The notes beneath the pieces are model-generated. The model worked only from the letters and a program-made list of their open reading frames with translations. It was not told where the DNA came from and made no database searches. Position numbers and translations under genes: made by a program. Shown piece by piece: positions 1 through 33,016 of a stretch of 33,016 nucleotides of DNA (positions within the stretch are counted from its first letter, which is position 1; each line of letters starts with the position of its first letter). The DNA is taken from assembly GCA_964611445.1 (NCBI GenBank), contig CAZSYZ010000004.1, positions 1 through 33,016 of the forward strand. Reading direction: 5' to 3'. Source of the stretch: an uncultured archaeon (GTDB lineage: Archaea > Aenigmatarchaeota > Aenigmatarchaeia > QMZP01 > JAFGSV01).

Positions 1-528
1 TCCGATCTCCCTTATCCAGACCTGCTCCAGGAACCTGTACCCGAGCCTGTCCCTGAACTCGATTACCGGATGCCTGTGGCCCGCTATCATGTACCTGCAT
101 TTGAGGAAGGAAGGATTGGGCCACGTGTGGCCGTGGGTGAAGTATATCCCGCCATCGGGGAAACCCATTGCCTTGTGTACCTTCACGTTCTTCGGGAGCA
201 GCTTTTCCACGCCACCGTCGTGGTTGCCCAGGACGACGTGGACCTCGGCCATATCAGAAAAATGGCCGAAGAATTCCGGTATCTCCCTGAGCTCCTGAAA
301 CGACGTGCCTGGGACCTCATGCTTTATGTCGCCGAGCACCACGAGCCTTTCGGGTTCCGTTTCCTTCATGATATCTTCCAGGGAACCTATCATCTTCCCC
401 ATGGCCGAAGGCATCTTTATCCCCGACCTCCTGAAGTCGCGCTCGACCCCCAGGTGCAGGTCCGCTATGACAAGCGTTTTTCCGGCCACCAGCGCGGGCC
501 TGTCCGTGACGAACTTGACAGAATTCAT
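1..528 (-). CDS. Calcineurin-like metallophosphoesterase (archaeal SbcD/Mre11-related phosphoesterase type); C-terminal part runs off the window
   Basis: Absent from the ORF track because it is open to the window edge. Reverse-strand ATG at 528-526 gives MNSVKFVTDRPALVAGKTLVIADLHLGVERDF..LVVLGDIKHE..VVLGNHDG..YFTHGHTW. These are the DxH, GD, GNHD and GH metallophosphoesterase motifs in canonical order. The + strand ORFs 70-558, 89-298 and 305-607 are antisense shadows. Confidence 0.75.
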   Translation of the reverse strand, partial: MNSVKFVTDRPALVAGKTLVIADLHLGVERDFRRSGIKMPSAMGKMIGSLEDIMKETEPERLVVLGDIKHEVPGTSFQELREIPEFFGHFSDMAEVHVVLGNHDGGVEKLLPKNVKVHKAMGFPDGGIYFTHGHTWPNPSFLKCRYMIAGHRHPVIEFRDRLGYRFLEQVWIREIG

Positions 529-558
529 GTTAAAAACAAGAATGCAAAAGCTTTATAA

Positions 559-1734
559 ATGCTGTTTTTATATATTAATTACTATAAAGTGGTTAATGTG
601 TTATTGAGAGAGGATTACGGAATAGTATCCAGAAGCGAGAAGGATTTCAGGAGGGGCGCCACATACCCGAAGACTGGAAGAGAATTCGTATACTCAGGTC
701 CCACAAACGAGATGATTTCATACATTTCCGAGATAGACAGGCATGTTGAAGGGGGGAGAATATCCCAGGCGCTGCTAGAGAAGTACGAAAAGGGCTCGAT
801 ACTGCACGTTTTCTACAAAAACGGTGATGAGGATAAAGTTGCGGTCATAATCAATGGAATAACAGGCATGATACCGTTTAAGAACGATGAGGAAGTCGGC
901 GACTTCGGACGCAACAAAAGTGAGTACCGCAAAGGCACCCTCCTGAAGGATATATGCAAGAAGAGCCAGAAGACGAGAATTCCCGTTATATATCATCAGG
1001 CTGAAATGACCCCGATAGACCACGGTTTCAGGGAATGTGAATACCCGCTTCTTGGCCTGCTCACGGAAATAACGAAGCAACTGGATGAGGACAGCTATCT
1101 GCTTGTTGGCGATACCGCGCCGTGCTTCTATTTCGACAGCAAGTACAGCGGTAAGAGGGCCTTCGTGAGCGATTTCGATTTCGTGTTCAGGGACGACCCC
1201 AAGAGCATGTCAGACATATTCGGGACGGTCTACAACTCGCCTCTTATAAGGCGGGAAAGGACAAGAACAGTCTTGGGTACTGCGACGAGGAGAGATGAGA
1301 TAGAGTTCGACAATTATCCGAGATACCTGTCAGAAAAAGAACCTTTTGACAACTGCTGCCTTTTCCATGAAACCATAGGGCCTATAAAGGTCCAGCCAAA
1401 GAGCTTTGGAAAAAGCAATTTTCTTGTCGCGACTGAAAGCGGGGTATCCCCCGTTTCAGTTGCCGAGCCGCCTCTGATAGCCGCAACCATGGGAAACCCG
1501 CGCTCTTATCTGAAGAAGAGGAGAATGTTCATCCAGCACATGATAAGAAGCTTTGAGCCGGGAGATGCGCAGATGATAGGCGAGGCCACGAAGGAGTACT
1601 TCAGGGAGGCCATTTCAGCAGGAAGGCTCAGCATAGACGACTTTGAGTACCCTCTCAGGGATTTCTCGATAATAGCCAGAAAAACAGGAGACCAAAGCCT
1701 TCAGAGATTCGTTAAGGCAGCTTACAACGTTTAG
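559..1734 (+). CDS. Hypothetical protein; true start probably downstream (GTG 598 or ATG 712)
   Basis: Long ORF with protein-like composition, convergent with the transglutaminase-like gene. AT-rich TATA-like boxes at about 549-577 argue for a start after 590. No family recognised. The segment LLVGDTAPCFYFDSKYSGKRAFVSDFDFVF faintly resembles the GGT..(x)n..R.S.D.DF signature of DUF1814/AbiEii nucleotidyltransferases. Confidence 0.6.
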   Translation: MLFLYINYYKVVNVLLREDYGIVSRSEKDFRRGATYPKTGREFVYSGPTNEMISYISEIDRHVEGGRISQALLEKYEKGSILHVFYKNGDEDKVAVIINGITGMIPFKNDEEVGDFGRNKSEYRKGTLLKDICKKSQKTRIPVIYHQAEMTPIDHGFRECEYPLLGLLTEITKQLDEDSYLLVGDTAPCFYFDSKYSGKRAFVSDFDFVFRDDPKSMSDIFGTVYNSPLIRRERTRTVLGTATRRDEIEFDNYPRYLSEKEPFDNCCLFHETIGPIKVQPKSFGKSNFLVATESGVSPVSVAEPPLIAATMGNPRSYLKKRRMFIQHMIRSFEPGDAQMIGEATKEYFREAISAGRLSIDDFEYPLRDFSIIARKTGDQSLQRFVKAAYNV

Positions 1735-3629
1735 CCGCCGAAAAGGCTTCTGAAAAAGTCGAGTATGGCCATTATTATCGCCTCGATGCCATCGGAGACC
1801 TCTTCCTTCAGCGTCTGGGTCCTGTACACTTCTACATTACCTGACCATCCGTCCTTGTATATGCCCTTGCTGTTCAGGAGCGACACCATGACGCTTTTCG
1901 TGCCCTCTGTCTCCGAAGTGAACTCGAATCCCACTGTGCTTTCGGATTCCTTCCCCACGGTCACGCTCTTGGTCTCGGTGTTCCCTTCGAACTGGAATGT
2001 GACGGACCCCGTCGTCTCCTCCCCCGTGTTGAACACGGTGACGTTCAGGAGGCCGTATGTTCCCGCCTCGATAGATTTCGTCATCTTTATCTCGGTTATC
2101 TTCAGCTTCCTGTCGCTGATGACGGTTATAGTCTCGCTCCTGAGGTCGCCGCTGCTTGCGAAGACGCTCAGGTCGTATTCGCCGGGCGACTCCGGTGCCG
2201 TGAACGTGAAGCTGGCTTCGCCGCTTTCCCCGTGTTTGAGGCTCAGGTCACGCTCCTCTATCTCATCCCCGAAAACCGCGAATACCCTTAGGTCCAGTTC
2301 TTTGAACCCGGCATTCCTCAGCCCGGTGGTGACGTCGATCTGCTGGCCGGGAATAACAATCTTCTGGCTCGATAAGGCCATGTCCACCGCGTCTCCGATG
2401 TCCGAGGTTATCGAGACGGACGCCTTGGCAGTCCCGCCGCCCCCCGCCGCGGTCACTGGGCAGGTATACTTGATCCCGCGCCTCACATGGGGCGTTTCCC
2501 CGAACCAGAAGAACCTCGCGCTGTCGCAGAAGGACACTGCCTGCTTTGTCTTCTCGATGCCGATGAGGCTGCTTCCCCCATCGTCCACGCAGCTGGCGAT
2601 GCGCAGGTTGGTCGCTACGCATCCCTCTGCTTCCATGTCCGCTATGATCATGACGCTCTTCCCGCCGACCACGGATTCGGGAACGGCTTCAAGGACGGTC
2701 GTGATTCTGGGACTTTCCCTGTACTCTACAATCTCCAGCCTCGTTTCTTCCTTTTCCCATCCTATCGATACGTCCCTGCTCTTCACCTCGGTGTGCTCGG
2801 TGAAATTCGAGTCGGGAAGCTTTGCGAACGTGACGTGCGTCGCGTCCACGGGGGATTCGGCCCACGTGGGGTCGAAGCTGTGCGTCTTCCCCAGAAGCCT
2901 TGCCTCCACCCATGCGTGCGGGCCGAACGATTCGCCCCCTTCCTGCTTGCCTCCGAGGTAGGCGTAGCCCGCGACGTACCAGGCGTCGTAGTCGAGCGTC
3001 CTCAGCATGGAAAGCAGCAGGTTGGAGAACTCGTCGCAGGTTCCCCTGCCTTCATCGAAGACCCACGCCGCCGGGAACGCCTCCTTCTCGCATGAAAGGT
3101 CGTAATCCACGTATTCGTTGACCCAGTTGCTCAGCAGCAGCATGCCCAGGATGCTCTTCTCGGACCCGCCCGCGTTGTACGCGGCCTCCATTATGCCCTG
3201 AGAAGGATGGATGACGGAAGTAACGGGGAAGTCCCTCACGTCGCCGCTGGACTTGGACTCGACCTCGACAACCGTCTCGACGAGGTAGTCTATCTCGCTG
3301 TCGAGCCTCGGCCTTCCCCAGTGCAGGACTATCTGCCTGTTCCCGTAGCCGTCGTCGTCGAAATCATAATCGTCAGGCCCGATGACCTTGCTCACGGTCA
3401 CGCTCTGCCTGCCGTTCTCCTGCGGTATGTAGAGCCTGAGCGAAAGCTCTTGGGCCGTGGCATGCGGTGATCCCGAGTTCAGCGTTATGTGGCCCGACTG
3501 CATCACCTCAGCCTTCATGTAGGTTACGTTCTCGGGATCGCTTATGACCTGCGCGGAACAGGTGACAGATATAAGCGCGAGTGCCGAAAAAACGACAATC
3601 GTCAACGATGCCAGAGGACGTCCATTCAT
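1731..3629 (-). CDS. Secreted transglutaminase-like (Cys-His-Asp) protein with C-terminal Ig-like repeats and a hydrophobic C-terminus
   Basis: N-terminal signal-like MNGRPLASLTIVVFSALALISVTCSAQ. Transglutaminase core GRGTCDEFSNLLLSML..YVAGY..GPHAWVEARL..SFDPTW. The C-terminal half is beta-rich, repetitive and CARDB-like, ending in a hydrophobic tail. Confidence 0.8.
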   Translation of the reverse strand: MNGRPLASLTIVVFSALALISVTCSAQVISDPENVTYMKAEVMQSGHITLNSGSPHATAQELSLRLYIPQENGRQSVTVSKVIGPDDYDFDDDGYGNRQIVLHWGRPRLDSEIDYLVETVVEVESKSSGDVRDFPVTSVIHPSQGIMEAAYNAGGSEKSILGMLLLSNWVNEYVDYDLSCEKEAFPAAWVFDEGRGTCDEFSNLLLSMLRTLDYDAWYVAGYAYLGGKQEGGESFGPHAWVEARLLGKTHSFDPTWAESPVDATHVTFAKLPDSNFTEHTEVKSRDVSIGWEKEETRLEIVEYRESPRITTVLEAVPESVVGGKSVMIIADMEAEGCVATNLRIASCVDDGGSSLIGIEKTKQAVSFCDSARFFWFGETPHVRRGIKYTCPVTAAGGGGTAKASVSITSDIGDAVDMALSSQKIVIPGQQIDVTTGLRNAGFKELDLRVFAVFGDEIEERDLSLKHGESGEASFTFTAPESPGEYDLSVFASSGDLRSETITVISDRKLKITEIKMTKSIEAGTYGLLNVTVFNTGEETTGSVTFQFEGNTETKSVTVGKESESTVGFEFTSETEGTKSVMVSLLNSKGIYKDGWSGNVEVYRTQTLKEEVSDGIEAIIMAILDFFRSLFGG

Positions 3630-3650
3630 ATTAATAATGGGTCCCGCGGC

Positions 3651-4019
3651 CTATTTATTGTTAAAGTCTACTACTTTTACTTTTCTATTTTTATTCTCTA
3701 TATCCGCTATTAAGTCGGACGAGCAAGCGGGATAAAAATCGTGCACATGTATTCTCTGACCGCCGTCTTCTCCGGGAGGTTGTTCTACATGTTCTGCATG
3801 CTGTATCGTATCTATTCCAAAAAATGTTTTAAACACGAGGTTAAGATATTCCGTGCCGTCTGGCACTTTATTTTGGTCTGTGACTATTGCAACATTCTTG
3901 CCTTTCTTTTCCAGGATAGTGAGCAAGACAGCGTCATATATCTTTTCATCTTTAAGCTCAGAAGGCCTGACCGACCTGTGAATGTATTCAACTCTTCCGG
4001 TGTACGTTTTTATAGGCAT
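3651..4019 (-). CDS. Hypothetical protein (122 aa)
   Basis: ORF in an AT-rich patch directly upstream of, and co-directional with, the transglutaminase-like gene. No recognisable motif. Confidence 0.4.
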   Translation of the reverse strand: MPIKTYTGRVEYIHRSVRPSELKDEKIYDAVLLTILEKKGKNVAIVTDQNKVPDGTEYLNLVFKTFFGIDTIQHAEHVEQPPGEDGGQRIHVHDFYPACSSDLIADIENKNRKVKVVDFNNK

Positions 4020-4132
4020 AGAAATAATCTATCGTAGCACATTTATAAAGCTTTCGTATATTACCACTGATAAATAGTTACATAAACCAGAATATTGGGT
4101 TAAAATTTAAATCACCTCTCTCATTCTTTGTT

Positions 4133-5080
4133 ATGTCTATGCAGGTTTGGACCGAGAAGTACAGGCCGGAAAAGCTCAGCGAAATCGTGAACCAGAAGCA
4201 CGTCGTCGACAGGCTCAAGGCATGGGTGAAGGAAGGCAGCGTGCCGAACATGCTTTTCGCCGGTCCCGCGGGCACGGGTAAGACGACCGCGGCGCTCTGC
4301 CTTGCCAGGGAGCTGTTCGGGGAGCACTGGAGGGAGAACTTCCAGGAGACCAACGCGAGCGACGAGAGAGGGATAGACGTCGTCAGGGGAAGGATAAAGA
4401 GCTTCGCCATGACGAAGCCCCTGGGGAGCGAGTTCAAGATTATTTTCCTCGACGAGTCCGACTCGCTCACGCCGGAGGCGCAGCAGGCGCTCAGGAGGAC
4501 CATGGAGAAATACTCCGAAGTCTGCCGGTTTATTCTCAGTTGTAACTATTCCAGCAGAATCATCGAGCCCCTCCAGTCCAGATGTTCGGTATTCAGGTTC
4601 CAGCGCCTCGGGGAGGGCGACGTAAGGAAGTACGCTGGCCGCATCGCGGAGAAGGAGAAGATGAGGATGACCGAGGACGCTTACAAAGCCGTGTTCGAGG
4701 TGAGCGAGGGAGACCTGAGAAAGGCCACGAACATACTCCAGGCGTGCTCGACCCTGGAGAAGATAGACAGGGACGGCGTTTACGGCATGGTCTCGAAGGT
4801 CAAGCCCGAGGACATCGAAAAGATGGTCGAGAGCGCGCTCGCCGGGAAATTCGGCGAGGCAAGGAAGGAGCTTTACGCGCTGACGATAGAGAGGGCGCTC
4901 TCGGCGGAGGACATAATCAGGGCCGTCCACGGCCACATATTCCGGATGGAAATGGACGAGAGGAAGAGGCTTTCGCTGGTCGAGATACTGGGGGAATACG
5001 AGTTCAGGCTCAACCAGGGCGCGACGCCGGAAGTGCAGCTGGAGGCCATGCTGGCCCAGTTCATGAAAGCGGGCTCCTGA
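4133..5080 (+). CDS. rfcS: Replication factor C small subunit (clamp loader)
   Basis: WTEKYRPEKLSEIVNQ box, Walker A FAGPAGTGKTT, Walker B IIFLDESDSLT, SRC motif QSRCSVFRF. Confidence 0.95.
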   Translation: MSMQVWTEKYRPEKLSEIVNQKHVVDRLKAWVKEGSVPNMLFAGPAGTGKTTAALCLARELFGEHWRENFQETNASDERGIDVVRGRIKSFAMTKPLGSEFKIIFLDESDSLTPEAQQALRRTMEKYSEVCRFILSCNYSSRIIEPLQSRCSVFRFQRLGEGDVRKYAGRIAEKEKMRMTEDAYKAVFEVSEGDLRKATNILQACSTLEKIDRDGVYGMVSKVKPEDIEKMVESALAGKFGEARKELYALTIERALSAEDIIRAVHGHIFRMEMDERKRLSLVEILGEYEFRLNQGATPEVQLEAMLAQFMKAGS

Positions 5081-5088
5081 TAATTCTT

Positions 5089-6231
5089 ATGATAATGAAA
5101 GAGAAGCCGGAATGGGCGGAACTGGCGACATTCGTGCCGAACAAGAAGCTCCCGGTCTACAACTGGTTCTACTACAAGGAGGGATTCAGCCGCGACCTCG
5201 TCTTCAGGCTGATTGAAAAGTTCAAGCTTGAGAAGGGTGACACGGTCCTCGACCCCTTCTGCGGCGCGGGCACCACACTGCTGGCATGCAGGCAGAAGGG
5301 ATTGGAGTCTGCCGGTTTCGACGTCCAGTCCTCCGCGGTCTTTGCAGCCACGGTCAAGACGAGGGATTACGACCTGAATGCTTTGGACGATGCCGGAAAG
5401 GAGCTGCTTAAGGCGAGGTTCGAGAAGCCGGACTGGGGCACGACAAGTGCATTCGTCAGGCGCGCCTTCAACGGCCACACCCTGGACGACGTGCTCTTCT
5501 TCAGGGACAGGATAATGCAGGTACGCGACAACGCCGTGCGAGACTTCCTGATGCTGGCCCTCATCAACGTCACCATGAAGTGCAGCTACGCATGGAAGGA
5601 CGGCGCCGTCATCAAAATCAGGAAGCATCCGGTCCCGCCTCTGAGGAAGCTCCTGAAGAGGCAGCTAAGATACATGCTCAGGGACGTCAAAGGCTTCAGA
5701 TGCACGGAAGCCGGATGCAGGGTCGGCTTCGGTGACGCGAGGAAGATGAAGCTTCCCGACTCCTCCGTGGACGCCGTCATAACTTCACCGCCTTACCTCA
5801 ACAAGATAGAATACGCGAAAATCTATTCCATAGAGGACGAGCTTTTCTTCTCAGGCATGGGGCTGACGCCGCTGCGCTCGCACATAGGCATGGACCCGGA
5901 GAAGGCGCTTGCAGAAAAAAGCAAACTGGAAGACATAACGGATGTAAGCGGTTTCAACCCCCAGGCAACGGCCTACTTCAGCGACATGCATGAGGTCATA
6001 AAGGAGCTCCGCCGCGTCTGCAGGGACGGCGCGAAGCTCGGTATCGTCGTGGGCAACGGATGCTTCCCCGACGGCGTCGTAGATTCGGACGTTATACTCA
6101 GCAGGATGGCGGAGCATGCGGGATTCAAGGCCAGTGAATTGCTTGTGCTCAACAAGCGCTGGTGCACCAGGAACCGCGTGGAGAAGGTCGGAATCACGAG
6201 GGAGAGCCTGCTGTTGTGGGAAACAGCTTAA
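5089..6231 (+). CDS. SAM-dependent N6-adenine/N4-cytosine-type methyltransferase, motif I before motif IV; no adjacent recognisable endonuclease
   Basis: ATG at 5089 (MIMKEKPEW) lies just after the rfcS stop. The part of track ORF 4582-6231 upstream of it overlaps rfcS out of frame. Motif I is GDTVLDPFCGAGTTLLAC near the N-terminus. Motif IV is DAVITSPPYLNKIEY about 170 aa later, so the target-recognition region lies between them. Confidence 0.8.
   Translation: MIMKEKPEWAELATFVPNKKLPVYNWFYYKEGFSRDLVFRLIEKFKLEKGDTVLDPFCGAGTTLLACRQKGLESAGFDVQSSAVFAATVKTRDYDLNALDDAGKELLKARFEKPDWGTTSAFVRRAFNGHTLDDVLFFRDRIMQVRDNAVRDFLMLALINVTMKCSYAWKDGAVIKIRKHPVPPLRKLLKRQLRYMLRDVKGFRCTEAGCRVGFGDARKMKLPDSSVDAVITSPPYLNKIEYAKIYSIEDELFFSGMGLTPLRSHIGMDPEKALAEKSKLEDITDVSGFNPQATAYFSDMHEVIKELRRVCRDGAKLGIVVGNGCFPDGVVDSDVILSRMAEHAGFKASELLVLNKRWCTRNRVEKVGITRESLLLWETA
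6169..6197 (+). repeat. Direct repeat core, copy A (inside the live methyltransferase tail)
   Basis: AGGAACCGCGTGGAGAAGGTCGGAATCAC is identical to 7315-7343 by manual alignment. Weaker co-linear similarity extends over about 6148-6231. Confidence 0.9.
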
Positions 6232-6310
6232 TTTGCCCTAATAATCGGAAAAATCGAGTATTACTCGGAAAAAACGATATATATTTAAAGCGTTATTCCT
6301 ATTACTAGTC

Positions 6311-6922
6311 ATGATTGTAGAAAAAGTCCTAGGTTCGAAATCAAAAATATCCATACTCAGAATATTCCACGGTCATCCAAAAAAAGAGTTTTGCCTGGAG
6401 GATATGAGGAAGATTCTAAAACGTTCAACCGGAACGATCCATCCGCCACTTTCCGAACTATCCGATTCGGGAATCCTCAATGCGAGGCGTATAGGCCGCA
6501 CGACTTTGTACAAATTGAACGAAGACCATCCTTTCGTGATTGCTTTCAGAAATATATTCAGGACAGAAAACGACTTCATGAGAAAAGCCGCAAAGGATTT
6601 TGTCAAAAAAATGCCCAAGGAAGGTATAATTTCGGTGATACTCTTCGGTTCTGTCGCTAGAGACGAGTCCGTGGCCGGAAGCGATGTAGACCTGCTGGTG
6701 ATATATTCCAAAAAACGAAAGAATGTTGAGGATAGTGTGAGCAGAATAGCGGAGGATTATTTGAAGAATGGTATACACATTTCTCCTGTATTTTACTCGC
6801 GTACGGAAATTGTTAACATGGAAAGAAAATACAACAGCTTTTTGATAAGGGTTCAGGATGAAGGGAATGTTCTTTATGGGATTCCGATAAGGAGCATTTT
6901 GCATGGCAAGAAACGTGAATAA
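6311..6922 (+). CDS. Winged-helix + minimal nucleotidyltransferase (MNT) domain protein, antitoxin-type partner of HEPN
   Basis: N-terminal wHTH-like region (SILRIFHGHPKKEFCLEDMRKIL..GILNARRIGRTTLYKL). Pol-beta type NTase signature ILFGSVARDESVAGSDVDLLVIY. Overlaps the downstream HEPN gene by 20 nt. Confidence 0.85.
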   Translation: MIVEKVLGSKSKISILRIFHGHPKKEFCLEDMRKILKRSTGTIHPPLSELSDSGILNARRIGRTTLYKLNEDHPFVIAFRNIFRTENDFMRKAAKDFVKKMPKEGIISVILFGSVARDESVAGSDVDLLVIYSKKRKNVEDSVSRIAEDYLKNGIHISPVFYSRTEIVNMERKYNSFLIRVQDEGNVLYGIPIRSILHGKKRE

Positions 6923-7289
6923 AGTCGAAGCTGGAAATTACCTGAACAAGGCCTGTGAATTTCTTGATGAAGCGAGAGACGCGATGCTCAAGTCACGCTT
7001 CACAGCTGCCGCCTTCAACTCAATACAGGCGATAATCAACGCGAACGACGCCTTGACGATAGCTGTCAGCGGCATAAGGGCATCAAAGGATCACAGGGAA
7101 GCTGTCAGGACGCACACGGAGACCGTCAGTGTTATGGGAGACAGTTCGGGTAAACAGATTCTCGTAAAGGCATTGAATCTCAGGTCAGAAATAGGTTATT
7201 CAGGAAGGCCCGCCTCTAAAGCGCAAGCTGACGCGCTTCTGAAGGACGCTGTCAGGTTCATTGAGTGGGTCAAAAGATACGCCGAATAG
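6903..7289 (+). CDS. HEPN domain protein (toxin-type partner of MNT)
   Basis: All-helical 128 aa protein with Rx4H motif RASKDH. It is translationally coupled to the NTase gene, the classic MNT-HEPN pair layout. Confidence 0.8.
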   Translation: MARNVNKVEAGNYLNKACEFLDEARDAMLKSRFTAAAFNSIQAIINANDALTIAVSGIRASKDHREAVRTHTETVSVMGDSSGKQILVKALNLRSEIGYSGRPASKAQADALLKDAVRFIEWVKRYAE

Positions 7290-7293
7290 TCCC

Positions 7294-7377
7294 TTCATAC
7301 AAGCCAGATGTACGAGGAACCGCGTGGAGAAGGTCGGAATCACTAGGTAGAGACTCCTCATCTGGGGGAAGTTGTAA
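7294..7377 (+). pseudogene. Displaced, decaying copy of the methyltransferase 3' end
   Basis: Reads ..RCTRNRVEKVGITR*RLLIWGKL* against the live tail ..WCTRNRVEKVGITRESLLLWETA*. TAG at 7348-7350 replaces GAG at 6202-6204. Contains the 29 nt identical core at 7315-7343. Confidence 0.75.
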
Positions 7378-7439
7378 ATACTACCACGGGGCCATCAAAA
7401 GTACAAAGGTTTAAAAAACATACCATTTTTTAATAGTGC

Positions 7440-8081
7440 ATGAGGACATTCAAGGACATCTCATTCGAGTGGAAGGACTACAAATTTGACCTGACGATAT
7501 CTGAAGATAGATTCGCACGTGTTTCAGGATCGTTTTTGGGATACGAAGATGGGACAATAGCCAAAAGTGCTGCGGCCATGGCTTTGAATGCCGTGGTTAA
7601 TAACCGACGCGGTTCTCCCGAAATAAATAGCGCGACATTTGAAAAAATAATGAAAGAAACCGGCTCTAGCAGGGCTGCTATTCTGGATGCCCATGGAGAC
7701 ACTTTCGAGAAAAAATGGTATTACAGTGACAAAAGGACGGAAGGTCCGGAAGACCGGATGTATGGTGACTGGAAATATAAAATTGATAAAAGCGAGGTTA
7801 CATTCAACGGTGAAAAGATATCTATTTGCCAATTCAAGGAGATTCCTGGCGGGTTCATCTTTCCTGCAAAAGAGGGGATTATGGAGATTCATCCCCTTGA
7901 TTACTGGATAGACAAACAAGAAGATATGGGTTATGGAGCATTGATATTTCATTCGTGCAATCCGGATGGGCACGAACCCGTAGTGAAGGGCACGCCTATT
8001 TTTTACGTGCATGGCGATATCGGACTGCTTGGAAAGTACAAAACAAAGATACTATCCCCTGTTGGAATCGATTTAAAGTGA
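7440..8081 (+). CDS. Hypothetical protein (213 aa)
   Basis: Clean ORF with a TATA-like box (GGTTTAAAAAAC) upstream. AT-richer than the backbone, no recognisable motif. Its stop abuts the isf stop on the other strand. Confidence 0.55.
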   Translation: MRTFKDISFEWKDYKFDLTISEDRFARVSGSFLGYEDGTIAKSAAAMALNAVVNNRRGSPEINSATFEKIMKETGSSRAAILDAHGDTFEKKWYYSDKRTEGPEDRMYGDWKYKIDKSEVTFNGEKISICQFKEIPGGFIFPAKEGIMEIHPLDYWIDKQEDMGYGALIFHSCNPDGHEPVVKGTPIFYVHGDIGLLGKYKTKILSPVGIDLK

Positions 8082-8663
8082 TTACTTCTTCAGCACCTCG
8101 GCTATCTTCATGCCGAGGTTCTCGCACGTCTCTATGCCGATCTTGTCGTCTTCCGGCCTGCTTCCGCGCGGGACCCATGCTATGCCTCCGAAATGGGCGG
8201 TGTCCTTGTCGGCCACGGTTATCATCTCGTGCAGGTGCATCCAGTTCATTATCTGCTGGCATACGAGTTCCTGCCCGCCGTTCCTGCTCGCGCCGACCGC
8301 TATGGCCCCGCCTACCGCCTTGCTGAGCATCCTGCCGTTCCTTCTGAGCGGGAAAGTCCTCTCGAAGAAATCCTTCAGCCTTCCGCTGACGAGCCCGAAA
8401 TAAACGGGGCTTGCCACTATCAGCGCGTCGGCGCCGGCCATCTTCCCGTATATTGCCTGCATGTCATCCTTCTGGCTGCATTCGAACCTCGTCTTGCAGA
8501 GGTCGCATGCGGTGCAGGGCTTTATGTCCTTGTCCCAGAGCGTGACCGCTTCCGTTTCAATTCCTTCCTTTTCGACAGCATCTAATGCCTTCCTGAGGAA
8601 GAACAGCGTCGTGCTTTCCTTCCTGTGCGAGCCGCATATTCCTAACACTTTCATGGCAACCAT
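8082..8663 (-). CDS. isf: Iron-sulfur flavoprotein / NADPH-dependent FMN reductase family
   Basis: Flavodoxin-like N-terminus MKVLGICGSHRK and compact cysteine cluster CTACDLCKTRFEC (Cx2Cx2Cx5C), typical of archaeal Isf. The start could instead be the second ATG at 8654. Confidence 0.85.
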   Translation of the reverse strand: MVAMKVLGICGSHRKESTTLFFLRKALDAVEKEGIETEAVTLWDKDIKPCTACDLCKTRFECSQKDDMQAIYGKMAGADALIVASPVYFGLVSGRLKDFFERTFPLRRNGRMLSKAVGGAIAVGASRNGGQELVCQQIMNWMHLHEMITVADKDTAHFGGIAWVPRGSRPEDDKIGIETCENLGMKIAEVLKK

Positions 8664-8681
8664 CTGATGAGCCCGAAGGGA

Positions 8682-8800
8682 TTTTCAGAACCGCGCGGAA
8701 GCGTACACCCTTTCATTGACGCTTTTGCGCTTATCTGCGCACCCGCGTCAGCGTACTTTCCGCGAACGCTTTTGCATGTTTACTTATGCAAAAGGGTTCA
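8682..8800 (-). other. tRNA intron 2 (119 nt, non-canonical position 59/60 in the T-loop)
   Basis: The T-stem is followed by a 3 nt bulge (AA|U), then a 4 bp helix UUCG/UGAA (one GU), then a 3 nt bulge (AA|U), then outer helix GAACC/GGUUC. The interior has further hairpins (UUUUGCAU..AUGCAAAA, GCGC-AGAUAA-GCGC, CGCGGAA..UUCCGCG). The exact boundary is ambiguous by 1-3 nt because of sequence redundancy. Confidence 0.65.
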
Positions 8801-8822
8801 TTCGAACCCTCAACCTGCCGGT

Positions 8823-8864
8823 ATCTTCCCACGCTTTTACTCAAGCTTTTTCTAAAAGCTTGGT
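8823..8864 (-). other. tRNA intron 1 (42 nt, canonical position 37/38)
   Basis: The anticodon stem is followed by a 3 nt bulge (AU|A), then a 4 bp helix CUUC/GAAG, then a 3 nt bulge (GG|A), then outer helix CCA/UGG. The intron also contains hairpin AGCUUUU-AGA-AAAAGCU. Confidence 0.75.
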
Positions 8865-8925
8865 CCGAAGCCGGCCGCAATATCCAGGTTATGCTACGGG
8901 CCCACATGATAAAATAAGCGAATTG

Positions 8926-8934
8926 AAATAAAAA
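8926..8934 (-). promoter_or_regulatory. TATA-like box for the tRNA-Arg gene
   Basis: The minus strand reads TTTTTATTT, 23-31 nt upstream of tRNA position 1. This is the usual archaeal TATA spacing. Confidence 0.45.
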
Positions 8935-9053
8935 GCTCCCTTAGTTTCTGGAGCTCCCTTTAGGGACACTATTCCCTTAATAAAGCCTTAAGTCAATTAT
9001 ATTTGTTATTGTTCAATTTCTGGGAGAATGGGCAATACCGGAGAGGAAAGAAA

Positions 9054-9266
9054 ATGTCCAACCTGTTTGCAGAGAGGAAGTTGGTCTTCAGGCCGATGGA
9101 ACAGTTTGATGTTGACATCAGGGGTATGGATAGGGAAGAGAAACTGGAACGGATAAATTATTTTGCAAGGGATGATCATTTTGAAGTGAAGTTTAAAGGA
9201 TTCATCCACATGCTGGACAGTTTCTCTGTTAAAAGGGGCGAATGGGTAGAAGTCGAAGACAGATGA
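9054..9266 (+). CDS. Small hypothetical protein (70 aa)
   Basis: ATG at 9054 preceded by GGAGAGGAAAG. Charged soluble sequence, no motif recognised. Confidence 0.4.
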   Translation: MSNLFAERKLVFRPMEQFDVDIRGMDREEKLERINYFARDDHFEVKFKGFIHMLDSFSVKRGEWVEVEDR

Positions 9267-9455
9267 ATAAAGGCGAGAAATTTCTTTTGTGAGTCAGGTC
9301 CTGAAAATATATCTGTGCAGCACTTACGAGGGGCTTCCCCACGCGAAGAACCAGTAAAAATAGTTATACAGATGTTCACCTTCTGCATCCCCGTACTCAA
9401 AATCAATTTATGATAGCAAACACAAAATTAATCACTAATGAAATGATGATAAATT

Positions 9456-9644
9456 ATGAATAGAAAGCAGGTGCTTGGACTGGTTTTTGCAATATTCGGG
9501 GCATCCATGATGGCACAGGTTTTCGGTGTCATCATAGACTGTTCAAATATCGTCTGCACCCCGTTTTCAGGCATATTGACCATTCTTCTTACCGTTATCG
9601 CCTTACTGTCAATAATTTTTGGCTACGACAATATTGTGAAATGA
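9456..9644 (+). CDS. Small membrane protein (62 aa, two predicted TM helices)
   Basis: Two hydrophobic stretches: VLGLVFAIFGASMMAQVFGVII and ILTILLTVIALLSIIFG. Confidence 0.45.
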   Translation: MNRKQVLGLVFAIFGASMMAQVFGVIIDCSNIVCTPFSGILTILLTVIALLSIIFGYDNIVK

Positions 9645-9647
9645 TTC

Positions 9648-9712
9648 TCAAGGATACACCCTGCTTATGGTCCGCGGGAATGTTACTCAGTCCGCTGTTC
9701 GGGTGTCCGTCT
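9648..9712 (-). pseudogene. Displaced, decaying copy of the asnS 3' end
   Basis: The minus strand reads D*VTFPRTISRVYP* against the live tail DCIAFPRTISRVYP*. In-frame TGA at 9689-9687 replaces TGC. Contains the 31 nt identical core 9650-9680. It lies 3 nt from the stop of the convergent 9456-9644 ORF. Confidence 0.75.
9650..9680. repeat. Direct repeat core, copy B (asnS tail remnant)
   Basis: AAGGATACACCCTGCTTATGGTCCGCGGGAA is identical to 10779-10809 by manual alignment. Confidence 0.9.
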
Positions 9713-9735
9713 GCCTGACGGAACAATTCTGGGAT

Positions 9736-9924
9736 TCACTTCTTTTCAAGTATGTTGCGCCTTTTCTCTACTGCCGCAGCAAGGGCCTCTATCTCCTTCT
9801 CGTAGTATTCGGCGAGGCCTATGTCGCCTGATTCCTTCGCGGTTTCAAGCTTCTTCCTGTGTATTTCTATCTGCTTTTTCAGGGATTCAATCCCTTTCAG
9901 CAGCCTTTTCTTTCTTTTCGGCAT
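9736..9924 (-). CDS. Small coiled-coil protein (62 aa)
   Basis: MPKRKKRLLKGIESLKKQIEIHRKKLE.. is Lys/Glu-rich with heptad character. Overlaps the 3' end of the upstream NTase gene by 38 nt in another frame. Confidence 0.4.
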   Translation of the reverse strand: MPKRKKRLLKGIESLKKQIEIHRKKLETAKESGDIGLAEYYEKEIEALAAAVEKRRNILEKK

Positions 9925-10693
9925 CTTTCAGCAGCTCCTCAAACAGGCCAATAGCCTTGGCGATGGTCTGCCCGTCGAATTCACACCTCTTCGGTTTTCT
10001 TCCATCCCTTACCCCCCTGTAGCGGTCTATGAGCTTAATAGAATCGCCCTTTGTTATCCCTTTCTTTTTCAGCGACTCTTCCAGTATCTTATGGGAGTAG
10101 TTTCTCTTTTCTGTGATGCATTTTATGAGAAGCATCTCCTTTATGCGCATTAAGATGGGATATACGAGGTCGCCTTGGTTTCCACCGGTTTCATACAGGC
10201 TTCTTATGACATTGAGGGACGAACGCGCGAGCCCCAGCCTCTCCCTGAACCCCCTTCCATTCTTCAGCGGCCTGAGTTCGGAAATGAAGCTTTCATTGAA
10301 CAGTATCCTGGATCCTTCTATGGTGTCTCTCATTATGATGTCATTTTCTGCCGCATTCATCAGCTCCTGCCTCTCCATCACCCTTATGTCATAATTCATG
10401 TCTTTCAGCTCCTTTGGAATTTTCATGCTTTTTGCATGTGCGTCCGTGACGACTATTACGTCTATGTCCGACCCCTCAGTCTGCTCGTTTCTCGCATAAG
10501 AACCGTACAGCAGGATGCTTACGACATGTTTCATGTTTTCCGCCAGCGCGAGCGGAAGGTCCTTCTCCGGTTCTGCCGGTCTTGACAGGAGTCTTACCTC
10601 TGCCTGTCCGCCAATCCACGAGGAAGGGACATACACGCCGCCTGAATTCCCGTACTTTTTTACAGTTTTCGTCACGACTTCTGGTGAAATCAT
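9887..10693 (-). CDS. AbrB/SpoVT-like DNA-binding domain fused to a minimal nucleotidyltransferase domain and a C-terminal helical (HEPN-like?) domain
   Basis: N-terminus VKKYGNSGGVYVPSSWIG is AbrB/MazE-like. NTase signature LLYGSYARNEQTEGSDIDVIVV. The helical C-terminal half has only an Rx3H (RNYSH), so HEPN assignment is tentative. Confidence 0.8.
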   Translation of the reverse strand: MISPEVVTKTVKKYGNSGGVYVPSSWIGGQAEVRLLSRPAEPEKDLPLALAENMKHVVSILLYGSYARNEQTEGSDIDVIVVTDAHAKSMKIPKELKDMNYDIRVMERQELMNAAENDIIMRDTIEGSRILFNESFISELRPLKNGRGFRERLGLARSSLNVIRSLYETGGNQGDLVYPILMRIKEMLLIKCITEKRNYSHKILEESLKKKGITKGDSIKLIDRYRGVRDGRKPKRCEFDGQTIAKAIGLFEELLKDAEKKEKAAERD

Positions 10694-10776
10694 GTATATA
10701 CATAGTATATACTCATTTATAAGCTTATCCCAAGGACACTAAAGTAGGATTCAGAAAAAGGTGTCAAGTCGGAAGC

Positions 10777-12060
10777 CTAAGGATACACCCTGCTTATGGT
10801 CCGCGGGAACGCTATGCAGTCCCTTATGTGGTCCACGCTGCATATCCACTGGGTAAGCCTCTCGACGCCGAGCCCGAAGCCCGCGTGCGGGACCGAACCG
10901 AACTTCCTGACGTCCATGTACCAGCCGTAGTTCGCGGGGTCGGCGCCTTCCCTCTTCAGGTTCGCCAGAATCTTCTTCGGGTCAACTTCCCTTGCGGAGC
11001 CTCCTATCAGTTCGCCGCCGGACTCGCCCGGAGCTATGAGGTCCGCGTTGAGGACGGTCTTTTTGTCTTTCGGGTTCTCCAGCATGTAGAAGGGCCTCGC
11101 CTCCTTGGGCCAGTTGGTTATGAAGAACGGCTTCCTGAAGTGCTCCGAGAGCGCCCTGAGCTGCAGGTCCGTCACGTCGTCGCCCCATTTCATCCTGACG
11201 TCCTTCTTCCTCATCATTTCGGTCAGCTCCCTGTACGTTATCCTTCTGAACGGAGGCTTGACACCCGAAAGCATCTTCACGTCCGCGCCCAGCTCCTGCA
11301 GCTCCTTTTTGTGCTTCTTCAGACACGCCTGCACTACGTGCGATACCAGCTCCTCCTGGAGCTTCAGGGAGTCCTCGTGGTCAATCCATGCGGCCTCGGC
11401 CTCCGCGTGCCAGTACTCCGCGAGGTGGTGCCTCGTCCTGCTCTTCTCGGACCTGAAGCTCGGCGCTATGCAGTATATGTTCTCGAGGGACGCTATGAGA
11501 GCTTCGGCGTGCAGCTGCCACGACTGCGTCAGGTAGGCCTTCTCTCCGAAGTACCTCATCTCGAACAGCGTGGAGCCTCCCTCACAGGCCATCTTGGTTA
11601 TCGAGGGCGACTGTATCTCGAAGAAGCCACGGGACCTGAAGAACTCATGTATGGCGCCGAGAATGGTCGACCTGACCTTGAATATCTTCAGCAGTTTCTG
11701 GCTCCTCACCCACAGGTGCCTGTTGTCCAGCAGCAGTTCGGGGCTCTGCTGCTCCTTTATGGGGAAGTCTTCTGCAAACCCGACGACCCTGAAATCGGTA
11801 ACATGAACCTCGTAGCCTCCGGGGGCCCGCTCGTCCTTCCTCACATTGCCCGTGAGTTCCACTGATGACTCGATCAGCGCCTTCTGCGCGTCCTTGAAGC
11901 CTTTCACGCCCTCCTTCACCACGCACTGGACTATGCCCGTGGAATCCCTGAGAACCACGAAGGAAATGTCCTTCCCGGACCTGGTCCTGTATATCCATCC
12001 CTTCAGGAGCACTTCCCTCCCGGCCTTCTTTCCGATATCGGCTATGACAGTCCTTTCCAT
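10777..12060 (-). CDS. asnS: Asparaginyl-tRNA synthetase (class IIb)
   Basis: N-terminal OB fold. LLLDNRHLWVRS. Motif 2 FRSEKSRTRHHLAEYWHAEAE. YGWYMDVRKFGSVPHAGFGLGVERL motif 3 region. About 427 aa. AspRS cannot be fully excluded without alignment. Confidence 0.8.
   Translation of the reverse strand: MERTVIADIGKKAGREVLLKGWIYRTRSGKDISFVVLRDSTGIVQCVVKEGVKGFKDAQKALIESSVELTGNVRKDERAPGGYEVHVTDFRVVGFAEDFPIKEQQSPELLLDNRHLWVRSQKLLKIFKVRSTILGAIHEFFRSRGFFEIQSPSITKMACEGGSTLFEMRYFGEKAYLTQSWQLHAEALIASLENIYCIAPSFRSEKSRTRHHLAEYWHAEAEAAWIDHEDSLKLQEELVSHVVQACLKKHKKELQELGADVKMLSGVKPPFRRITYRELTEMMRKKDVRMKWGDDVTDLQLRALSEHFRKPFFITNWPKEARPFYMLENPKDKKTVLNADLIAPGESGGELIGGSAREVDPKKILANLKREGADPANYGWYMDVRKFGSVPHAGFGLGVERLTQWICSVDHIRDCIAFPRTISRVYP
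10779..10809. repeat. Direct repeat core, copy A (live asnS tail)
   Basis: Identical to 9650-9680. Decayed similarity continues for roughly 30 more nt into the gene. Confidence 0.9.
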
Positions 12061-12099
12061 AAGTCTAAATTCGCTCCCGATGATTAAAAAGCATAACGC

Positions 12100-13218
12100 T
12101 CAGGTGCCGTCCCATTTCCTTATGACGGTGAGCACGGCTTCGGTTGTTCTGTGCAGGTCTTCTATGGCACAGTACTCGTCCTTCTGATGAGCGACCGATA
12201 TGTCTCCCGGGCCAAGAGCGAATGTTCCTATCCCCGCGAAATTATGAAGTATGCCGCCGTCCACCCTGGCAGTCTTGAAATAAGGCCTGGGCTCGCAGTT
12301 GATAGATGTTATTGCATCCTTGCACATTTCCAGGAATTCCTTATCTTCAAACAGGTAACCTCCGATGACCATCCTTTCCTTCAGAACATAATCTTTCCCC
12401 AGTGAATCCTTGCACAGGGAATCAATATTTTCAAGAACTTCCTCAGGCTTGTCATCCGGTAACAGACGGCTGTTGAGCGTCATCGTGCATTTCCCGGGTA
12501 CGACGTTCCCGCCTTCCCTGGCCCATATCTCTGTCACCACAAGGCTGTTCTCTATCCTTTCTCCGGTAAGATTGACTATGATATTCCTCTTCGGGAACTT
12601 GTCGATGTTCAGAAGCAGTTTTGGGACCTTGTAGATTGCATTGTCTGCGTGCTGGGGATAACCGCTGTGACCTTTCTTTCCAAGCACATCGAGCTCATAG
12701 AAACCGTTCCCTCTGCAGCCTAATGCAATACCTATGGTTTTCCCCTGGGTAGTGGGTTCCAATACCAGACCCTTTTCGACACCCTTCAGCCTCGGGAGAA
12801 TCTTGTAGACCCCGTTACGCTTGAGGGGATGATTCTCCTCGAATGCCGTGAAAGTGAAGACCACTCTCTTCTCTGTGGGCTCCTTCTTCAGCAGCCTCGC
12901 AATCTCGAGCATCGAGGCTATACCTGCCTTGCAGTCGGAAGCGCCGCGCCCGTAAAGCTTCCCGTCAACGATTTCGCCTCCCAGCGGGTCGTGCTTCCAG
13001 CCCTCGCCGGGCTCGACCGTGTCCATGTGCGCATTGAGGATGAAGCCGGGGCCTTTCCCGATCTCCGCTATGAGGTTCCCGTCATCATCGGACCAGACCT
13101 TGTAACCGAGACCCTCCAACTCATTCTTTACCCATCTTGAGACCCCGAGCGAGTCCCTGGAGCTGGGTATCTTCACGAGGCTCTGTAGGTTTCTCACGAG
13201 CCTTTTCCTGTCAGCCAA
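12100..13218 (-). CDS. M20-family metallopeptidase / deacylase (ArgE/DapE/LysK type)
   Basis: ILNAHMDTVEPG..W..DP.., KLYGRGASDCKAGIASML, and a dimerisation-domain insert. Typical M20 layout. Confidence 0.85.
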   Translation of the reverse strand: MADRKRLVRNLQSLVKIPSSRDSLGVSRWVKNELEGLGYKVWSDDDGNLIAEIGKGPGFILNAHMDTVEPGEGWKHDPLGGEIVDGKLYGRGASDCKAGIASMLEIARLLKKEPTEKRVVFTFTAFEENHPLKRNGVYKILPRLKGVEKGLVLEPTTQGKTIGIALGCRGNGFYELDVLGKKGHSGYPQHADNAIYKVPKLLLNIDKFPKRNIIVNLTGERIENSLVVTEIWAREGGNVVPGKCTMTLNSRLLPDDKPEEVLENIDSLCKDSLGKDYVLKERMVIGGYLFEDKEFLEMCKDAITSINCEPRPYFKTARVDGGILHNFAGIGTFALGPGDISVAHQKDEYCAIEDLHRTTEAVLTVIRKWDGT

Positions 13219-13765
13219 TGTCCTTCACCATTATCAGTTCATCGTAGTATTTTCCGCGTAGCCTGCATCCGCACGGTATCCTTCCCGCCACACTGTAGCC
13301 GCATTTCTCGTAGAGACTGCGCGCCGCCGCGTTCTTCTCGTAGACCGAGAACGAGATGACCCCGCACTTCAGCCTCTCCGCCGCAAGCCTCTCAAGCATC
13401 ATCATGAGCCGGTAGCCTATGCCCTTCCTCCTCTCGGAGTTCAGGCCTATGCCGAGGTCTGCCTTGTGGTAATGCGCAGGCAGGACGCCTTTCCATACCG
13501 TACCTATGCCGATGATTTTACCTTGCATCTCCGCAACGACGGTGACCCTCTTCCCTTCCCTGTTTTCCTTCAGCTCGTTACGCAGCCATTTCCTTTCCTC
13601 TTCGAGCGTCCCCTCCTTCTCAAAACCTATGTACGCCTTCTCCCTGATGAGCGTGTTGATGTGATTCAGGCAGCCTTTCAGGTCCTTCCTCTTCAGCGCC
13701 CTGAACATCACCTTCTTCCCCCCGGCCGTGAATTCCCTGAAGACCTCGCCTTCCCTGAATTTCAT
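13211..13765 (-). CDS. GNAT-family N-acetyltransferase
   Basis: Acetyl-CoA binding region RRKGIGYRLMMMLERLA and ..NAAARSLYEKCGYSVAG. Confidence 0.85.
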   Translation of the reverse strand: MKFREGEVFREFTAGGKKVMFRALKRKDLKGCLNHINTLIREKAYIGFEKEGTLEEERKWLRNELKENREGKRVTVVAEMQGKIIGIGTVWKGVLPAHYHKADLGIGLNSERRKGIGYRLMMMLERLAAERLKCGVISFSVYEKNAAARSLYEKCGYSVAGRIPCGCRLRGKYYDELIMVKDIG

Positions 13766-14331
13766 TCTTCCCCCTCCCCGAAAACGAAATCATCCATTTT
13801 CACGCCCTTCTCCCCGCAGTGCTTCCTGAACAAATACCCATAGCTCTTTGTAATCGCGTCCTTCATGTCGAGCCCGAGCTTCCCGGCAGTTTCCCTGATA
13901 CCTTCTTCTGTCCCCTCGATCTCCATGAAATTTCCTATCAGGGGCATCACATCCAGAAGTATCCCCACGTCGCCGAGCTCCCATGTCTGCCTCTTCTTCT
14001 CGTACACGAAGGCGGGCCTGTAACCGACAGCCTCCAGCAGCTTCTTCCCGGTCCCGAAGCTGCCTATCATCACTATGGTCTCTTCCCTGACCTTGAAGCC
14101 CTTCGGGGCGTTTCCGGACTTCCTCTTATGCGTTATGTCGGCCTTTCCGGCATAGGACCTCAGCCTCAGCAGTTCGTCTCTCTCTTCGATGCCGCGCCCG
14201 CCGTACGTTATATTCCTCTCGAGCCCCGAATTGACCATCCTCGCTCCTATTTTCCTGAGCTTCACGGCCACGGCTGAAGGGTCGCCTATCCTGAACTTCA
14301 CCTCTATTTCGAGCCCCTTTTCCGTATTCAT
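13762..14331 (-). CDS. CYTH domain protein (class IV adenylate cyclase / triphosphatase-like)
   Basis: N-terminal EIEVKFR signature (ExExK). LRLRS and later acidic/basic strand pattern. About 189 aa. Confidence 0.8.
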   Translation of the reverse strand: MNTEKGLEIEVKFRIGDPSAVAVKLRKIGARMVNSGLERNITYGGRGIEERDELLRLRSYAGKADITHKRKSGNAPKGFKVREETIVMIGSFGTGKKLLEAVGYRPAFVYEKKRQTWELGDVGILLDVMPLIGNFMEIEGTEEGIRETAGKLGLDMKDAITKSYGYLFRKHCGEKGVKMDDFVFGEGEE

Positions 14332-14338
14332 GCCATCA

Positions 14339-15733
14339 CTACTCCTGCACGTATTCCCTCCCGCTTTTTAGCGCCTCCTCCGCCCTTGCCAGTTCCTTCC
14401 CGAGGTAGGCCGCATGCTCATGCCTTGAGACGAGCCCCTCGTGTATTATCATCTTGTAGATGTCCTCGGCCTTCTTCCCGCGGAACGCGAAGTCAGTCTT
14501 GGTGTGGTTCGGGAGCAGATGCCTGACATGTATCCCGCCGTCCCCCACGCTTATCGTGAAATACCCGAGCCTGTCCTCCCTGAACGGCTTCTTCTTGCCT
14601 GTGAAGTAATGGCTTATGGTTTCCCTGGCCTGGCCGTAGTTGTTCTCGTAGATGTGCGCAGAGTTGGAGATTATGGTCATATGGCCCGGCTCGGTCCCGA
14701 GTTCACCGGCCATCCTCTTCTGCAGCTCCCTGAGCGCGAAGGCGTTCATCGGCCACCCGCTGAACATGTCATGGGAACGGAAGACGGCCGTCTGGAAGAG
14801 CTTGCCGTACTTCATGTTCCAGGTTATCTGGGTCAGGCAGGGAGGGCTGCTTGACATGCTGTCCTCCCTGACGTACCACGTGAACGCCGCGGCCCTCCTG
14901 GTGTGCGGGGCCCTCCTCAGGTGGTTGAGCGCGTTCTCGATCTGGTCGAACGTCGCGTGCGCCTCCTTCTCCCATTTCTCCTCGGAGCCCGACATGATGT
15001 ACTCGAAGAGCCTCTTCCCGTACGTGTAGCTGAGGCCCTTGCCGGAGCCCGTGCCAAAGAAGGTCTCGTAGTACTTGTCAATCTCGTCCCTGCCGAAAGG
15101 GAGCCACTCCTCTATGTCGCCTTCGTCGTCTATCACGGCCATTACGTTGAGCACCTCCCTCTGGGGGACGTCGTGCTCGCTCTTCTTCTCCTCGCCGAAT
15201 TTCATCACTATGTCTATTATCCTGAGCCAGGCGTCCGCTATGTCGTCCCCCTCTACCCTGAACCCGGAAACATCCTTTACGGCCAGCGCCCCTGCCGTCT
15301 CCCGGGTTTCCTTCACGTGCACGGGCTTGGACCAGGGTGGCTTCCTACCGAGCGAATCAATCCTGGCGGAGACCCCCTCCTCATTGCCTCTCATGTCTAT
15401 GAGCTCCACGTTCTCCCTTACTCTCCCGACGAAATCCCTCAGCCGGCGGTCGATGACCACCCTGGAACCCGGCACGTTCCCGTCGCCATCCACGCCCTTC
15501 CCGAAGAGGTTTTTCAGGTCGTCCCCGCTTCCCGTCCTGTCGTTCCCGCACATCATGAGGTACCTTACGTTCGGGTTCGCGAGAAGTGTCCTGAGCATGT
15601 GGTTTATGCCGTTGCCGGAATACAGGTTGCCCTTTATCGCGTACTTATCTCTGGGTACATCGACCTTTGCTGCCTGCGTCCACAGCGTGCATATGGCCAC
15701 GTTGCTCTCGGGATTGCTCACGTCGACTTTCAC
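14339..15733 (-). CDS. thyA: Thymidylate synthase (ThyA-type) C-terminal domain fused to a ~200 aa N-terminal domain
   Basis: The C-terminal half has HTRRAAAF, SPPCLTQITW (catalytic Cys), FRSHDMFSGWPMNAFAL and SNSAHIYENN. The N-terminal half (NVAICTLWT..RYLMMCGNDRTGSG) resembles MtrA-like/DUF4346 modules. Confidence 0.8.
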   Translation of the reverse strand: MKVDVSNPESNVAICTLWTQAAKVDVPRDKYAIKGNLYSGNGINHMLRTLLANPNVRYLMMCGNDRTGSGDDLKNLFGKGVDGDGNVPGSRVVIDRRLRDFVGRVRENVELIDMRGNEEGVSARIDSLGRKPPWSKPVHVKETRETAGALAVKDVSGFRVEGDDIADAWLRIIDIVMKFGEEKKSEHDVPQREVLNVMAVIDDEGDIEEWLPFGRDEIDKYYETFFGTGSGKGLSYTYGKRLFEYIMSGSEEKWEKEAHATFDQIENALNHLRRAPHTRRAAAFTWYVREDSMSSSPPCLTQITWNMKYGKLFQTAVFRSHDMFSGWPMNAFALRELQKRMAGELGTEPGHMTIISNSAHIYENNYGQARETISHYFTGKKKPFREDRLGYFTISVGDGGIHVRHLLPNHTKTDFAFRGKKAEDIYKMIIHEGLVSRHEHAAYLGKELARAEEALKSGREYVQE

Positions 15734-16962
15734 AAATCCACCCTGAACTTGATTTTTCTCCGGGAGAAATATAAAATTACGAGCACCAGCACTGCCAGCG
15801 AGGCCATCGCAGGAATGAAACCCAGTCCGTGCTCTTCGGGCTTGTCCCCCCAGTCGCTGTAGAATACCTCCTCGTAGTATCCGGCGGCTTCGCCCTCCAT
15901 TATGATGCCCACCTCCCGGTTGTTCATTATGCTGTTCTCGTTCCAGTTGATGCTGGACACCATGACCTTCTCAGAGTCGACGACCAGGCCCTTGTTGTGG
16001 AGCATGGCGATCCCGTGCCCGTCGAGGTCCATGGCCCTGGCCTCTATGGGTATGCCCTCCTCGGCTGCCAAGGAGTTGACGTACAGGATCGTGTTGTAGT
16101 TGCTCGTGCTTTTCTCCGGGTCCATCTCGTAGTACGTCGAGTCCAGGAGTATCTTCACGGGAACGCCCTCCCTGGCCTTGTCCAGTAGCGCCTCCAGCAC
16201 GGGGCTGGGCGCGGTCGATACATTGTCCGTGGAAGCGGAGCCCCAGTGGGCGTATATGTAGAACTCATCGACAAGCACAGAGGACGATGCCGATCCTATG
16301 AGCCCCAGTATCTCGTCAAGTGAATCCGGGGAGTATACGAGTTCCACGCTCTGCCCGCTGAAGGTTTCTTTCCCGAACTTAGGCTCGTACGTCCCGGCGG
16401 TTTTCCAGCTCTCGAGCCTGTAATTGCCCGGAGGGCAGGCGAAGGCCCGCGATTCCGAGAGGTCCTGCATGTATATGCCGTAAAGCTCCATGCCCAGTGC
16501 AGGGTCATGCACTATGGCTCCCCAGCCGCGGTTGCCGTATTCCCCGCCGGGCGTGAAGCCGGCGTAGCCGAAGTTCTCGCTGGTGACCAGCACGGAGCCG
16601 TTGTCCCTGATCACGTACTTGGCGTGCATGTATCTCAGCGGCCCATCGTAGAGGAAGACGCTGATGTTATTGTAGAGCAGGGCGCAGAGCGCGGTCGTCT
16701 CCTGCTCCGGAATCCCTCCAGCGGGGCTTTTCTCGGCCAGGACATTAACGCTTACACCTTCGCCTCTCTTCTTCACGAGGGCGGCCGTTATCTCCGGGGA
16801 GCTGAACGTGTACGTCGCCAGGAGGATGCTATCCTCCGCCCCTTCTATGAAGCCGGAGACCGCTGGAAATGATGAGTCGGGCGAAACGAAGGTCTCGACG
16901 GTTGCAGCCTGGGCATTTGGAATTGACAGCAGTATAAGCAGGAAAACGAAGAAGCGCCTCAT
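15730..16962 (-). CDS. Secreted/membrane-anchored phospholipase D-family protein (two HKD motifs)
   Basis: Start moved to ATG 16962 (MRRFFVFLLILLSIPNAQA signal) because the longer track ORF overlaps nadM. HKD motifs HAKYVIRDNGSVLVTSENF and HNKGLVVDSEKVMVSSINW. C-terminal TM segment. Confidence 0.85.
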   Translation of the reverse strand: MRRFFVFLLILLSIPNAQAATVETFVSPDSSFPAVSGFIEGAEDSILLATYTFSSPEITAALVKKRGEGVSVNVLAEKSPAGGIPEQETTALCALLYNNISVFLYDGPLRYMHAKYVIRDNGSVLVTSENFGYAGFTPGGEYGNRGWGAIVHDPALGMELYGIYMQDLSESRAFACPPGNYRLESWKTAGTYEPKFGKETFSGQSVELVYSPDSLDEILGLIGSASSSVLVDEFYIYAHWGSASTDNVSTAPSPVLEALLDKAREGVPVKILLDSTYYEMDPEKSTSNYNTILYVNSLAAEEGIPIEARAMDLDGHGIAMLHNKGLVVDSEKVMVSSINWNENSIMNNREVGIIMEGEAAGYYEEVFYSDWGDKPEEHGLGFIPAMASLAVLVLVILYFSRRKIKFRVDL

Positions 16963-16967
16963 ACAAG

Positions 16968-17474
16968 TTAACTTTTCTTCAGCAGGCTTTTTATTCGCTC
17001 GGCGCCCTTTATGGACTTCAGGTAATCGTAGACCTCCGCGGGCACAAGGTCCTTCCATGACACGCCCTTCAGGATCCTCTTCCTTATCTCGTGGCCGCTG
17101 TACTTCCTCTCGTGCCAGAACTTGTGCTTCCTCGCCCTGACGCCAAGCCTTCTGAAGCATTCCAGGGTCCACGGGTTACGCGAATATACCACGTCGAAAT
17201 CGAAGGTCTTCCTTATGGCCGTGGTCCACAGCCTGTCGTCATGGAAGTCCTCCAGCGAGCTTATCTCGAAGTTGAGTATGCCCCTGGCCTCCAGCGAGCG
17301 CCTTGTCATCTCTATCCTCTCCTCCACCGTGAAGGGATTCTTGGACGTTTTGCTCTCCGTGGCCGAGCCTATGATTATGTAGACCTTCCCGTACCTCTTC
17401 GCCAAGTGCTCTATGACGCTGAGGTGGCCGTTGTGAAACGGCTGGAACCTGCCCACGAAAAGCGCCTTCTTCAT
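16968..17474 (-). CDS. nadM: Nicotinamide-nucleotide adenylyltransferase, archaeal type
   Basis: GRFQPFHNGHL (HxGH-type) at the N-terminus, 168 aa. ..SGHEIRKRI.. (ISST-like) region. Confidence 0.9.
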   Translation of the reverse strand: MKKALFVGRFQPFHNGHLSVIEHLAKRYGKVYIIIGSATESKTSKNPFTVEERIEMTRRSLEARGILNFEISSLEDFHDDRLWTTAIRKTFDFDVVYSRNPWTLECFRRLGVRARKHKFWHERKYSGHEIRKRILKGVSWKDLVPAEVYDYLKSIKGAERIKSLLKKS

Positions 17475-17588
17475 AGGAATAGAATTGGATGAATGATATA
17501 AGTAGTTTTTGATTCATCCGACCTTTCCCATTTAAAAAACTTACTCCTGTATTAGATACCACCTAAAGGCATACGAAAGGTACATTTT

Positions 17589-18158
17589 ATGTCAGGATTC
17601 AGCGTTAAGGTCGAGAACGTGGTCGTCTTTGCCACTCTGGGCATCGATGTGCCGCTTGAGAGGATATCGAGGGAACTGGAGGCCGCGGAATATGCTCCTG
17701 AGTCGTTCCCCGGCGTCATCTACAGGATAAAGGACCCGATGGTAGCGTCGCTCATATTCTCTTCCGGCAAGATCGTGTGCACTGGCGCGAGGAGCATAGA
17801 CAACGCCAGGGTGGCCGTGGAAAGGGTCATAGAGGACCTTAGAAAGCTCGGCCTGAAGATACCTGCCGAGTACGAGCTGAGGGTCGAGAACATAGTGGCT
17901 TCCACGCAGATAGAGGCGAAGCAGAAGCTCGACCTGGAGCAGATAGCGTTCATGCTTGAGAACAGCGAGTACGAGCCGGAGTCGTTCCCGGGGCTCGTTT
18001 TCAGGCTCACCGAACCCAGGGTTGCCTTCCTGCTCTTCGGCACCGGGAAGATAATATGCACGGGCTCCAGGAGCCAGGACGACATCCACCTGGCGCTGGG
18101 CAGCTTCAAGAAGAAGCTCGAGGGGCTCGGGATCACGGTCAAGCCGGTGGCGGCCTGA
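17589..18158 (+). CDS. tbp: TATA-box binding protein
   Basis: Two direct repeats: ENVVVFATL..YAPESFPGVIYRIKDPMVASLIFSSGKIVCTGARS and ENIVASTQI..YEPESFPGLVFRLTEPRVAFLLFGTGKIICTGSRS. Confidence 0.95.
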   Translation: MSGFSVKVENVVVFATLGIDVPLERISRELEAAEYAPESFPGVIYRIKDPMVASLIFSSGKIVCTGARSIDNARVAVERVIEDLRKLGLKIPAEYELRVENIVASTQIEAKQKLDLEQIAFMLENSEYEPESFPGLVFRLTEPRVAFLLFGTGKIICTGSRSQDDIHLALGSFKKKLEGLGITVKPVAA

Positions 18159-18175
18159 CGCCCGCGTGAATGTAA

Positions 18176-18182
18176 TTTTTTT
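18176..18182 (+). terminator. Oligo-T tract after tbp, overlapping a TATA-like element for pyrG
   Basis: T7 run 18 nt after the tbp stop. TTTTTTTATA lies about 25 nt upstream of the pyrG ATG, consistent with a near-leaderless pyrG transcript. Confidence 0.3.
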
Positions 18183-18206
18183 ATACCATTGACTGCATAA
18201 TTGATT

Positions 18207-19835
18207 ATGCAGAAGAAATACCAGGCGAATAAGAACAGGACGAGGTTCGTCGTCGTTACCGGAGGCGTCATATCCGGGCTCGGCAAGGGCATATTCACTG
18301 CTTCTCTCGGAAGGCTGCTCCAGTCGAAAGGGCTCAGCGTCGTTCCCGTGAAGATAGACCCGTACATGAACGTCGACGCGGGGACCATGAACCCCGTGGA
18401 GCACGGCGAGGTGTTCGTCCTCGACGACGGCAGCGAGGTCGACATGGACCTCGGGAACTACGAGAGGTTCCTCGACCTCGACCTCACCTCCGACTCCAAC
18501 ATAACCACGGGAAAGATATACAAGAAGGTCATAGACAGGGAAAGGAAGGGCGACTACCTCGGGAAGACCGTGCAGCTGATACCGCACATAACGGACGAGC
18601 TCAAGGAATGGTTCAGGGATGTCGCGAAGAAGGCGAAGGCTGACATAGAGCTGATAGAGGTTGGCGGGACCGTCGGCGACATAGAGAACCTCATATTCCT
18701 GGAGGCCCTGAGGCAGCTTTCGATGGAGGAGGAAGTCATATTCGTGCACTGCACGCTGGTCCCCATCATGAAGGTGGTCGGCGAGCAGAAGACCAAGCCG
18801 ACCCAGCAGTCGGTGCAGAAGCTGAGGGAAATCGGGATACAGCCCGACTTCATATTCCTTCGTTGCGAGGTCCCCATAGAGCAGAAGATCGTCGAGAAGA
18901 TAGCGCTCTTCACGGGCGTGTGCGAGGAAAACATCATACGCGGACAGGACCTGAAGAACATATACGAGCTGCCCCTGATGCTCCAGGATCAGGACGTCCA
19001 CGGCAAGGTCATGGGCATGGCCGGGATGAAGATATCCCAGGGAAGGGACCTGAAGGACTGGAAGGTCATGGTCGGCAACATGAAGAACGCGAAGAAGATA
19101 CTGACAGTGGCCATGACAGGGAAGTACATGGCCCTCCACGATTCCTACGTTTCCATAGAGCAGGCCCTCAGTCACGCCTCGGGGATGCTCGGCTGCGACG
19201 TTGATATAAAGTGGATAGAGACCACCGACATAGAGAGGGGCAGGATTAGCGCCAAGGAGGCGCTGAAGGGCGTCGACGGCATCATAGTGCCGGGCGGCTT
19301 CGGCTCCAGGGGAACGGAAGGCAAGATGAAATGCATAAGTTATGCCCGCGAGAAGAGGATACCGTTCCTCGGCCTGTGCTTCGGCTTCCAGCTGGCAAGC
19401 GTGGAGTTCGCCAGGCACGCCTGCGGCCTGCGAATGGCGAACAGCACGGAGATAGACCCGAAGACCCCGCATCCGGTGATAGACCTCCTCCCGTCCCAGA
19501 GGAAGGTCTACAGGAAGGGCGGCACCATGAGGCTCGGCGGCCAGGACGTCATAATCAAAAAAGGCACCAATGCCCACAAGCTCTACGGCTCGCTGAAGGC
19601 CAGGGAGAGGTTCAGGCACAGGTACGAGCTGAACCCTGAGTACAGGGAAAGGCTGGAGAAGGGCGGACTGGTGTTCTCCGGGCACGATTCCACCGGGGAG
19701 ATAATGCAGATACTTGAGCTGCCAAAGCACCCGTTCTTCATGGCCAGCCAGTTCCACCCCGAGTTCACGTCAAGGGTCCTGAGGCCGAATCCCCTGTTTC
19801 TGAACTTCCTCAGGGCGTGCATCAATAAGAAGTAG
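18207..19835 (+). CDS. pyrG: CTP synthase
   Basis: VVVTGGVISGLGKG. KIDPYMNVDAGTMNP..HGEVFV. Glutaminase domain GLCFGFQ (catalytic Cys) and QFHPEF. First ATG at 18207 (the track start 18201 is TTG). Confidence 0.95.
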   Translation: MQKKYQANKNRTRFVVVTGGVISGLGKGIFTASLGRLLQSKGLSVVPVKIDPYMNVDAGTMNPVEHGEVFVLDDGSEVDMDLGNYERFLDLDLTSDSNITTGKIYKKVIDRERKGDYLGKTVQLIPHITDELKEWFRDVAKKAKADIELIEVGGTVGDIENLIFLEALRQLSMEEEVIFVHCTLVPIMKVVGEQKTKPTQQSVQKLREIGIQPDFIFLRCEVPIEQKIVEKIALFTGVCEENIIRGQDLKNIYELPLMLQDQDVHGKVMGMAGMKISQGRDLKDWKVMVGNMKNAKKILTVAMTGKYMALHDSYVSIEQALSHASGMLGCDVDIKWIETTDIERGRISAKEALKGVDGIIVPGGFGSRGTEGKMKCISYAREKRIPFLGLCFGFQLASVEFARHACGLRMANSTEIDPKTPHPVIDLLPSQRKVYRKGGTMRLGGQDVIIKKGTNAHKLYGSLKARERFRHRYELNPEYRERLEKGGLVFSGHDSTGEIMQILELPKHPFFMASQFHPEFTSRVLRPNPLFLNFLRACINKK

Positions 19836-20519
19836 TCACTCGCTCTCATACTTCCGGTTCAGGAGGCACCATATCTCGTTCGCCTTCTTCTTGCCAATCC
19901 CGTTGACTTTCATTAGCTTCTTCTCGTTCGCGCTGAACACCCTCTTCACCGTCCCGAACTCCTCCAGCAGCCTTTTGCTCAGCATGCTGTTCACCTTGGG
20001 CAGGCCCGCCACTATGAACTCCTGGTGGTCCTTCGCGCTCTTGCTCTTCTTGCACACCCGCGCCTGCAGCCTGTCGCTCTTCTTCACCTGCTCCCTGTAG
20101 GCTATCCAGTATATCTGCGCAGCAGTCATCTTCGGCGAGTGCGTCCATATTATGGGTATCCTCTGGTCCAGCGCGATGAAAGACAACACCCCGTGTATGG
20201 AGTTCGGATGCACGTTTCTGGACTCGAAAAGCATGCTCGGGTCCCCCTCTATTATCAGCAGGGGCTTCTCGAACGATTCCGCCATCTTCTCGAGCTGCCC
20301 GAAGAGGCGCTGGTCGAAGAACGACGTCAGGAAGTCGCTCACGGTCTTCCTCTCGATGCCTATGTGCTCCGACACTATGTAGTCCGCGACGTCCAGCTGC
20401 TCCTCCCTCACGTCCGCGTCAAAGGTCTTCAGCCACTCGAAGGTCTTCGTTCCCTTCTCCCTGTGGTCGGCTATTATCTCCACCCTCCTGCCGCGGGAGT
20501 CTCCATGCGCCGCCATCAT
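19836..20519 (-). CDS. ERCC4-type structure-specific nuclease (short archaeal XPF/Hef/Mus81 family) with C-terminal (HhH)2
   Basis: ADYIVSEHIGIERKTVSDF (GDxn-ERKx3D signature). C-terminal LPKVNSMLSKRLLEEFGTVKRV..MKVNGIGKKKA helix-hairpin-helix pair. Confidence 0.85.
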   Translation of the reverse strand: MMAAHGDSRGRRVEIIADHREKGTKTFEWLKTFDADVREEQLDVADYIVSEHIGIERKTVSDFLTSFFDQRLFGQLEKMAESFEKPLLIIEGDPSMLFESRNVHPNSIHGVLSFIALDQRIPIIWTHSPKMTAAQIYWIAYREQVKKSDRLQARVCKKSKSAKDHQEFIVAGLPKVNSMLSKRLLEEFGTVKRVFSANEKKLMKVNGIGKKKANEIWCLLNRKYESE

Positions 20520-20664
20520 GAGAATTGGTGAGGAATGAAATAAATATCAGATTGCATCGTTTGCCCCAAACGTTACCAGGGGGCAATAACCTGAACAGCC
20601 GACAGACCGAACTCATATAAGCTGGTCTTGCTGTTTTTGAGCAAAACGTAATGATAAGAGATAC

Positions 20665-20728
20665 TAACAATCATAACAAAAGTAACAAAACATTAATAAA
20701 TATAACAATCATAACAAAAGTAACAAAA
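20665..20728 (+). repeat. Two perfect 26 nt direct repeats (20665-20690 and 20703-20728), each built of three TAACAA motifs at 9 nt spacing
   Basis: TAACAATCATAACAAAAGTAACAAAA occurs twice, 38 nt apart start to start, in an AT-rich intergenic region. Confidence 0.9.
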
Positions 20729-20735
20729 TGATATC

Positions 20736-20867
20736 ATGTCCTACAAAACATGCTATGTCTGCGGGAGAAAGGTCCATCCTGGCACAGGAACCTATTATTA
20801 TGGCCGGTTGATTCATAGGACATGCCGGGGGATAGCGAAGATTACGAGGTTTAAATTGTACGGGTAG
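20736..20867 (+). CDS. Possible small zinc-ribbon-like protein (43 aa)
   Basis: Below the track size cut-off. MSYKTCYVCGRKVHPGTGTYYYGRLIHRTCRGIAKITRFKLYG has CxxC and HxxC. Sits between the direct repeats and the ATPase gene. Confidence 0.3.
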   Translation: MSYKTCYVCGRKVHPGTGTYYYGRLIHRTCRGIAKITRFKLYG

Positions 20868-20876
20868 GTAAATAAT

Positions 20877-22019
20877 ATGGCCAATCCTTTTTCCACTCAG
20901 TTCCCATCTAAACCAGAAAATTTTGCAGATAGAAAGGAGAAAATAGAGAAATTCAAAAGATCTTTGAAAAACTCGCTGGAATCCGGGCTGCCAGAAAACA
21001 TAGCAATATTGGGAGACTGGGGGATTGGAAAGACATCCATGCTTAACAAATTCAAGGACATCGTTTTATCCTCCGAAGAATCAAAATTCAACATATTCTG
21101 CACCAAAATCTGTCTTTCACCAAGTAATTGTAAAGACGAAGAAACATTCTCAAAACAGGTAATCGAAGATATCGTGAAAAACTCGGAAACTTTGAAAAAA
21201 TCCACGATGAGAGGCATCAGAGAGAATTTGTCGAAAATAAAATCAGTCCAAATATCAGCGATAGGGGGTATCACATTTAGAGACGGCGTTAAGAGCAAAC
21301 GGCTTCTCTCGTTCTTAACCGAGTTTTGGGAAAAGAATCTGGCCCCGAACAAAATAGACTTGGCCGTGATTATGGTTGATGACCTTCACTATATGTTAGG
21401 CAACTACAGAGAGGGCCTTTACGACATAAGATCCATATTTCAGGAATTGGCCGAGAGACGCTGCAATTATATGTTGATAGTGACATCTCCTCTTGAGCTG
21501 TTTGAATTAAAAGAAACGGCTGAACCATTCAAAAGATTCTTTGAGATCATGACGCTCGGGCCTTTTGATTTGAAAGGAACCAAAGAGGCCGCCTTGAAAC
21601 CCATATCGAATGAGAAAATCGATCTAAAGATTGCCGATAATGTCATTTCAGAAATCCATAAGTTAACAGAAGGTCATCCTTACTTCGTGGTCTTTTTCAT
21701 GAAGGATATCATGGATACGGGAATGACCAGGAATTTTGATAGGGGACACTTCAATAACATACTAAACAGCATCATGAAGCATTTGGGCGGCATAAAATTC
21801 AGATCGGATTTTAATTCTGCTAGCGAGGAAGAGAAAAAGCTATTAATCAAATTTGCAAATAGCAAAAAAGAAGTTTTGAGGGCTGTTGACATGTCAAGGA
21901 CAAAGCCGCCAAATGTTATGCTCAGCCGACTGATAAAGAAAAACCTGTTGAACAAAGTAGAAAGAGGTAAATTCAAATTATACCATCCACTTTTCAAGAA
22001 ATACTTGAAATCTCTATAA
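20877..22019 (+). CDS. AAA+ ATPase of the archaeal ATPase (Arch_ATPase / Orc1-Cdc6-like) type with C-terminal winged-helix-like region
   Basis: FADRKEKIEKF leader. Walker A ILGDWGIGKTSML. Walker B AVIMVDDLH. C-terminal ..LIKKNLLNKVERGKFKLYHPLFKKYL. Confidence 0.8.
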   Translation: MANPFSTQFPSKPENFADRKEKIEKFKRSLKNSLESGLPENIAILGDWGIGKTSMLNKFKDIVLSSEESKFNIFCTKICLSPSNCKDEETFSKQVIEDIVKNSETLKKSTMRGIRENLSKIKSVQISAIGGITFRDGVKSKRLLSFLTEFWEKNLAPNKIDLAVIMVDDLHYMLGNYREGLYDIRSIFQELAERRCNYMLIVTSPLELFELKETAEPFKRFFEIMTLGPFDLKGTKEAALKPISNEKIDLKIADNVISEIHKLTEGHPYFVVFFMKDIMDTGMTRNFDRGHFNNILNSIMKHLGGIKFRSDFNSASEEEKKLLIKFANSKKEVLRAVDMSRTKPPNVMLSRLIKKNLLNKVERGKFKLYHPLFKKYLKSL

Positions 22020-22081
22020 AATTCAAGATTATCAGAAGCATATATAAGTTTATATATATAAATATGTTAATAGGTGGTTCC

Positions 22082-22360
22082 ATGAAGGTACAGACTATCC
22101 ACATGCCAAGGCTTGACACGGTATTGATGGTAGAAGACACTATAAAGAAAATGGACCATTATCCGACAAAAAATCAGCTGTGGAGGGCATTGCCGAAGAT
22201 GGTCATGTGGCAGACCTTCAGCATAATCCTTGAATACCTTGAAAAGAGTCACAAGATAATGGTTGACAAAAAAGGCGAGATAGTATGGATATTCGCGGAC
22301 AATCCTAAGGCAAGGTCCCTTCTTGAAAATTCCGTCCCTTACAGGAAGGTGAAGGGATGA
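22082..22360 (+). CDS. Small hypothetical protein, possible winged-helix fold
   Basis: ATG at 22082 (MKVQTIHMPRLD..) within track ORF 22064-22360. Follows the ATPase by about 60 nt. Confidence 0.45.
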   Translation: MKVQTIHMPRLDTVLMVEDTIKKMDHYPTKNQLWRALPKMVMWQTFSIILEYLEKSHKIMVDKKGEIVWIFADNPKARSLLENSVPYRKVKG

Positions 22361-22368
22361 CAAATTTA

Positions 22369-22602
22369 TCAATAAAATTCCTCTTCCGGTTTTTTTGTCT
22401 GTCTTATGATATTTCGTATGTGGAAAGGAACTAGTCTTGGACAATGACTTACGAGTGTGGTCAGAACGCTCTTATCTTCGTTCGTTTTTTTAAATTTCAT
22501 GTGGGGACCTCTACTTTTCTGAAGAACAAATCCATTTCTTATTAGTATTCTTTTTACTTTATCTCGCGGTAATGGGTGTATTTTCCCTGACAGAATTATC
22601 AC
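22369..22602 (-). CDS. hicA: HicA-like mRNA interferase toxin
   Basis: KVKRILIRNGFVLQKSRGPHMKF.. matches the HicA pattern (..GF.....GSH..F). Lies downstream of, and overlapping, hicB. Confidence 0.65.
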   Translation of the reverse strand: MIILSGKIHPLPRDKVKRILIRNGFVLQKSRGPHMKFKKTNEDKSVLTTLVSHCPRLVPFHIRNIIRQTKKPEEEFY

Positions 22603-22951
22603 CTGGGTAGATTGGTAATTTCATAGGTATTTCCTTCAATCCTATTTCCATTTTAACAATAGTTTTCACTGAGGGCTTTTCGGTATCAGAATCTTTCATA
22701 TAGTCGTCAATCATTGCCTTGAGATTTTCAACGGCATCTTCTTCCGTCTTACCCTGTGCCGAAACATCAATGAGCGGAGTGTGAGCTACGAACCACCCAC
22801 CTTCTTTTAGTGTGATTATAGGGAAGTTAACCCTAGTCACATCTTTCAGGCTTTCTCTAATATTCTCTCTCACTTGGGGAGGCAAAAGCTTCATATTAGG
22901 ATTTTTTTCAATTTCATCCAAAATCCTTTTCAAAGGATTGTCTTTTTTCAT
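22559..22951 (-). CDS. hicB: HicB-like antitoxin (UPF0150 fold)
   Basis: GGWFVAHTPLIDVSAQGKTEEDAVENLKAMIDDY is the HicB N-domain signature. Confidence 0.7.
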   Translation of the reverse strand: MKKDNPLKRILDEIEKNPNMKLLPPQVRENIRESLKDVTRVNFPIITLKEGGWFVAHTPLIDVSAQGKTEEDAVENLKAMIDDYMKDSDTEKPSVKTIVKMEIGLKEIPMKLPIYPGDNSVRENTPITAR

Positions 22952-23087
22952 GATACCACCACCAGGAAATTGGAATTGGTGAGAAGTTTTATAAGCCTTT
23001 TCCCAGTTAGCCCCATATTAGATTATTGAATAATCGAATATTTAAGATTTTTAAAGATTTACAGTAACGGATACTGGTGCGTTAGCG

Positions 23088-23417
23088 AGGAAGATATCAA
23101 AGGAATTCTCGGAAGAATTCGCAAGACTTCAGAAAAGGTCAGAGAAGGGGGATGGCGAAGCTGAATATTTGCTGGGACTGTTTGCGAAGGGAATAGCAAA
23201 GCTGGTAGAAGACCACGAGGCAGGGAAGAAGATAGAGAAGAGGCTTTGGCCGAGATATTACGAGCAGAAATAGGGAATAAACAACTTGTGGAGGCTTCGT
23301 CTGGACAGTTACTGGAGAATGATTTATACCATAATCGGAGAGAATGTGAGAATCGTGACAGTTATCCTCGAAGTCATTGACCATAAGGATTACGACAAAA
23401 GGTTCGGATACAAGTAA
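23088..23417 (+). pseudogene. relE: RelE/ParE-family toxin, inactivated (start codon lost, in-frame TAG)
   Basis: Frame reads (R)KISKEFSEEFARLQK..KIEKRLWPRYYEQK*GINNLWRLRLDSYWRMIYTIIGENVRIVTVILEVIDHKDYDKRFGYK*. AGG at 23088 sits where ATG is expected. TAG at 23271-23273 is in frame. Track ORF 23139-23384 (-) is its antisense shadow. Confidence 0.7.
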
Positions 23418-23547
23418 AGCCCATGAGCGAACGTTATATGAATGACGATTCCGGCGGTTGTACCCTCCTGCCGCTCATAAGGAGAAATACAGGCAGGGAA
23501 AATTAAAAAGGTTAAAAAACTAACCATCATCTATCATATGTGGTTAT

Positions 23548-23877
23548 GTGAAAATCGGCATAGAGAAAATCAAGGAAACGCTTTTCCCTTACAGTATAAT
23601 AGTGCTGGTCCCAGAAAACGACAATGACTATGTGAATCTTTCGGATACATGCTACAGGAAGAGGTTCATGTTCAAAGGAAGGTTCGACTCGCATAAGACC
23701 GACCTGGTATCAAATAGTGTTGTAGGAACTTCCGTGACACATGAAGATGGCACATACATAGCCGTCGCGAATCTCACAGGCAAATTAGGAATTCTGGACA
23801 GGTACTCTTTTACTGCAACTTCTGAAAAGTATGCGAATTACATGAAATCTTTTATACCGAAATCACATGACCCTTGA
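23548..23877 (+). CDS. Hypothetical protein (109 aa, GTG start)
   Basis: ORF only, no motif recognised. Its 3' end overlaps the convergent tRNA-binding protein gene by 15 nt. Confidence 0.4.
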   Translation: MKIGIEKIKETLFPYSIIVLVPENDNDYVNLSDTCYRKRFMFKGRFDSHKTDLVSNSVVGTSVTHEDGTYIAVANLTGKLGILDRYSFTATSEKYANYMKSFIPKSHDP

Positions 23878-24183
23878 GCCGACCGGGACGTCCCTGTCTA
23901 TGGATAGGAGGCTGACGTTCGCGCCGTCGAGAGCCGCCAGCAGCATGCCCTCGGACTCGATGCCCCTTATCTTCGCGGGGTCGAGGTTCGCGACCACTAC
24001 TATCTTCTTGCCCACGAGCTCCTCCGCGGTGTACTGGCCCTTTATGCCCGCGACGAGCTGGACCTGCCTCCCGCCGATGTCGGCCTGCAGCACGAAGAGC
24101 TTGTCGCTCCCCTCCACCGGGTCAGCGGAAAGCACTTCCCCGACCCTCAGGTCAAGTTTCTTGAACTCGTTTATCGAAACCAT
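23863..24183 (-). CDS. tRNA-binding domain protein (Trbp111/CsaA/EMAP-like OB fold)
   Basis: KLDLRVGEVLSADPVEGSDKLFVLQADIGG..VAGIK..YTAEELVGKKIVVVANLDPAKIRGIESEGMLLAA. Confidence 0.85.
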   Translation of the reverse strand: MVSINEFKKLDLRVGEVLSADPVEGSDKLFVLQADIGGRQVQLVAGIKGQYTAEELVGKKIVVVANLDPAKIRGIESEGMLLAALDGANVSLLSIDRDVPVGSRVM

Positions 24184-24336
24184 AGTATCTTTCTATGCGC
24201 CCGCGAATTAAAAAGTTTTCCCGGCAGGGAGCGTTTCGTATCAGTTCAGCATGATTCAGATTCGCTTGCGTTTTTTAATTACATTTACTTACGTCCACAT
24301 ATAAACATTTATAAATAATGTGCCCGTATAATAATC

Positions 24337-24795
24337 ATGACATATACAGAAATAAAGGAAATGAATGGGAAAAAATACTATTACAGAGTCAGAAGCGTCA
24401 GAAAGGGTAAAAAATTCAAAAAGGAAAGGATTTACCTGGGGGTAAATTTATCCGGCCAAAAATTATCCAAAAAAGAAAATCAGGCGGATAAAAAATTATT
24501 GGAAGATAAGGTAAACGAAGGTTTAAAGGTGATAAAACCCCAAATAATTAGAATCTTAAGGAAAAATAAGATAAAAAGGGCCGGGATATTCGGTTCTTAT
24601 GCCAGAGGAGAGCAGAAAAAAAACAGTGATATTGACATCTTGATACAACCCACGAAAGATACAGGGTTTGGTTTTGCTGGTATTGAGATTGAACTGGAAA
24701 AAACGCTGAAGAAAAAGGTCGATTTAGTAAGCTATAACGGCATAAGCCCGTATTTGAAAGATCAGATTCTAAGCCAGGAAGTGAGAATAATATGA
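24337..24795 (+). CDS. mntA: MntA-type minimal nucleotidyltransferase antitoxin
   Basis: GIFGSYARGEQKKNSDIDILIQ signature. 4 nt overlap with the hepT start. Confidence 0.85.
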   Translation: MTYTEIKEMNGKKYYYRVRSVRKGKKFKKERIYLGVNLSGQKLSKKENQADKKLLEDKVNEGLKVIKPQIIRILRKNKIKRAGIFGSYARGEQKKNSDIDILIQPTKDTGFGFAGIEIELEKTLKKKVDLVSYNGISPYLKDQILSQEVRII

Positions 24796-25142
24796 ATGAA
24801 AAAAGGGATTTCATTTTTATCAAGCATATTCTGGAAAGCGTAAATGCAATAAATGATTTTTCCAAGGGAATCGACAAGGAAGAATTGACCTCTAGCAGAT
24901 TGAAGCAAAGTGCAATAGTCAGGGAAATAGAGATAATAGGAGAAGCTGCCAAGAATATTTCCAAGAAAACCAAAAACAGATACAGTAATATTGAATGGAA
25001 GGAAATTGCCGGAACCAGAGATAAAATGATTCATCATTATTTCGGGGTTGATTTGGATATCGTTTTAGCCATAATAAAAAAAGATATTCCAGAACTGAAA
25101 AAAGAAATATTGAAAATTGAAAAGGACTTTGAAAATAAATGA
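24792..25142 (+). CDS. hepT: HepT (DUF86) HEPN-domain toxin
   Basis: ILESV..I...., EIIGEAAKNIS and the Rx4HxY motif RDKMIHHY. Confidence 0.9.
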   Translation: MNEKRDFIFIKHILESVNAINDFSKGIDKEELTSSRLKQSAIVREIEIIGEAAKNISKKTKNRYSNIEWKEIAGTRDKMIHHYFGVDLDIVLAIIKKDIPELKKEILKIEKDFENK

Positions 25143-25292
25143 ATTAACAAAACGATGCCTGAAGGCGGCACTATGAATAAATTGACGAAAATCAACGGTT
25201 GCTTCTGTAAAGCTAGCTCCCTGAGAAACCCGTGACTAGCCCGATTGGGGGGACGATACCCAATATTTATATCCGGGCGCGCCCTTATCATT

Positions 25293-25877
25293 ATGAGAGC
25301 GAAGGGCATCTTCAGCGCCACGGAAGTCACACACATAGTAATCTCGGTGCTGGTGCTCTGCGTGGTGTTCTCGTACCCCGAGTTCCTGGCGGACCCCTAC
25401 TTCTTCCTGGTTTCCCTGGCAGTCCTCGGCGTGGCCTTCATGGGACACGAGCTCTCGCACAAGTTCACCGCCATCAGGGAGGGCTTCCGGTCCGAGTACA
25501 GGATGTGGCCGCAGGGCCTGGCAATCGCCGTGCTGCTCGCGCTCGCCAGCGGCGGATCGTTCGTCTTCGCTGCTCCCGGCGCGGTGTATTTCGAGGGCGG
25601 GACGTTCTTCAGGCGGCCGGGGAGGAAGGCCCTCACGAGGATATCGATGGCAGGGATCACCTTCAACGTAGCCCTGATGTGGACCTCGCTGCTGCTCTTC
25701 TTCGTGAGCGGGTTGTCCGTCCTCTCCTACATGGCCATGATAAACGGCTGGCTCGCCATATTCAACCTGCTCCCGTTCGGGATGCTGGACGGCCGCAAGC
25801 TCTTCGGGCTCAACAGAAACCTATGGATAGTGCTGATAGTCCTCGCAGCCGCCGGCTTCCTGCTTTCCAACTTCTGA
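25293..25877 (+). CDS. M50-family (site-2 protease-like) membrane metalloprotease
   Basis: HExxH as MGHELSHKF in a TM segment, plus NLLPFGMLDGRKL. ATG 25293 is preferred over TTG 25245 because AATATTTATA lies about 25 nt upstream. Confidence 0.85.
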   Translation: MRAKGIFSATEVTHIVISVLVLCVVFSYPEFLADPYFFLVSLAVLGVAFMGHELSHKFTAIREGFRSEYRMWPQGLAIAVLLALASGGSFVFAAPGAVYFEGGTFFRRPGRKALTRISMAGITFNVALMWTSLLLFFVSGLSVLSYMAMINGWLAIFNLLPFGMLDGRKLFGLNRNLWIVLIVLAAAGFLLSNF

Positions 25878-25929
25878 CGCGGCAGCCGCAAGCTTTAAAC
25901 AGTACTGTATTATAAAAAATACATATGTA

Positions 25930-26018
25930 TGAAAAATTAAACCGGATTTCTTATTCCTGAACGGGCATGGAAGTTCCGAGTGCTTCTGCGGCTACGAAAA
26001 CGAGCCTGTAATATGCAT
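25930..26018 (+). pseudogene. Isolated ~89 nt fragment homologous to the His-box region of the caspase-like gene at 32708-32797
   Basis: Encodes ..KPDFLFLNGHGSSECFCGYENEPVIC.. with no start, a 1 nt indel and flanking stops. About 84 of 90 positions match the right-hand copy by manual alignment. Confidence 0.75.
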
Positions 26019-26070
26019 ACTATCTTTTGCCAAATGATACTGAGAAGACTTCCGGGACATTATGGACAGT

Positions 26071-27348
26071 TCATGAGGCAGGCGTTTCAAGGAGCCACTT
26101 CCAGAGCGGTATGTATTTCACCTTTTTTCCCGAGATTTCTTCCGCGTCATCCTTCTCTTCCGTTATGATAAGAAGATTCTCGCATCCCAGTTCGTCTGAG
26201 GCGTTCAGAAGCGCCCTCGTTTCCCTGTCTTTCGTTGCCGGGTCCGAGATGTCATGGCAGACCTGTATTAGCTCCATTATTTCCAGCCCGTGCTTGACAA
26301 CGAAGTCGACCTCCTGATGTCGCTGGTTTTTCCAGTAATATATCTCGGTCAATGGGTCTGATGACATCCTTCTGAGAAGGTCGATGGCCACTACATTCTC
26401 ATAGAGGCGGCCATAATCGCTTGAAAACCTTCCGGAAAGGCTCTTTATGACCGATGTGTCAATGACGTACACTTTCCTGTTGCTTTTTTCTATTTCAACC
26501 GGTTTCCTGGAAATTCTCTTCAGAATAAAGATGAGATAAGCTTCCTCGAGGTAAGATACGTAGTTCTTGACCGTATGCTCGCTTTTCATGTTGAACTGGC
26601 GTTTCAGCTTGTTGTAGCTTATGCTCCTCCCAGGATTCGAAAGAAGTGTTATCGCAATCTCCCGGAAGGTCTTCTTGTACGATATCCCGTACCTGCCGAT
26701 TATGTCCCTCTCAAGGATCTTCGTGTACAGTTCCCTGGCATATACTCCGGGCATTTCATGTTCGGTGACGACCTCGGGGAATCCACCAGCGTCTATGTAC
26801 TTTGAGAGTTCCCGTTTCATGACCGCTTTCCCTCTCGTCGTGCCGCAGTCATCGCTGATGTTCATCGCATTCAGGTATTCCCTGAAACTGAAAGGGTACA
26901 GTTCCATCGACATGTGCCTTCCCGTCAGGTGCGTGGACAGTTCCCTGCTGAGAAGCTTGGAGTTGCTCCCGGTTATCACGAGGTTCATGCCCATTCTCTT
27001 GAGCCGGTTCGCGAAGAGCTCCCATTTTTCGAGGTTCTGTATCTCGTCGAGGAGTATGAATTCAATATCCTTGCCGTAAATTTCATAGAAAGACGAAAGG
27101 ATGTCGTCCGTGTCAATGTCTGCGATGCGCTCGTCGTCAAAATTCATGTATGCGAACTTCCTGTCTTTCATGAGCATCCGCGCGAACACGGATTTCCCGC
27201 ACCTCCTTACGCCGGTTATGACCTTTATCAGGCCGGACCGCATGAAATCCTCATACAGGCTTTCCGACTCCCTCTTTATCAGGCGTTTTCTTTTGACGAA
27301 CTCTTCCATCTCCTGCCTTTGATCCCTCAGGACGTCTGTAAGCTTCAT
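26071..27348 (-). CDS. AAA+ ATPase, COG1373 / AAA_14 + DUF4143 type
   Basis: Walker A ITGVRRCGKS. Walker B FILLDEIQ. C-terminal ..EVDFVV.. restriction-endonuclease-like region typical of DUF4143. Confidence 0.85.
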   Translation of the reverse strand: MKLTDVLRDQRQEMEEFVKRKRLIKRESESLYEDFMRSGLIKVITGVRRCGKSVFARMLMKDRKFAYMNFDDERIADIDTDDILSSFYEIYGKDIEFILLDEIQNLEKWELFANRLKRMGMNLVITGSNSKLLSRELSTHLTGRHMSMELYPFSFREYLNAMNISDDCGTTRGKAVMKRELSKYIDAGGFPEVVTEHEMPGVYARELYTKILERDIIGRYGISYKKTFREIAITLLSNPGRSISYNKLKRQFNMKSEHTVKNYVSYLEEAYLIFILKRISRKPVEIEKSNRKVYVIDTSVIKSLSGRFSSDYGRLYENVVAIDLLRRMSSDPLTEIYYWKNQRHQEVDFVVKHGLEIMELIQVCHDISDPATKDRETRALLNASDELGCENLLIITEEKDDAEEISGKKVKYIPLWKWLLETPAS

Positions 27349-27520
27349 GATTATTAATTGCGCCGCTTGTTTATAAATGTTCGCATTATAATTGCGTAAA
27401 ATTTAATTATTTTACGTAATATAGAATTAATATTGATGATGGATACATGACAGCGTTCTGATGATCCTTTCAGTCCCCCTTTCCAGCCCCACCTGACCTT
27501 TTCTTGACCAGCTTTCTGAA

Positions 27521-27531
27521 CCCCCCCCCCC
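27521..27531 (+). repeat. C11 homopolymer in the divergent ATPase intergenic region
   Basis: Eleven consecutive C residues, 52 nt upstream of the 27584 start. Confidence 0.95.
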
Positions 27532-27583
27532 GATGTGCGATGGCGATAATTATTTAAGTATATTTAATTATAATAGCATTATT

Positions 27584-28879
27584 ATGAAATATTTTGAAAG
27601 AAATCTGCTGGCGGAAGTGAAAAAATGGACGGGCAGAAGGGAGATTATACTCATAAAGGGTCCCAGGCAGAGCGGGAAGACAACCCTTCTGGAGATGCTG
27701 AAGGAGTGGCTCGTCAGCGGGAAGGCGGTGAAGCCGGGGAACATATCATTCGTGACGTTCGAAGACAGGGAGGAGCTGGAGAAGTTCTCGGAAGACCCAC
27801 TGAGCTTCGTGAAAAGGCGCGTGAGCGGGAAGGGCAGGCACTATCTCTTCATAGACGAAGCGCAGTACTGCAGGGATGCCGGGCAGAAGCTCAAGCTGGT
27901 CTACGATACGTATGACAACGTGAAGCTCTTTGTCACGGGGTCCTCTTCGCTCGAACTCACGTCGGAAACATCTAAATACCTCGTCGGGAGGGTTTTCTCG
28001 TTCGAGCTTCACCCGTTCAGCTTCCACGAGTTCCTGAACGCCCGCGACAAGAAGCTCGCCGCACTTTTCCTCGAGGTCAGGTCGGACGTAGTCCGCCTCA
28101 TCCTGGAAGGAAAGGATTTCAGGGCGAGGGGTAAGGACATCCTGGTCCCCGAACTCCTGAAAGAGTTTGGCGAATACGTAACCTACGGGGGATATCCGGA
28201 GGTCGTGAAGTCTGACTCGGACGAAGAAAAGGTCATGGTGTTAAAGAACATCTTCAACACATACCTGGAAAAGGACATAATATCATACCTCCAGATTACC
28301 GATACCGGCAAGTTCAGGAAGCTAGTGTCGGTCCTGTCGGCGATTACCGGGGGCCTCGTGTCATACGACAAGCTCGTGAAGTCGTGCGGCGGTTACTTCA
28401 AGGAAATCACCGGCCTCCTGGACGTGCTCGAACAGACCTATGTCGTGAAGTTTCTGAGGCCGTTCCATAAGAACATGGTGACCGAGCTCAGAAAGAGCCC
28501 GAAGGTGTATTTCCACGACTGCGGGATAAGGAATTACGCGATAAGCAATTTCAATGCGCTTGACATAAGGGAGGACGCAGGGAAACTGGCAGAAAATTTC
28601 GTCCTCAACGAGGTCTCTTCCTACTCCGAAAACATGTTCGTCAATTTCTGGAGGACAACAGCGAAGGCGGAAGTCGACGTGATCCTTACGGTCGGCGAAA
28701 GGGTCGTGCCGATCGAAGTGAAGTTCGAGAACATGAAAGAAGGTGAAATCACCAGAAGCTTTCTGAGCTTCATCGAAACGTACGGCCCTGAATTCGCGAT
28801 TGTCGCGACAAGGGATTTCTGGGGCGAGCGCAGGGTAGGGAAGACCGTCGTGAAGTTCATCCCGATAGTATATTTATGA
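27584..28879 (+). CDS. AAA+ ATPase, COG1373 / AAA_14 + DUF4143 type (paralog of 26071-27348)
   Basis: ATG 27584 (MKYFERNLL) is preceded by TATTTAAGTATATTTAATTATAATA. Walker A IKGPRQSGKTT. Walker B LFIDEAQ. C-terminal ..AEVDVIL.. region. Confidence 0.85.
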   Translation: MKYFERNLLAEVKKWTGRREIILIKGPRQSGKTTLLEMLKEWLVSGKAVKPGNISFVTFEDREELEKFSEDPLSFVKRRVSGKGRHYLFIDEAQYCRDAGQKLKLVYDTYDNVKLFVTGSSSLELTSETSKYLVGRVFSFELHPFSFHEFLNARDKKLAALFLEVRSDVVRLILEGKDFRARGKDILVPELLKEFGEYVTYGGYPEVVKSDSDEEKVMVLKNIFNTYLEKDIISYLQITDTGKFRKLVSVLSAITGGLVSYDKLVKSCGGYFKEITGLLDVLEQTYVVKFLRPFHKNMVTELRKSPKVYFHDCGIRNYAISNFNALDIREDAGKLAENFVLNEVSSYSENMFVNFWRTTAKAEVDVILTVGERVVPIEVKFENMKEGEITRSFLSFIETYGPEFAIVATRDFWGERRVGKTVVKFIPIVYL

Positions 28880-29109
28880 CGCCAGGGAGGACGGCGGCCG
28901 CAAGGCCCCGATTTTCTTAAAAAGTGCTTACGAAGACATCATTTATGATACCTTTCTCTGCAGGAAACAGGAAATGGGTGCTTCTTGGAGCTTTTGGGAG
29001 AGCCGGACCGTCTAAATATGAAAATAATACGTTTCGCTATCCTTATCAAAATTGATAAGCATATGCAAACGAAATATTGTTTTATAAAGGAGCCGCGCGA
29101 AATATTGTC

Positions 29110-29871
29110 ATGGGCGGGAAGGACGCGACGGGAAACGCGAACGCGTGCTATGGGGAAAACGGGAAAAGGACGAACAAGATAGCACTCCTCAAGGAGCTTG
29201 GGACATACCCCTTCTTCACGCTGAACGACTTCGTGAGGATTGCAGGCAGGCCGCCCGCCTACTGCTGGACATACCTTTCGAGGCTGAAAAGGGAGGGACT
29301 CGTTTTCAGCATAGAGAGGGGAAAGTACACAGTCCACGAAGACCCGCTCGTGTTTTCCACAAGCATTTCGCCGCCCTCGTACATAAGCTTCTGGACCGCG
29401 ATGAGGTTCCACGGCCTGACCGAGCAGCTCCCCTCGGACGTCATGGTGGCCTCGCCGCGCTCCAAGAAGACCATAGCCTTCAGCGGGACAAAGATAAGGT
29501 TCTTCAGGACCAAGGAGATGTGGGGATTTGCCAAGCAGAGGTACTCCGGCTTTGACATATTCATGGCGGACAAGGAAAAGTGCGTGATAGATTCGCTGCT
29601 CCTAAAAAACGTCCCCTTCGACGAAATAGCCAAAGCCGTCAGGGACGGCGGCTTCGGCCGGGAAATGGCGGATGCGGCCCTCAGGTGCGGCAGCATGTCG
29701 GTGATGAAGAGGCTCGGGTACATGATGGAGAAATCCGGGCTCGTCACGGGAGAAATGGAAAAGGGACTTGACGGGAATTATGTGCCCTTCGACTGGAACC
29801 GGCCAGCGAAGGGAAGCAAATGCAGGAAGTGGAGGATAATAGAAAACAGGCGGTTGGATGATATCGACTGA
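29110..29871 (+). CDS. abiEi: AbiEi-like antitoxin / transcriptional regulator (COG5340 type)
   Basis: wHTH-like FTLNDFVRIAG..YLSRLKREGLVFSIERGKY, then SYISFWTAMRFHGLTEQLP. ATG 29110 lies about 25 nt after TTTTATAAAGG. Overlaps abiEii by 14 nt. Confidence 0.8.
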   Translation: MGGKDATGNANACYGENGKRTNKIALLKELGTYPFFTLNDFVRIAGRPPAYCWTYLSRLKREGLVFSIERGKYTVHEDPLVFSTSISPPSYISFWTAMRFHGLTEQLPSDVMVASPRSKKTIAFSGTKIRFFRTKEMWGFAKQRYSGFDIFMADKEKCVIDSLLLKNVPFDEIAKAVRDGGFGREMADAALRCGSMSVMKRLGYMMEKSGLVTGEMEKGLDGNYVPFDWNRPAKGSKCRKWRIIENRRLDDID

Positions 29872-30622
29872 GGAGCTTTCGAGGGTTGCGAAAATAAAGG
29901 GCATAAGGAACAGGTGGAGCGCCGAGAAGGACTACCTGCTTGAGATAGCCCTGCTCTCCATCTCCAGGAGCACGAAGGACGAGCTCGTCTTCAAGGGCGG
30001 CACGTGCATGAGCAAGTTCTACAAGCTCGACAGGTTCAGCGAGGACATAGACTTTTCGGCCCGCAGGGACATAGACGTTGACAGGGTGCTTGAAAAAATA
30101 GCCTCAGACATGAGGTCTTTTGGCGTCCTGGCCGGAATAATGGAGAGGGAGAAGAAACACGACTCCGTCATCGCGAGGGTAAGGTGCAGGGGGCCGCTGT
30201 ACAGCGGAAACCCGCAATCGCTTTCGAGCATAAAGGTCGACGTCAATCTCAAGTCCGGGACGGACGCCGAGCCTAAACTCTTGAGGTACAGTCCGCTGTA
30301 TTCCGAAATCCCGGCATTCTCCCTCTTGGTAATGGACGAAAGGGAGATACTCGCCGAGAAGGTCCGTGCAGTTATGTCGCGGGGCAAGGCGAGGGATGTC
30401 TACGACCTGCGGTTCCTGCTCGAGAAGGGCGTCCCCTTCGACGCGGGGCTCGTCGGGAAGAAGCTGGGCTTTTACGGGGAGAAGTGGGACCCGGGAAAGT
30501 TCAAGAGCGGACTCCTGGGGAAAAAGCCCTTCTGGAAAACCGAGCTGTCAGGTCTTGTCGCCTCGGTCCCTGACTTTGAAGAGACGAGGAAGGTCATACT
30601 TTCGAAGGTGCGGGGCGCGTAG
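29858..30622 (+). CDS. abiEii: AbiEii/AbiGii (DUF1814) nucleotidyltransferase toxin
   Basis: LVFKGGTCMSKFYKLDRFSEDIDFS signature, then ..REILAEKVRAV..RGKARDVYDL. Confidence 0.85.
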   Translation: MISTEELSRVAKIKGIRNRWSAEKDYLLEIALLSISRSTKDELVFKGGTCMSKFYKLDRFSEDIDFSARRDIDVDRVLEKIASDMRSFGVLAGIMEREKKHDSVIARVRCRGPLYSGNPQSLSSIKVDVNLKSGTDAEPKLLRYSPLYSEIPAFSLLVMDEREILAEKVRAVMSRGKARDVYDLRFLLEKGVPFDAGLVGKKLGFYGEKWDPGKFKSGLLGKKPFWKTELSGLVASVPDFEETRKVILSKVRGA

Positions 30623-30732
30623 GCGTAGCCTTGCAGGGGCCGGCTCCCTCCTTTCCAGCTTCTGAACGGGAAGCGGACACCGGACAGAAAGCCGGCCCAA
30701 AGAACTTTAACCTTCAATACAACCGTGTTCTC

Positions 30733-32001
30733 ATGGAAGACACGTCATTCGAGGACCTCTCGCTTGAACTCGGGGATTACGAGGTGAGGAAGGTAAAAAG
30801 CTTCGACAGGTCCTGGCGCATAGAGCAGGGGGGAAGCCTGCACACGAAGCCGCTCATCCATGAGGGGAAGGTCTACTTCGGCTGCTTCGACCACAACCTC
30901 TACTGCCTTGACGCGGCCACCGGGGAGGAAGTGTGGAGGTTCAGGGCCCGGGACCGCATAGGGGCAGCCGAGCCGGTCATCCATGACGGCGTGGTCTTCA
31001 TAGGCTCATACGACCACAACATGTACGGCATCGACTGCAGGACGGGCACGATGAAATGGAAGTTCAGGACAGAGGGCGAAATAAACCGGAGGGCCTGCAT
31101 AAAGGACGGTACGATTTACTTCGGCTCCAGGGACAACTTCTTTTACGCGGTCGGCCTGGAGAGCAGAAAGCTGCTGTGGAAGTTCAGGATGCAGGATTCT
31201 CTTGGTTCGGCACCGGTAATGCACGGGGACAGACTGTTCATCGGGTCCTTCGACCAGAACCTTTACTGCATCAACCGGCTGGACGGCAGTCTGCTTTGGA
31301 AGTTCAGGACGCAGGGGGAGATAATAAGCCTCAACCAGCCGCTGATACACGAAAATGCCGTGTATTTCGGCTCCTTCGACGGGAACGTTTACGCCGTTGA
31401 CACGGAAACCGGAAGGGAGCTGCGGAGGTTCAGGGCGGGCATGTACGGCGCATCGACGTCCCCGGTCCTGCACGAAAACGTCCTTTACCAGGGCTCCAGG
31501 GACGGGATACTGAGCGCCGTGACCCCTGACGGCAAAACCAAGTGGAAATTCTATACGAAGGAGATGCTCCTTGCGCCCCTGATACACAGGCAAAGAATCT
31601 ACGTGGGCTCCGGGGACCAGAACCTCCACTGCCTCGACCTGAAGGGAAGGGAGATATGGAAATTCCCCACCCGGGGCTTCGTCTGGTGGCAGCCGTCGGC
31701 GTGGAACGACACGGTCTACTTCGGCTCGTGGGACTGCAACCTGTACGCGGTTTCCACTGACGGAAGGCTGCTGTGGAAGTTCAGGACGGGCGGCTCCCCT
31801 TCTTACATCCCTCCGACTTTCGAATACTTCGAGATCGAGTTCAAGATCCCCGGGACGGAGGTGCACGAGGAAAGGAAGAAGACGTACGACCTGGATCTCG
31901 GCGAAGGCGCCGGGGAAGGCGCAGGCGCGTACAAGACCAGGATAACGTACCTGATTACATCGCCGTACCAGAAAAGGGGCACGTACCGGGCGGAATCGTA
32001 G
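30733..32001 (+). CDS. PQQ-like beta-propeller repeat protein, no signal peptide
   Basis: About eight repeats of the pattern ..G.VYFGS.D.NLYA.D..TG...WKFRT.G. The DNA shows the recurring CTGTGGAAGTTCAGGA blade motif. ATG 30733 chosen inside track ORF 30631-32001. Confidence 0.85.
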   Translation: MEDTSFEDLSLELGDYEVRKVKSFDRSWRIEQGGSLHTKPLIHEGKVYFGCFDHNLYCLDAATGEEVWRFRARDRIGAAEPVIHDGVVFIGSYDHNMYGIDCRTGTMKWKFRTEGEINRRACIKDGTIYFGSRDNFFYAVGLESRKLLWKFRMQDSLGSAPVMHGDRLFIGSFDQNLYCINRLDGSLLWKFRTQGEIISLNQPLIHENAVYFGSFDGNVYAVDTETGRELRRFRAGMYGASTSPVLHENVLYQGSRDGILSAVTPDGKTKWKFYTKEMLLAPLIHRQRIYVGSGDQNLHCLDLKGREIWKFPTRGFVWWQPSAWNDTVYFGSWDCNLYAVSTDGRLLWKFRTGGSPSYIPPTFEYFEIEFKIPGTEVHEERKKTYDLDLGEGAGEGAGAYKTRITYLITSPYQKRGTYRAES

Positions 32002-32116
32002 GAGGTTTCGGGTTTTCCGCGCGGAAGGCGGCGGTTTAATCAAAAAGTGAAGCATGGAACCGTTGATTCAGAACGCTGACTTTACATTTATATTGCGAGA
32101 TTGCCAATAACTTCTT

Positions 32117-32320
32117 ATGGTCGACACCGCTTACGACAAGCTGCGCGCCGCTTTCCTCAGGGCATTCGCTTCTGTTCCCGATTCCTTGAGAAGCGAAATA
32201 ATAGCGGTCGTCGACGGGAAGCCTTTCACATGGGAAAGCTCATACGTGGAAGTAAAGGGCGGCACGGAAAAATCCAAAAAAATACTGAACGAGCTTAAAA
32301 AACTTGAGATAATAAGTTAA
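32117..32320 (+). CDS. Small hypothetical protein (67 aa)
   Basis: TATA-like ACATTTATATTG about 30 nt upstream. The stop abuts the next ORF. Weak paralogy to the next ORF (S.P...I..G..FT....EV..G.E). Confidence 0.5.
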   Translation: MVDTAYDKLRAAFLRAFASVPDSLRSEIIAVVDGKPFTWESSYVEVKGGTEKSKKILNELKKLEIIS

Positions 32321-32329
32321 GTGGTTGTT

Positions 32330-32548
32330 ATGTACAGCGAAGACATAAAGGAACTCGTCAAGCTCCGTCTGATGTCCACCCCTTCCAACATTCTTATCTC
32401 GATAGGCGGGTTCGGGGAGTTCACCAAGGACCAGCTGATAGATGAGGTGGAGAAAGGATCCGAAATAGGAAACGCCGCAATCAGGATGGAAATCACCTTC
32501 CTCAGAAAAATGCCTTCCCTTTCCAAGATAGCGGCCGAAACGAGGTGA
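32330..32548 (+). CDS. Small hypothetical protein (72 aa)
   Basis: ATG 32330 (the track start 32321 is GTG). Tightly packed between the 67 aa ORF and the caspase-like gene. Confidence 0.5.
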   Translation: MYSEDIKELVKLRLMSTPSNILISIGGFGEFTKDQLIDEVEKGSEIGNAAIRMEITFLRKMPSLSKIAAETR

Positions 32549-32567
32549 TATCATAACCAGGCTTCTG

Positions 32568-33016
32568 GTGGTAAGAAACGACTACGACCCCATAACGCAC
32601 TACATGTACGAATGGTCGAAGCCAGTGATTTCGCTTGCGGCCAAAAAGGGGTTCGATGTGGACAATGTCGGTCCCGTGGTAACGAAAAAGGAAATACTTT
32701 CCAGGATTGAAAAATTAAGCCCGGATTTCTTGTTCCTGAACGGGCATGGAAGTTCTGACTGCTTCTGCGGCTACGAAAACGAGCCTGTCATATGCATGCC
32801 GGATTGCGGAATATTCAGGGGCAAGATGGTATTTTCCAGATCATGCGACTGTGCCAAGGGTCTCGGCAGGAAGGCCGTGGATAAGCACGGCTGCACTGCC
32901 TTCATAGGTTATGAATATGAATTTATCAACGTCCGTCTGACGACCAGCGAACTGACACCCATGAACGACTATGTATCCAGGCCTATCTGGGAAACCTCGA
33001 ATGCGGTGCCGACGAG
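32568..33016 (+). CDS. Caspase-fold (clan CD-like) protein, 5' part only; start uncertain (GTG 32568 or ATG further in)
   Basis: Open to the window edge, so absent from the track. LLVVRNDYDP..SPDFLFLNGHGSSDCFCGYE..GKMVFSRSCDCAKG. That is a beta-strand followed by a His-Gly dyad, then a beta-strand followed by Cys, as in caspase/gingipain/legumain-type folds. Confidence 0.55.
   Translation, partial: MVRNDYDPITHYMYEWSKPVISLAAKKGFDVDNVGPVVTKKEILSRIEKLSPDFLFLNGHGSSDCFCGYENEPVICMPDCGIFRGKMVFSRSCDCAKGLGRKAVDKHGCTAFIGYEYEFINVRLTTSELTPMNDYVSRPIWETSNAVPT
32708..32797 (+). repeat. Right-hand copy of the ~90 nt repeat (inside the live caspase-like gene)
   Basis: Matches 25930-26018 with about five substitutions and one indel by manual alignment. 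Confidence 0.85.

Follow-up and report, generated by a model that had tools for sequence, protein, structure and literature searches.

In the window analysed here, the whole 33,016-nt stretch of DNA from a DPANN archaeon, a conserved methyltransferase gene is followed by a small toxin-antitoxin-like cassette and then by a second, displaced copy of its own 3′ tail. The best reading of this arrangement, and in our view a probable one, is that a cassette with a foreign gene end recombined homologously with the gene through a single, Campbell-type crossover. The features of the locus are as follows.

5089–6231, plus strand: N6/N4-type methyltransferase gene, the target (380 aa; Pfam N6_N4_Mtase, 6.7e-15)
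6152–6222, plus strand: upstream (‘live’) tail copy, with the exact core 6169–6197
6223–6310, plus strand: new gene end and stop (ACA GCT TAA), then the cassette leader; direct repeat (D7), similarity to L003
6244–6257 and 6264–6277: operator-like palindromes in the leader, ATCGGAAAAATCGA and CTCGGAAAAAACGA
about 6276–6290: TATA-like box in the leader
6311–6922, plus strand: wHTH-MNT gene (203 aa; Pfam NTP_transf_2, 4.4e-9; Polbeta, 6.6e-9)
6903–7289, plus strand: HEPN gene (128 aa; Pfam HEPN, 2.6e-5)
7290–7298, plus strand: right cassette junction, TCCCTTCAT; its L003 counterpart in the alignment, CCCCTTTCGTG, is similar in form
7299–7377, plus strand: downstream (‘displaced’) tail copy, with the core 7315–7343, an in-frame TAG at 7348–7350, a 1-nt deletion at the left edge and the old-type end GGGGGAAGTTGTAA

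An earlier note on this DNA had claimed that the methyltransferase gene tail recurs downstream of the cassette, and self-BLAST and shuffling confirm that the recurrence is non-random. Without gaps, the repeat search gives 58 nt at 84% identity (6163–6220 versus 7309–7366); gapped self-BLAST gives 69 nt at 82.6%, with one 1-nt gap (6152–6220 versus 7299–7366). The identical 29-nt core described earlier (6169–6197 = 7315–7343) is indeed exact, and chance matches to it were found in 0 of 100 dinucleotide shuffles, even allowing 3 mismatches; given 13 mismatches over 69 positions, an identity run of 29 nt has P = 0.004. The translations of both tails hold as well: the live copy ends in ...RWCTRNRVEKVGITRESLLLWETA*, and the downstream copy reads ...RCTRNRVEKVGITR*RLLIWGKL*, with TAG at 7348–7350 where the live copy has GAG (6202–6204). 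The limits of the repeat need correction. It had been said to begin 5 nt after the HEPN stop and to run from 7294 to 7377 with co-linear flanks, but homology starts at 7299 (CAAGC), ~10 nt after the stop, and the final 9–10 nt of the two copies are non-homologous (AACAGCTTAA in the live copy, GGAAGTTGTAA downstream). Likewise, the interval between the copies is AT-richer, as claimed (GC 0.40–0.46 versus 0.55–0.59 in the methyltransferase gene), but the AT-rich tract continues past the second copy and resumes in ORF 7440–8081.

The cassette, ~1.06 kb long, consists of the leader, the wHTH-MNT gene and the HEPN gene and of nothing else, in agreement with the first description and with Pfam. The two genes overlap by 20 nt. 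The first encodes a protein with a winged-helix N-terminus and a minimal nucleotidyltransferase domain (motif GSVARDES..DVDLLV), which is the predicted antitoxin and predicted autoregulator; the second encodes the predicted toxin, a HEPN protein with an Rx5H motif (HREAVRTH). Overlapping genes, GSx(n)DxD motif and Rx4-6H motif are thus all found, as in HEPN-MNT type VII modules. Compared with the related locus L003, dN/dS is 0.19 for wHTH-MNT and 0.11 for HEPN, which indicates that the cassette genes are under purifying selection, and the leader is 90% identical over 61 nt. Homologous cassettes of L164 and L169 have the operator motif in their leaders too. The MNT family is rare, with 15 matches among 5.8 billion proteins. 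Pfam revealed no transposase in the cassette and no recombinase domain either there or in the other ORFs scanned across the 33 kb window, and neither of the two cassettes of the window has terminal inverted repeats. ARAGORN found no tRNA and Rfam no family at gathering score in the window. A DNA transposon or IS was rejected on the missing inverted repeats and transposase and also because the repeat, 69 nt here, varies in length between events and its copies are orthologue-like. An attC or hairpin recombination site was rejected too, the repeat region folding no better than shuffles (z = 0.14).

The methyltransferase has 2158 homologues, chiefly in Aenigmatarchaeota, and the consensus C-terminal end of the family is WEK*. 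In the loci that carry a second tail, the live ends are atypical (WETA*, WEERV*) and have 6–9 of 16 nt in common with any relative; the displaced ends are typical and WEK*-like, with up to 13 of 16 nt matched to L001 or L090, and the displaced copy adjoins ancestral downstream DNA. Judged from its sequence, the methyltransferase gene of the window is a chimera of a host body and a cassette-side end (WETA*). Its reading frame remains whole and closes at a new stop codon, and a hairpin (6210–6227) spans the new end. The earlier note had expected a regenerated ORF and a displaced old tail that then decays; the intact ORF and the displacement agree with this, but decay is only partial, amounting to one stop codon and one frameshift at the left edge, and most differences between the two copies are probably older than the insertion.

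Relatives show both states of the site. In the clade of the window, the site is empty in the close relatives L002, L004, L006, L011 and L014, which have one tail each, the methyltransferase stop codon abutting a convergent gene. Among 164 loci, a second tail was found in the window, L003, L016, L026 and L098 only. Cassette-free relatives with both tails had been named beforehand as the observation that would speak against insertion, and the empty sites of the relatives have a single tail. The empty site had also been expected to place the methyltransferase directly before ORF 7440–8081; single-tail empty sites do exist, but not in that order, and none of the 170 loci retrieved contains a homologue of this ORF. 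L003 (methyltransferase 77% at the amino acid level) is occupied by the same cassette, joined to the tail in the same way; its assembly is independent, comes from another sample, JGI 3300056889, and differs from the window by ~20–25% of nucleotides.

The last result bears on the idea of an assembly artefact, in which a metagenome assembler joined two strain variants of the tail in tandem around the cassette. The window is a metagenome-type contig, and the differences between the copies resemble strain- or orthologue-level variation. However, the same architecture and junction occur in L003, the junction at 7290–7305 has no long identical k-mer in common with the live tail by which an assembly graph might go astray, and analogous structures are seen in many unrelated assemblies. 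Such an artefact can hardly be the explanation.

Between the window and L003, dS is 0.69–0.78 for the cassette, 1.0–1.26 for core genes and 0.53 for the AT-rich chromosomal ORF70, values that fit horizontal transfer of the cassette as well as vertical descent; tree topology and dS are compatible with one ancestral insertion followed by conversions or with two separate integrations. Since the repeat pair of the window is old (dS to L003 of 0.7–1.0), its host/donor assignment is less clean than that of L098 or L003. All relatives have a conserved intron-containing tRNA on the far side of the FMN reductase gene. The tRNA-like stretch beside the displaced tail of L003 is this same tRNA, which adjoins the tail because L003 lost the FMN reductase gene; the tRNA as true target was rejected.

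The differences between tail copies carry information on their origin. Over seven repeat pairs, 53 of 79 differences (67%) fall on third codon positions (P = 9e-10), and 44 codons are changed synonymously versus 20 non-synonymously. Real orthologues at similar divergence have ~60% of their differences at third positions, a value derived from the window–L003 comparison. Owing to this bias, the copies resemble the ends of orthologues taken from different genomes and not a decayed duplication made in situ. Mosaicism points in the same direction. One block of the displaced tail of L003 matches the live tails of L011 and L005 at 27 of 28 positions versus 22 of 28 for its own live tail; a 4-nt cluster is common to both tail copies of L003, and changes at the left edge are common to the displaced copies of the window and L003. 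L098 is a cleaner parallel than the window. Its gene body is nearest to L093 and L092 (81% and 78%) and its displaced tail is of the L092/L093 type (94% and 92%), whereas its live tail is of the L015/L016 type (85%) and came with a spacer that shares 23 of 23 nt with the L016 spacer. The reciprocal chimeras with a traceable donor part that a Campbell-type event should leave are found in L003 and L098; the pair of the window is only partly assigned. A weak similarity of the left junction of the window to the L016 spacer (AACAG..TTTGCCCT) is possibly due to chance and was set aside.

These data also weigh on a duplication of the target in situ, by insertion at a staggered break or by template switching (MMBIR-like), that doubled ~70 nt and was followed by decay of the downstream copy. 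The duplicated lengths do vary between events, from 12–17 up to 102 nt, and the 48–66 nt inserts of L016 and L026 are hard to picture as circles. Nonetheless, this explanation is quite unlikely, since the differences are orthologue-like, an open frame is kept in several displaced copies (L003, L026, L164, L144 and L098), displaced or live copies can be closer to other lineages than to their partner, the atypical end is the live and not the displaced one, and neither terminal inverted repeats nor a transposase accompany the insert.

The footprint is not restricted to the methyltransferase gene. A second instance, on the minus strand of the window, concerns the AspRS gene.

10777–12060, minus strand: AspRS gene, identified by synteny with L003 and by Pfam tRNA-synt_2
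10779–10822, minus strand: live 3′ tail of the AspRS gene; direct repeat (D7) of 44 nt, 91% identical, 31 nt of it exact
9736–10776, minus strand: second cassette (Pfam NTP_transf_2, 1.9e-11)
10694–10776, minus strand: leader of the second cassette, with a TATA box and two GTATATAC palindromes
9887–10693, minus strand: AbrB-like+MNT protein of the second cassette (268 aa)
9736–9924, minus strand: coiled-coil ORF of the second cassette (62 aa)
9650–9693, minus strand: displaced AspRS tail copy, reading ..D*VTFPRTISRVYP, with the stop TGA instead of TAG

L003 lacks this second cassette; there, 15 nt separate the stops of ORF70 and AspRS. Elsewhere, the repeats derive from the tail of the H+-PPase gene (L026), from the tail of LeuA around an AbiE-like cassette (L144) and from the head of a methyltransferase gene (102 nt, also L144), and flanking repeats are found in L166 (40 nt) and L168 (32 nt). 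Flanking repeats occur at 5 of 13 MNT cassettes examined versus 0.67% of 600 random controls; the cassettes at 24337–25142 of the window and in L169 and L170 have none. Across events, the duplicated lengths are 12–17, 32, 35, 38, 40, 44, 69–71 and 102 nt, and L016 and L026 combine very small inserts (48–66 nt) with perfect or near-perfect tail duplications. Related cassettes are bracketed by unrelated sequences (AspRS tail, H+-PPase tail, methyltransferase gene head, promoter region), and the cassette edge lies 8–10 nt past the HEPN stop at three independent loci (the window/L003 site, L166 and L168). A 17-nt flanking match in L164 was judged to be chance; the 62-nt repeat of L164 brackets a 3.1 kb island instead.

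Could the cassette be what is left of a classical integrative element, or a satellite of one, with a tyrosine or serine recombinase encoded elsewhere or lost, an attP that contained the gene tail recombining with a chromosomal attB, and the 29-nt identity as core? Archaeal elements do insert in 3′-distal parts of protein-coding genes and supply a new stop (PMC6563490), and flanking repeats in crenarchaea measure 29–69 bp (PMC6563490), so that the repeat length and the central identity block of the window fit. Yet neither the cassette nor the ORFs tested elsewhere in the 33 kb window have an integrase domain, and the identity block, at positions 17–45 in the window, lies at 38–60 in L003. Moreover, the unrelated bracketing sequences at other loci are not expected of one site-specific enzyme, and random erosion of larger elements would not yield the constant edge past the HEPN stop at three loci. 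We therefore regard this origin as unlikely. In terms of what an integrase-mediated element should display, target-derived repeats, an empty site and a regenerated gene are found, but neither a recombinase nor a fixed identical core.

In the preferred reading, that of a single homologous crossover, the mobile unit would be the wHTH-MNT/HEPN (type VII toxin-antitoxin-like) cassette together with ~70 nt of the methyltransferase 3′ end of a related genome. One crossover within the shared tail sequence would place the unit in the methyltransferase gene, most likely as an insertion-duplication in which host homologous recombination acts on a circularised unit; the absence of an integrase and the footprint at unrelated gene ends favour host homologous over site-specific recombination. 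The product would read, in order, host gene body, chimeric tail, new stop, cassette, displaced tail and old downstream DNA, the gene remaining intact and the displaced tail persisting as a non-coding direct repeat. Further recombination between the repeats, through gene conversion or through excision with renewed integration, may follow and would account for the identity blocks and the mosaicism. We infer the circular intermediate, the role of host recombination, the transfer of the foreign tail between genomes and an addiction to the toxin-antitoxin pair that counteracts loss by repeat–repeat deletion; the reading presupposes that these uncultivated archaea can recombine through 30–100 nt of DNA that is 80–90% identical. 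A virus- or plasmid-borne form of the cassette with a methyltransferase tail was sought in the viral contig collection, where neither the tail pattern nor the MNT protein had a match. The gene-tail recombination proposed in the earlier note has gained from the empty sites, the novel live end, the ancestral displaced end, the orthologue-like divergence and the mosaic copies; its term ‘att-like’ should not be taken to mean a site-specific event, and no integrase was found.

Tentatively, and with more doubt than confidence, the locus could represent a class of mobile units of DPANN and related archaea that need no integrase, namely toxin-antitoxin or defence cassettes that use 30–100 nt from the end of a conserved host gene as ‘bait’. 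Such units would enter by one host-mediated homologous crossover and replace the end of a housekeeping gene by their own copy, so that gene integrity is tied to the cassette and addiction opposes repeat–repeat deletion. If so, displaced orthologue-like gene ends would amount to a general fossil record that can be searched for cassette movements and for the lineages that served as donors.

Archaea have few genes as mobile as those of MNT-HEPN and other toxin-antitoxin modules, yet the literature searched does not describe how chromosomal cassettes insert other than by way of plasmids, transposons or integrons. The locus and its parallels provide a testable footprint, a minimal cassette between diverged copies of a host gene end, which implies a single homologous crossover without a dedicated recombinase. 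Should the mechanism prove general, it would account for the ‘naked’ toxin-antitoxin islets of genomes and would give a bioinformatic signature for insertions and donor lineages in metagenomes. It would also mean that a housekeeping gene in one of these reduced genomes can be chimeric and end in foreign sequence, and would suggest why, between direct repeats prone to recombine, it is addictive modules that persist as cargo.

Several known systems share part of these features. Diversity-generating retroelements, common in DPANN archaea, also place a near-copy of a gene 3′ end close downstream of the gene; this explanation was rejected because the mismatches in the window (C/T, C/G, G/T, C/A, G/C and T/A) are not adenine-specific and no reverse transcriptase is among the Pfam results, and the copy bears a stop and a frameshift. 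Integron cassettes are likewise small, promoter-poor or self-contained, often toxin-antitoxin modules and separated by repeats, but they were rejected as well: the window has no attI, no attC-like imperfect palindrome and no IntI-like domain among the ORFs tested, and its repeats are pieces of the neighbouring host gene. The AMPylation mechanism of HEPN-MNT (type VII) pairs, in which MNT neutralises the HEPN RNase, reportedly emerged from later work on Shewanella and Aphanizomenon systems. With HEPN-MNT modules (Makarova et al. 2009, PMC2701414), the cassette shares the overlapping two-gene operon, the GSx(n)DxD motif of MNT, the Rx4-6H motif of HEPN, AT-richness, patchy distribution and purifying selection; it differs by the N-terminal winged-helix domain of its MNT protein and by the palindromic operator-like sites in its leader. 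The mobility of these modules is documented, and no description of an insertion footprint was found in the literature consulted.

Archaeal integrated mobile elements target the 3′-distal region of protein-coding genes (Krupovic et al. 2019, PMC6563490; She et al. 2002 as cited there). Direct repeats of the target end flank them as well, a stop supplied by the insert regenerates the gene, relatives have empty sites, and the repeat length of the window lies within the crenarchaeal range of 29–69 bp (PMC6563490). In contrast, those elements are multi-gene, of several kb and more, and possess an integrase or casposase, whereas the insert of the window is ~1.06 kb of a two-gene toxin-antitoxin-like operon only, has no recombinase, and is flanked by repeats that are orthologue-like in divergence and not by an identical core. 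For small toxin-antitoxin islets, spread by recombination at flanking core genes has been proposed (PMC13617665). The usual picture there is a double crossover in the flanking genes that leaves no duplication; here a single crossover appears to have passed, recurrently, through a very short (30–100 nt) and diverged gene end. The topology equals that of Campbell-type insertion-duplication with laboratory suicide vectors: the insert ends up between duplicates of a homologous segment, each of them part donor and part recipient, and the recombination machinery of the host suffices.

The window, an archaeal contig, has a high GC content (about 0.55-0.60) interrupted by AT-rich islands, and its host was placed in Aenigmatarchaeota, a DPANN lineage, via methyltransferase matches. 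The order of genes around the cassette, which consists of a winged-helix (wHTH) minimal nucleotidyltransferase (MNT) gene and a predicted HEPN toxin gene, was confirmed by Pfam.

Genes around the cassette in the window
4133-5080, plus strand: RFC small subunit (Pfam)
5089-6231, plus strand: N6_N4 methyltransferase (Pfam)
6311-6922, plus strand: wHTH-MNT (Pfam)
6903-7289, plus strand: HEPN (Pfam)
7440-8081, plus strand: orphan ORF (no Pfam match)
8082-8663, minus strand: FMN reductase (Pfam)

The gene-tail repeat claimed in the earlier note is present, as an ungapped match of 84% identity (6163-6220 versus 7309-7366), as a self-comparison match of 82.6% over 69 nt with one gap (6152-6220 versus 7299-7366) and as an exact 29-mer (6169-6197 = 7315-7343), and the translations of both tails were reproduced. 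Its extent needs correction: downstream homology starts at 7299, not 7294, and the flanks are co-linear over the 69-nt alignment, but the last 9-10 nt of both copies are unrelated. Likewise, the stretch between the copies is AT-richer, as was noted, but the AT-rich tract resumes beyond the second copy. No further match to the 29-mer was found, even with three mismatches allowed, and none occurred in 100 shuffles. With 13 mismatches among 69 positions, an unbroken match of 29 nt or longer has P = 0.004, and the mismatches are therefore unevenly spread along the repeat. The AT-rich orphan ORF (213 aa, within 7378-8081), between the displaced (downstream) tail and the FMN reductase gene, has no homologue among 170 fetched loci; at its position L001, L004 and L007 (L-numbers designate loci of relatives) have SIS-OMPdecase-RpiB genes, which are missing in the window.

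The comparison set comprised 163 fetched loci encoding methyltransferase relatives. The order conserved in the window's clade is transglutaminase (minus), RFC (plus), methyltransferase (plus), convergent SIS/OMPdc/RpiB and/or FMN reductase genes, tRNA, ORF70 and AspRS (minus). In most relatives the FMN reductase gene and ORF70 are separated by a conserved split tRNA-like gene, interrupted by an apparent intron (window about 8788-8905, minus strand; L003 9216-9275); this gene was missed by ARAGORN and reached 26 bits in Rfam, below the gathering score of 29. In L002, L004, L006, L011 and L014, the convergent gene adjoins the methyltransferase stop codon and the tail is single; since these loci are cassette-free, the prior existence of both tails, which would have told against an insertion, is not what these relatives display. 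Other genes lie at the same junction, without tail duplication, in L001, L005, L007, L009, L010 and L020, and the junction 3′ of the methyltransferase gene is a gene-gain hot spot.

A second carrier, L003, whose methyltransferase shares 77% aa identity with that of the window, has the same cassette (MNT 75% aa, HEPN 87.5% aa), with a leader 90% identical over 61 nt and a second tail copy directly after the HEPN stop codon. The downstream copies of both loci have the junction and left-edge changes in common, including a 1-nt deletion. As the same junction occurs in two independent, diverged assemblies, the assembly chimera that the earlier note had considered is excluded. The displaced tail of L003 adjoins the tRNA-like region because this locus lost its FMN reductase gene.

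The MNT protein of the window combines a winged-helix N-terminus with a GSx(n)DxD motif, the HEPN protein has an Rx5H motif, and their genes overlap by 20 nt. In the leader, a TATA-like box is preceded by two 14-nt palindromes (6244-6257 and 6264-6277), and leaders of homologous cassettes have the same operator motif. Both proteins are under purifying selection (dN/dS between window and L003 of 0.19 for MNT and 0.11 for HEPN). By established knowledge of HEPN-MNT systems, the cassette is classed as a putative type VII toxin-antitoxin-like module, in which autoregulation would be the role of the antitoxin's fused DNA-binding domain. At 6210-6227, where the new gene end has atypical codons, these form a 6-bp hairpin (GCTGTT..AACAGC) that extends across the final codons and precedes TTAATTT; this hairpin may be a terminator shielding the cassette promoter from methyltransferase transcription.

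Which tail is old can be read from the gene ends. The methyltransferase family ends in LLxWEK before the stop codon. The live (upstream) ends of the two carriers are WETA (window) and WEERV (L003), and the downstream copy ends in WEK in L003 and in a decayed form of this sequence in the window. Over the last 16 aligned nt, displaced copies match relatives' typical live ends at up to 13/16, while the best match of the window's live end to anything is 9/16. The insert thus contributed the gene's new end and its stop codon, and the original end survives in the displaced copy.

If the displaced copy had simply decayed neutrally, about one third of the differences should fall at third codon positions, or about 0.46 with the live copy's synonymous changes added; real orthologues at similar divergence have about 60% there (a derived figure). 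The observed shares are 8/11 for the in-frame stretch of the window pair, 7/10 in L003, where the displaced copy is still an open frame, and 53/79 over seven repeat pairs (P = 9e-10 versus one third), with 44 synonymous and 20 non-synonymous differences by codon. Judged from these substitutions, the divergence between the tail copies resembles that of orthologues and not that of a gene and a duplicate in decay. They are also mosaic: a 28-nt block of the L003 displaced tail matches live tails of the L005/L011 lineage at 27/28, its own live tail at 22/28 and the window's displaced tail at 21/28; a 4-nt cluster is common to both L003 copies and absent from the window and L001; and the block of near-identity occupies positions 38-60 in L003 and 17-45 in the window. 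Such mosaics would be expected of reciprocal chimeras from a crossover between resident and foreign tails, perhaps with conversion or re-integration afterwards, and do not fit a fixed recombinase core.

The best-supported mechanism for the insertion is a single homologous (homeologous) crossover, in which the resident gene end would recombine with that of a related genome carried beside the cassette, in the simplest form on a circular donor. It explains why the tail is duplicated, why the live gene is chimeric and the original end displaced, and also the orthologue-like divergence and mosaics, the variety of targets and the lack of recombinase genes. It corresponds to the model of the earlier note, a circle entering the gene end, but dispenses with a dedicated integrase. 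Neither of the two inserted genes is a recombinase, and no integrase or transposase domain was detected by Pfam among the window ORFs scanned. The cassette has no terminal inverted repeats, the repeat no special fold (z = 0.14), the window no Rfam family at gathering score, and the viral contig collection yielded no virus-borne copy of the tail or MNT protein. Direct repeats would permit excision and conversion, and addictive cargo would resist loss by excision. For the window and L003, two integrations of related units are slightly favoured over one pre-split insertion followed by conversions, because the identity blocks and the donor-type block differ between them.

L098 offers a cleaner parallel. 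The body of its methyltransferase gene is nearest to L093/L092 (81% and 78% nt), and the L092/L093 tails match its displaced tail at 94% and 92%. Its live tail belongs to the L015/L016 type (85%) and precedes a hairpin spacer whose first 23 nt agree fully with the L016 spacer; a foreign tail plus insert thus replaced the host tail, which was left downstream. Very small inserts are found at this methyltransferase tail at L016 7068-7263 (71 nt of tail in two identical copies, with a 55-nt hairpin spacer between them), L098 1811-2076 (three tail copies with two hairpin spacers between them and compensatory stem changes) and L026 7115-7416 (an 83-nt tandem unit, the gene's last 35 nt plus 48 nt, in at least three copies across a scaffold gap). 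They may represent a mini-element or terminator module travelling with the gene tail.

The footprint recurs. A second case in the window, not listed in the earlier note, lies at 9650-10822 (minus strand), where the last 44 nt of AspRS (10779-10822) recur at 9650-9693 (91%, 31 nt exact, by self-comparison) around a 1.13 kb AT-richer cassette; this site is empty in L003.

Parts of the AspRS-site cassette and footprints in relatives
AspRS-site cassette: own TATA box and two GTATATAC palindromes
AspRS-site cassette: AbrB-like+MNT protein, 268 aa (Pfam NTP_transf_2, 1.9e-11)
AspRS-site cassette: 62-aa ORF
L144, 5827-7095: 102 nt of methyltransferase gene head (80%, frame-preserving); wHTH-MNT and HEPN
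L144, 11462-13213: 64-70 nt of LeuA/homocitrate synthase tail (81%, frame-preserving); AbiE-like pair
L026: 38 nt of H+-PPase gene tail (92%; 3/3 differences synonymous); MNT and partner gene
L166: 40-nt repeat (88%); cassette homologous to that of the window
L168: 32-nt repeat (88%); cassette homologous to that of the window
L164: 62-nt gene-tail repeat (81%); toxin-antitoxin island of 3.1 kb

Repeats scoring 40 bits or more flank 5/13 independent MNT cassettes in the fetched DNA, compared with 0.67% of 600 randomly drawn segments of matching geometry; the cassettes of L169, L170 and window 24337-25142 lack them. The last of these is a third MNT pair, with HepT (HEPN RNase), situated in an island of very high AT content (GC 0.33-0.36) with a tRNA-binding-domain gene on one side and the next ORF on the other.

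L144 has two cases on one contig, and its LeuA-tail copies differ by frame-preserving changes plus a 2-codon indel. In L164, two unlike toxin-antitoxin pairs (2552-3257, 73 aa + MazE-like, versus 5929-7013, MNT + HEPN) have a common leader (53 nt, 91%, operator palindromes and TATA box included) and trailer (47 nt, 87%), and it looks as if gene pairs were swapped inside a common chassis. A 90-nt repeat (93%) in the window, at 25930-26018 and 32708-32797, encodes ..PDFLFLNGHGSS(E/D)CFCGYENEPVIC; its first copy resembles a fragment of a gene left stranded, and the 6.8 kb between the copies hold two AAA_14/DUF4143 ATPases, an AbiEi/AbiEii pair (29077-30622) and a PQQ-like beta-propeller gene. The same kind of footprint may be present here on a larger scale. 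Another large AT-rich island (20520-23800, GC 0.35-0.43) starts with short tandem TAACAATCATAACAAAAG repeats (20665-20728) and contains a KAP/AAA_16-type NTPase (20877-22019) and several ORFs without Pfam match.

Among known systems, archaeal elements bearing an integrase or casposase integrate into the 3′ ends of protein-coding genes and supply a new stop codon (PMC6563490). The mobility of MNT-HEPN pairs has been documented without a mechanism (PMC2701414), and toxin-antitoxin islets have been proposed to spread via recombination in the core genes on either side of them (PMC13617665). In the open-access literature, no account was found of minimal toxin-antitoxin cassettes lying between diverged host gene ends. 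The feature in the window makes the movement of chromosomal toxin-antitoxin cassettes directly testable.

Follow-up and report, generated by a model that had tools for sequence, protein, structure and literature searches.

In Euryarchaeota, the tRNA-Trp gene contains an intron at position 37/38 with a box C/D sRNA inside it, whose C/D and C′/D′ boxes guide methylation of that same tRNA. In many cases, the classical introns of archaeal rRNA genes are long and code for homing endonucleases. One study states that known archaeal introns are of the BHB type, except for a few of group II and for the group I introns that it reports itself (PMC6125680). The D and T loops are among the sites of BHB introns (PMC3241643), tRNAs with multiple introns are established (PMC3241643, PMC4033280), and in Thermoproteales similar introns are reported to have spread among tRNAs (PMC4033280). 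In DPANN, lineages whose EndA has an extra loop show more tRNA gene disruption (PMC5829648), the splicing endonucleases include epsilon2 of ARMAN-2 and alpha4 with an L3 loop (PMC5829648, PMC3239211), and incomplete tRNA sets point to undetected disrupted genes (PMC5829648). At the tRNA-Thr(GGU) locus of Caldiarchaeum subterraneum, close relatives differ in whether the intron is present, the complete gene is preceded by a 5′ fragment of the tRNA, and a 1.8-kb element that encodes a recombinase is linked to the intron gain; as a rationale compatible with spread among tRNAs, such introns may protect attachment sites from integrating elements (PMC3293823).

The window analyzed here, meaning the whole stretch of 33,016 nt of DNA from an uncultured archaeon (GCA_964611445.1 CAZSYZ010000004.1:1-33016), very probably contains a functional, probably single-copy tRNA-Arg(UCG) gene with two BHB introns, the T-loop intron being one of a phylum-wide portable family. 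The Thermoproteales introns and the present system share more than one BHB intron per tRNA gene, non-canonical sites, and sequences common to several tRNA species, which are read as spread; the present system differs in that the host appears to belong to DPANN (Aenigmatarchaeota), that one site, 59/60, dominates and is built on universal T-loop bases, and that a covarying core of ~60 nt is also present in 23S rRNA insertions, tRNA leaders and tRNA trailers. As in the DPANN survey, many tRNA introns are non-canonical or multiple, and the incomplete tRNA sets noted there fit a gene that ARAGORN and Rfam miss, whereas Aenigmatarchaeota were not among the genomes analyzed and no shared intron core was described (PMC5829648). 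The variable intron presence of the Caldiarchaeum locus is found here too, and its 5′ fragment has an analogue in two loci of the MAG AUK155 (L077, L078), where a tRNA 5′ fragment lies upstream of a complete gene; however, the window has no tRNA fragment or adjacent recombinase, and the relatives compared here are more distant, at ~70% protein identity. Gain through an integrating element of the Caldiarchaeum type was rejected for the window's tRNA, which has no fragment repeat and no neighbouring integrase domain.

Like the euryarchaeal tRNA-Trp intron, the T-loop intron is long (>100 nt) and structured and contains a conserved internal RNA element, but it is at 59/60, has no C box, contains a CUGA that is not conserved in its family and has no Rfam match. 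The module described below also occurs in three 23S rRNA insertions of one contig (L074), at least one of them with a readable BHB, as in archaeal rRNA BHB introns; unlike the classical examples, these insertions are 51-111 nt long and ORF-free, and their core is that of the tRNA introns. In a literature search of incomplete coverage, no description was found of Aenigmatarchaeota tRNA introns or of a covarying core common to tRNA and rRNA insertions. The kind of gene is already known; the family of structured mini-introns is apparently undescribed.

Gene structure and predicted precursor fold

The gene is on the minus strand at 8903..8668 (236 nt) and is made up of three exons of 39, 22 and 14 nt and two introns. 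Exon 1 (8903-8865, minus strand, 39 nt, GGGCCCGUAGCAUAACCUGGAUAUUGCGGCCGGCUUCGG), as placed in the ARAGORN cloverleaf, comprises positions 1-37, with the acceptor 5′ strand, the D arm, the anticodon stem 5′ strand and the part CUUCGG of the anticodon loop, which includes the anticodon UCG; it is identical or near-identical among orthologues. Exon 2 (8822-8801, minus strand, 22 nt, ACCGGCAGGUUGAGGGUUCGAA, positions 38-59) contains the anticodon stem 3′ strand, the variable loop AGGUU, the T stem 5′ strand GAGGG and UUCGAA of the T loop. Exon 3 (8681-8668, minus strand, 14 nt, UCCCUUCGGGCUCA, positions 60-73) contains U60, the T stem 3′ strand CCCUU, the acceptor 3′ strand CGGGCUC and the discriminator A73; CCA is not encoded at its end. 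In a script check, the acceptor stem paired at 7/7 positions with one G-U and the T stem at 5/5 with one G-U, and U8, G18G19, U33 and the T loop UUCRANY were read from the sequence.

ARAGORN accepted the joined exons as a 75-nt tRNA-Arg(tcg) with a regular cloverleaf, and when intron 2 alone was excised, ARAGORN in intron mode returned the same tRNA with the same 42-nt intron. In the unspliced 33-kb window ARAGORN called no tRNA. The unspliced window had no match to Rfam at the gathering score, and the region 8400-9200 gave only chance-level matches at E ≤ 10; both tools miss the unspliced locus, as would be expected with an intron in the T loop. Short ORFs of 58-71 aa overlap the locus, a gene well supported as a tRNA.

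Intron 1 (8864-8823, minus strand, 42 nt) is at the canonical 37/38 site of the anticodon loop and is an ordinary canonical intron. Its BHB consists of a central helix CUUC(8870-8867):GAAG(8828-8825), bulges GG|A and AU|A, an outer helix CCA(8863-8861):UGG(8831-8829) and, on the exon side, GCCGG. Intron 2 (8800-8682, minus strand, 119 nt) is at 59/60 in the T loop and has a central helix UUCG(8806-8803):UGAA(8687-8684), the T stem GAGGG as its exon-side outer helix, bulges A8802 A8801|U8800 and A8683 A8682|U8681, and an inner helix GAACC(8799-8795):GGUUC(8692-8688). Every stem pairing and BHB detail given in the sequence-only reading was present in the script check. Both introns follow the hBHBh′ rule of two opposite 3-nt bulges with a 4-bp helix between them and flanking helices, and cutting at the 2|1 position in all four bulges gives a product colinear with two intronless orthologues (L069, L070). 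Self-splicing of the group I or group II type was rejected: the introns, at 42 and 119 nt, are shorter than the ~200 nt that such a catalytic core needs as a minimum, and Rfam gave no match.

With the cloverleaf and both BHBs enforced, the 236-nt precursor folded at -91.3 kcal/mol vs -95.0 kcal/mol for the unconstrained MFE, so that the splice-ready fold lies only 3.7 kcal/mol above the minimum. That minimum lacks the BHB of intron 2, whose 5′ end, GAACCCU, is instead paired with the 5′ half of the T arm, AGGGUUC; this competing hairpin accounts for the gap. Intron 2 alone folds at -50.3 kcal/mol, with z = -4.79 vs shuffles.

Upstream, an AT-rich BRE/TATA-like box, GCTTTTTATTT, is on the minus strand at 8926..8936, -33..-23 from the tRNA 5′ end. 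The same box is found at equal upstream distance in L069 and L070, and AT-rich boxes resembling it are present in L066, L067, L068 and L072; it is probably the archaeal promoter of the tRNA gene. Downstream lies an FMN-reductase-like gene (PF03358; 8082..8663, minus strand, Pfam E = 3e-34), which likely starts at the ATG at 8654, 13 nt past the tRNA. Because no T-run separates the two genes in the window, they are probably co-transcribed; a T-run is present at this place in L069 and L068. The window contains no second copy of the tRNA 5′ or 3′ part at ≤3 mismatches, no integrase domain in the ORFs neighbouring the tRNA (Pfam) and no EndA or RtcB gene (Pfam, 33 kb).

Orthologues and splice junctions

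Relatives were fetched by means of the neighbouring FMN-reductase gene, after which genome and metagenome collections were scanned with an exon-1 pattern. At every locus read beyond the tRNA 3′ end, the next gene is again the FMN-reductase gene (L001, L002, L004, L069, L070, L072). Neither intron is present in L069/L071 and L070. In L066, L067 and L068 (the same loci as L001, L002 and L004), an intron of 31-32 nt is at 37/38 and none at 59/60, and its BHB geometry matches that of intron 1. The reverse state, none at 37/38 and one at 59/60, is found in L072 (72 nt) and L102 (103 nt). A 77-nt intron is at 59/60 in L121, whose contig ends inside the variable loop, leaving the anticodon region outside it. 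Both introns, at 42 and 119 nt, are present in the window and in L065.

The L069 gene is 75 nt long and differs from the product predicted for the window at 3/75 positions, namely the compensatory change A12-U23 to U12-A23 and one D-loop base. Against the Rfam tRNA model (RF00005), L069 scored 61.8 bits and L070 60.1 bits, vs 48-50 bits for orthologues with the anticodon-loop intron only. By comparison with these syntenic orthologues the predicted splice junctions are settled. Between L068 and L070 the exons are identical and the anticodon-loop intron differs; since intron state is not tracked by exon similarity, the introns would have been gained or lost repeatedly.

The neighbouring gene has about 70% protein identity between the window and the compared relatives. 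Taxon labels were those carried by the MAG records, and the labelled relatives are Candidatus Aenigmatarchaeota; from synteny with the closest labelled MAGs and this protein identity, we infer that the window's organism belongs to Aenigmatarchaeota (DPANN). Multiple and non-canonically placed introns had earlier been related mainly to Thermoproteales and a few other archaeal lineages, and in Thermoproteales they are indeed known, but the lineage here, judged by the closest syntenic MAGs, would be a different one.

The T-loop intron family and its module

The first ~60 nt of the window's intron 2 can be aligned with the L072 intron. A pattern made from the part shared by the two had matches on three contigs of AUK155, a MAG of Aenigmatarchaeota. 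An alignment of five copies, which are 78% identical and show compensatory changes in a hairpin, was used to build a covariance model, R1, which found two further copies inside the 23S rRNA gene of AUK155. Six bacterial matches of this first intron pattern were rejected as chance. A stricter pattern, CCCTTT-N7-GTAAAC-N5-AAAGCG-N4-5-CGGAAA, gave archaeal MAGs only: in the genome collection, 53 stretches together had 60 matches, vs ~0.01 estimated chance matches (24 fixed bases, 596 Gb). Of the 21 MAGs concerned, 13 are labelled Aenigmat(arch)aeota and the other 8 ‘uncultured archaeon’; a single MAG has up to 12 module copies. The same pattern had 0 matches in viral contigs, and a viral origin of the module was rejected on this basis.

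A second covariance model, R2, gave 84 matches at E ≤ 1e-3 in 425 kb of module loci; these loci were preselected for at least one copy, which biases the copy density upward, and E-values of such custom models are rough. No R2 match was found in Arg(UCG) loci that have no T-loop intron. With filters off, R2 had a single significant match in the window, at 8737-8802 (76.6 bits, E = 2e-18), and R1 scored the same module at 87.6 bits; the window's own scores with both models hold partly by construction because the window was a training sequence, and the real test of the family is the independent copies from the pattern scan. Intron 1 and the second half of intron 2 were considered as extra module copies and rejected, having no significant R2 match with filters off; the AAAAGCGU that they share was insufficient.

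In intron 2, the family module is on the minus strand at 8737..8802, where R2 matches. Its hairpin (8799-8764) has the apical loop AAGUAAAC (8785-8778) and a conserved C.C mismatch, and is followed by AAAGCG and then CGGAAAGUACGCUGACGC. Across the family, the core of ~60 nt consists of a long covarying hairpin, a NNGUAAAC loop, AAAGCG and CGGAAA; in L072 the loop is GGCAAGC. In the A3 alignment of 58 distinct copies, columns 4-17 pair with columns 26-40 at 94%, and 8/13 pairs of the hairpin have double changes, a level reached by 0/500 shuffles and not approached by slid controls. The basal pair (column 4 with column 40) is G-C in 29 copies, A-U in 10 and U-A in 9, and one stem pair is A-U in 26 and U-A in 26. 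The covariation indicates that the module core is under structural selection. The invariance of CCCTTT, GTAAAC, AAAGCG and CGGAAA proves nothing because the search pattern fixed these blocks.

The 5′ GAAC of the intron covaries across the family with an internal GUUC as well as with the terminal GGUUC. Two mutually exclusive folds therefore appear to be maintained, and the splicing-competent fold appears to compete with at least one other conserved fold. Other readings of the module were rejected. A pseudoknot AGCGUUC/GAACGCU crossing GCGG/CCGC was 74% paired, with little covariation, and was no better than the nested alternative; for a K-turn or K-loop in CGCGGAAAGUACGCUGACGCG, no register set the G.A pairs right (by-eye reading); a hammerhead-like reading of CUGAYG...GAAA misfitted the core and had no Rfam match. 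Intron 2 has no C box RUGAUGA and no Rfam match even at E ≤ 10, and a C/D-box reading failed both on this and on the CUGA of the window's copy, which is CUGC, CUUC or CUAC in most copies.

The length of intron 2 is due to a 50-nt expansion (8700..8749, minus strand) relative to a basic form of 69 nt. The expansion is bounded by a GUACGCU direct repeat (8756-8750, 8706-8700), and the predicted fold has it base-paired with the module as part of a long hairpin. The T-loop introns of L104 and L120 are 69 nt long; the last 25 nt of the L104 intron, which is from the same MAG as L001, the closest labelled relative, match the window's intron at 24/25 positions. The 119-nt intron is thus an expanded standard cassette, and its length is not evidence for a separate gene. 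The pattern scan and the covariance models place the intron in a large family; a covariance search against other genomes had been proposed in the earlier reading.

About 30 distinct copies lie directly after GGTTCRAN and are 59/60 introns. For these, the 3′ exon was located by T-stem complementarity and the BHB geometry was then scored. About 25 of the 30 fit the arrangement of T stem, UUCR:YGRR, two 3-nt bulges and a 5-bp intron-internal helix, and intron 2 of the window scored 4/4 central pairs and 5/5 inner pairs. The inner helix is found as GAACC:GGUUC, GCACC:GGUGC or AAACC:GGUUU, with one pair being G-C in 16, A-U in 5 and G-U in 3 and another A-U in 23 and C-G in 4; R57 also covaries with its partner (A-U 12, G-C 7, G-U 4). 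BHB-breaking mutations in relatives, sought as a sign against a functional gene, were not what was found: the helices covary and stay paired. Excision of the T-loop intron gave ARAGORN tRNAs of many types, cleanly so, in the absence of further introns, for Pro(CGG), Pro(UGG), Val(CAC) and Arg(UCG). ARAGORN anticodon calls for members with extra introns (‘Phe aaa’, ‘Cys aca’) look wrong and were left out. The tRNA of L078 also appears to have one or more introns around its anticodon.

The module was also found in D-loop introns of L105 and L125, both tRNA-Leu, in an apparent anticodon-loop intron of L117 (by-eye reading), in a tRNA 5′ leader (L084), in tRNA 3′ trailers (L089, L119, L131) and in tandem arrays (L074, L083, L118, L126). 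Three insertions with the module in the 23S rRNA gene of L074, in the domain V region, are 111, 51 and 72 nt long, are located at ~2457, ~2571 and ~2629 of the LSU model by Rfam alignment and are ORF-free. For one of them a BHB was read by eye as GGGCG-U-GCAG-CA|U-AACC ... GGUU-CUGU-AA|G-CGCCC, and its 3′ end resembles that of intron 2.

Proposed mechanism, alternatives and meaning

The reading of the locus as a tRNA-Arg(UCG) with two BHB introns, at 37/38 and 59/60, which was first made from the sequence alone, is upheld by ARAGORN on the joined exons, by the intronless and one-intron orthologues and by the ~25 further T-loop introns. In the proposed mechanism, a precursor of ~236 nt would be transcribed from the AT-rich box ~30 nt upstream, probably in one unit with the FMN-reductase gene, and would fold so that each intron-exon boundary is in a 3-nt bulge beside a 4-bp helix, in strict hBHBh′ form. 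On the established archaeal pathway, EndA would cut both motifs at the four bulges, an RtcB-type ligase would join the three exons into the 75-nt tRNA, and CCA would be added after ligation. The central helix of the T-loop cassette would be formed by the near-universal U54-U55-C56-R57 with YGRR at the intron 3′ end, and its outer helices by the T stem itself and by GAACC:GGUUC, which is wholly supplied by the intron. Because it would use only shared T-loop bases, the T stem and an intron-borne helix, the same cassette would fit any tRNA T loop, and this design would explain the repeated hits at one non-canonical site.

The T-loop family is most likely largely selfish, mostly vertically inherited and occasionally gained or lost. 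Its distribution suggests mobility; neither a transposition event nor any machinery for it was seen. The core may aid folding or splicing, or may keep mobile elements from integrating at the tRNA 3′ half. A wider reading is held tentatively, at somewhat less than even confidence: the module would be an undescribed-looking class of non-coding BHB mini-introns, a self-contained T-loop cassette that, with tweaks at its 3′ end, fits D loops, anticodon loops and 23S rRNA and appears to have reached most stable-RNA genes of a single DPANN phylum, and its two covarying 5′ partners would suggest a fold switch or a role for the excised RNA. The covariation suggests that such a switch would be between a ‘closed module’ fold, using the internal GUUC, and a ‘splice-ready’ fold, using the terminal GGUUC.

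A different account, which competes only with the view of the intron as selfish, takes the T-loop intron as the vehicle of a functional small RNA that acts in trans and may be stable or circular; we regard it as rather unlikely. Release by EndA, RNase P or RNase Z from introns, leaders and trailers is possible, as are protein-binding, guide or chaperone roles. A product of this kind would agree with the hairpin kept by compensatory changes, its invariant-looking loop and C.C mismatch, and with the fold of intron 2, which is far better than that of shuffles at the z given above. Copies outside introns are always in discarded parts of stable-RNA precursors, and copies are diverged within a genome and nearly identical between orthologous sites, a pattern that speaks for long retention and not for a recent burst. 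However, there is no recognisable guide architecture, with no C box and a variable CUGA, no K-turn register fits by eye, and no Rfam family matches. The invariance of GTAAAC, AAAGCG and CGGAAA is partly circular, being set by the search pattern, and the structural conservation could equally serve presentation of the BHB.

That the gene is dead, with a repeat element inserted in its T loop and tRNA-Arg(UCG) supplied by another gene, is very unlikely. The inserted sequence is a multicopy repeat, the standard tools make no call at the locus, and the sequence analyzed covers 33 kb of the genome. Against this, the exons are intact and differ from those of the orthologue by the compensatory pair and one D-loop base, by synteny the locus is orthologous to intact genes, and the window has no tRNA fragment or second copy; the BHB is exactly that of ~25 other tRNAs of many types, all of which could not plausibly be pseudogenes. 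A chimeric joining of the repeat into a tRNA gene during assembly, to which the repetitive module and the end of the related contig L065 at a different repeat nearby might have pointed, is scarcely credible given that L065, from an independent Logan assembly of run SRR9700688, has the identical 236-nt locus and flanks, which argues against an artefact, and that many MAGs obtained in different projects show this architecture as well.

This gene is overlooked by ARAGORN and by the Rfam tRNA model, and in Aenigmatarchaeota dozens of tRNA genes per genome may go unannotated in the same way, and genes missed like this distort completeness estimates and inferences of ‘missing’ tRNAs in DPANN. One orthologous locus shows all four states, with no intron, the anticodon-loop intron only, the T-loop intron only, and both, and the >80 copies detectable in the sampled loci are a system for testing intron gain, loss and spread. 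With two helices in competition, the conserved core is a testable candidate for an RNA that governs how it is itself presented to the endonuclease.

Surroundings of the tRNA-Arg(UCG) gene

The 3′ end of the tRNA lies at 8668 of the window, and the ATG at 8654, 13 nt past that end, is the probable start codon of the downstream gene for the FMN-reductase-like protein; the spacer has no T-run. The close ATG and the missing T-run differ from the arrangement in the syntenic orthologues L069 and L068, where the spacer is longer and contains a T-run; a single co-transcript of tRNA and FMN-reductase mRNA is suggested, from which the mRNA would be freed by tRNA 3′ processing.

On the other side, a 44-nt direct repeat (9650-9693 and 10779-10822, copies 91% identical) was found to be a second copy of the 3′ end of an Asp/Asn-type tRNA synthetase gene (10777-12060, minus strand), placed 1129 nt downstream of the gene's own. 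A nucleotidyltransferase gene (9887-10693, PF01909) lies between the copies, and the distance from synthetase stop to tRNA is only ~60-70 nt in relatives. This arrangement resembles a cassette insertion that duplicated its target. L065, the Logan contig that carries an identical tRNA locus, begins exactly at the second repeat copy.

Elsewhere in the window, three toxin-antitoxin-like pairs (6311-7289, 24337-25142 and 29077-30622; types nucleotidyltransferase + HEPN, nucleotidyltransferase + HepT, and AbiEi + AbiEii) and two AAA_14/DUF4143 ATPases (26071-27348 and 27533-28879) were present, and GC dips to 0.38-0.44 at about 21-25 kb.

Module copies in rRNA and non-coding loci

The 3′ part of the 23S rRNA gene of MAG AUK155 (L074, 1-2280) takes up 2280 nt where the model has 1164 positions, and contains three module-bearing mini-insertions (111, 51 and 72 nt) and a further insertion of ~670 nt at about 360-1030, in whose ORF a LAGLIDADG-type motif, GFVDGEGCF, was read by eye. 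In a non-coding stretch common to two MAGs, a module copy is enclosed by the conserved flanks GUGUGUGGAACUUCCUCACC ... CCACCUUUCCGGCUCGCGCAAA (L074, 4100-4640; L090, near 5410; both minus strand), followed in L074 by several degenerate modules in tandem. The stretch may be a structured RNA gene, so far unrecognised, into which modules have been inserted.

Module copies and other elements in tRNA genes

In two other AUK155 loci, a 15-nt tRNA 5′ fragment, GGGCCCGTAGCTCAG (L077, 5092-5078, minus; L078, 1689-1703, plus), joins a module copy directly, and a complete tRNA starting with the same 15 nt lies 260-330 nt downstream. The fragment, which recalls one reported in Caldiarchaeum (PMC3293823), looks like a 5′ exon left over from a D-loop-intron allele. 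The tRNA at 1951-2099 of L078 has a 44-nt intron at 59/60 (2042-2085); no standard arm could be made out by hand in its anticodon region, which probably holds at least one additional non-canonical intron.

Intron 1 of tRNA-Arg(UCG) (window 8823-8864, anticodon loop) contains a hairpin, then AAAAGCGU and GGGAAG, a layout loosely like the module order of hairpin, AAAGCGUU and CGGAAAG; the module covariance model gave no significant match to this intron. A second recurrent hairpin, CCAGGAGCAACAUNAANNAUCCUGG, was found between core module and intron 3′ end in several T-loop introns, those of L086, L102 (6456 copy) and L109, and the introns seem to be assembled from optional sub-modules.

What the first reader, a model, noticed from the sequence alone, without database searches (positions are those of the whole stretch)
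9648..10840. Second nucleotidyltransferase cassette is bracketed by two copies of the asnS gene tail
The final codons of asnS plus its stop (10777-10840) recur at 9648-9712. A 31 nt core is identical (10779-10809 = 9650-9680). The live tail reads DCIAFPRTISRVYP*(TAG). The remnant reads D*VTFPRTISRVYP*(TGA), with an in-frame TGA replacing the Cys codon. The remnant lies 3 nt from the stop of the convergent 9456-9644 ORF, which looks like the original tail-to-tail gene junction. The intervening ~1.06 kb carries its own TATA box, the AbrB-NTase fusion gene and a 62 aa coiled-coil ORF. All are co-directional with asnS. Geometry and size match the methyltransferase-linked cassette.
Basis: seen in the sequence. 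Interest (0 to 1): 0.72.

Follow-up and report, generated by a model that had tools for sequence, protein, structure and literature searches.

The report
Mobile toxin-antitoxin-like cassette at asnS tail
A 1.1 kb two-gene nucleotidyltransferase cassette with no recombinase of its own was inserted exactly at the stop codon of the asparaginyl-tRNA synthetase gene of a DPANN archaeon, leaving a dead second copy of the gene's tail; the same layout recurs around related cassettes elsewhere, which offers a way to study how such small "addiction" modules move.

Summary
The repeat is real: 9650-9693 matches 10779-10822 (40/44), with an exact 31-nt core never seen in shuffles. It is about 46 nt long, not 64.

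Between the copies lies a self-contained module:
- its own TATA box and twin GTATATAC operators;
- a DUF2080/AbrB-NTase-helical protein;
- a conserved 62-aa coiled-coil partner.

Aenigmatarchaeota relatives have empty sites.

The same two-gene module occurs in many unrelated contexts. Several copies are flanked by other locus-specific duplications (rpS7 tail, PD-(D/E)xK gene tail, intergenic DNA), sometimes in arrays with three repeat copies. An unrelated Methanosarcinales genome carries a VapBC-like cassette inside a duplicated asnS tail.

I found no integrase, transposase or terminal inverted repeats.

The best reading is reciprocal recombination between the chromosomal asnS tail and a pseudo-tail carried by incoming cassette DNA; the enzyme is unknown. 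The closest known cases are integrase-mediated integration into gene 3' ends, integrase-less CIMEs, and "insertion with long target duplication" of bacterial restriction-modification systems.

Verdict: a new variant of a known kind, of moderate-to-high interest.

The parts
10777..12060 (-). asnS (asparaginyl-tRNA synthetase, 427 aa), the target gene
   Evidence: Pfam tRNA-synt_2 2.9e-75 plus OB anticodon-binding domain. Syntenic orthologues 74-85% identical in Aenigmatarchaeota MAGs.
10777..10822 (-). Proximal (live) repeat copy: the last 14 codons of asnS plus a TAG stop. Exact core 10779-10809. Reads as a hybrid 'attL': native asnS on the gene side, cassette DNA from the stop codon onwards.
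   Evidence: TAG stop here versus TGA in 9 of 11 close relatives.
10694..10776 (-). Left end of the cassette: 55-nt spacer, TATA box (10715-10722) and two palindromic GTATATAC operator-like sites (10705-10712, 10694-10701) abutting the ATG
   Evidence: Read. The motif TTATAAAT-n-GTATATAC-nnn-GTATATAC-ATG is conserved upstream of homologues in L083, L006, L084, L086, L087, L170 and L171.
9887..10693 (-). Cassette gene 1: DUF2080/AbrB-like N-terminal domain, Pol-beta-type nucleotidyltransferase, and C-terminal helical bundle (268 aa)
   Evidence: Pfam NTP_transf_2/Polbeta. NCBIfam NF033496 DUF2080, 37.9 bits against a cutoff of 22. AlphaFold2 model pLDDT 88. Foldseek best matches are Hailong HalB, kanamycin NTase ANT(4') and MNT antitoxins, TM about 0.5. 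Invariant G64 S65 / D76 D78.
9736..9924 (-). Cassette gene 2: 62-aa basic coiled-coil protein, overlapping gene 1 by 38 nt
   Evidence: An overlapping 61-65 aa ORF with the same motif (KRKKR..KGI.S...QIE.H...YYEKEI) follows every full-length homologue inspected.
9694..9735 (-). Right-end spacer of the cassette, containing the small hairpin CCGTC-AGGCA-GACGG
   Evidence: Read. No homology to asnS or to other cassettes was found.
9648..9693 (-). Distal repeat copy: dead pseudo-tail D*VTFPRTISRVYP* with the ancestral TGA. Reads as 'attR', continuous with native downstream DNA.
   Evidence: The 3-nt junction to the convergent membrane ORF is the same as in the empty site of L032.
9456..9644 (+). 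Convergent 62-aa membrane ORF marking the original downstream flank
   Evidence: A 64.5%-identical homologue lies 3 nt from the asnS stop in L032 (CP070804.1).
6146..7377 (+). Sister case in the same window: DNA-methyltransferase gene tail (live copy ending 6231), wHTH-NTase (6311-6922), HEPN (6903-7289), then a dead MTase pseudo-tail (about 7292-7377, with an in-frame TAG)
   Evidence: In relatives L004, L002 and L032 the MTase stop lies 10-13 nt from the FMN-reductase stop, an empty site.

Best explanation
The segment of about 1.08 kb between the two repeat copies (9694-10776) is a horizontally acquired, self-contained two-gene module. It has its own archaeal promoter with twin GTATATAC operators. 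It encodes a DUF2080/AbrB-NTase-helical-domain protein and a conserved 62-aa coiled-coil partner. It is best read as an autoregulated toxin-antitoxin or defence-type 'addiction' module, not a recombinase.

It entered at the asnS stop codon by reciprocal (Campbell-type) recombination. The partners were the chromosomal asnS 3' end and a degenerate copy of that tail carried by the incoming, probably circular, cassette DNA. The crossover fell inside the 31-nt identical core.

This produced two hybrid copies. The proximal copy is native asnS up to the core plus a cassette-supplied TAG, and keeps asnS intact. The distal copy is the cassette's pseudo-tail plus the native TGA and the native junction to the membrane ORF.

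The cassette encodes no recombinase, so the reaction was catalysed in trans. Candidates are host homologous recombination acting on short homology, or a tyrosine integrase encoded elsewhere.

Shown: the insertion, the empty site, the hybrid structure, module mobility, and the recurrence of target duplications and arrays.
Inferred: the circular intermediate, the crossover in the core, the enzyme, and the toxin-antitoxin function.
For: Repeat and core.

Empty sites: in L032, L004, L031 and L001 a single tail corresponds to both copies.

Hybrid structure: the distal copy keeps the relatives' TGA and the 3-nt spacer, while the proximal copy switches to TAG plus cassette DNA. All six differences lie outside the 31-nt core.

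Foreign character: GC 47% against 58% for asnS. NTase homologues are at most 59% identical and lie in other contexts.

Recurrence: in a scan of 46 homologous modules, flanking direct repeats exceeded the cross-locus control maximum (31.5 bits) in the window (62), L087 (60, promoter-like), L134 (58) and L088 (37); L139 scored 31.5, equal to that maximum. L083 has a 28-nt repeat.

L170: 44 nt of the rpS7 tail are duplicated at 91% identity with spacing 1133. All 5 differences are synonymous third positions, so the second copy is another allele of a functional tail rather than an in-place copy.

Arrays with three repeat copies separating different TA cassettes: L158, L147, L134. This is what serial recombination at one site produces.

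Independent asnS case: L040 (Methanosarcinales) has an asnS-tail duplication around a VapBC-like pair.

Shared cassette end: L006, a relative, has a 53%-identical NTase immediately after asnS, and the first cassette bases after the stop (GGCTT) are the same.

Literature: integration into 3'-distal parts of protein genes with 29-69 bp att sites is established in archaea (PMC6563490). An archaeal integrase with homologous-recombination-like activity is known (PMC8371274).
Against: No integrase was found in the 33-kb window or within about 4 kb of the other repeat-flanked cassettes. No circular form or strain-level empty site could be retrieved: an exact-core search of metagenome and viral contigs gave 0 hits.

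The model does not explain how a cassette first acquires a copy of a new target, yet each locus has a different repeat.

The differences in the window's asnS remnant are not synonymous. The pooled codon-position test is weak (23 of 46 differences at third positions; p=0.014 against 1/3, not significant against 0.44).

Most family members inspected have no detectable flanking repeat. A sliding-window comparison of asnS showed no mosaic signal.
Confidence: 0.55

Rival explanations
1. Eroded integrative element. A larger element with its own tyrosine integrase integrated site-specifically into the asnS 3' end, giving true attL/attR. Everything except the addictive two-gene module was later deleted, because loss of a toxin-antitoxin module is counter-selected.
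For: Repeat length (about 46 nt, 31-nt core) lies within the 29-69 bp range of crenarchaeal att sites, and 3'-distal parts of protein genes are known archaeal targets (PMC6563490). The core-plus-imperfect-arms structure is typical of att sites. The tRNA-Ser 3' half is repeated at 100% around small TA cassettes in L134, as in classical tRNA-targeted integration. This model explains why what remains is always a TA-type module.
Against: At least seven independent loci have the repeats hugging the same minimal promoter-to-stop unit, with spacings 1022-1193 and four of them within 1129-1139. Repeated erosion to the same boundaries while the repeats stay 91-98% identical is unlikely. No integrase fragment or other element gene remains in any of them. 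Cassettes of one family carry unrelated repeats, which would require many different integrases.
Confidence: 0.2
2. In-place 'insertion with long target duplication'. The cassette DNA carried no tail copy. It was joined into a widely staggered break, or copied in by template switching. Fill-in synthesis duplicated about 46 nt of the target, and the distal copy then decayed.
For: This is the pattern described for bacterial restriction-modification units that carry no mobility genes and have variable repeats longer than 30 bp, some overlapping gene 3' ends (PMC2853133). Repeat length varies widely between loci here (22 to over 85 nt). Repeat sequences share no motif. The model explains how new targets are acquired.
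Against: Differences are not spread as decay predicts. In the window they all lie outside a perfect 31-nt core and include both bases of the stop codon. In L170 all 5 differences are synonymous. In the MTase case the dead copy carries relative-like synonymous states and a relative-like ...W-x-K ending, while the live copy has a novel ETA* ending. Arrays with three repeat copies need repeated hits on the same sequence.
Confidence: 0.15
3. The cassette was already next to asnS, and the incoming DNA was the downstream block (membrane ORF and neighbours). That block arrived from a relative by one-sided homologous plus illegitimate recombination, bringing a fragment of the donor's asnS tail with it.
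For: The block 9003-9644 is very AT-rich (40% GC) and is absent from most relatives. L006 has a homologous cassette directly after asnS. L032 shows the asnS-tail/membrane-ORF junction existing as a unit.
Against: It does not explain why cassettes elsewhere are bracketed on both sides by duplicated target (L170, L147, L158, L088, L134), nor the second case in this window. A donor close enough to share 31 of 31 nt would not be expected to differ at 4 of the next 12 positions.
Confidence: 0.06
4. Chance similarity or assembly chimera at a shared k-mer.
For: The window is probably a metagenome contig, and no reads were available.
Against: No shuffle reproduces the core. The repeat is in frame and codon-for-codon a gene tail. 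The same architecture is present in independent assemblies from other samples (L170, L040, L147, L158). A 31-nt identity is shorter than the final k of common assemblers (my own knowledge).
Confidence: 0.03

Closest known systems
Integrase-mediated integration into the 3' end of a protein-coding gene (archaeal iMGEs of Thaumarchaeota and Crenarchaeota; bacterial e14 / phage 21 in icd, recalled from memory)
   Same: The target is the 3'-distal part of a conserved gene. The element supplies a substitute tail so that the gene stays intact. The displaced original tail remains as a dead direct repeat at the far end. Repeat length is tens of bp (29-69 bp in Crenarchaeota, PMC6563490), and an identical core is flanked by imperfect arms.
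   Different: Those elements are multigene (kb to tens of kb) and encode their own tyrosine recombinase. This unit is 1.08 kb, holds only a two-gene NTase module, and has no recombinase in 33 kb.
CIMEs (cis-mobilizable elements) and integrase-less satellite cassettes that accrete at an ICE att site, e.g. at the 3' end of fda in streptococci (PMC7563491 lists CIMEs; tycheposon satellites recalled from memory)
   Same: Flanked by att-like direct repeats at a gene or tRNA 3' end, with no recombination genes. Tandem accretion gives arrays with three or more repeat copies, as in L158, L147 and L134.
   Different: CIMEs are defined relative to a known cognate ICE or integrase that uses the same att site, and none was found here. 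They are bacterial. Here the repeat sequence differs at every locus for one cassette family.
'Insertion with long target duplication' of restriction-modification gene units (Nobusato 2000, recalled from memory; Furuta 2010, PMC2853133)
   Same: A small addictive gene unit with no mobility genes. Variable direct repeats longer than 30 bp, both of which align to one sequence in the empty genome. Repeats may overlap the 3' end of the neighbouring gene.
   Different: Described for restriction-modification systems in bacteria; no archaeal case passed their screen. Here the cargo is NTase/HEPN/VapBC-type modules in archaea, and the pattern of differences argues that one copy was imported rather than duplicated in place.
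MNT-HEPN (type VII) toxin-antitoxin modules and the Hailong HalB nucleotidyltransferase
   Same: A Pol-beta-fold NTase with GS...DxD, in a two-gene autoregulated operon. Structural matches to HalB, ANT(4') and MntA.
   Different: No separate HEPN toxin with an Rx4-6H motif and no HalA channel. The partner is a 62-aa coiled-coil protein. An N-terminal DUF2080/AbrB domain is fused. The HalB and MntA NCBIfam scores are far below cutoff.

Membership tests
Insertion with long target duplication (criteria of Furuta et al. 2010, PMC2853133) | Direct repeats longer than 30 bp flanking the insert | tested here: met
   44 nt at 91%, with a 31-nt exact core.
Insertion with long target duplication (criteria of Furuta et al. 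2010, PMC2853133) | Both repeats align with a single sequence in a related genome lacking the insert | tested here: met
   L032, L004, L031 and L001 have one asnS tail and no cassette. These relatives are only 78-85% identical in AsnS, so this is not a strain-level comparison.
Insertion with long target duplication (criteria of Furuta et al. 2010, PMC2853133) | No other mobility genes in the insert | tested here: met
   Only the NTase and the 62-aa ORF are present. No integrase or transposase hit in Pfam or NCBIfam.
Insertion with long target duplication (criteria of Furuta et al. 2010, PMC2853133) | Insert carries restriction and modification genes | tested here: not met
   The cargo is a DUF2080-NTase plus a coiled-coil protein.
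Self-encoded integrative element (tyrosine or serine recombinase with attL/attR) | Recombinase gene inside the element | tested here: not met
   None in the cassette or anywhere in the window.
Self-encoded integrative element (tyrosine or serine recombinase with attL/attR) | Direct repeats with an identical core at the element boundaries, and a restored target gene | tested here: met
   31-nt core. asnS reading frame complete with a new TAG stop.
CIME / integrase-less satellite of an integrative element | Flanked by att sites and devoid of recombination and transfer genes | tested here: met
CIME / integrase-less satellite of an integrative element | A cognate integrase-bearing element that uses the same att site | tested here: inconclusive
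   None found in the window, in 71 asnS loci, or in viral contigs. The rest of the genome was not available.
Integron gene cassette | attC site (imperfect inverted repeat with a GTTRRRY core) at the cassette end, IntI/attI nearby, usually promoterless | tested here: not met
   The repeat is a coding gene tail with no internal inverted repeat, and I saw no GTTRRRY by eye. No integrase. The cassette has its own TATA box and operators.
DNA transposon / MITE / casposon | Terminal inverted repeats and a target duplication of fixed length; transposase or Cas1 for autonomous copies | tested here: not met
   No inverted repeats at the cassette ends. Duplication length varies from 22 to over 85 nt between loci. 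No transposase or Cas1.
DUF2080 family (NCBIfam NF033496) | Score at or above the curated cutoff | tested here: met
   Residues 5-31, 37.9 bits against a cutoff of 22.
MNT-HEPN type VII toxin-antitoxin | Minimal NTase with GSx10DxD, plus a cognate HEPN protein with Rx4-6H | tested here: not met
   The NTase motif is present (G64 S65, D76, D78 invariant). There is no HEPN Pfam hit for gene 1's C-terminus or for the 62-aa partner. MntA NCBIfam scores 29 bits against a cutoff of 60. The neighbouring MTase-linked cassette does meet it (NTase plus Pfam HEPN).
Hailong (HalA/HalB) defence system | HalB equivalog score and an adjacent HalA ion-channel gene | tested here: not met
   HalB scores 36.9 bits against a cutoff of 190. 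The partner is a 62-aa soluble coiled coil. There is only fold similarity, TM about 0.5.

The most novel reading that the evidence does not exclude
Small toxin-antitoxin or defence modules of DPANN and other archaea may be a distinct class of integrase-less mobile cassettes. Each would carry a short copy of the 3' end of a host gene (or tRNA, or intergenic site) as a homing sequence. Each would integrate by homology-guided reciprocal recombination at that site, excise as a circle through the flanking repeats, and accrete into integron-like arrays. This would give a concrete, testable mechanism for how toxin-antitoxin modules spread without transposases. A further, weaker possibility is that the DUF2080 DNA-binding/NTase protein itself helps the reaction.
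Probability: 0.2. Interest if true: 0.85.

Novelty: new variant of a known kind. Interest (0 to 1): 0.62.

Why it matters
Toxin-antitoxin and related defence modules are among the most horizontally mobile genes in prokaryotes, yet most have no recognisable mobility machinery, and how they move is a long-standing gap.

This window gives two clean cases: the asnS tail and the methyltransferase tail. The related loci retrieved here add at least eight more. In these, a minimal promoter-to-stop module is bracketed by a duplicated piece of its target, sometimes in arrays. Empty sites exist in relatives, and in one case (L170) there is evidence that the second tail copy was imported.

That turns the question into specific experiments: junction and circle PCR, and integration assays with a 46-nt homing tail.

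It also extends a pattern known only for bacterial restriction-modification units and for integrase-bearing elements to tiny archaeal cassettes. It further suggests that conserved housekeeping-gene tails serve as safe landing pads in reduced DPANN genomes.

Tried and rejected
- Exact look-up of the window's AsnS protein in the assembly collection: not on record.
- Exact search of the 31-nt core in metagenome contigs and of a 29-nt version in viral contigs: 0 hits. No strain-level empty site or circle could be obtained.
- Search for the NTase family in viral contigs: none. No evidence for a viral vehicle.
- Search for asnS-tail repeats in 15 close relatives and then in 71 asnS loci: only L040. 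The duplication is not a conserved feature of asnS.
- Short (about 1.1-1.2 kb) contigs carrying homologues were checked for terminal overlaps that would indicate circles: none, and they end inside the 62-aa gene.
- Terminal inverted repeats at either cassette: none. A sigma-70/terminator scan was uninformative for an archaeon.
- Sliding-window identity of asnS against eight relatives, looking for a mosaic 3' end: no signal at this divergence.
- Pooled codon-position test for an imported allele: weak overall, convincing only for L170.
- Search for integrases next to repeat-flanked cassettes: found only an IS1595 transposase 2.3 kb away in L088, a VRR-NUC protein in L134, and a Zn-ribbon PD-(D/E)xK protein in L147 and L168. 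None is general and none is present in the window.
- Rfam and tRNA scans of the window: nothing at threshold.
- The integron, casposon and MITE readings were rejected on their defining features (see the membership test).
Full report
**1. The observation**

The window is 51% GC. It comes from an Aenigmatarchaeota (DPANN) archaeon: the AsnS protein has syntenic orthologues of 74-85% identity in Aenigmatarchaeota MAGs.

The repeat finder lists a two-copy direct repeat, 9650-9693 and 10779-10822. It is 44 nt long, 91% identical, with spacing 1129. The 31-nt core 9650-9680 = 10779-10809 is exact. Allowing 3 mismatches, it occurs twice in the window and never in 100 dinucleotide-preserving shuffles.

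Read on the minus strand, the proximal copy gives the last 14 codons of asnS, DCIAFPRTISRVYP, followed by TAG. The distal copy reads D*VTFPRTISRVYP followed by TGA. The distal TGA lies 3 nt from the stop of the convergent 62-aa membrane ORF 9456-9644.

Similarity beyond 9693 is at chance level. The repeat is therefore about 46 nt, not 64. All six differences lie outside the central 31 nt: four in the 12 nt on the gene side and two in the stop codon. Uniform decay would rarely give this (my estimate is about 0.01 or less).

**2. What lies between the copies**

The interval holds one compact transcription unit, co-directional with asnS:
- a TATA box (TTATAAAT, 10715-10722 on the minus strand);
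- two palindromic GTATATAC sites abutting the start codon;
- a 268-aa gene (9887-10693);
- an overlapping 62-aa gene (9736-9924).

The 268-aa protein has an N-terminal DUF2080/AbrB-like domain (NCBIfam NF033496, 37.9 bits against a cutoff of 22). It also has a Pol-beta-type nucleotidyltransferase domain (Pfam), with invariant GS and DxD residues in a 60-member alignment.

An AlphaFold2 model (pLDDT 88) shows an NTase plus a helical bundle. The best structural matches are the Hailong HalB nucleotidyltransferase, kanamycin nucleotidyltransferase and MNT antitoxins, at TM about 0.5. Scores for the HalB and MntA families are far below their cutoffs, so the protein resembles these families but is not a member.

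The 62-aa protein is a basic coiled coil. An overlapping ORF of 61-65 aa with the same motif follows every full-length homologue inspected. The promoter-operator motif is also conserved.

This is therefore a real, autoregulated two-gene module of the toxin-antitoxin or defence type. Nothing in it resembles a recombinase. The cassette is 47% GC against 58% for asnS.

**3. Empty sites and synteny**

In relatives the backbone order is CYTH - (GNAT) - M20 peptidase - asnS - [variable] - tRNA-Arg - FMN reductase, followed by the convergent DNA methyltransferase.
- L004, L031 and L001 have asnS followed within about 40 nt by the tRNA gene, with no cassette.
- L032 (CP070804.1) has asnS tail-to-tail with a 64.5%-identical homologue of the window's 62-aa membrane ORF. 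The stops are 3 nt apart (TGA-ATT-CTA), the same geometry as remnant plus ORF in the window (TGA-GAA-TCA).
- Nine of eleven close relatives end asnS with TGA, as the remnant does. The live copy ends with TAG followed by cassette DNA.
- L006 has a 53%-identical homologue of the NTase directly after asnS. It shares the first cassette bases after the stop (GGCTT), but the contig ends inside the gene.

**4. The module is mobile, and target duplications recur**

The family has about 60 members in the 5.8-billion-protein collection, none more than 59% identical to the window's protein. Members lie in unrelated contexts: between cupin and He_PIG genes, beside PadR and rpS13, after rpS7, and others.

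I compared 500 nt upstream with 120-800 nt downstream of 46 homologous modules. Cross-locus pairs served as the control, with a maximum of 31.5 bits. Flanking same-strand repeats scored:

| Locus | Score (bits) | Note |
|---|---|---|
| window | 62 | |
| L087 | 60 | promoter-like |
| L134 | 58 | 33 nt, 97%, spacing 1139 |
| L088 | 37 | 25 nt plus a gapped extension, spacing 1132 |
| L139 | 31.5 | 22 nt covering the stop codons of the upstream Fic gene and of the 65-aa gene; equal to the control maximum |

L083 has a 28-nt repeat of the rpS13 promoter.

L170 reproduces the window's geometry almost exactly. Forty-four nt of the rpS7 tail are repeated at 91% identity with spacing 1133. All five differences, including TAA versus TAG, are synonymous third positions.

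A self-comparison of all 135 longer loci (1.33 Mb) showed arrays:
- L158: upstream gene | repeat | wHTH-NTase + HEPN | repeat | DUF2080-NTase + 62-aa gene | repeat.
- L147: tail of a Zn-ribbon PD-(D/E)xK gene | HEPN + NTase | short repeat | DUF2080-NTase + coiled-coil + AbiEii/AbiEi | long copy of the tail.
- L134: three copies of a 29-33-nt repeat. In addition, the 3' 42 nt of tRNA-Ser are repeated at 100% around a DUF3368/UPF0175 pair.

In the asnS-retrieved loci, which are unbiased with respect to cassettes, one of 71 has an asnS-tail duplication. This is L040, a Methanosarcinales MAG, with spacing 777 enclosing a VapC-like gene and an antitoxin gene. The repeats share no motif between loci.

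**5. The sister case in the window**

The tail of the methyltransferase gene (ending at 6231) recurs at about 7292-7377, with a 29-nt exact core. It brackets a wHTH-NTase (6311-6922) and a HEPN protein (6903-7289), a canonical MNT-HEPN pair.

In L004, L002 and L032 the methyltransferase stop lies 10-13 nt from the FMN-reductase stop, which is an empty site.

The dead copy carries synonymous states and a ...W-x-K ending like the relatives' genes, plus an in-frame TAG. The live copy ends in a novel ETA*. This fits a hybrid in which the live gene's extreme end was supplied by the cassette.

**6. Mechanism**

What is shown:
- an insertion relative to relatives;
- a hybrid structure of the two copies;
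- no recombinase in the cassette or window;
- no terminal inverted repeats;
- recurrence of the pattern with different targets, and arrays.

What I infer: the cassette arrived as DNA that already carried a degenerate copy of the asnS tail, and recombined reciprocally with the chromosomal tail inside the 31-nt core (Campbell-type). Three observations favour an imported tail over in-place duplication:
- the perfect core flanked by divergent arms;
- the switch of stop codon exactly at the cassette boundary;
- the all-synonymous differences in L170.

Arrays are what serial recombination at one site produces.

The enzyme is unknown. One candidate is host homologous recombination on short homology. 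Another is a tyrosine integrase acting in trans. Archaeal att sites of 29-69 bp and integration into 3'-distal parts of protein genes are documented (PMC6563490), and one archaeal integrase has homologous-recombination-like activity (PMC8371274).

Weak points:
- the model does not explain how a new target copy is first acquired;
- the window's own remnant shows non-synonymous changes;
- the pooled codon-position test is weak;
- most family members have no detectable repeats.

**7. Rivals**

(a) An eroded integrase-bearing element of which only the addictive module survives. This is plausible for att-like structures and tRNA targets. It is hard to reconcile with the same minimal boundaries at seven or more loci while the repeats remain 91-98% identical.

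(b) In-place "insertion with long target duplication", as described for bacterial restriction-modification units (PMC2853133). It explains variable lengths and new targets, but not the distribution of differences.

(c) The downstream AT-rich block, rather than the cassette, was the incoming DNA.

(d) Artefact or chance. The statistics and the independent assemblies exclude this.

**8. Comparison and novelty**

The architecture works like attL/attR of elements that integrate into gene 3' ends, and like integrase-less CIMEs or satellites. It meets three of the four criteria for long-target-duplication insertions; the cargo is not a restriction-modification system. It fails the defining features of integron cassettes, transposons and casposons.

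I found no description of archaeal toxin-antitoxin mini-cassettes bracketed by duplicated gene tails in the searched literature. Furuta et al. state that no archaeal case passed their screen.

I rate it a new variant of a known kind.

**9. Verdict**

Confidence that this is a genuine horizontally acquired cassette insertion with a duplicated asnS tail is about 0.9. Confidence in the specific recombination-with-imported-tail mechanism is about 0.55. Interest is 0.62.

Noticed in passing
window 8668-8903 (-): An unannotated tRNA-Arg(UCG) gene with two introns lies between the membrane-ORF block and the FMN-reductase gene. One intron is at the canonical site after the anticodon loop. The other, about 127 nt, lies in the T-loop region. 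ARAGORN and Rfam miss it in the window. With the intron option, ARAGORN calls the one-intron orthologues in L031 and L001 as tRNA-Arg(tcg), with a 31-nt intron. L002 and L032 share the second intron.
   Followed up: partly
window 25930-26018 and 32708-32797: A 90-nt fragment (93% identical) of an internal part of a peptidase-like gene (…PDFLFLNGHGSS[ED]CFCGYENEPVIC…) is repeated 6.8 kb apart. The right copy lies inside an intact gene that runs off the window; the left copy is an orphan fragment. In between lie two AAA_14/DUF4143 ATPases, an AbiEii NTase and a PQQ beta-propeller protein. This may be a larger insertion of the same kind.
   Followed up: partly
window 24337-25142 (+): A third NTase (152 aa) plus a HEPN-like (116 aa) pair, with an AbiEii toxin at 29858-30622. 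The window is unusually rich in NTase-type toxin-antitoxin modules. No flanking repeat was seen for this pair.
   Followed up: no
window 7440-8081 (+) and 9003-9644 (+): The 213-aa ORF (no family hit, 43% GC) sits between the MTase pseudo-tail and the FMN-reductase stop. The 87-aa and 62-aa ORF block (40% GC) sits downstream of the asnS remnant. Both are absent from most relatives, where the flanking genes abut. These are further AT-rich insertions without detectable repeats.
   Followed up: partly
L040 9251-9279 and 10028-10056: In a Methanosarcinales MAG (AsnS 46% identical), the asnS tail including its TGA is duplicated 777 nt downstream. The duplication encloses a VapC-like (128 aa) and antitoxin (82 aa) pair on the opposite strand. 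This is an independent hit on the same gene tail by a different cassette.
   Followed up: partly
L134 6204-6286, 7640-7681 and about 6761-6798, 8421-8458: The 3' 42 nt of tRNA-Ser(TGA) recur at 100% identity 1.4 kb downstream, with further partial copies. Together they delimit three small integrase-less cassettes: a membrane protein, a DUF3368/UPF0175 pair, and a wHTH protein.
   Followed up: partly
L147 246-1274 and L168 about 990-2031 (-): A Zn-ribbon plus PD-(D/E)xK nuclease gene lies next to DUF2080-NTase cassettes in two unrelated contigs. In L147 its own tail is the duplicated target. In L168 it is convergent and appears frameshifted. It has no homologue in the window. It is a possible but unproven helper nuclease.
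   Followed up: partly
L170 751-795 and 1884-1928: The ribosomal protein S7 gene tail (MEKNRIEKEAEGAR*) is duplicated around a DUF2080-NTase cassette. The two copies encode the same peptide and differ only at five synonymous third positions (TAA versus TAG stop).
   Followed up: yes
L123 2520-3505: Immediately after the right repeat of a two-module cassette lies tRNA-like sequence (GGATTTGAACCC) followed by a LAGLIDADG homing-endonuclease ORF on the opposite strand. This may be an intron-bearing RNA gene serving as the target.
   Followed up: no
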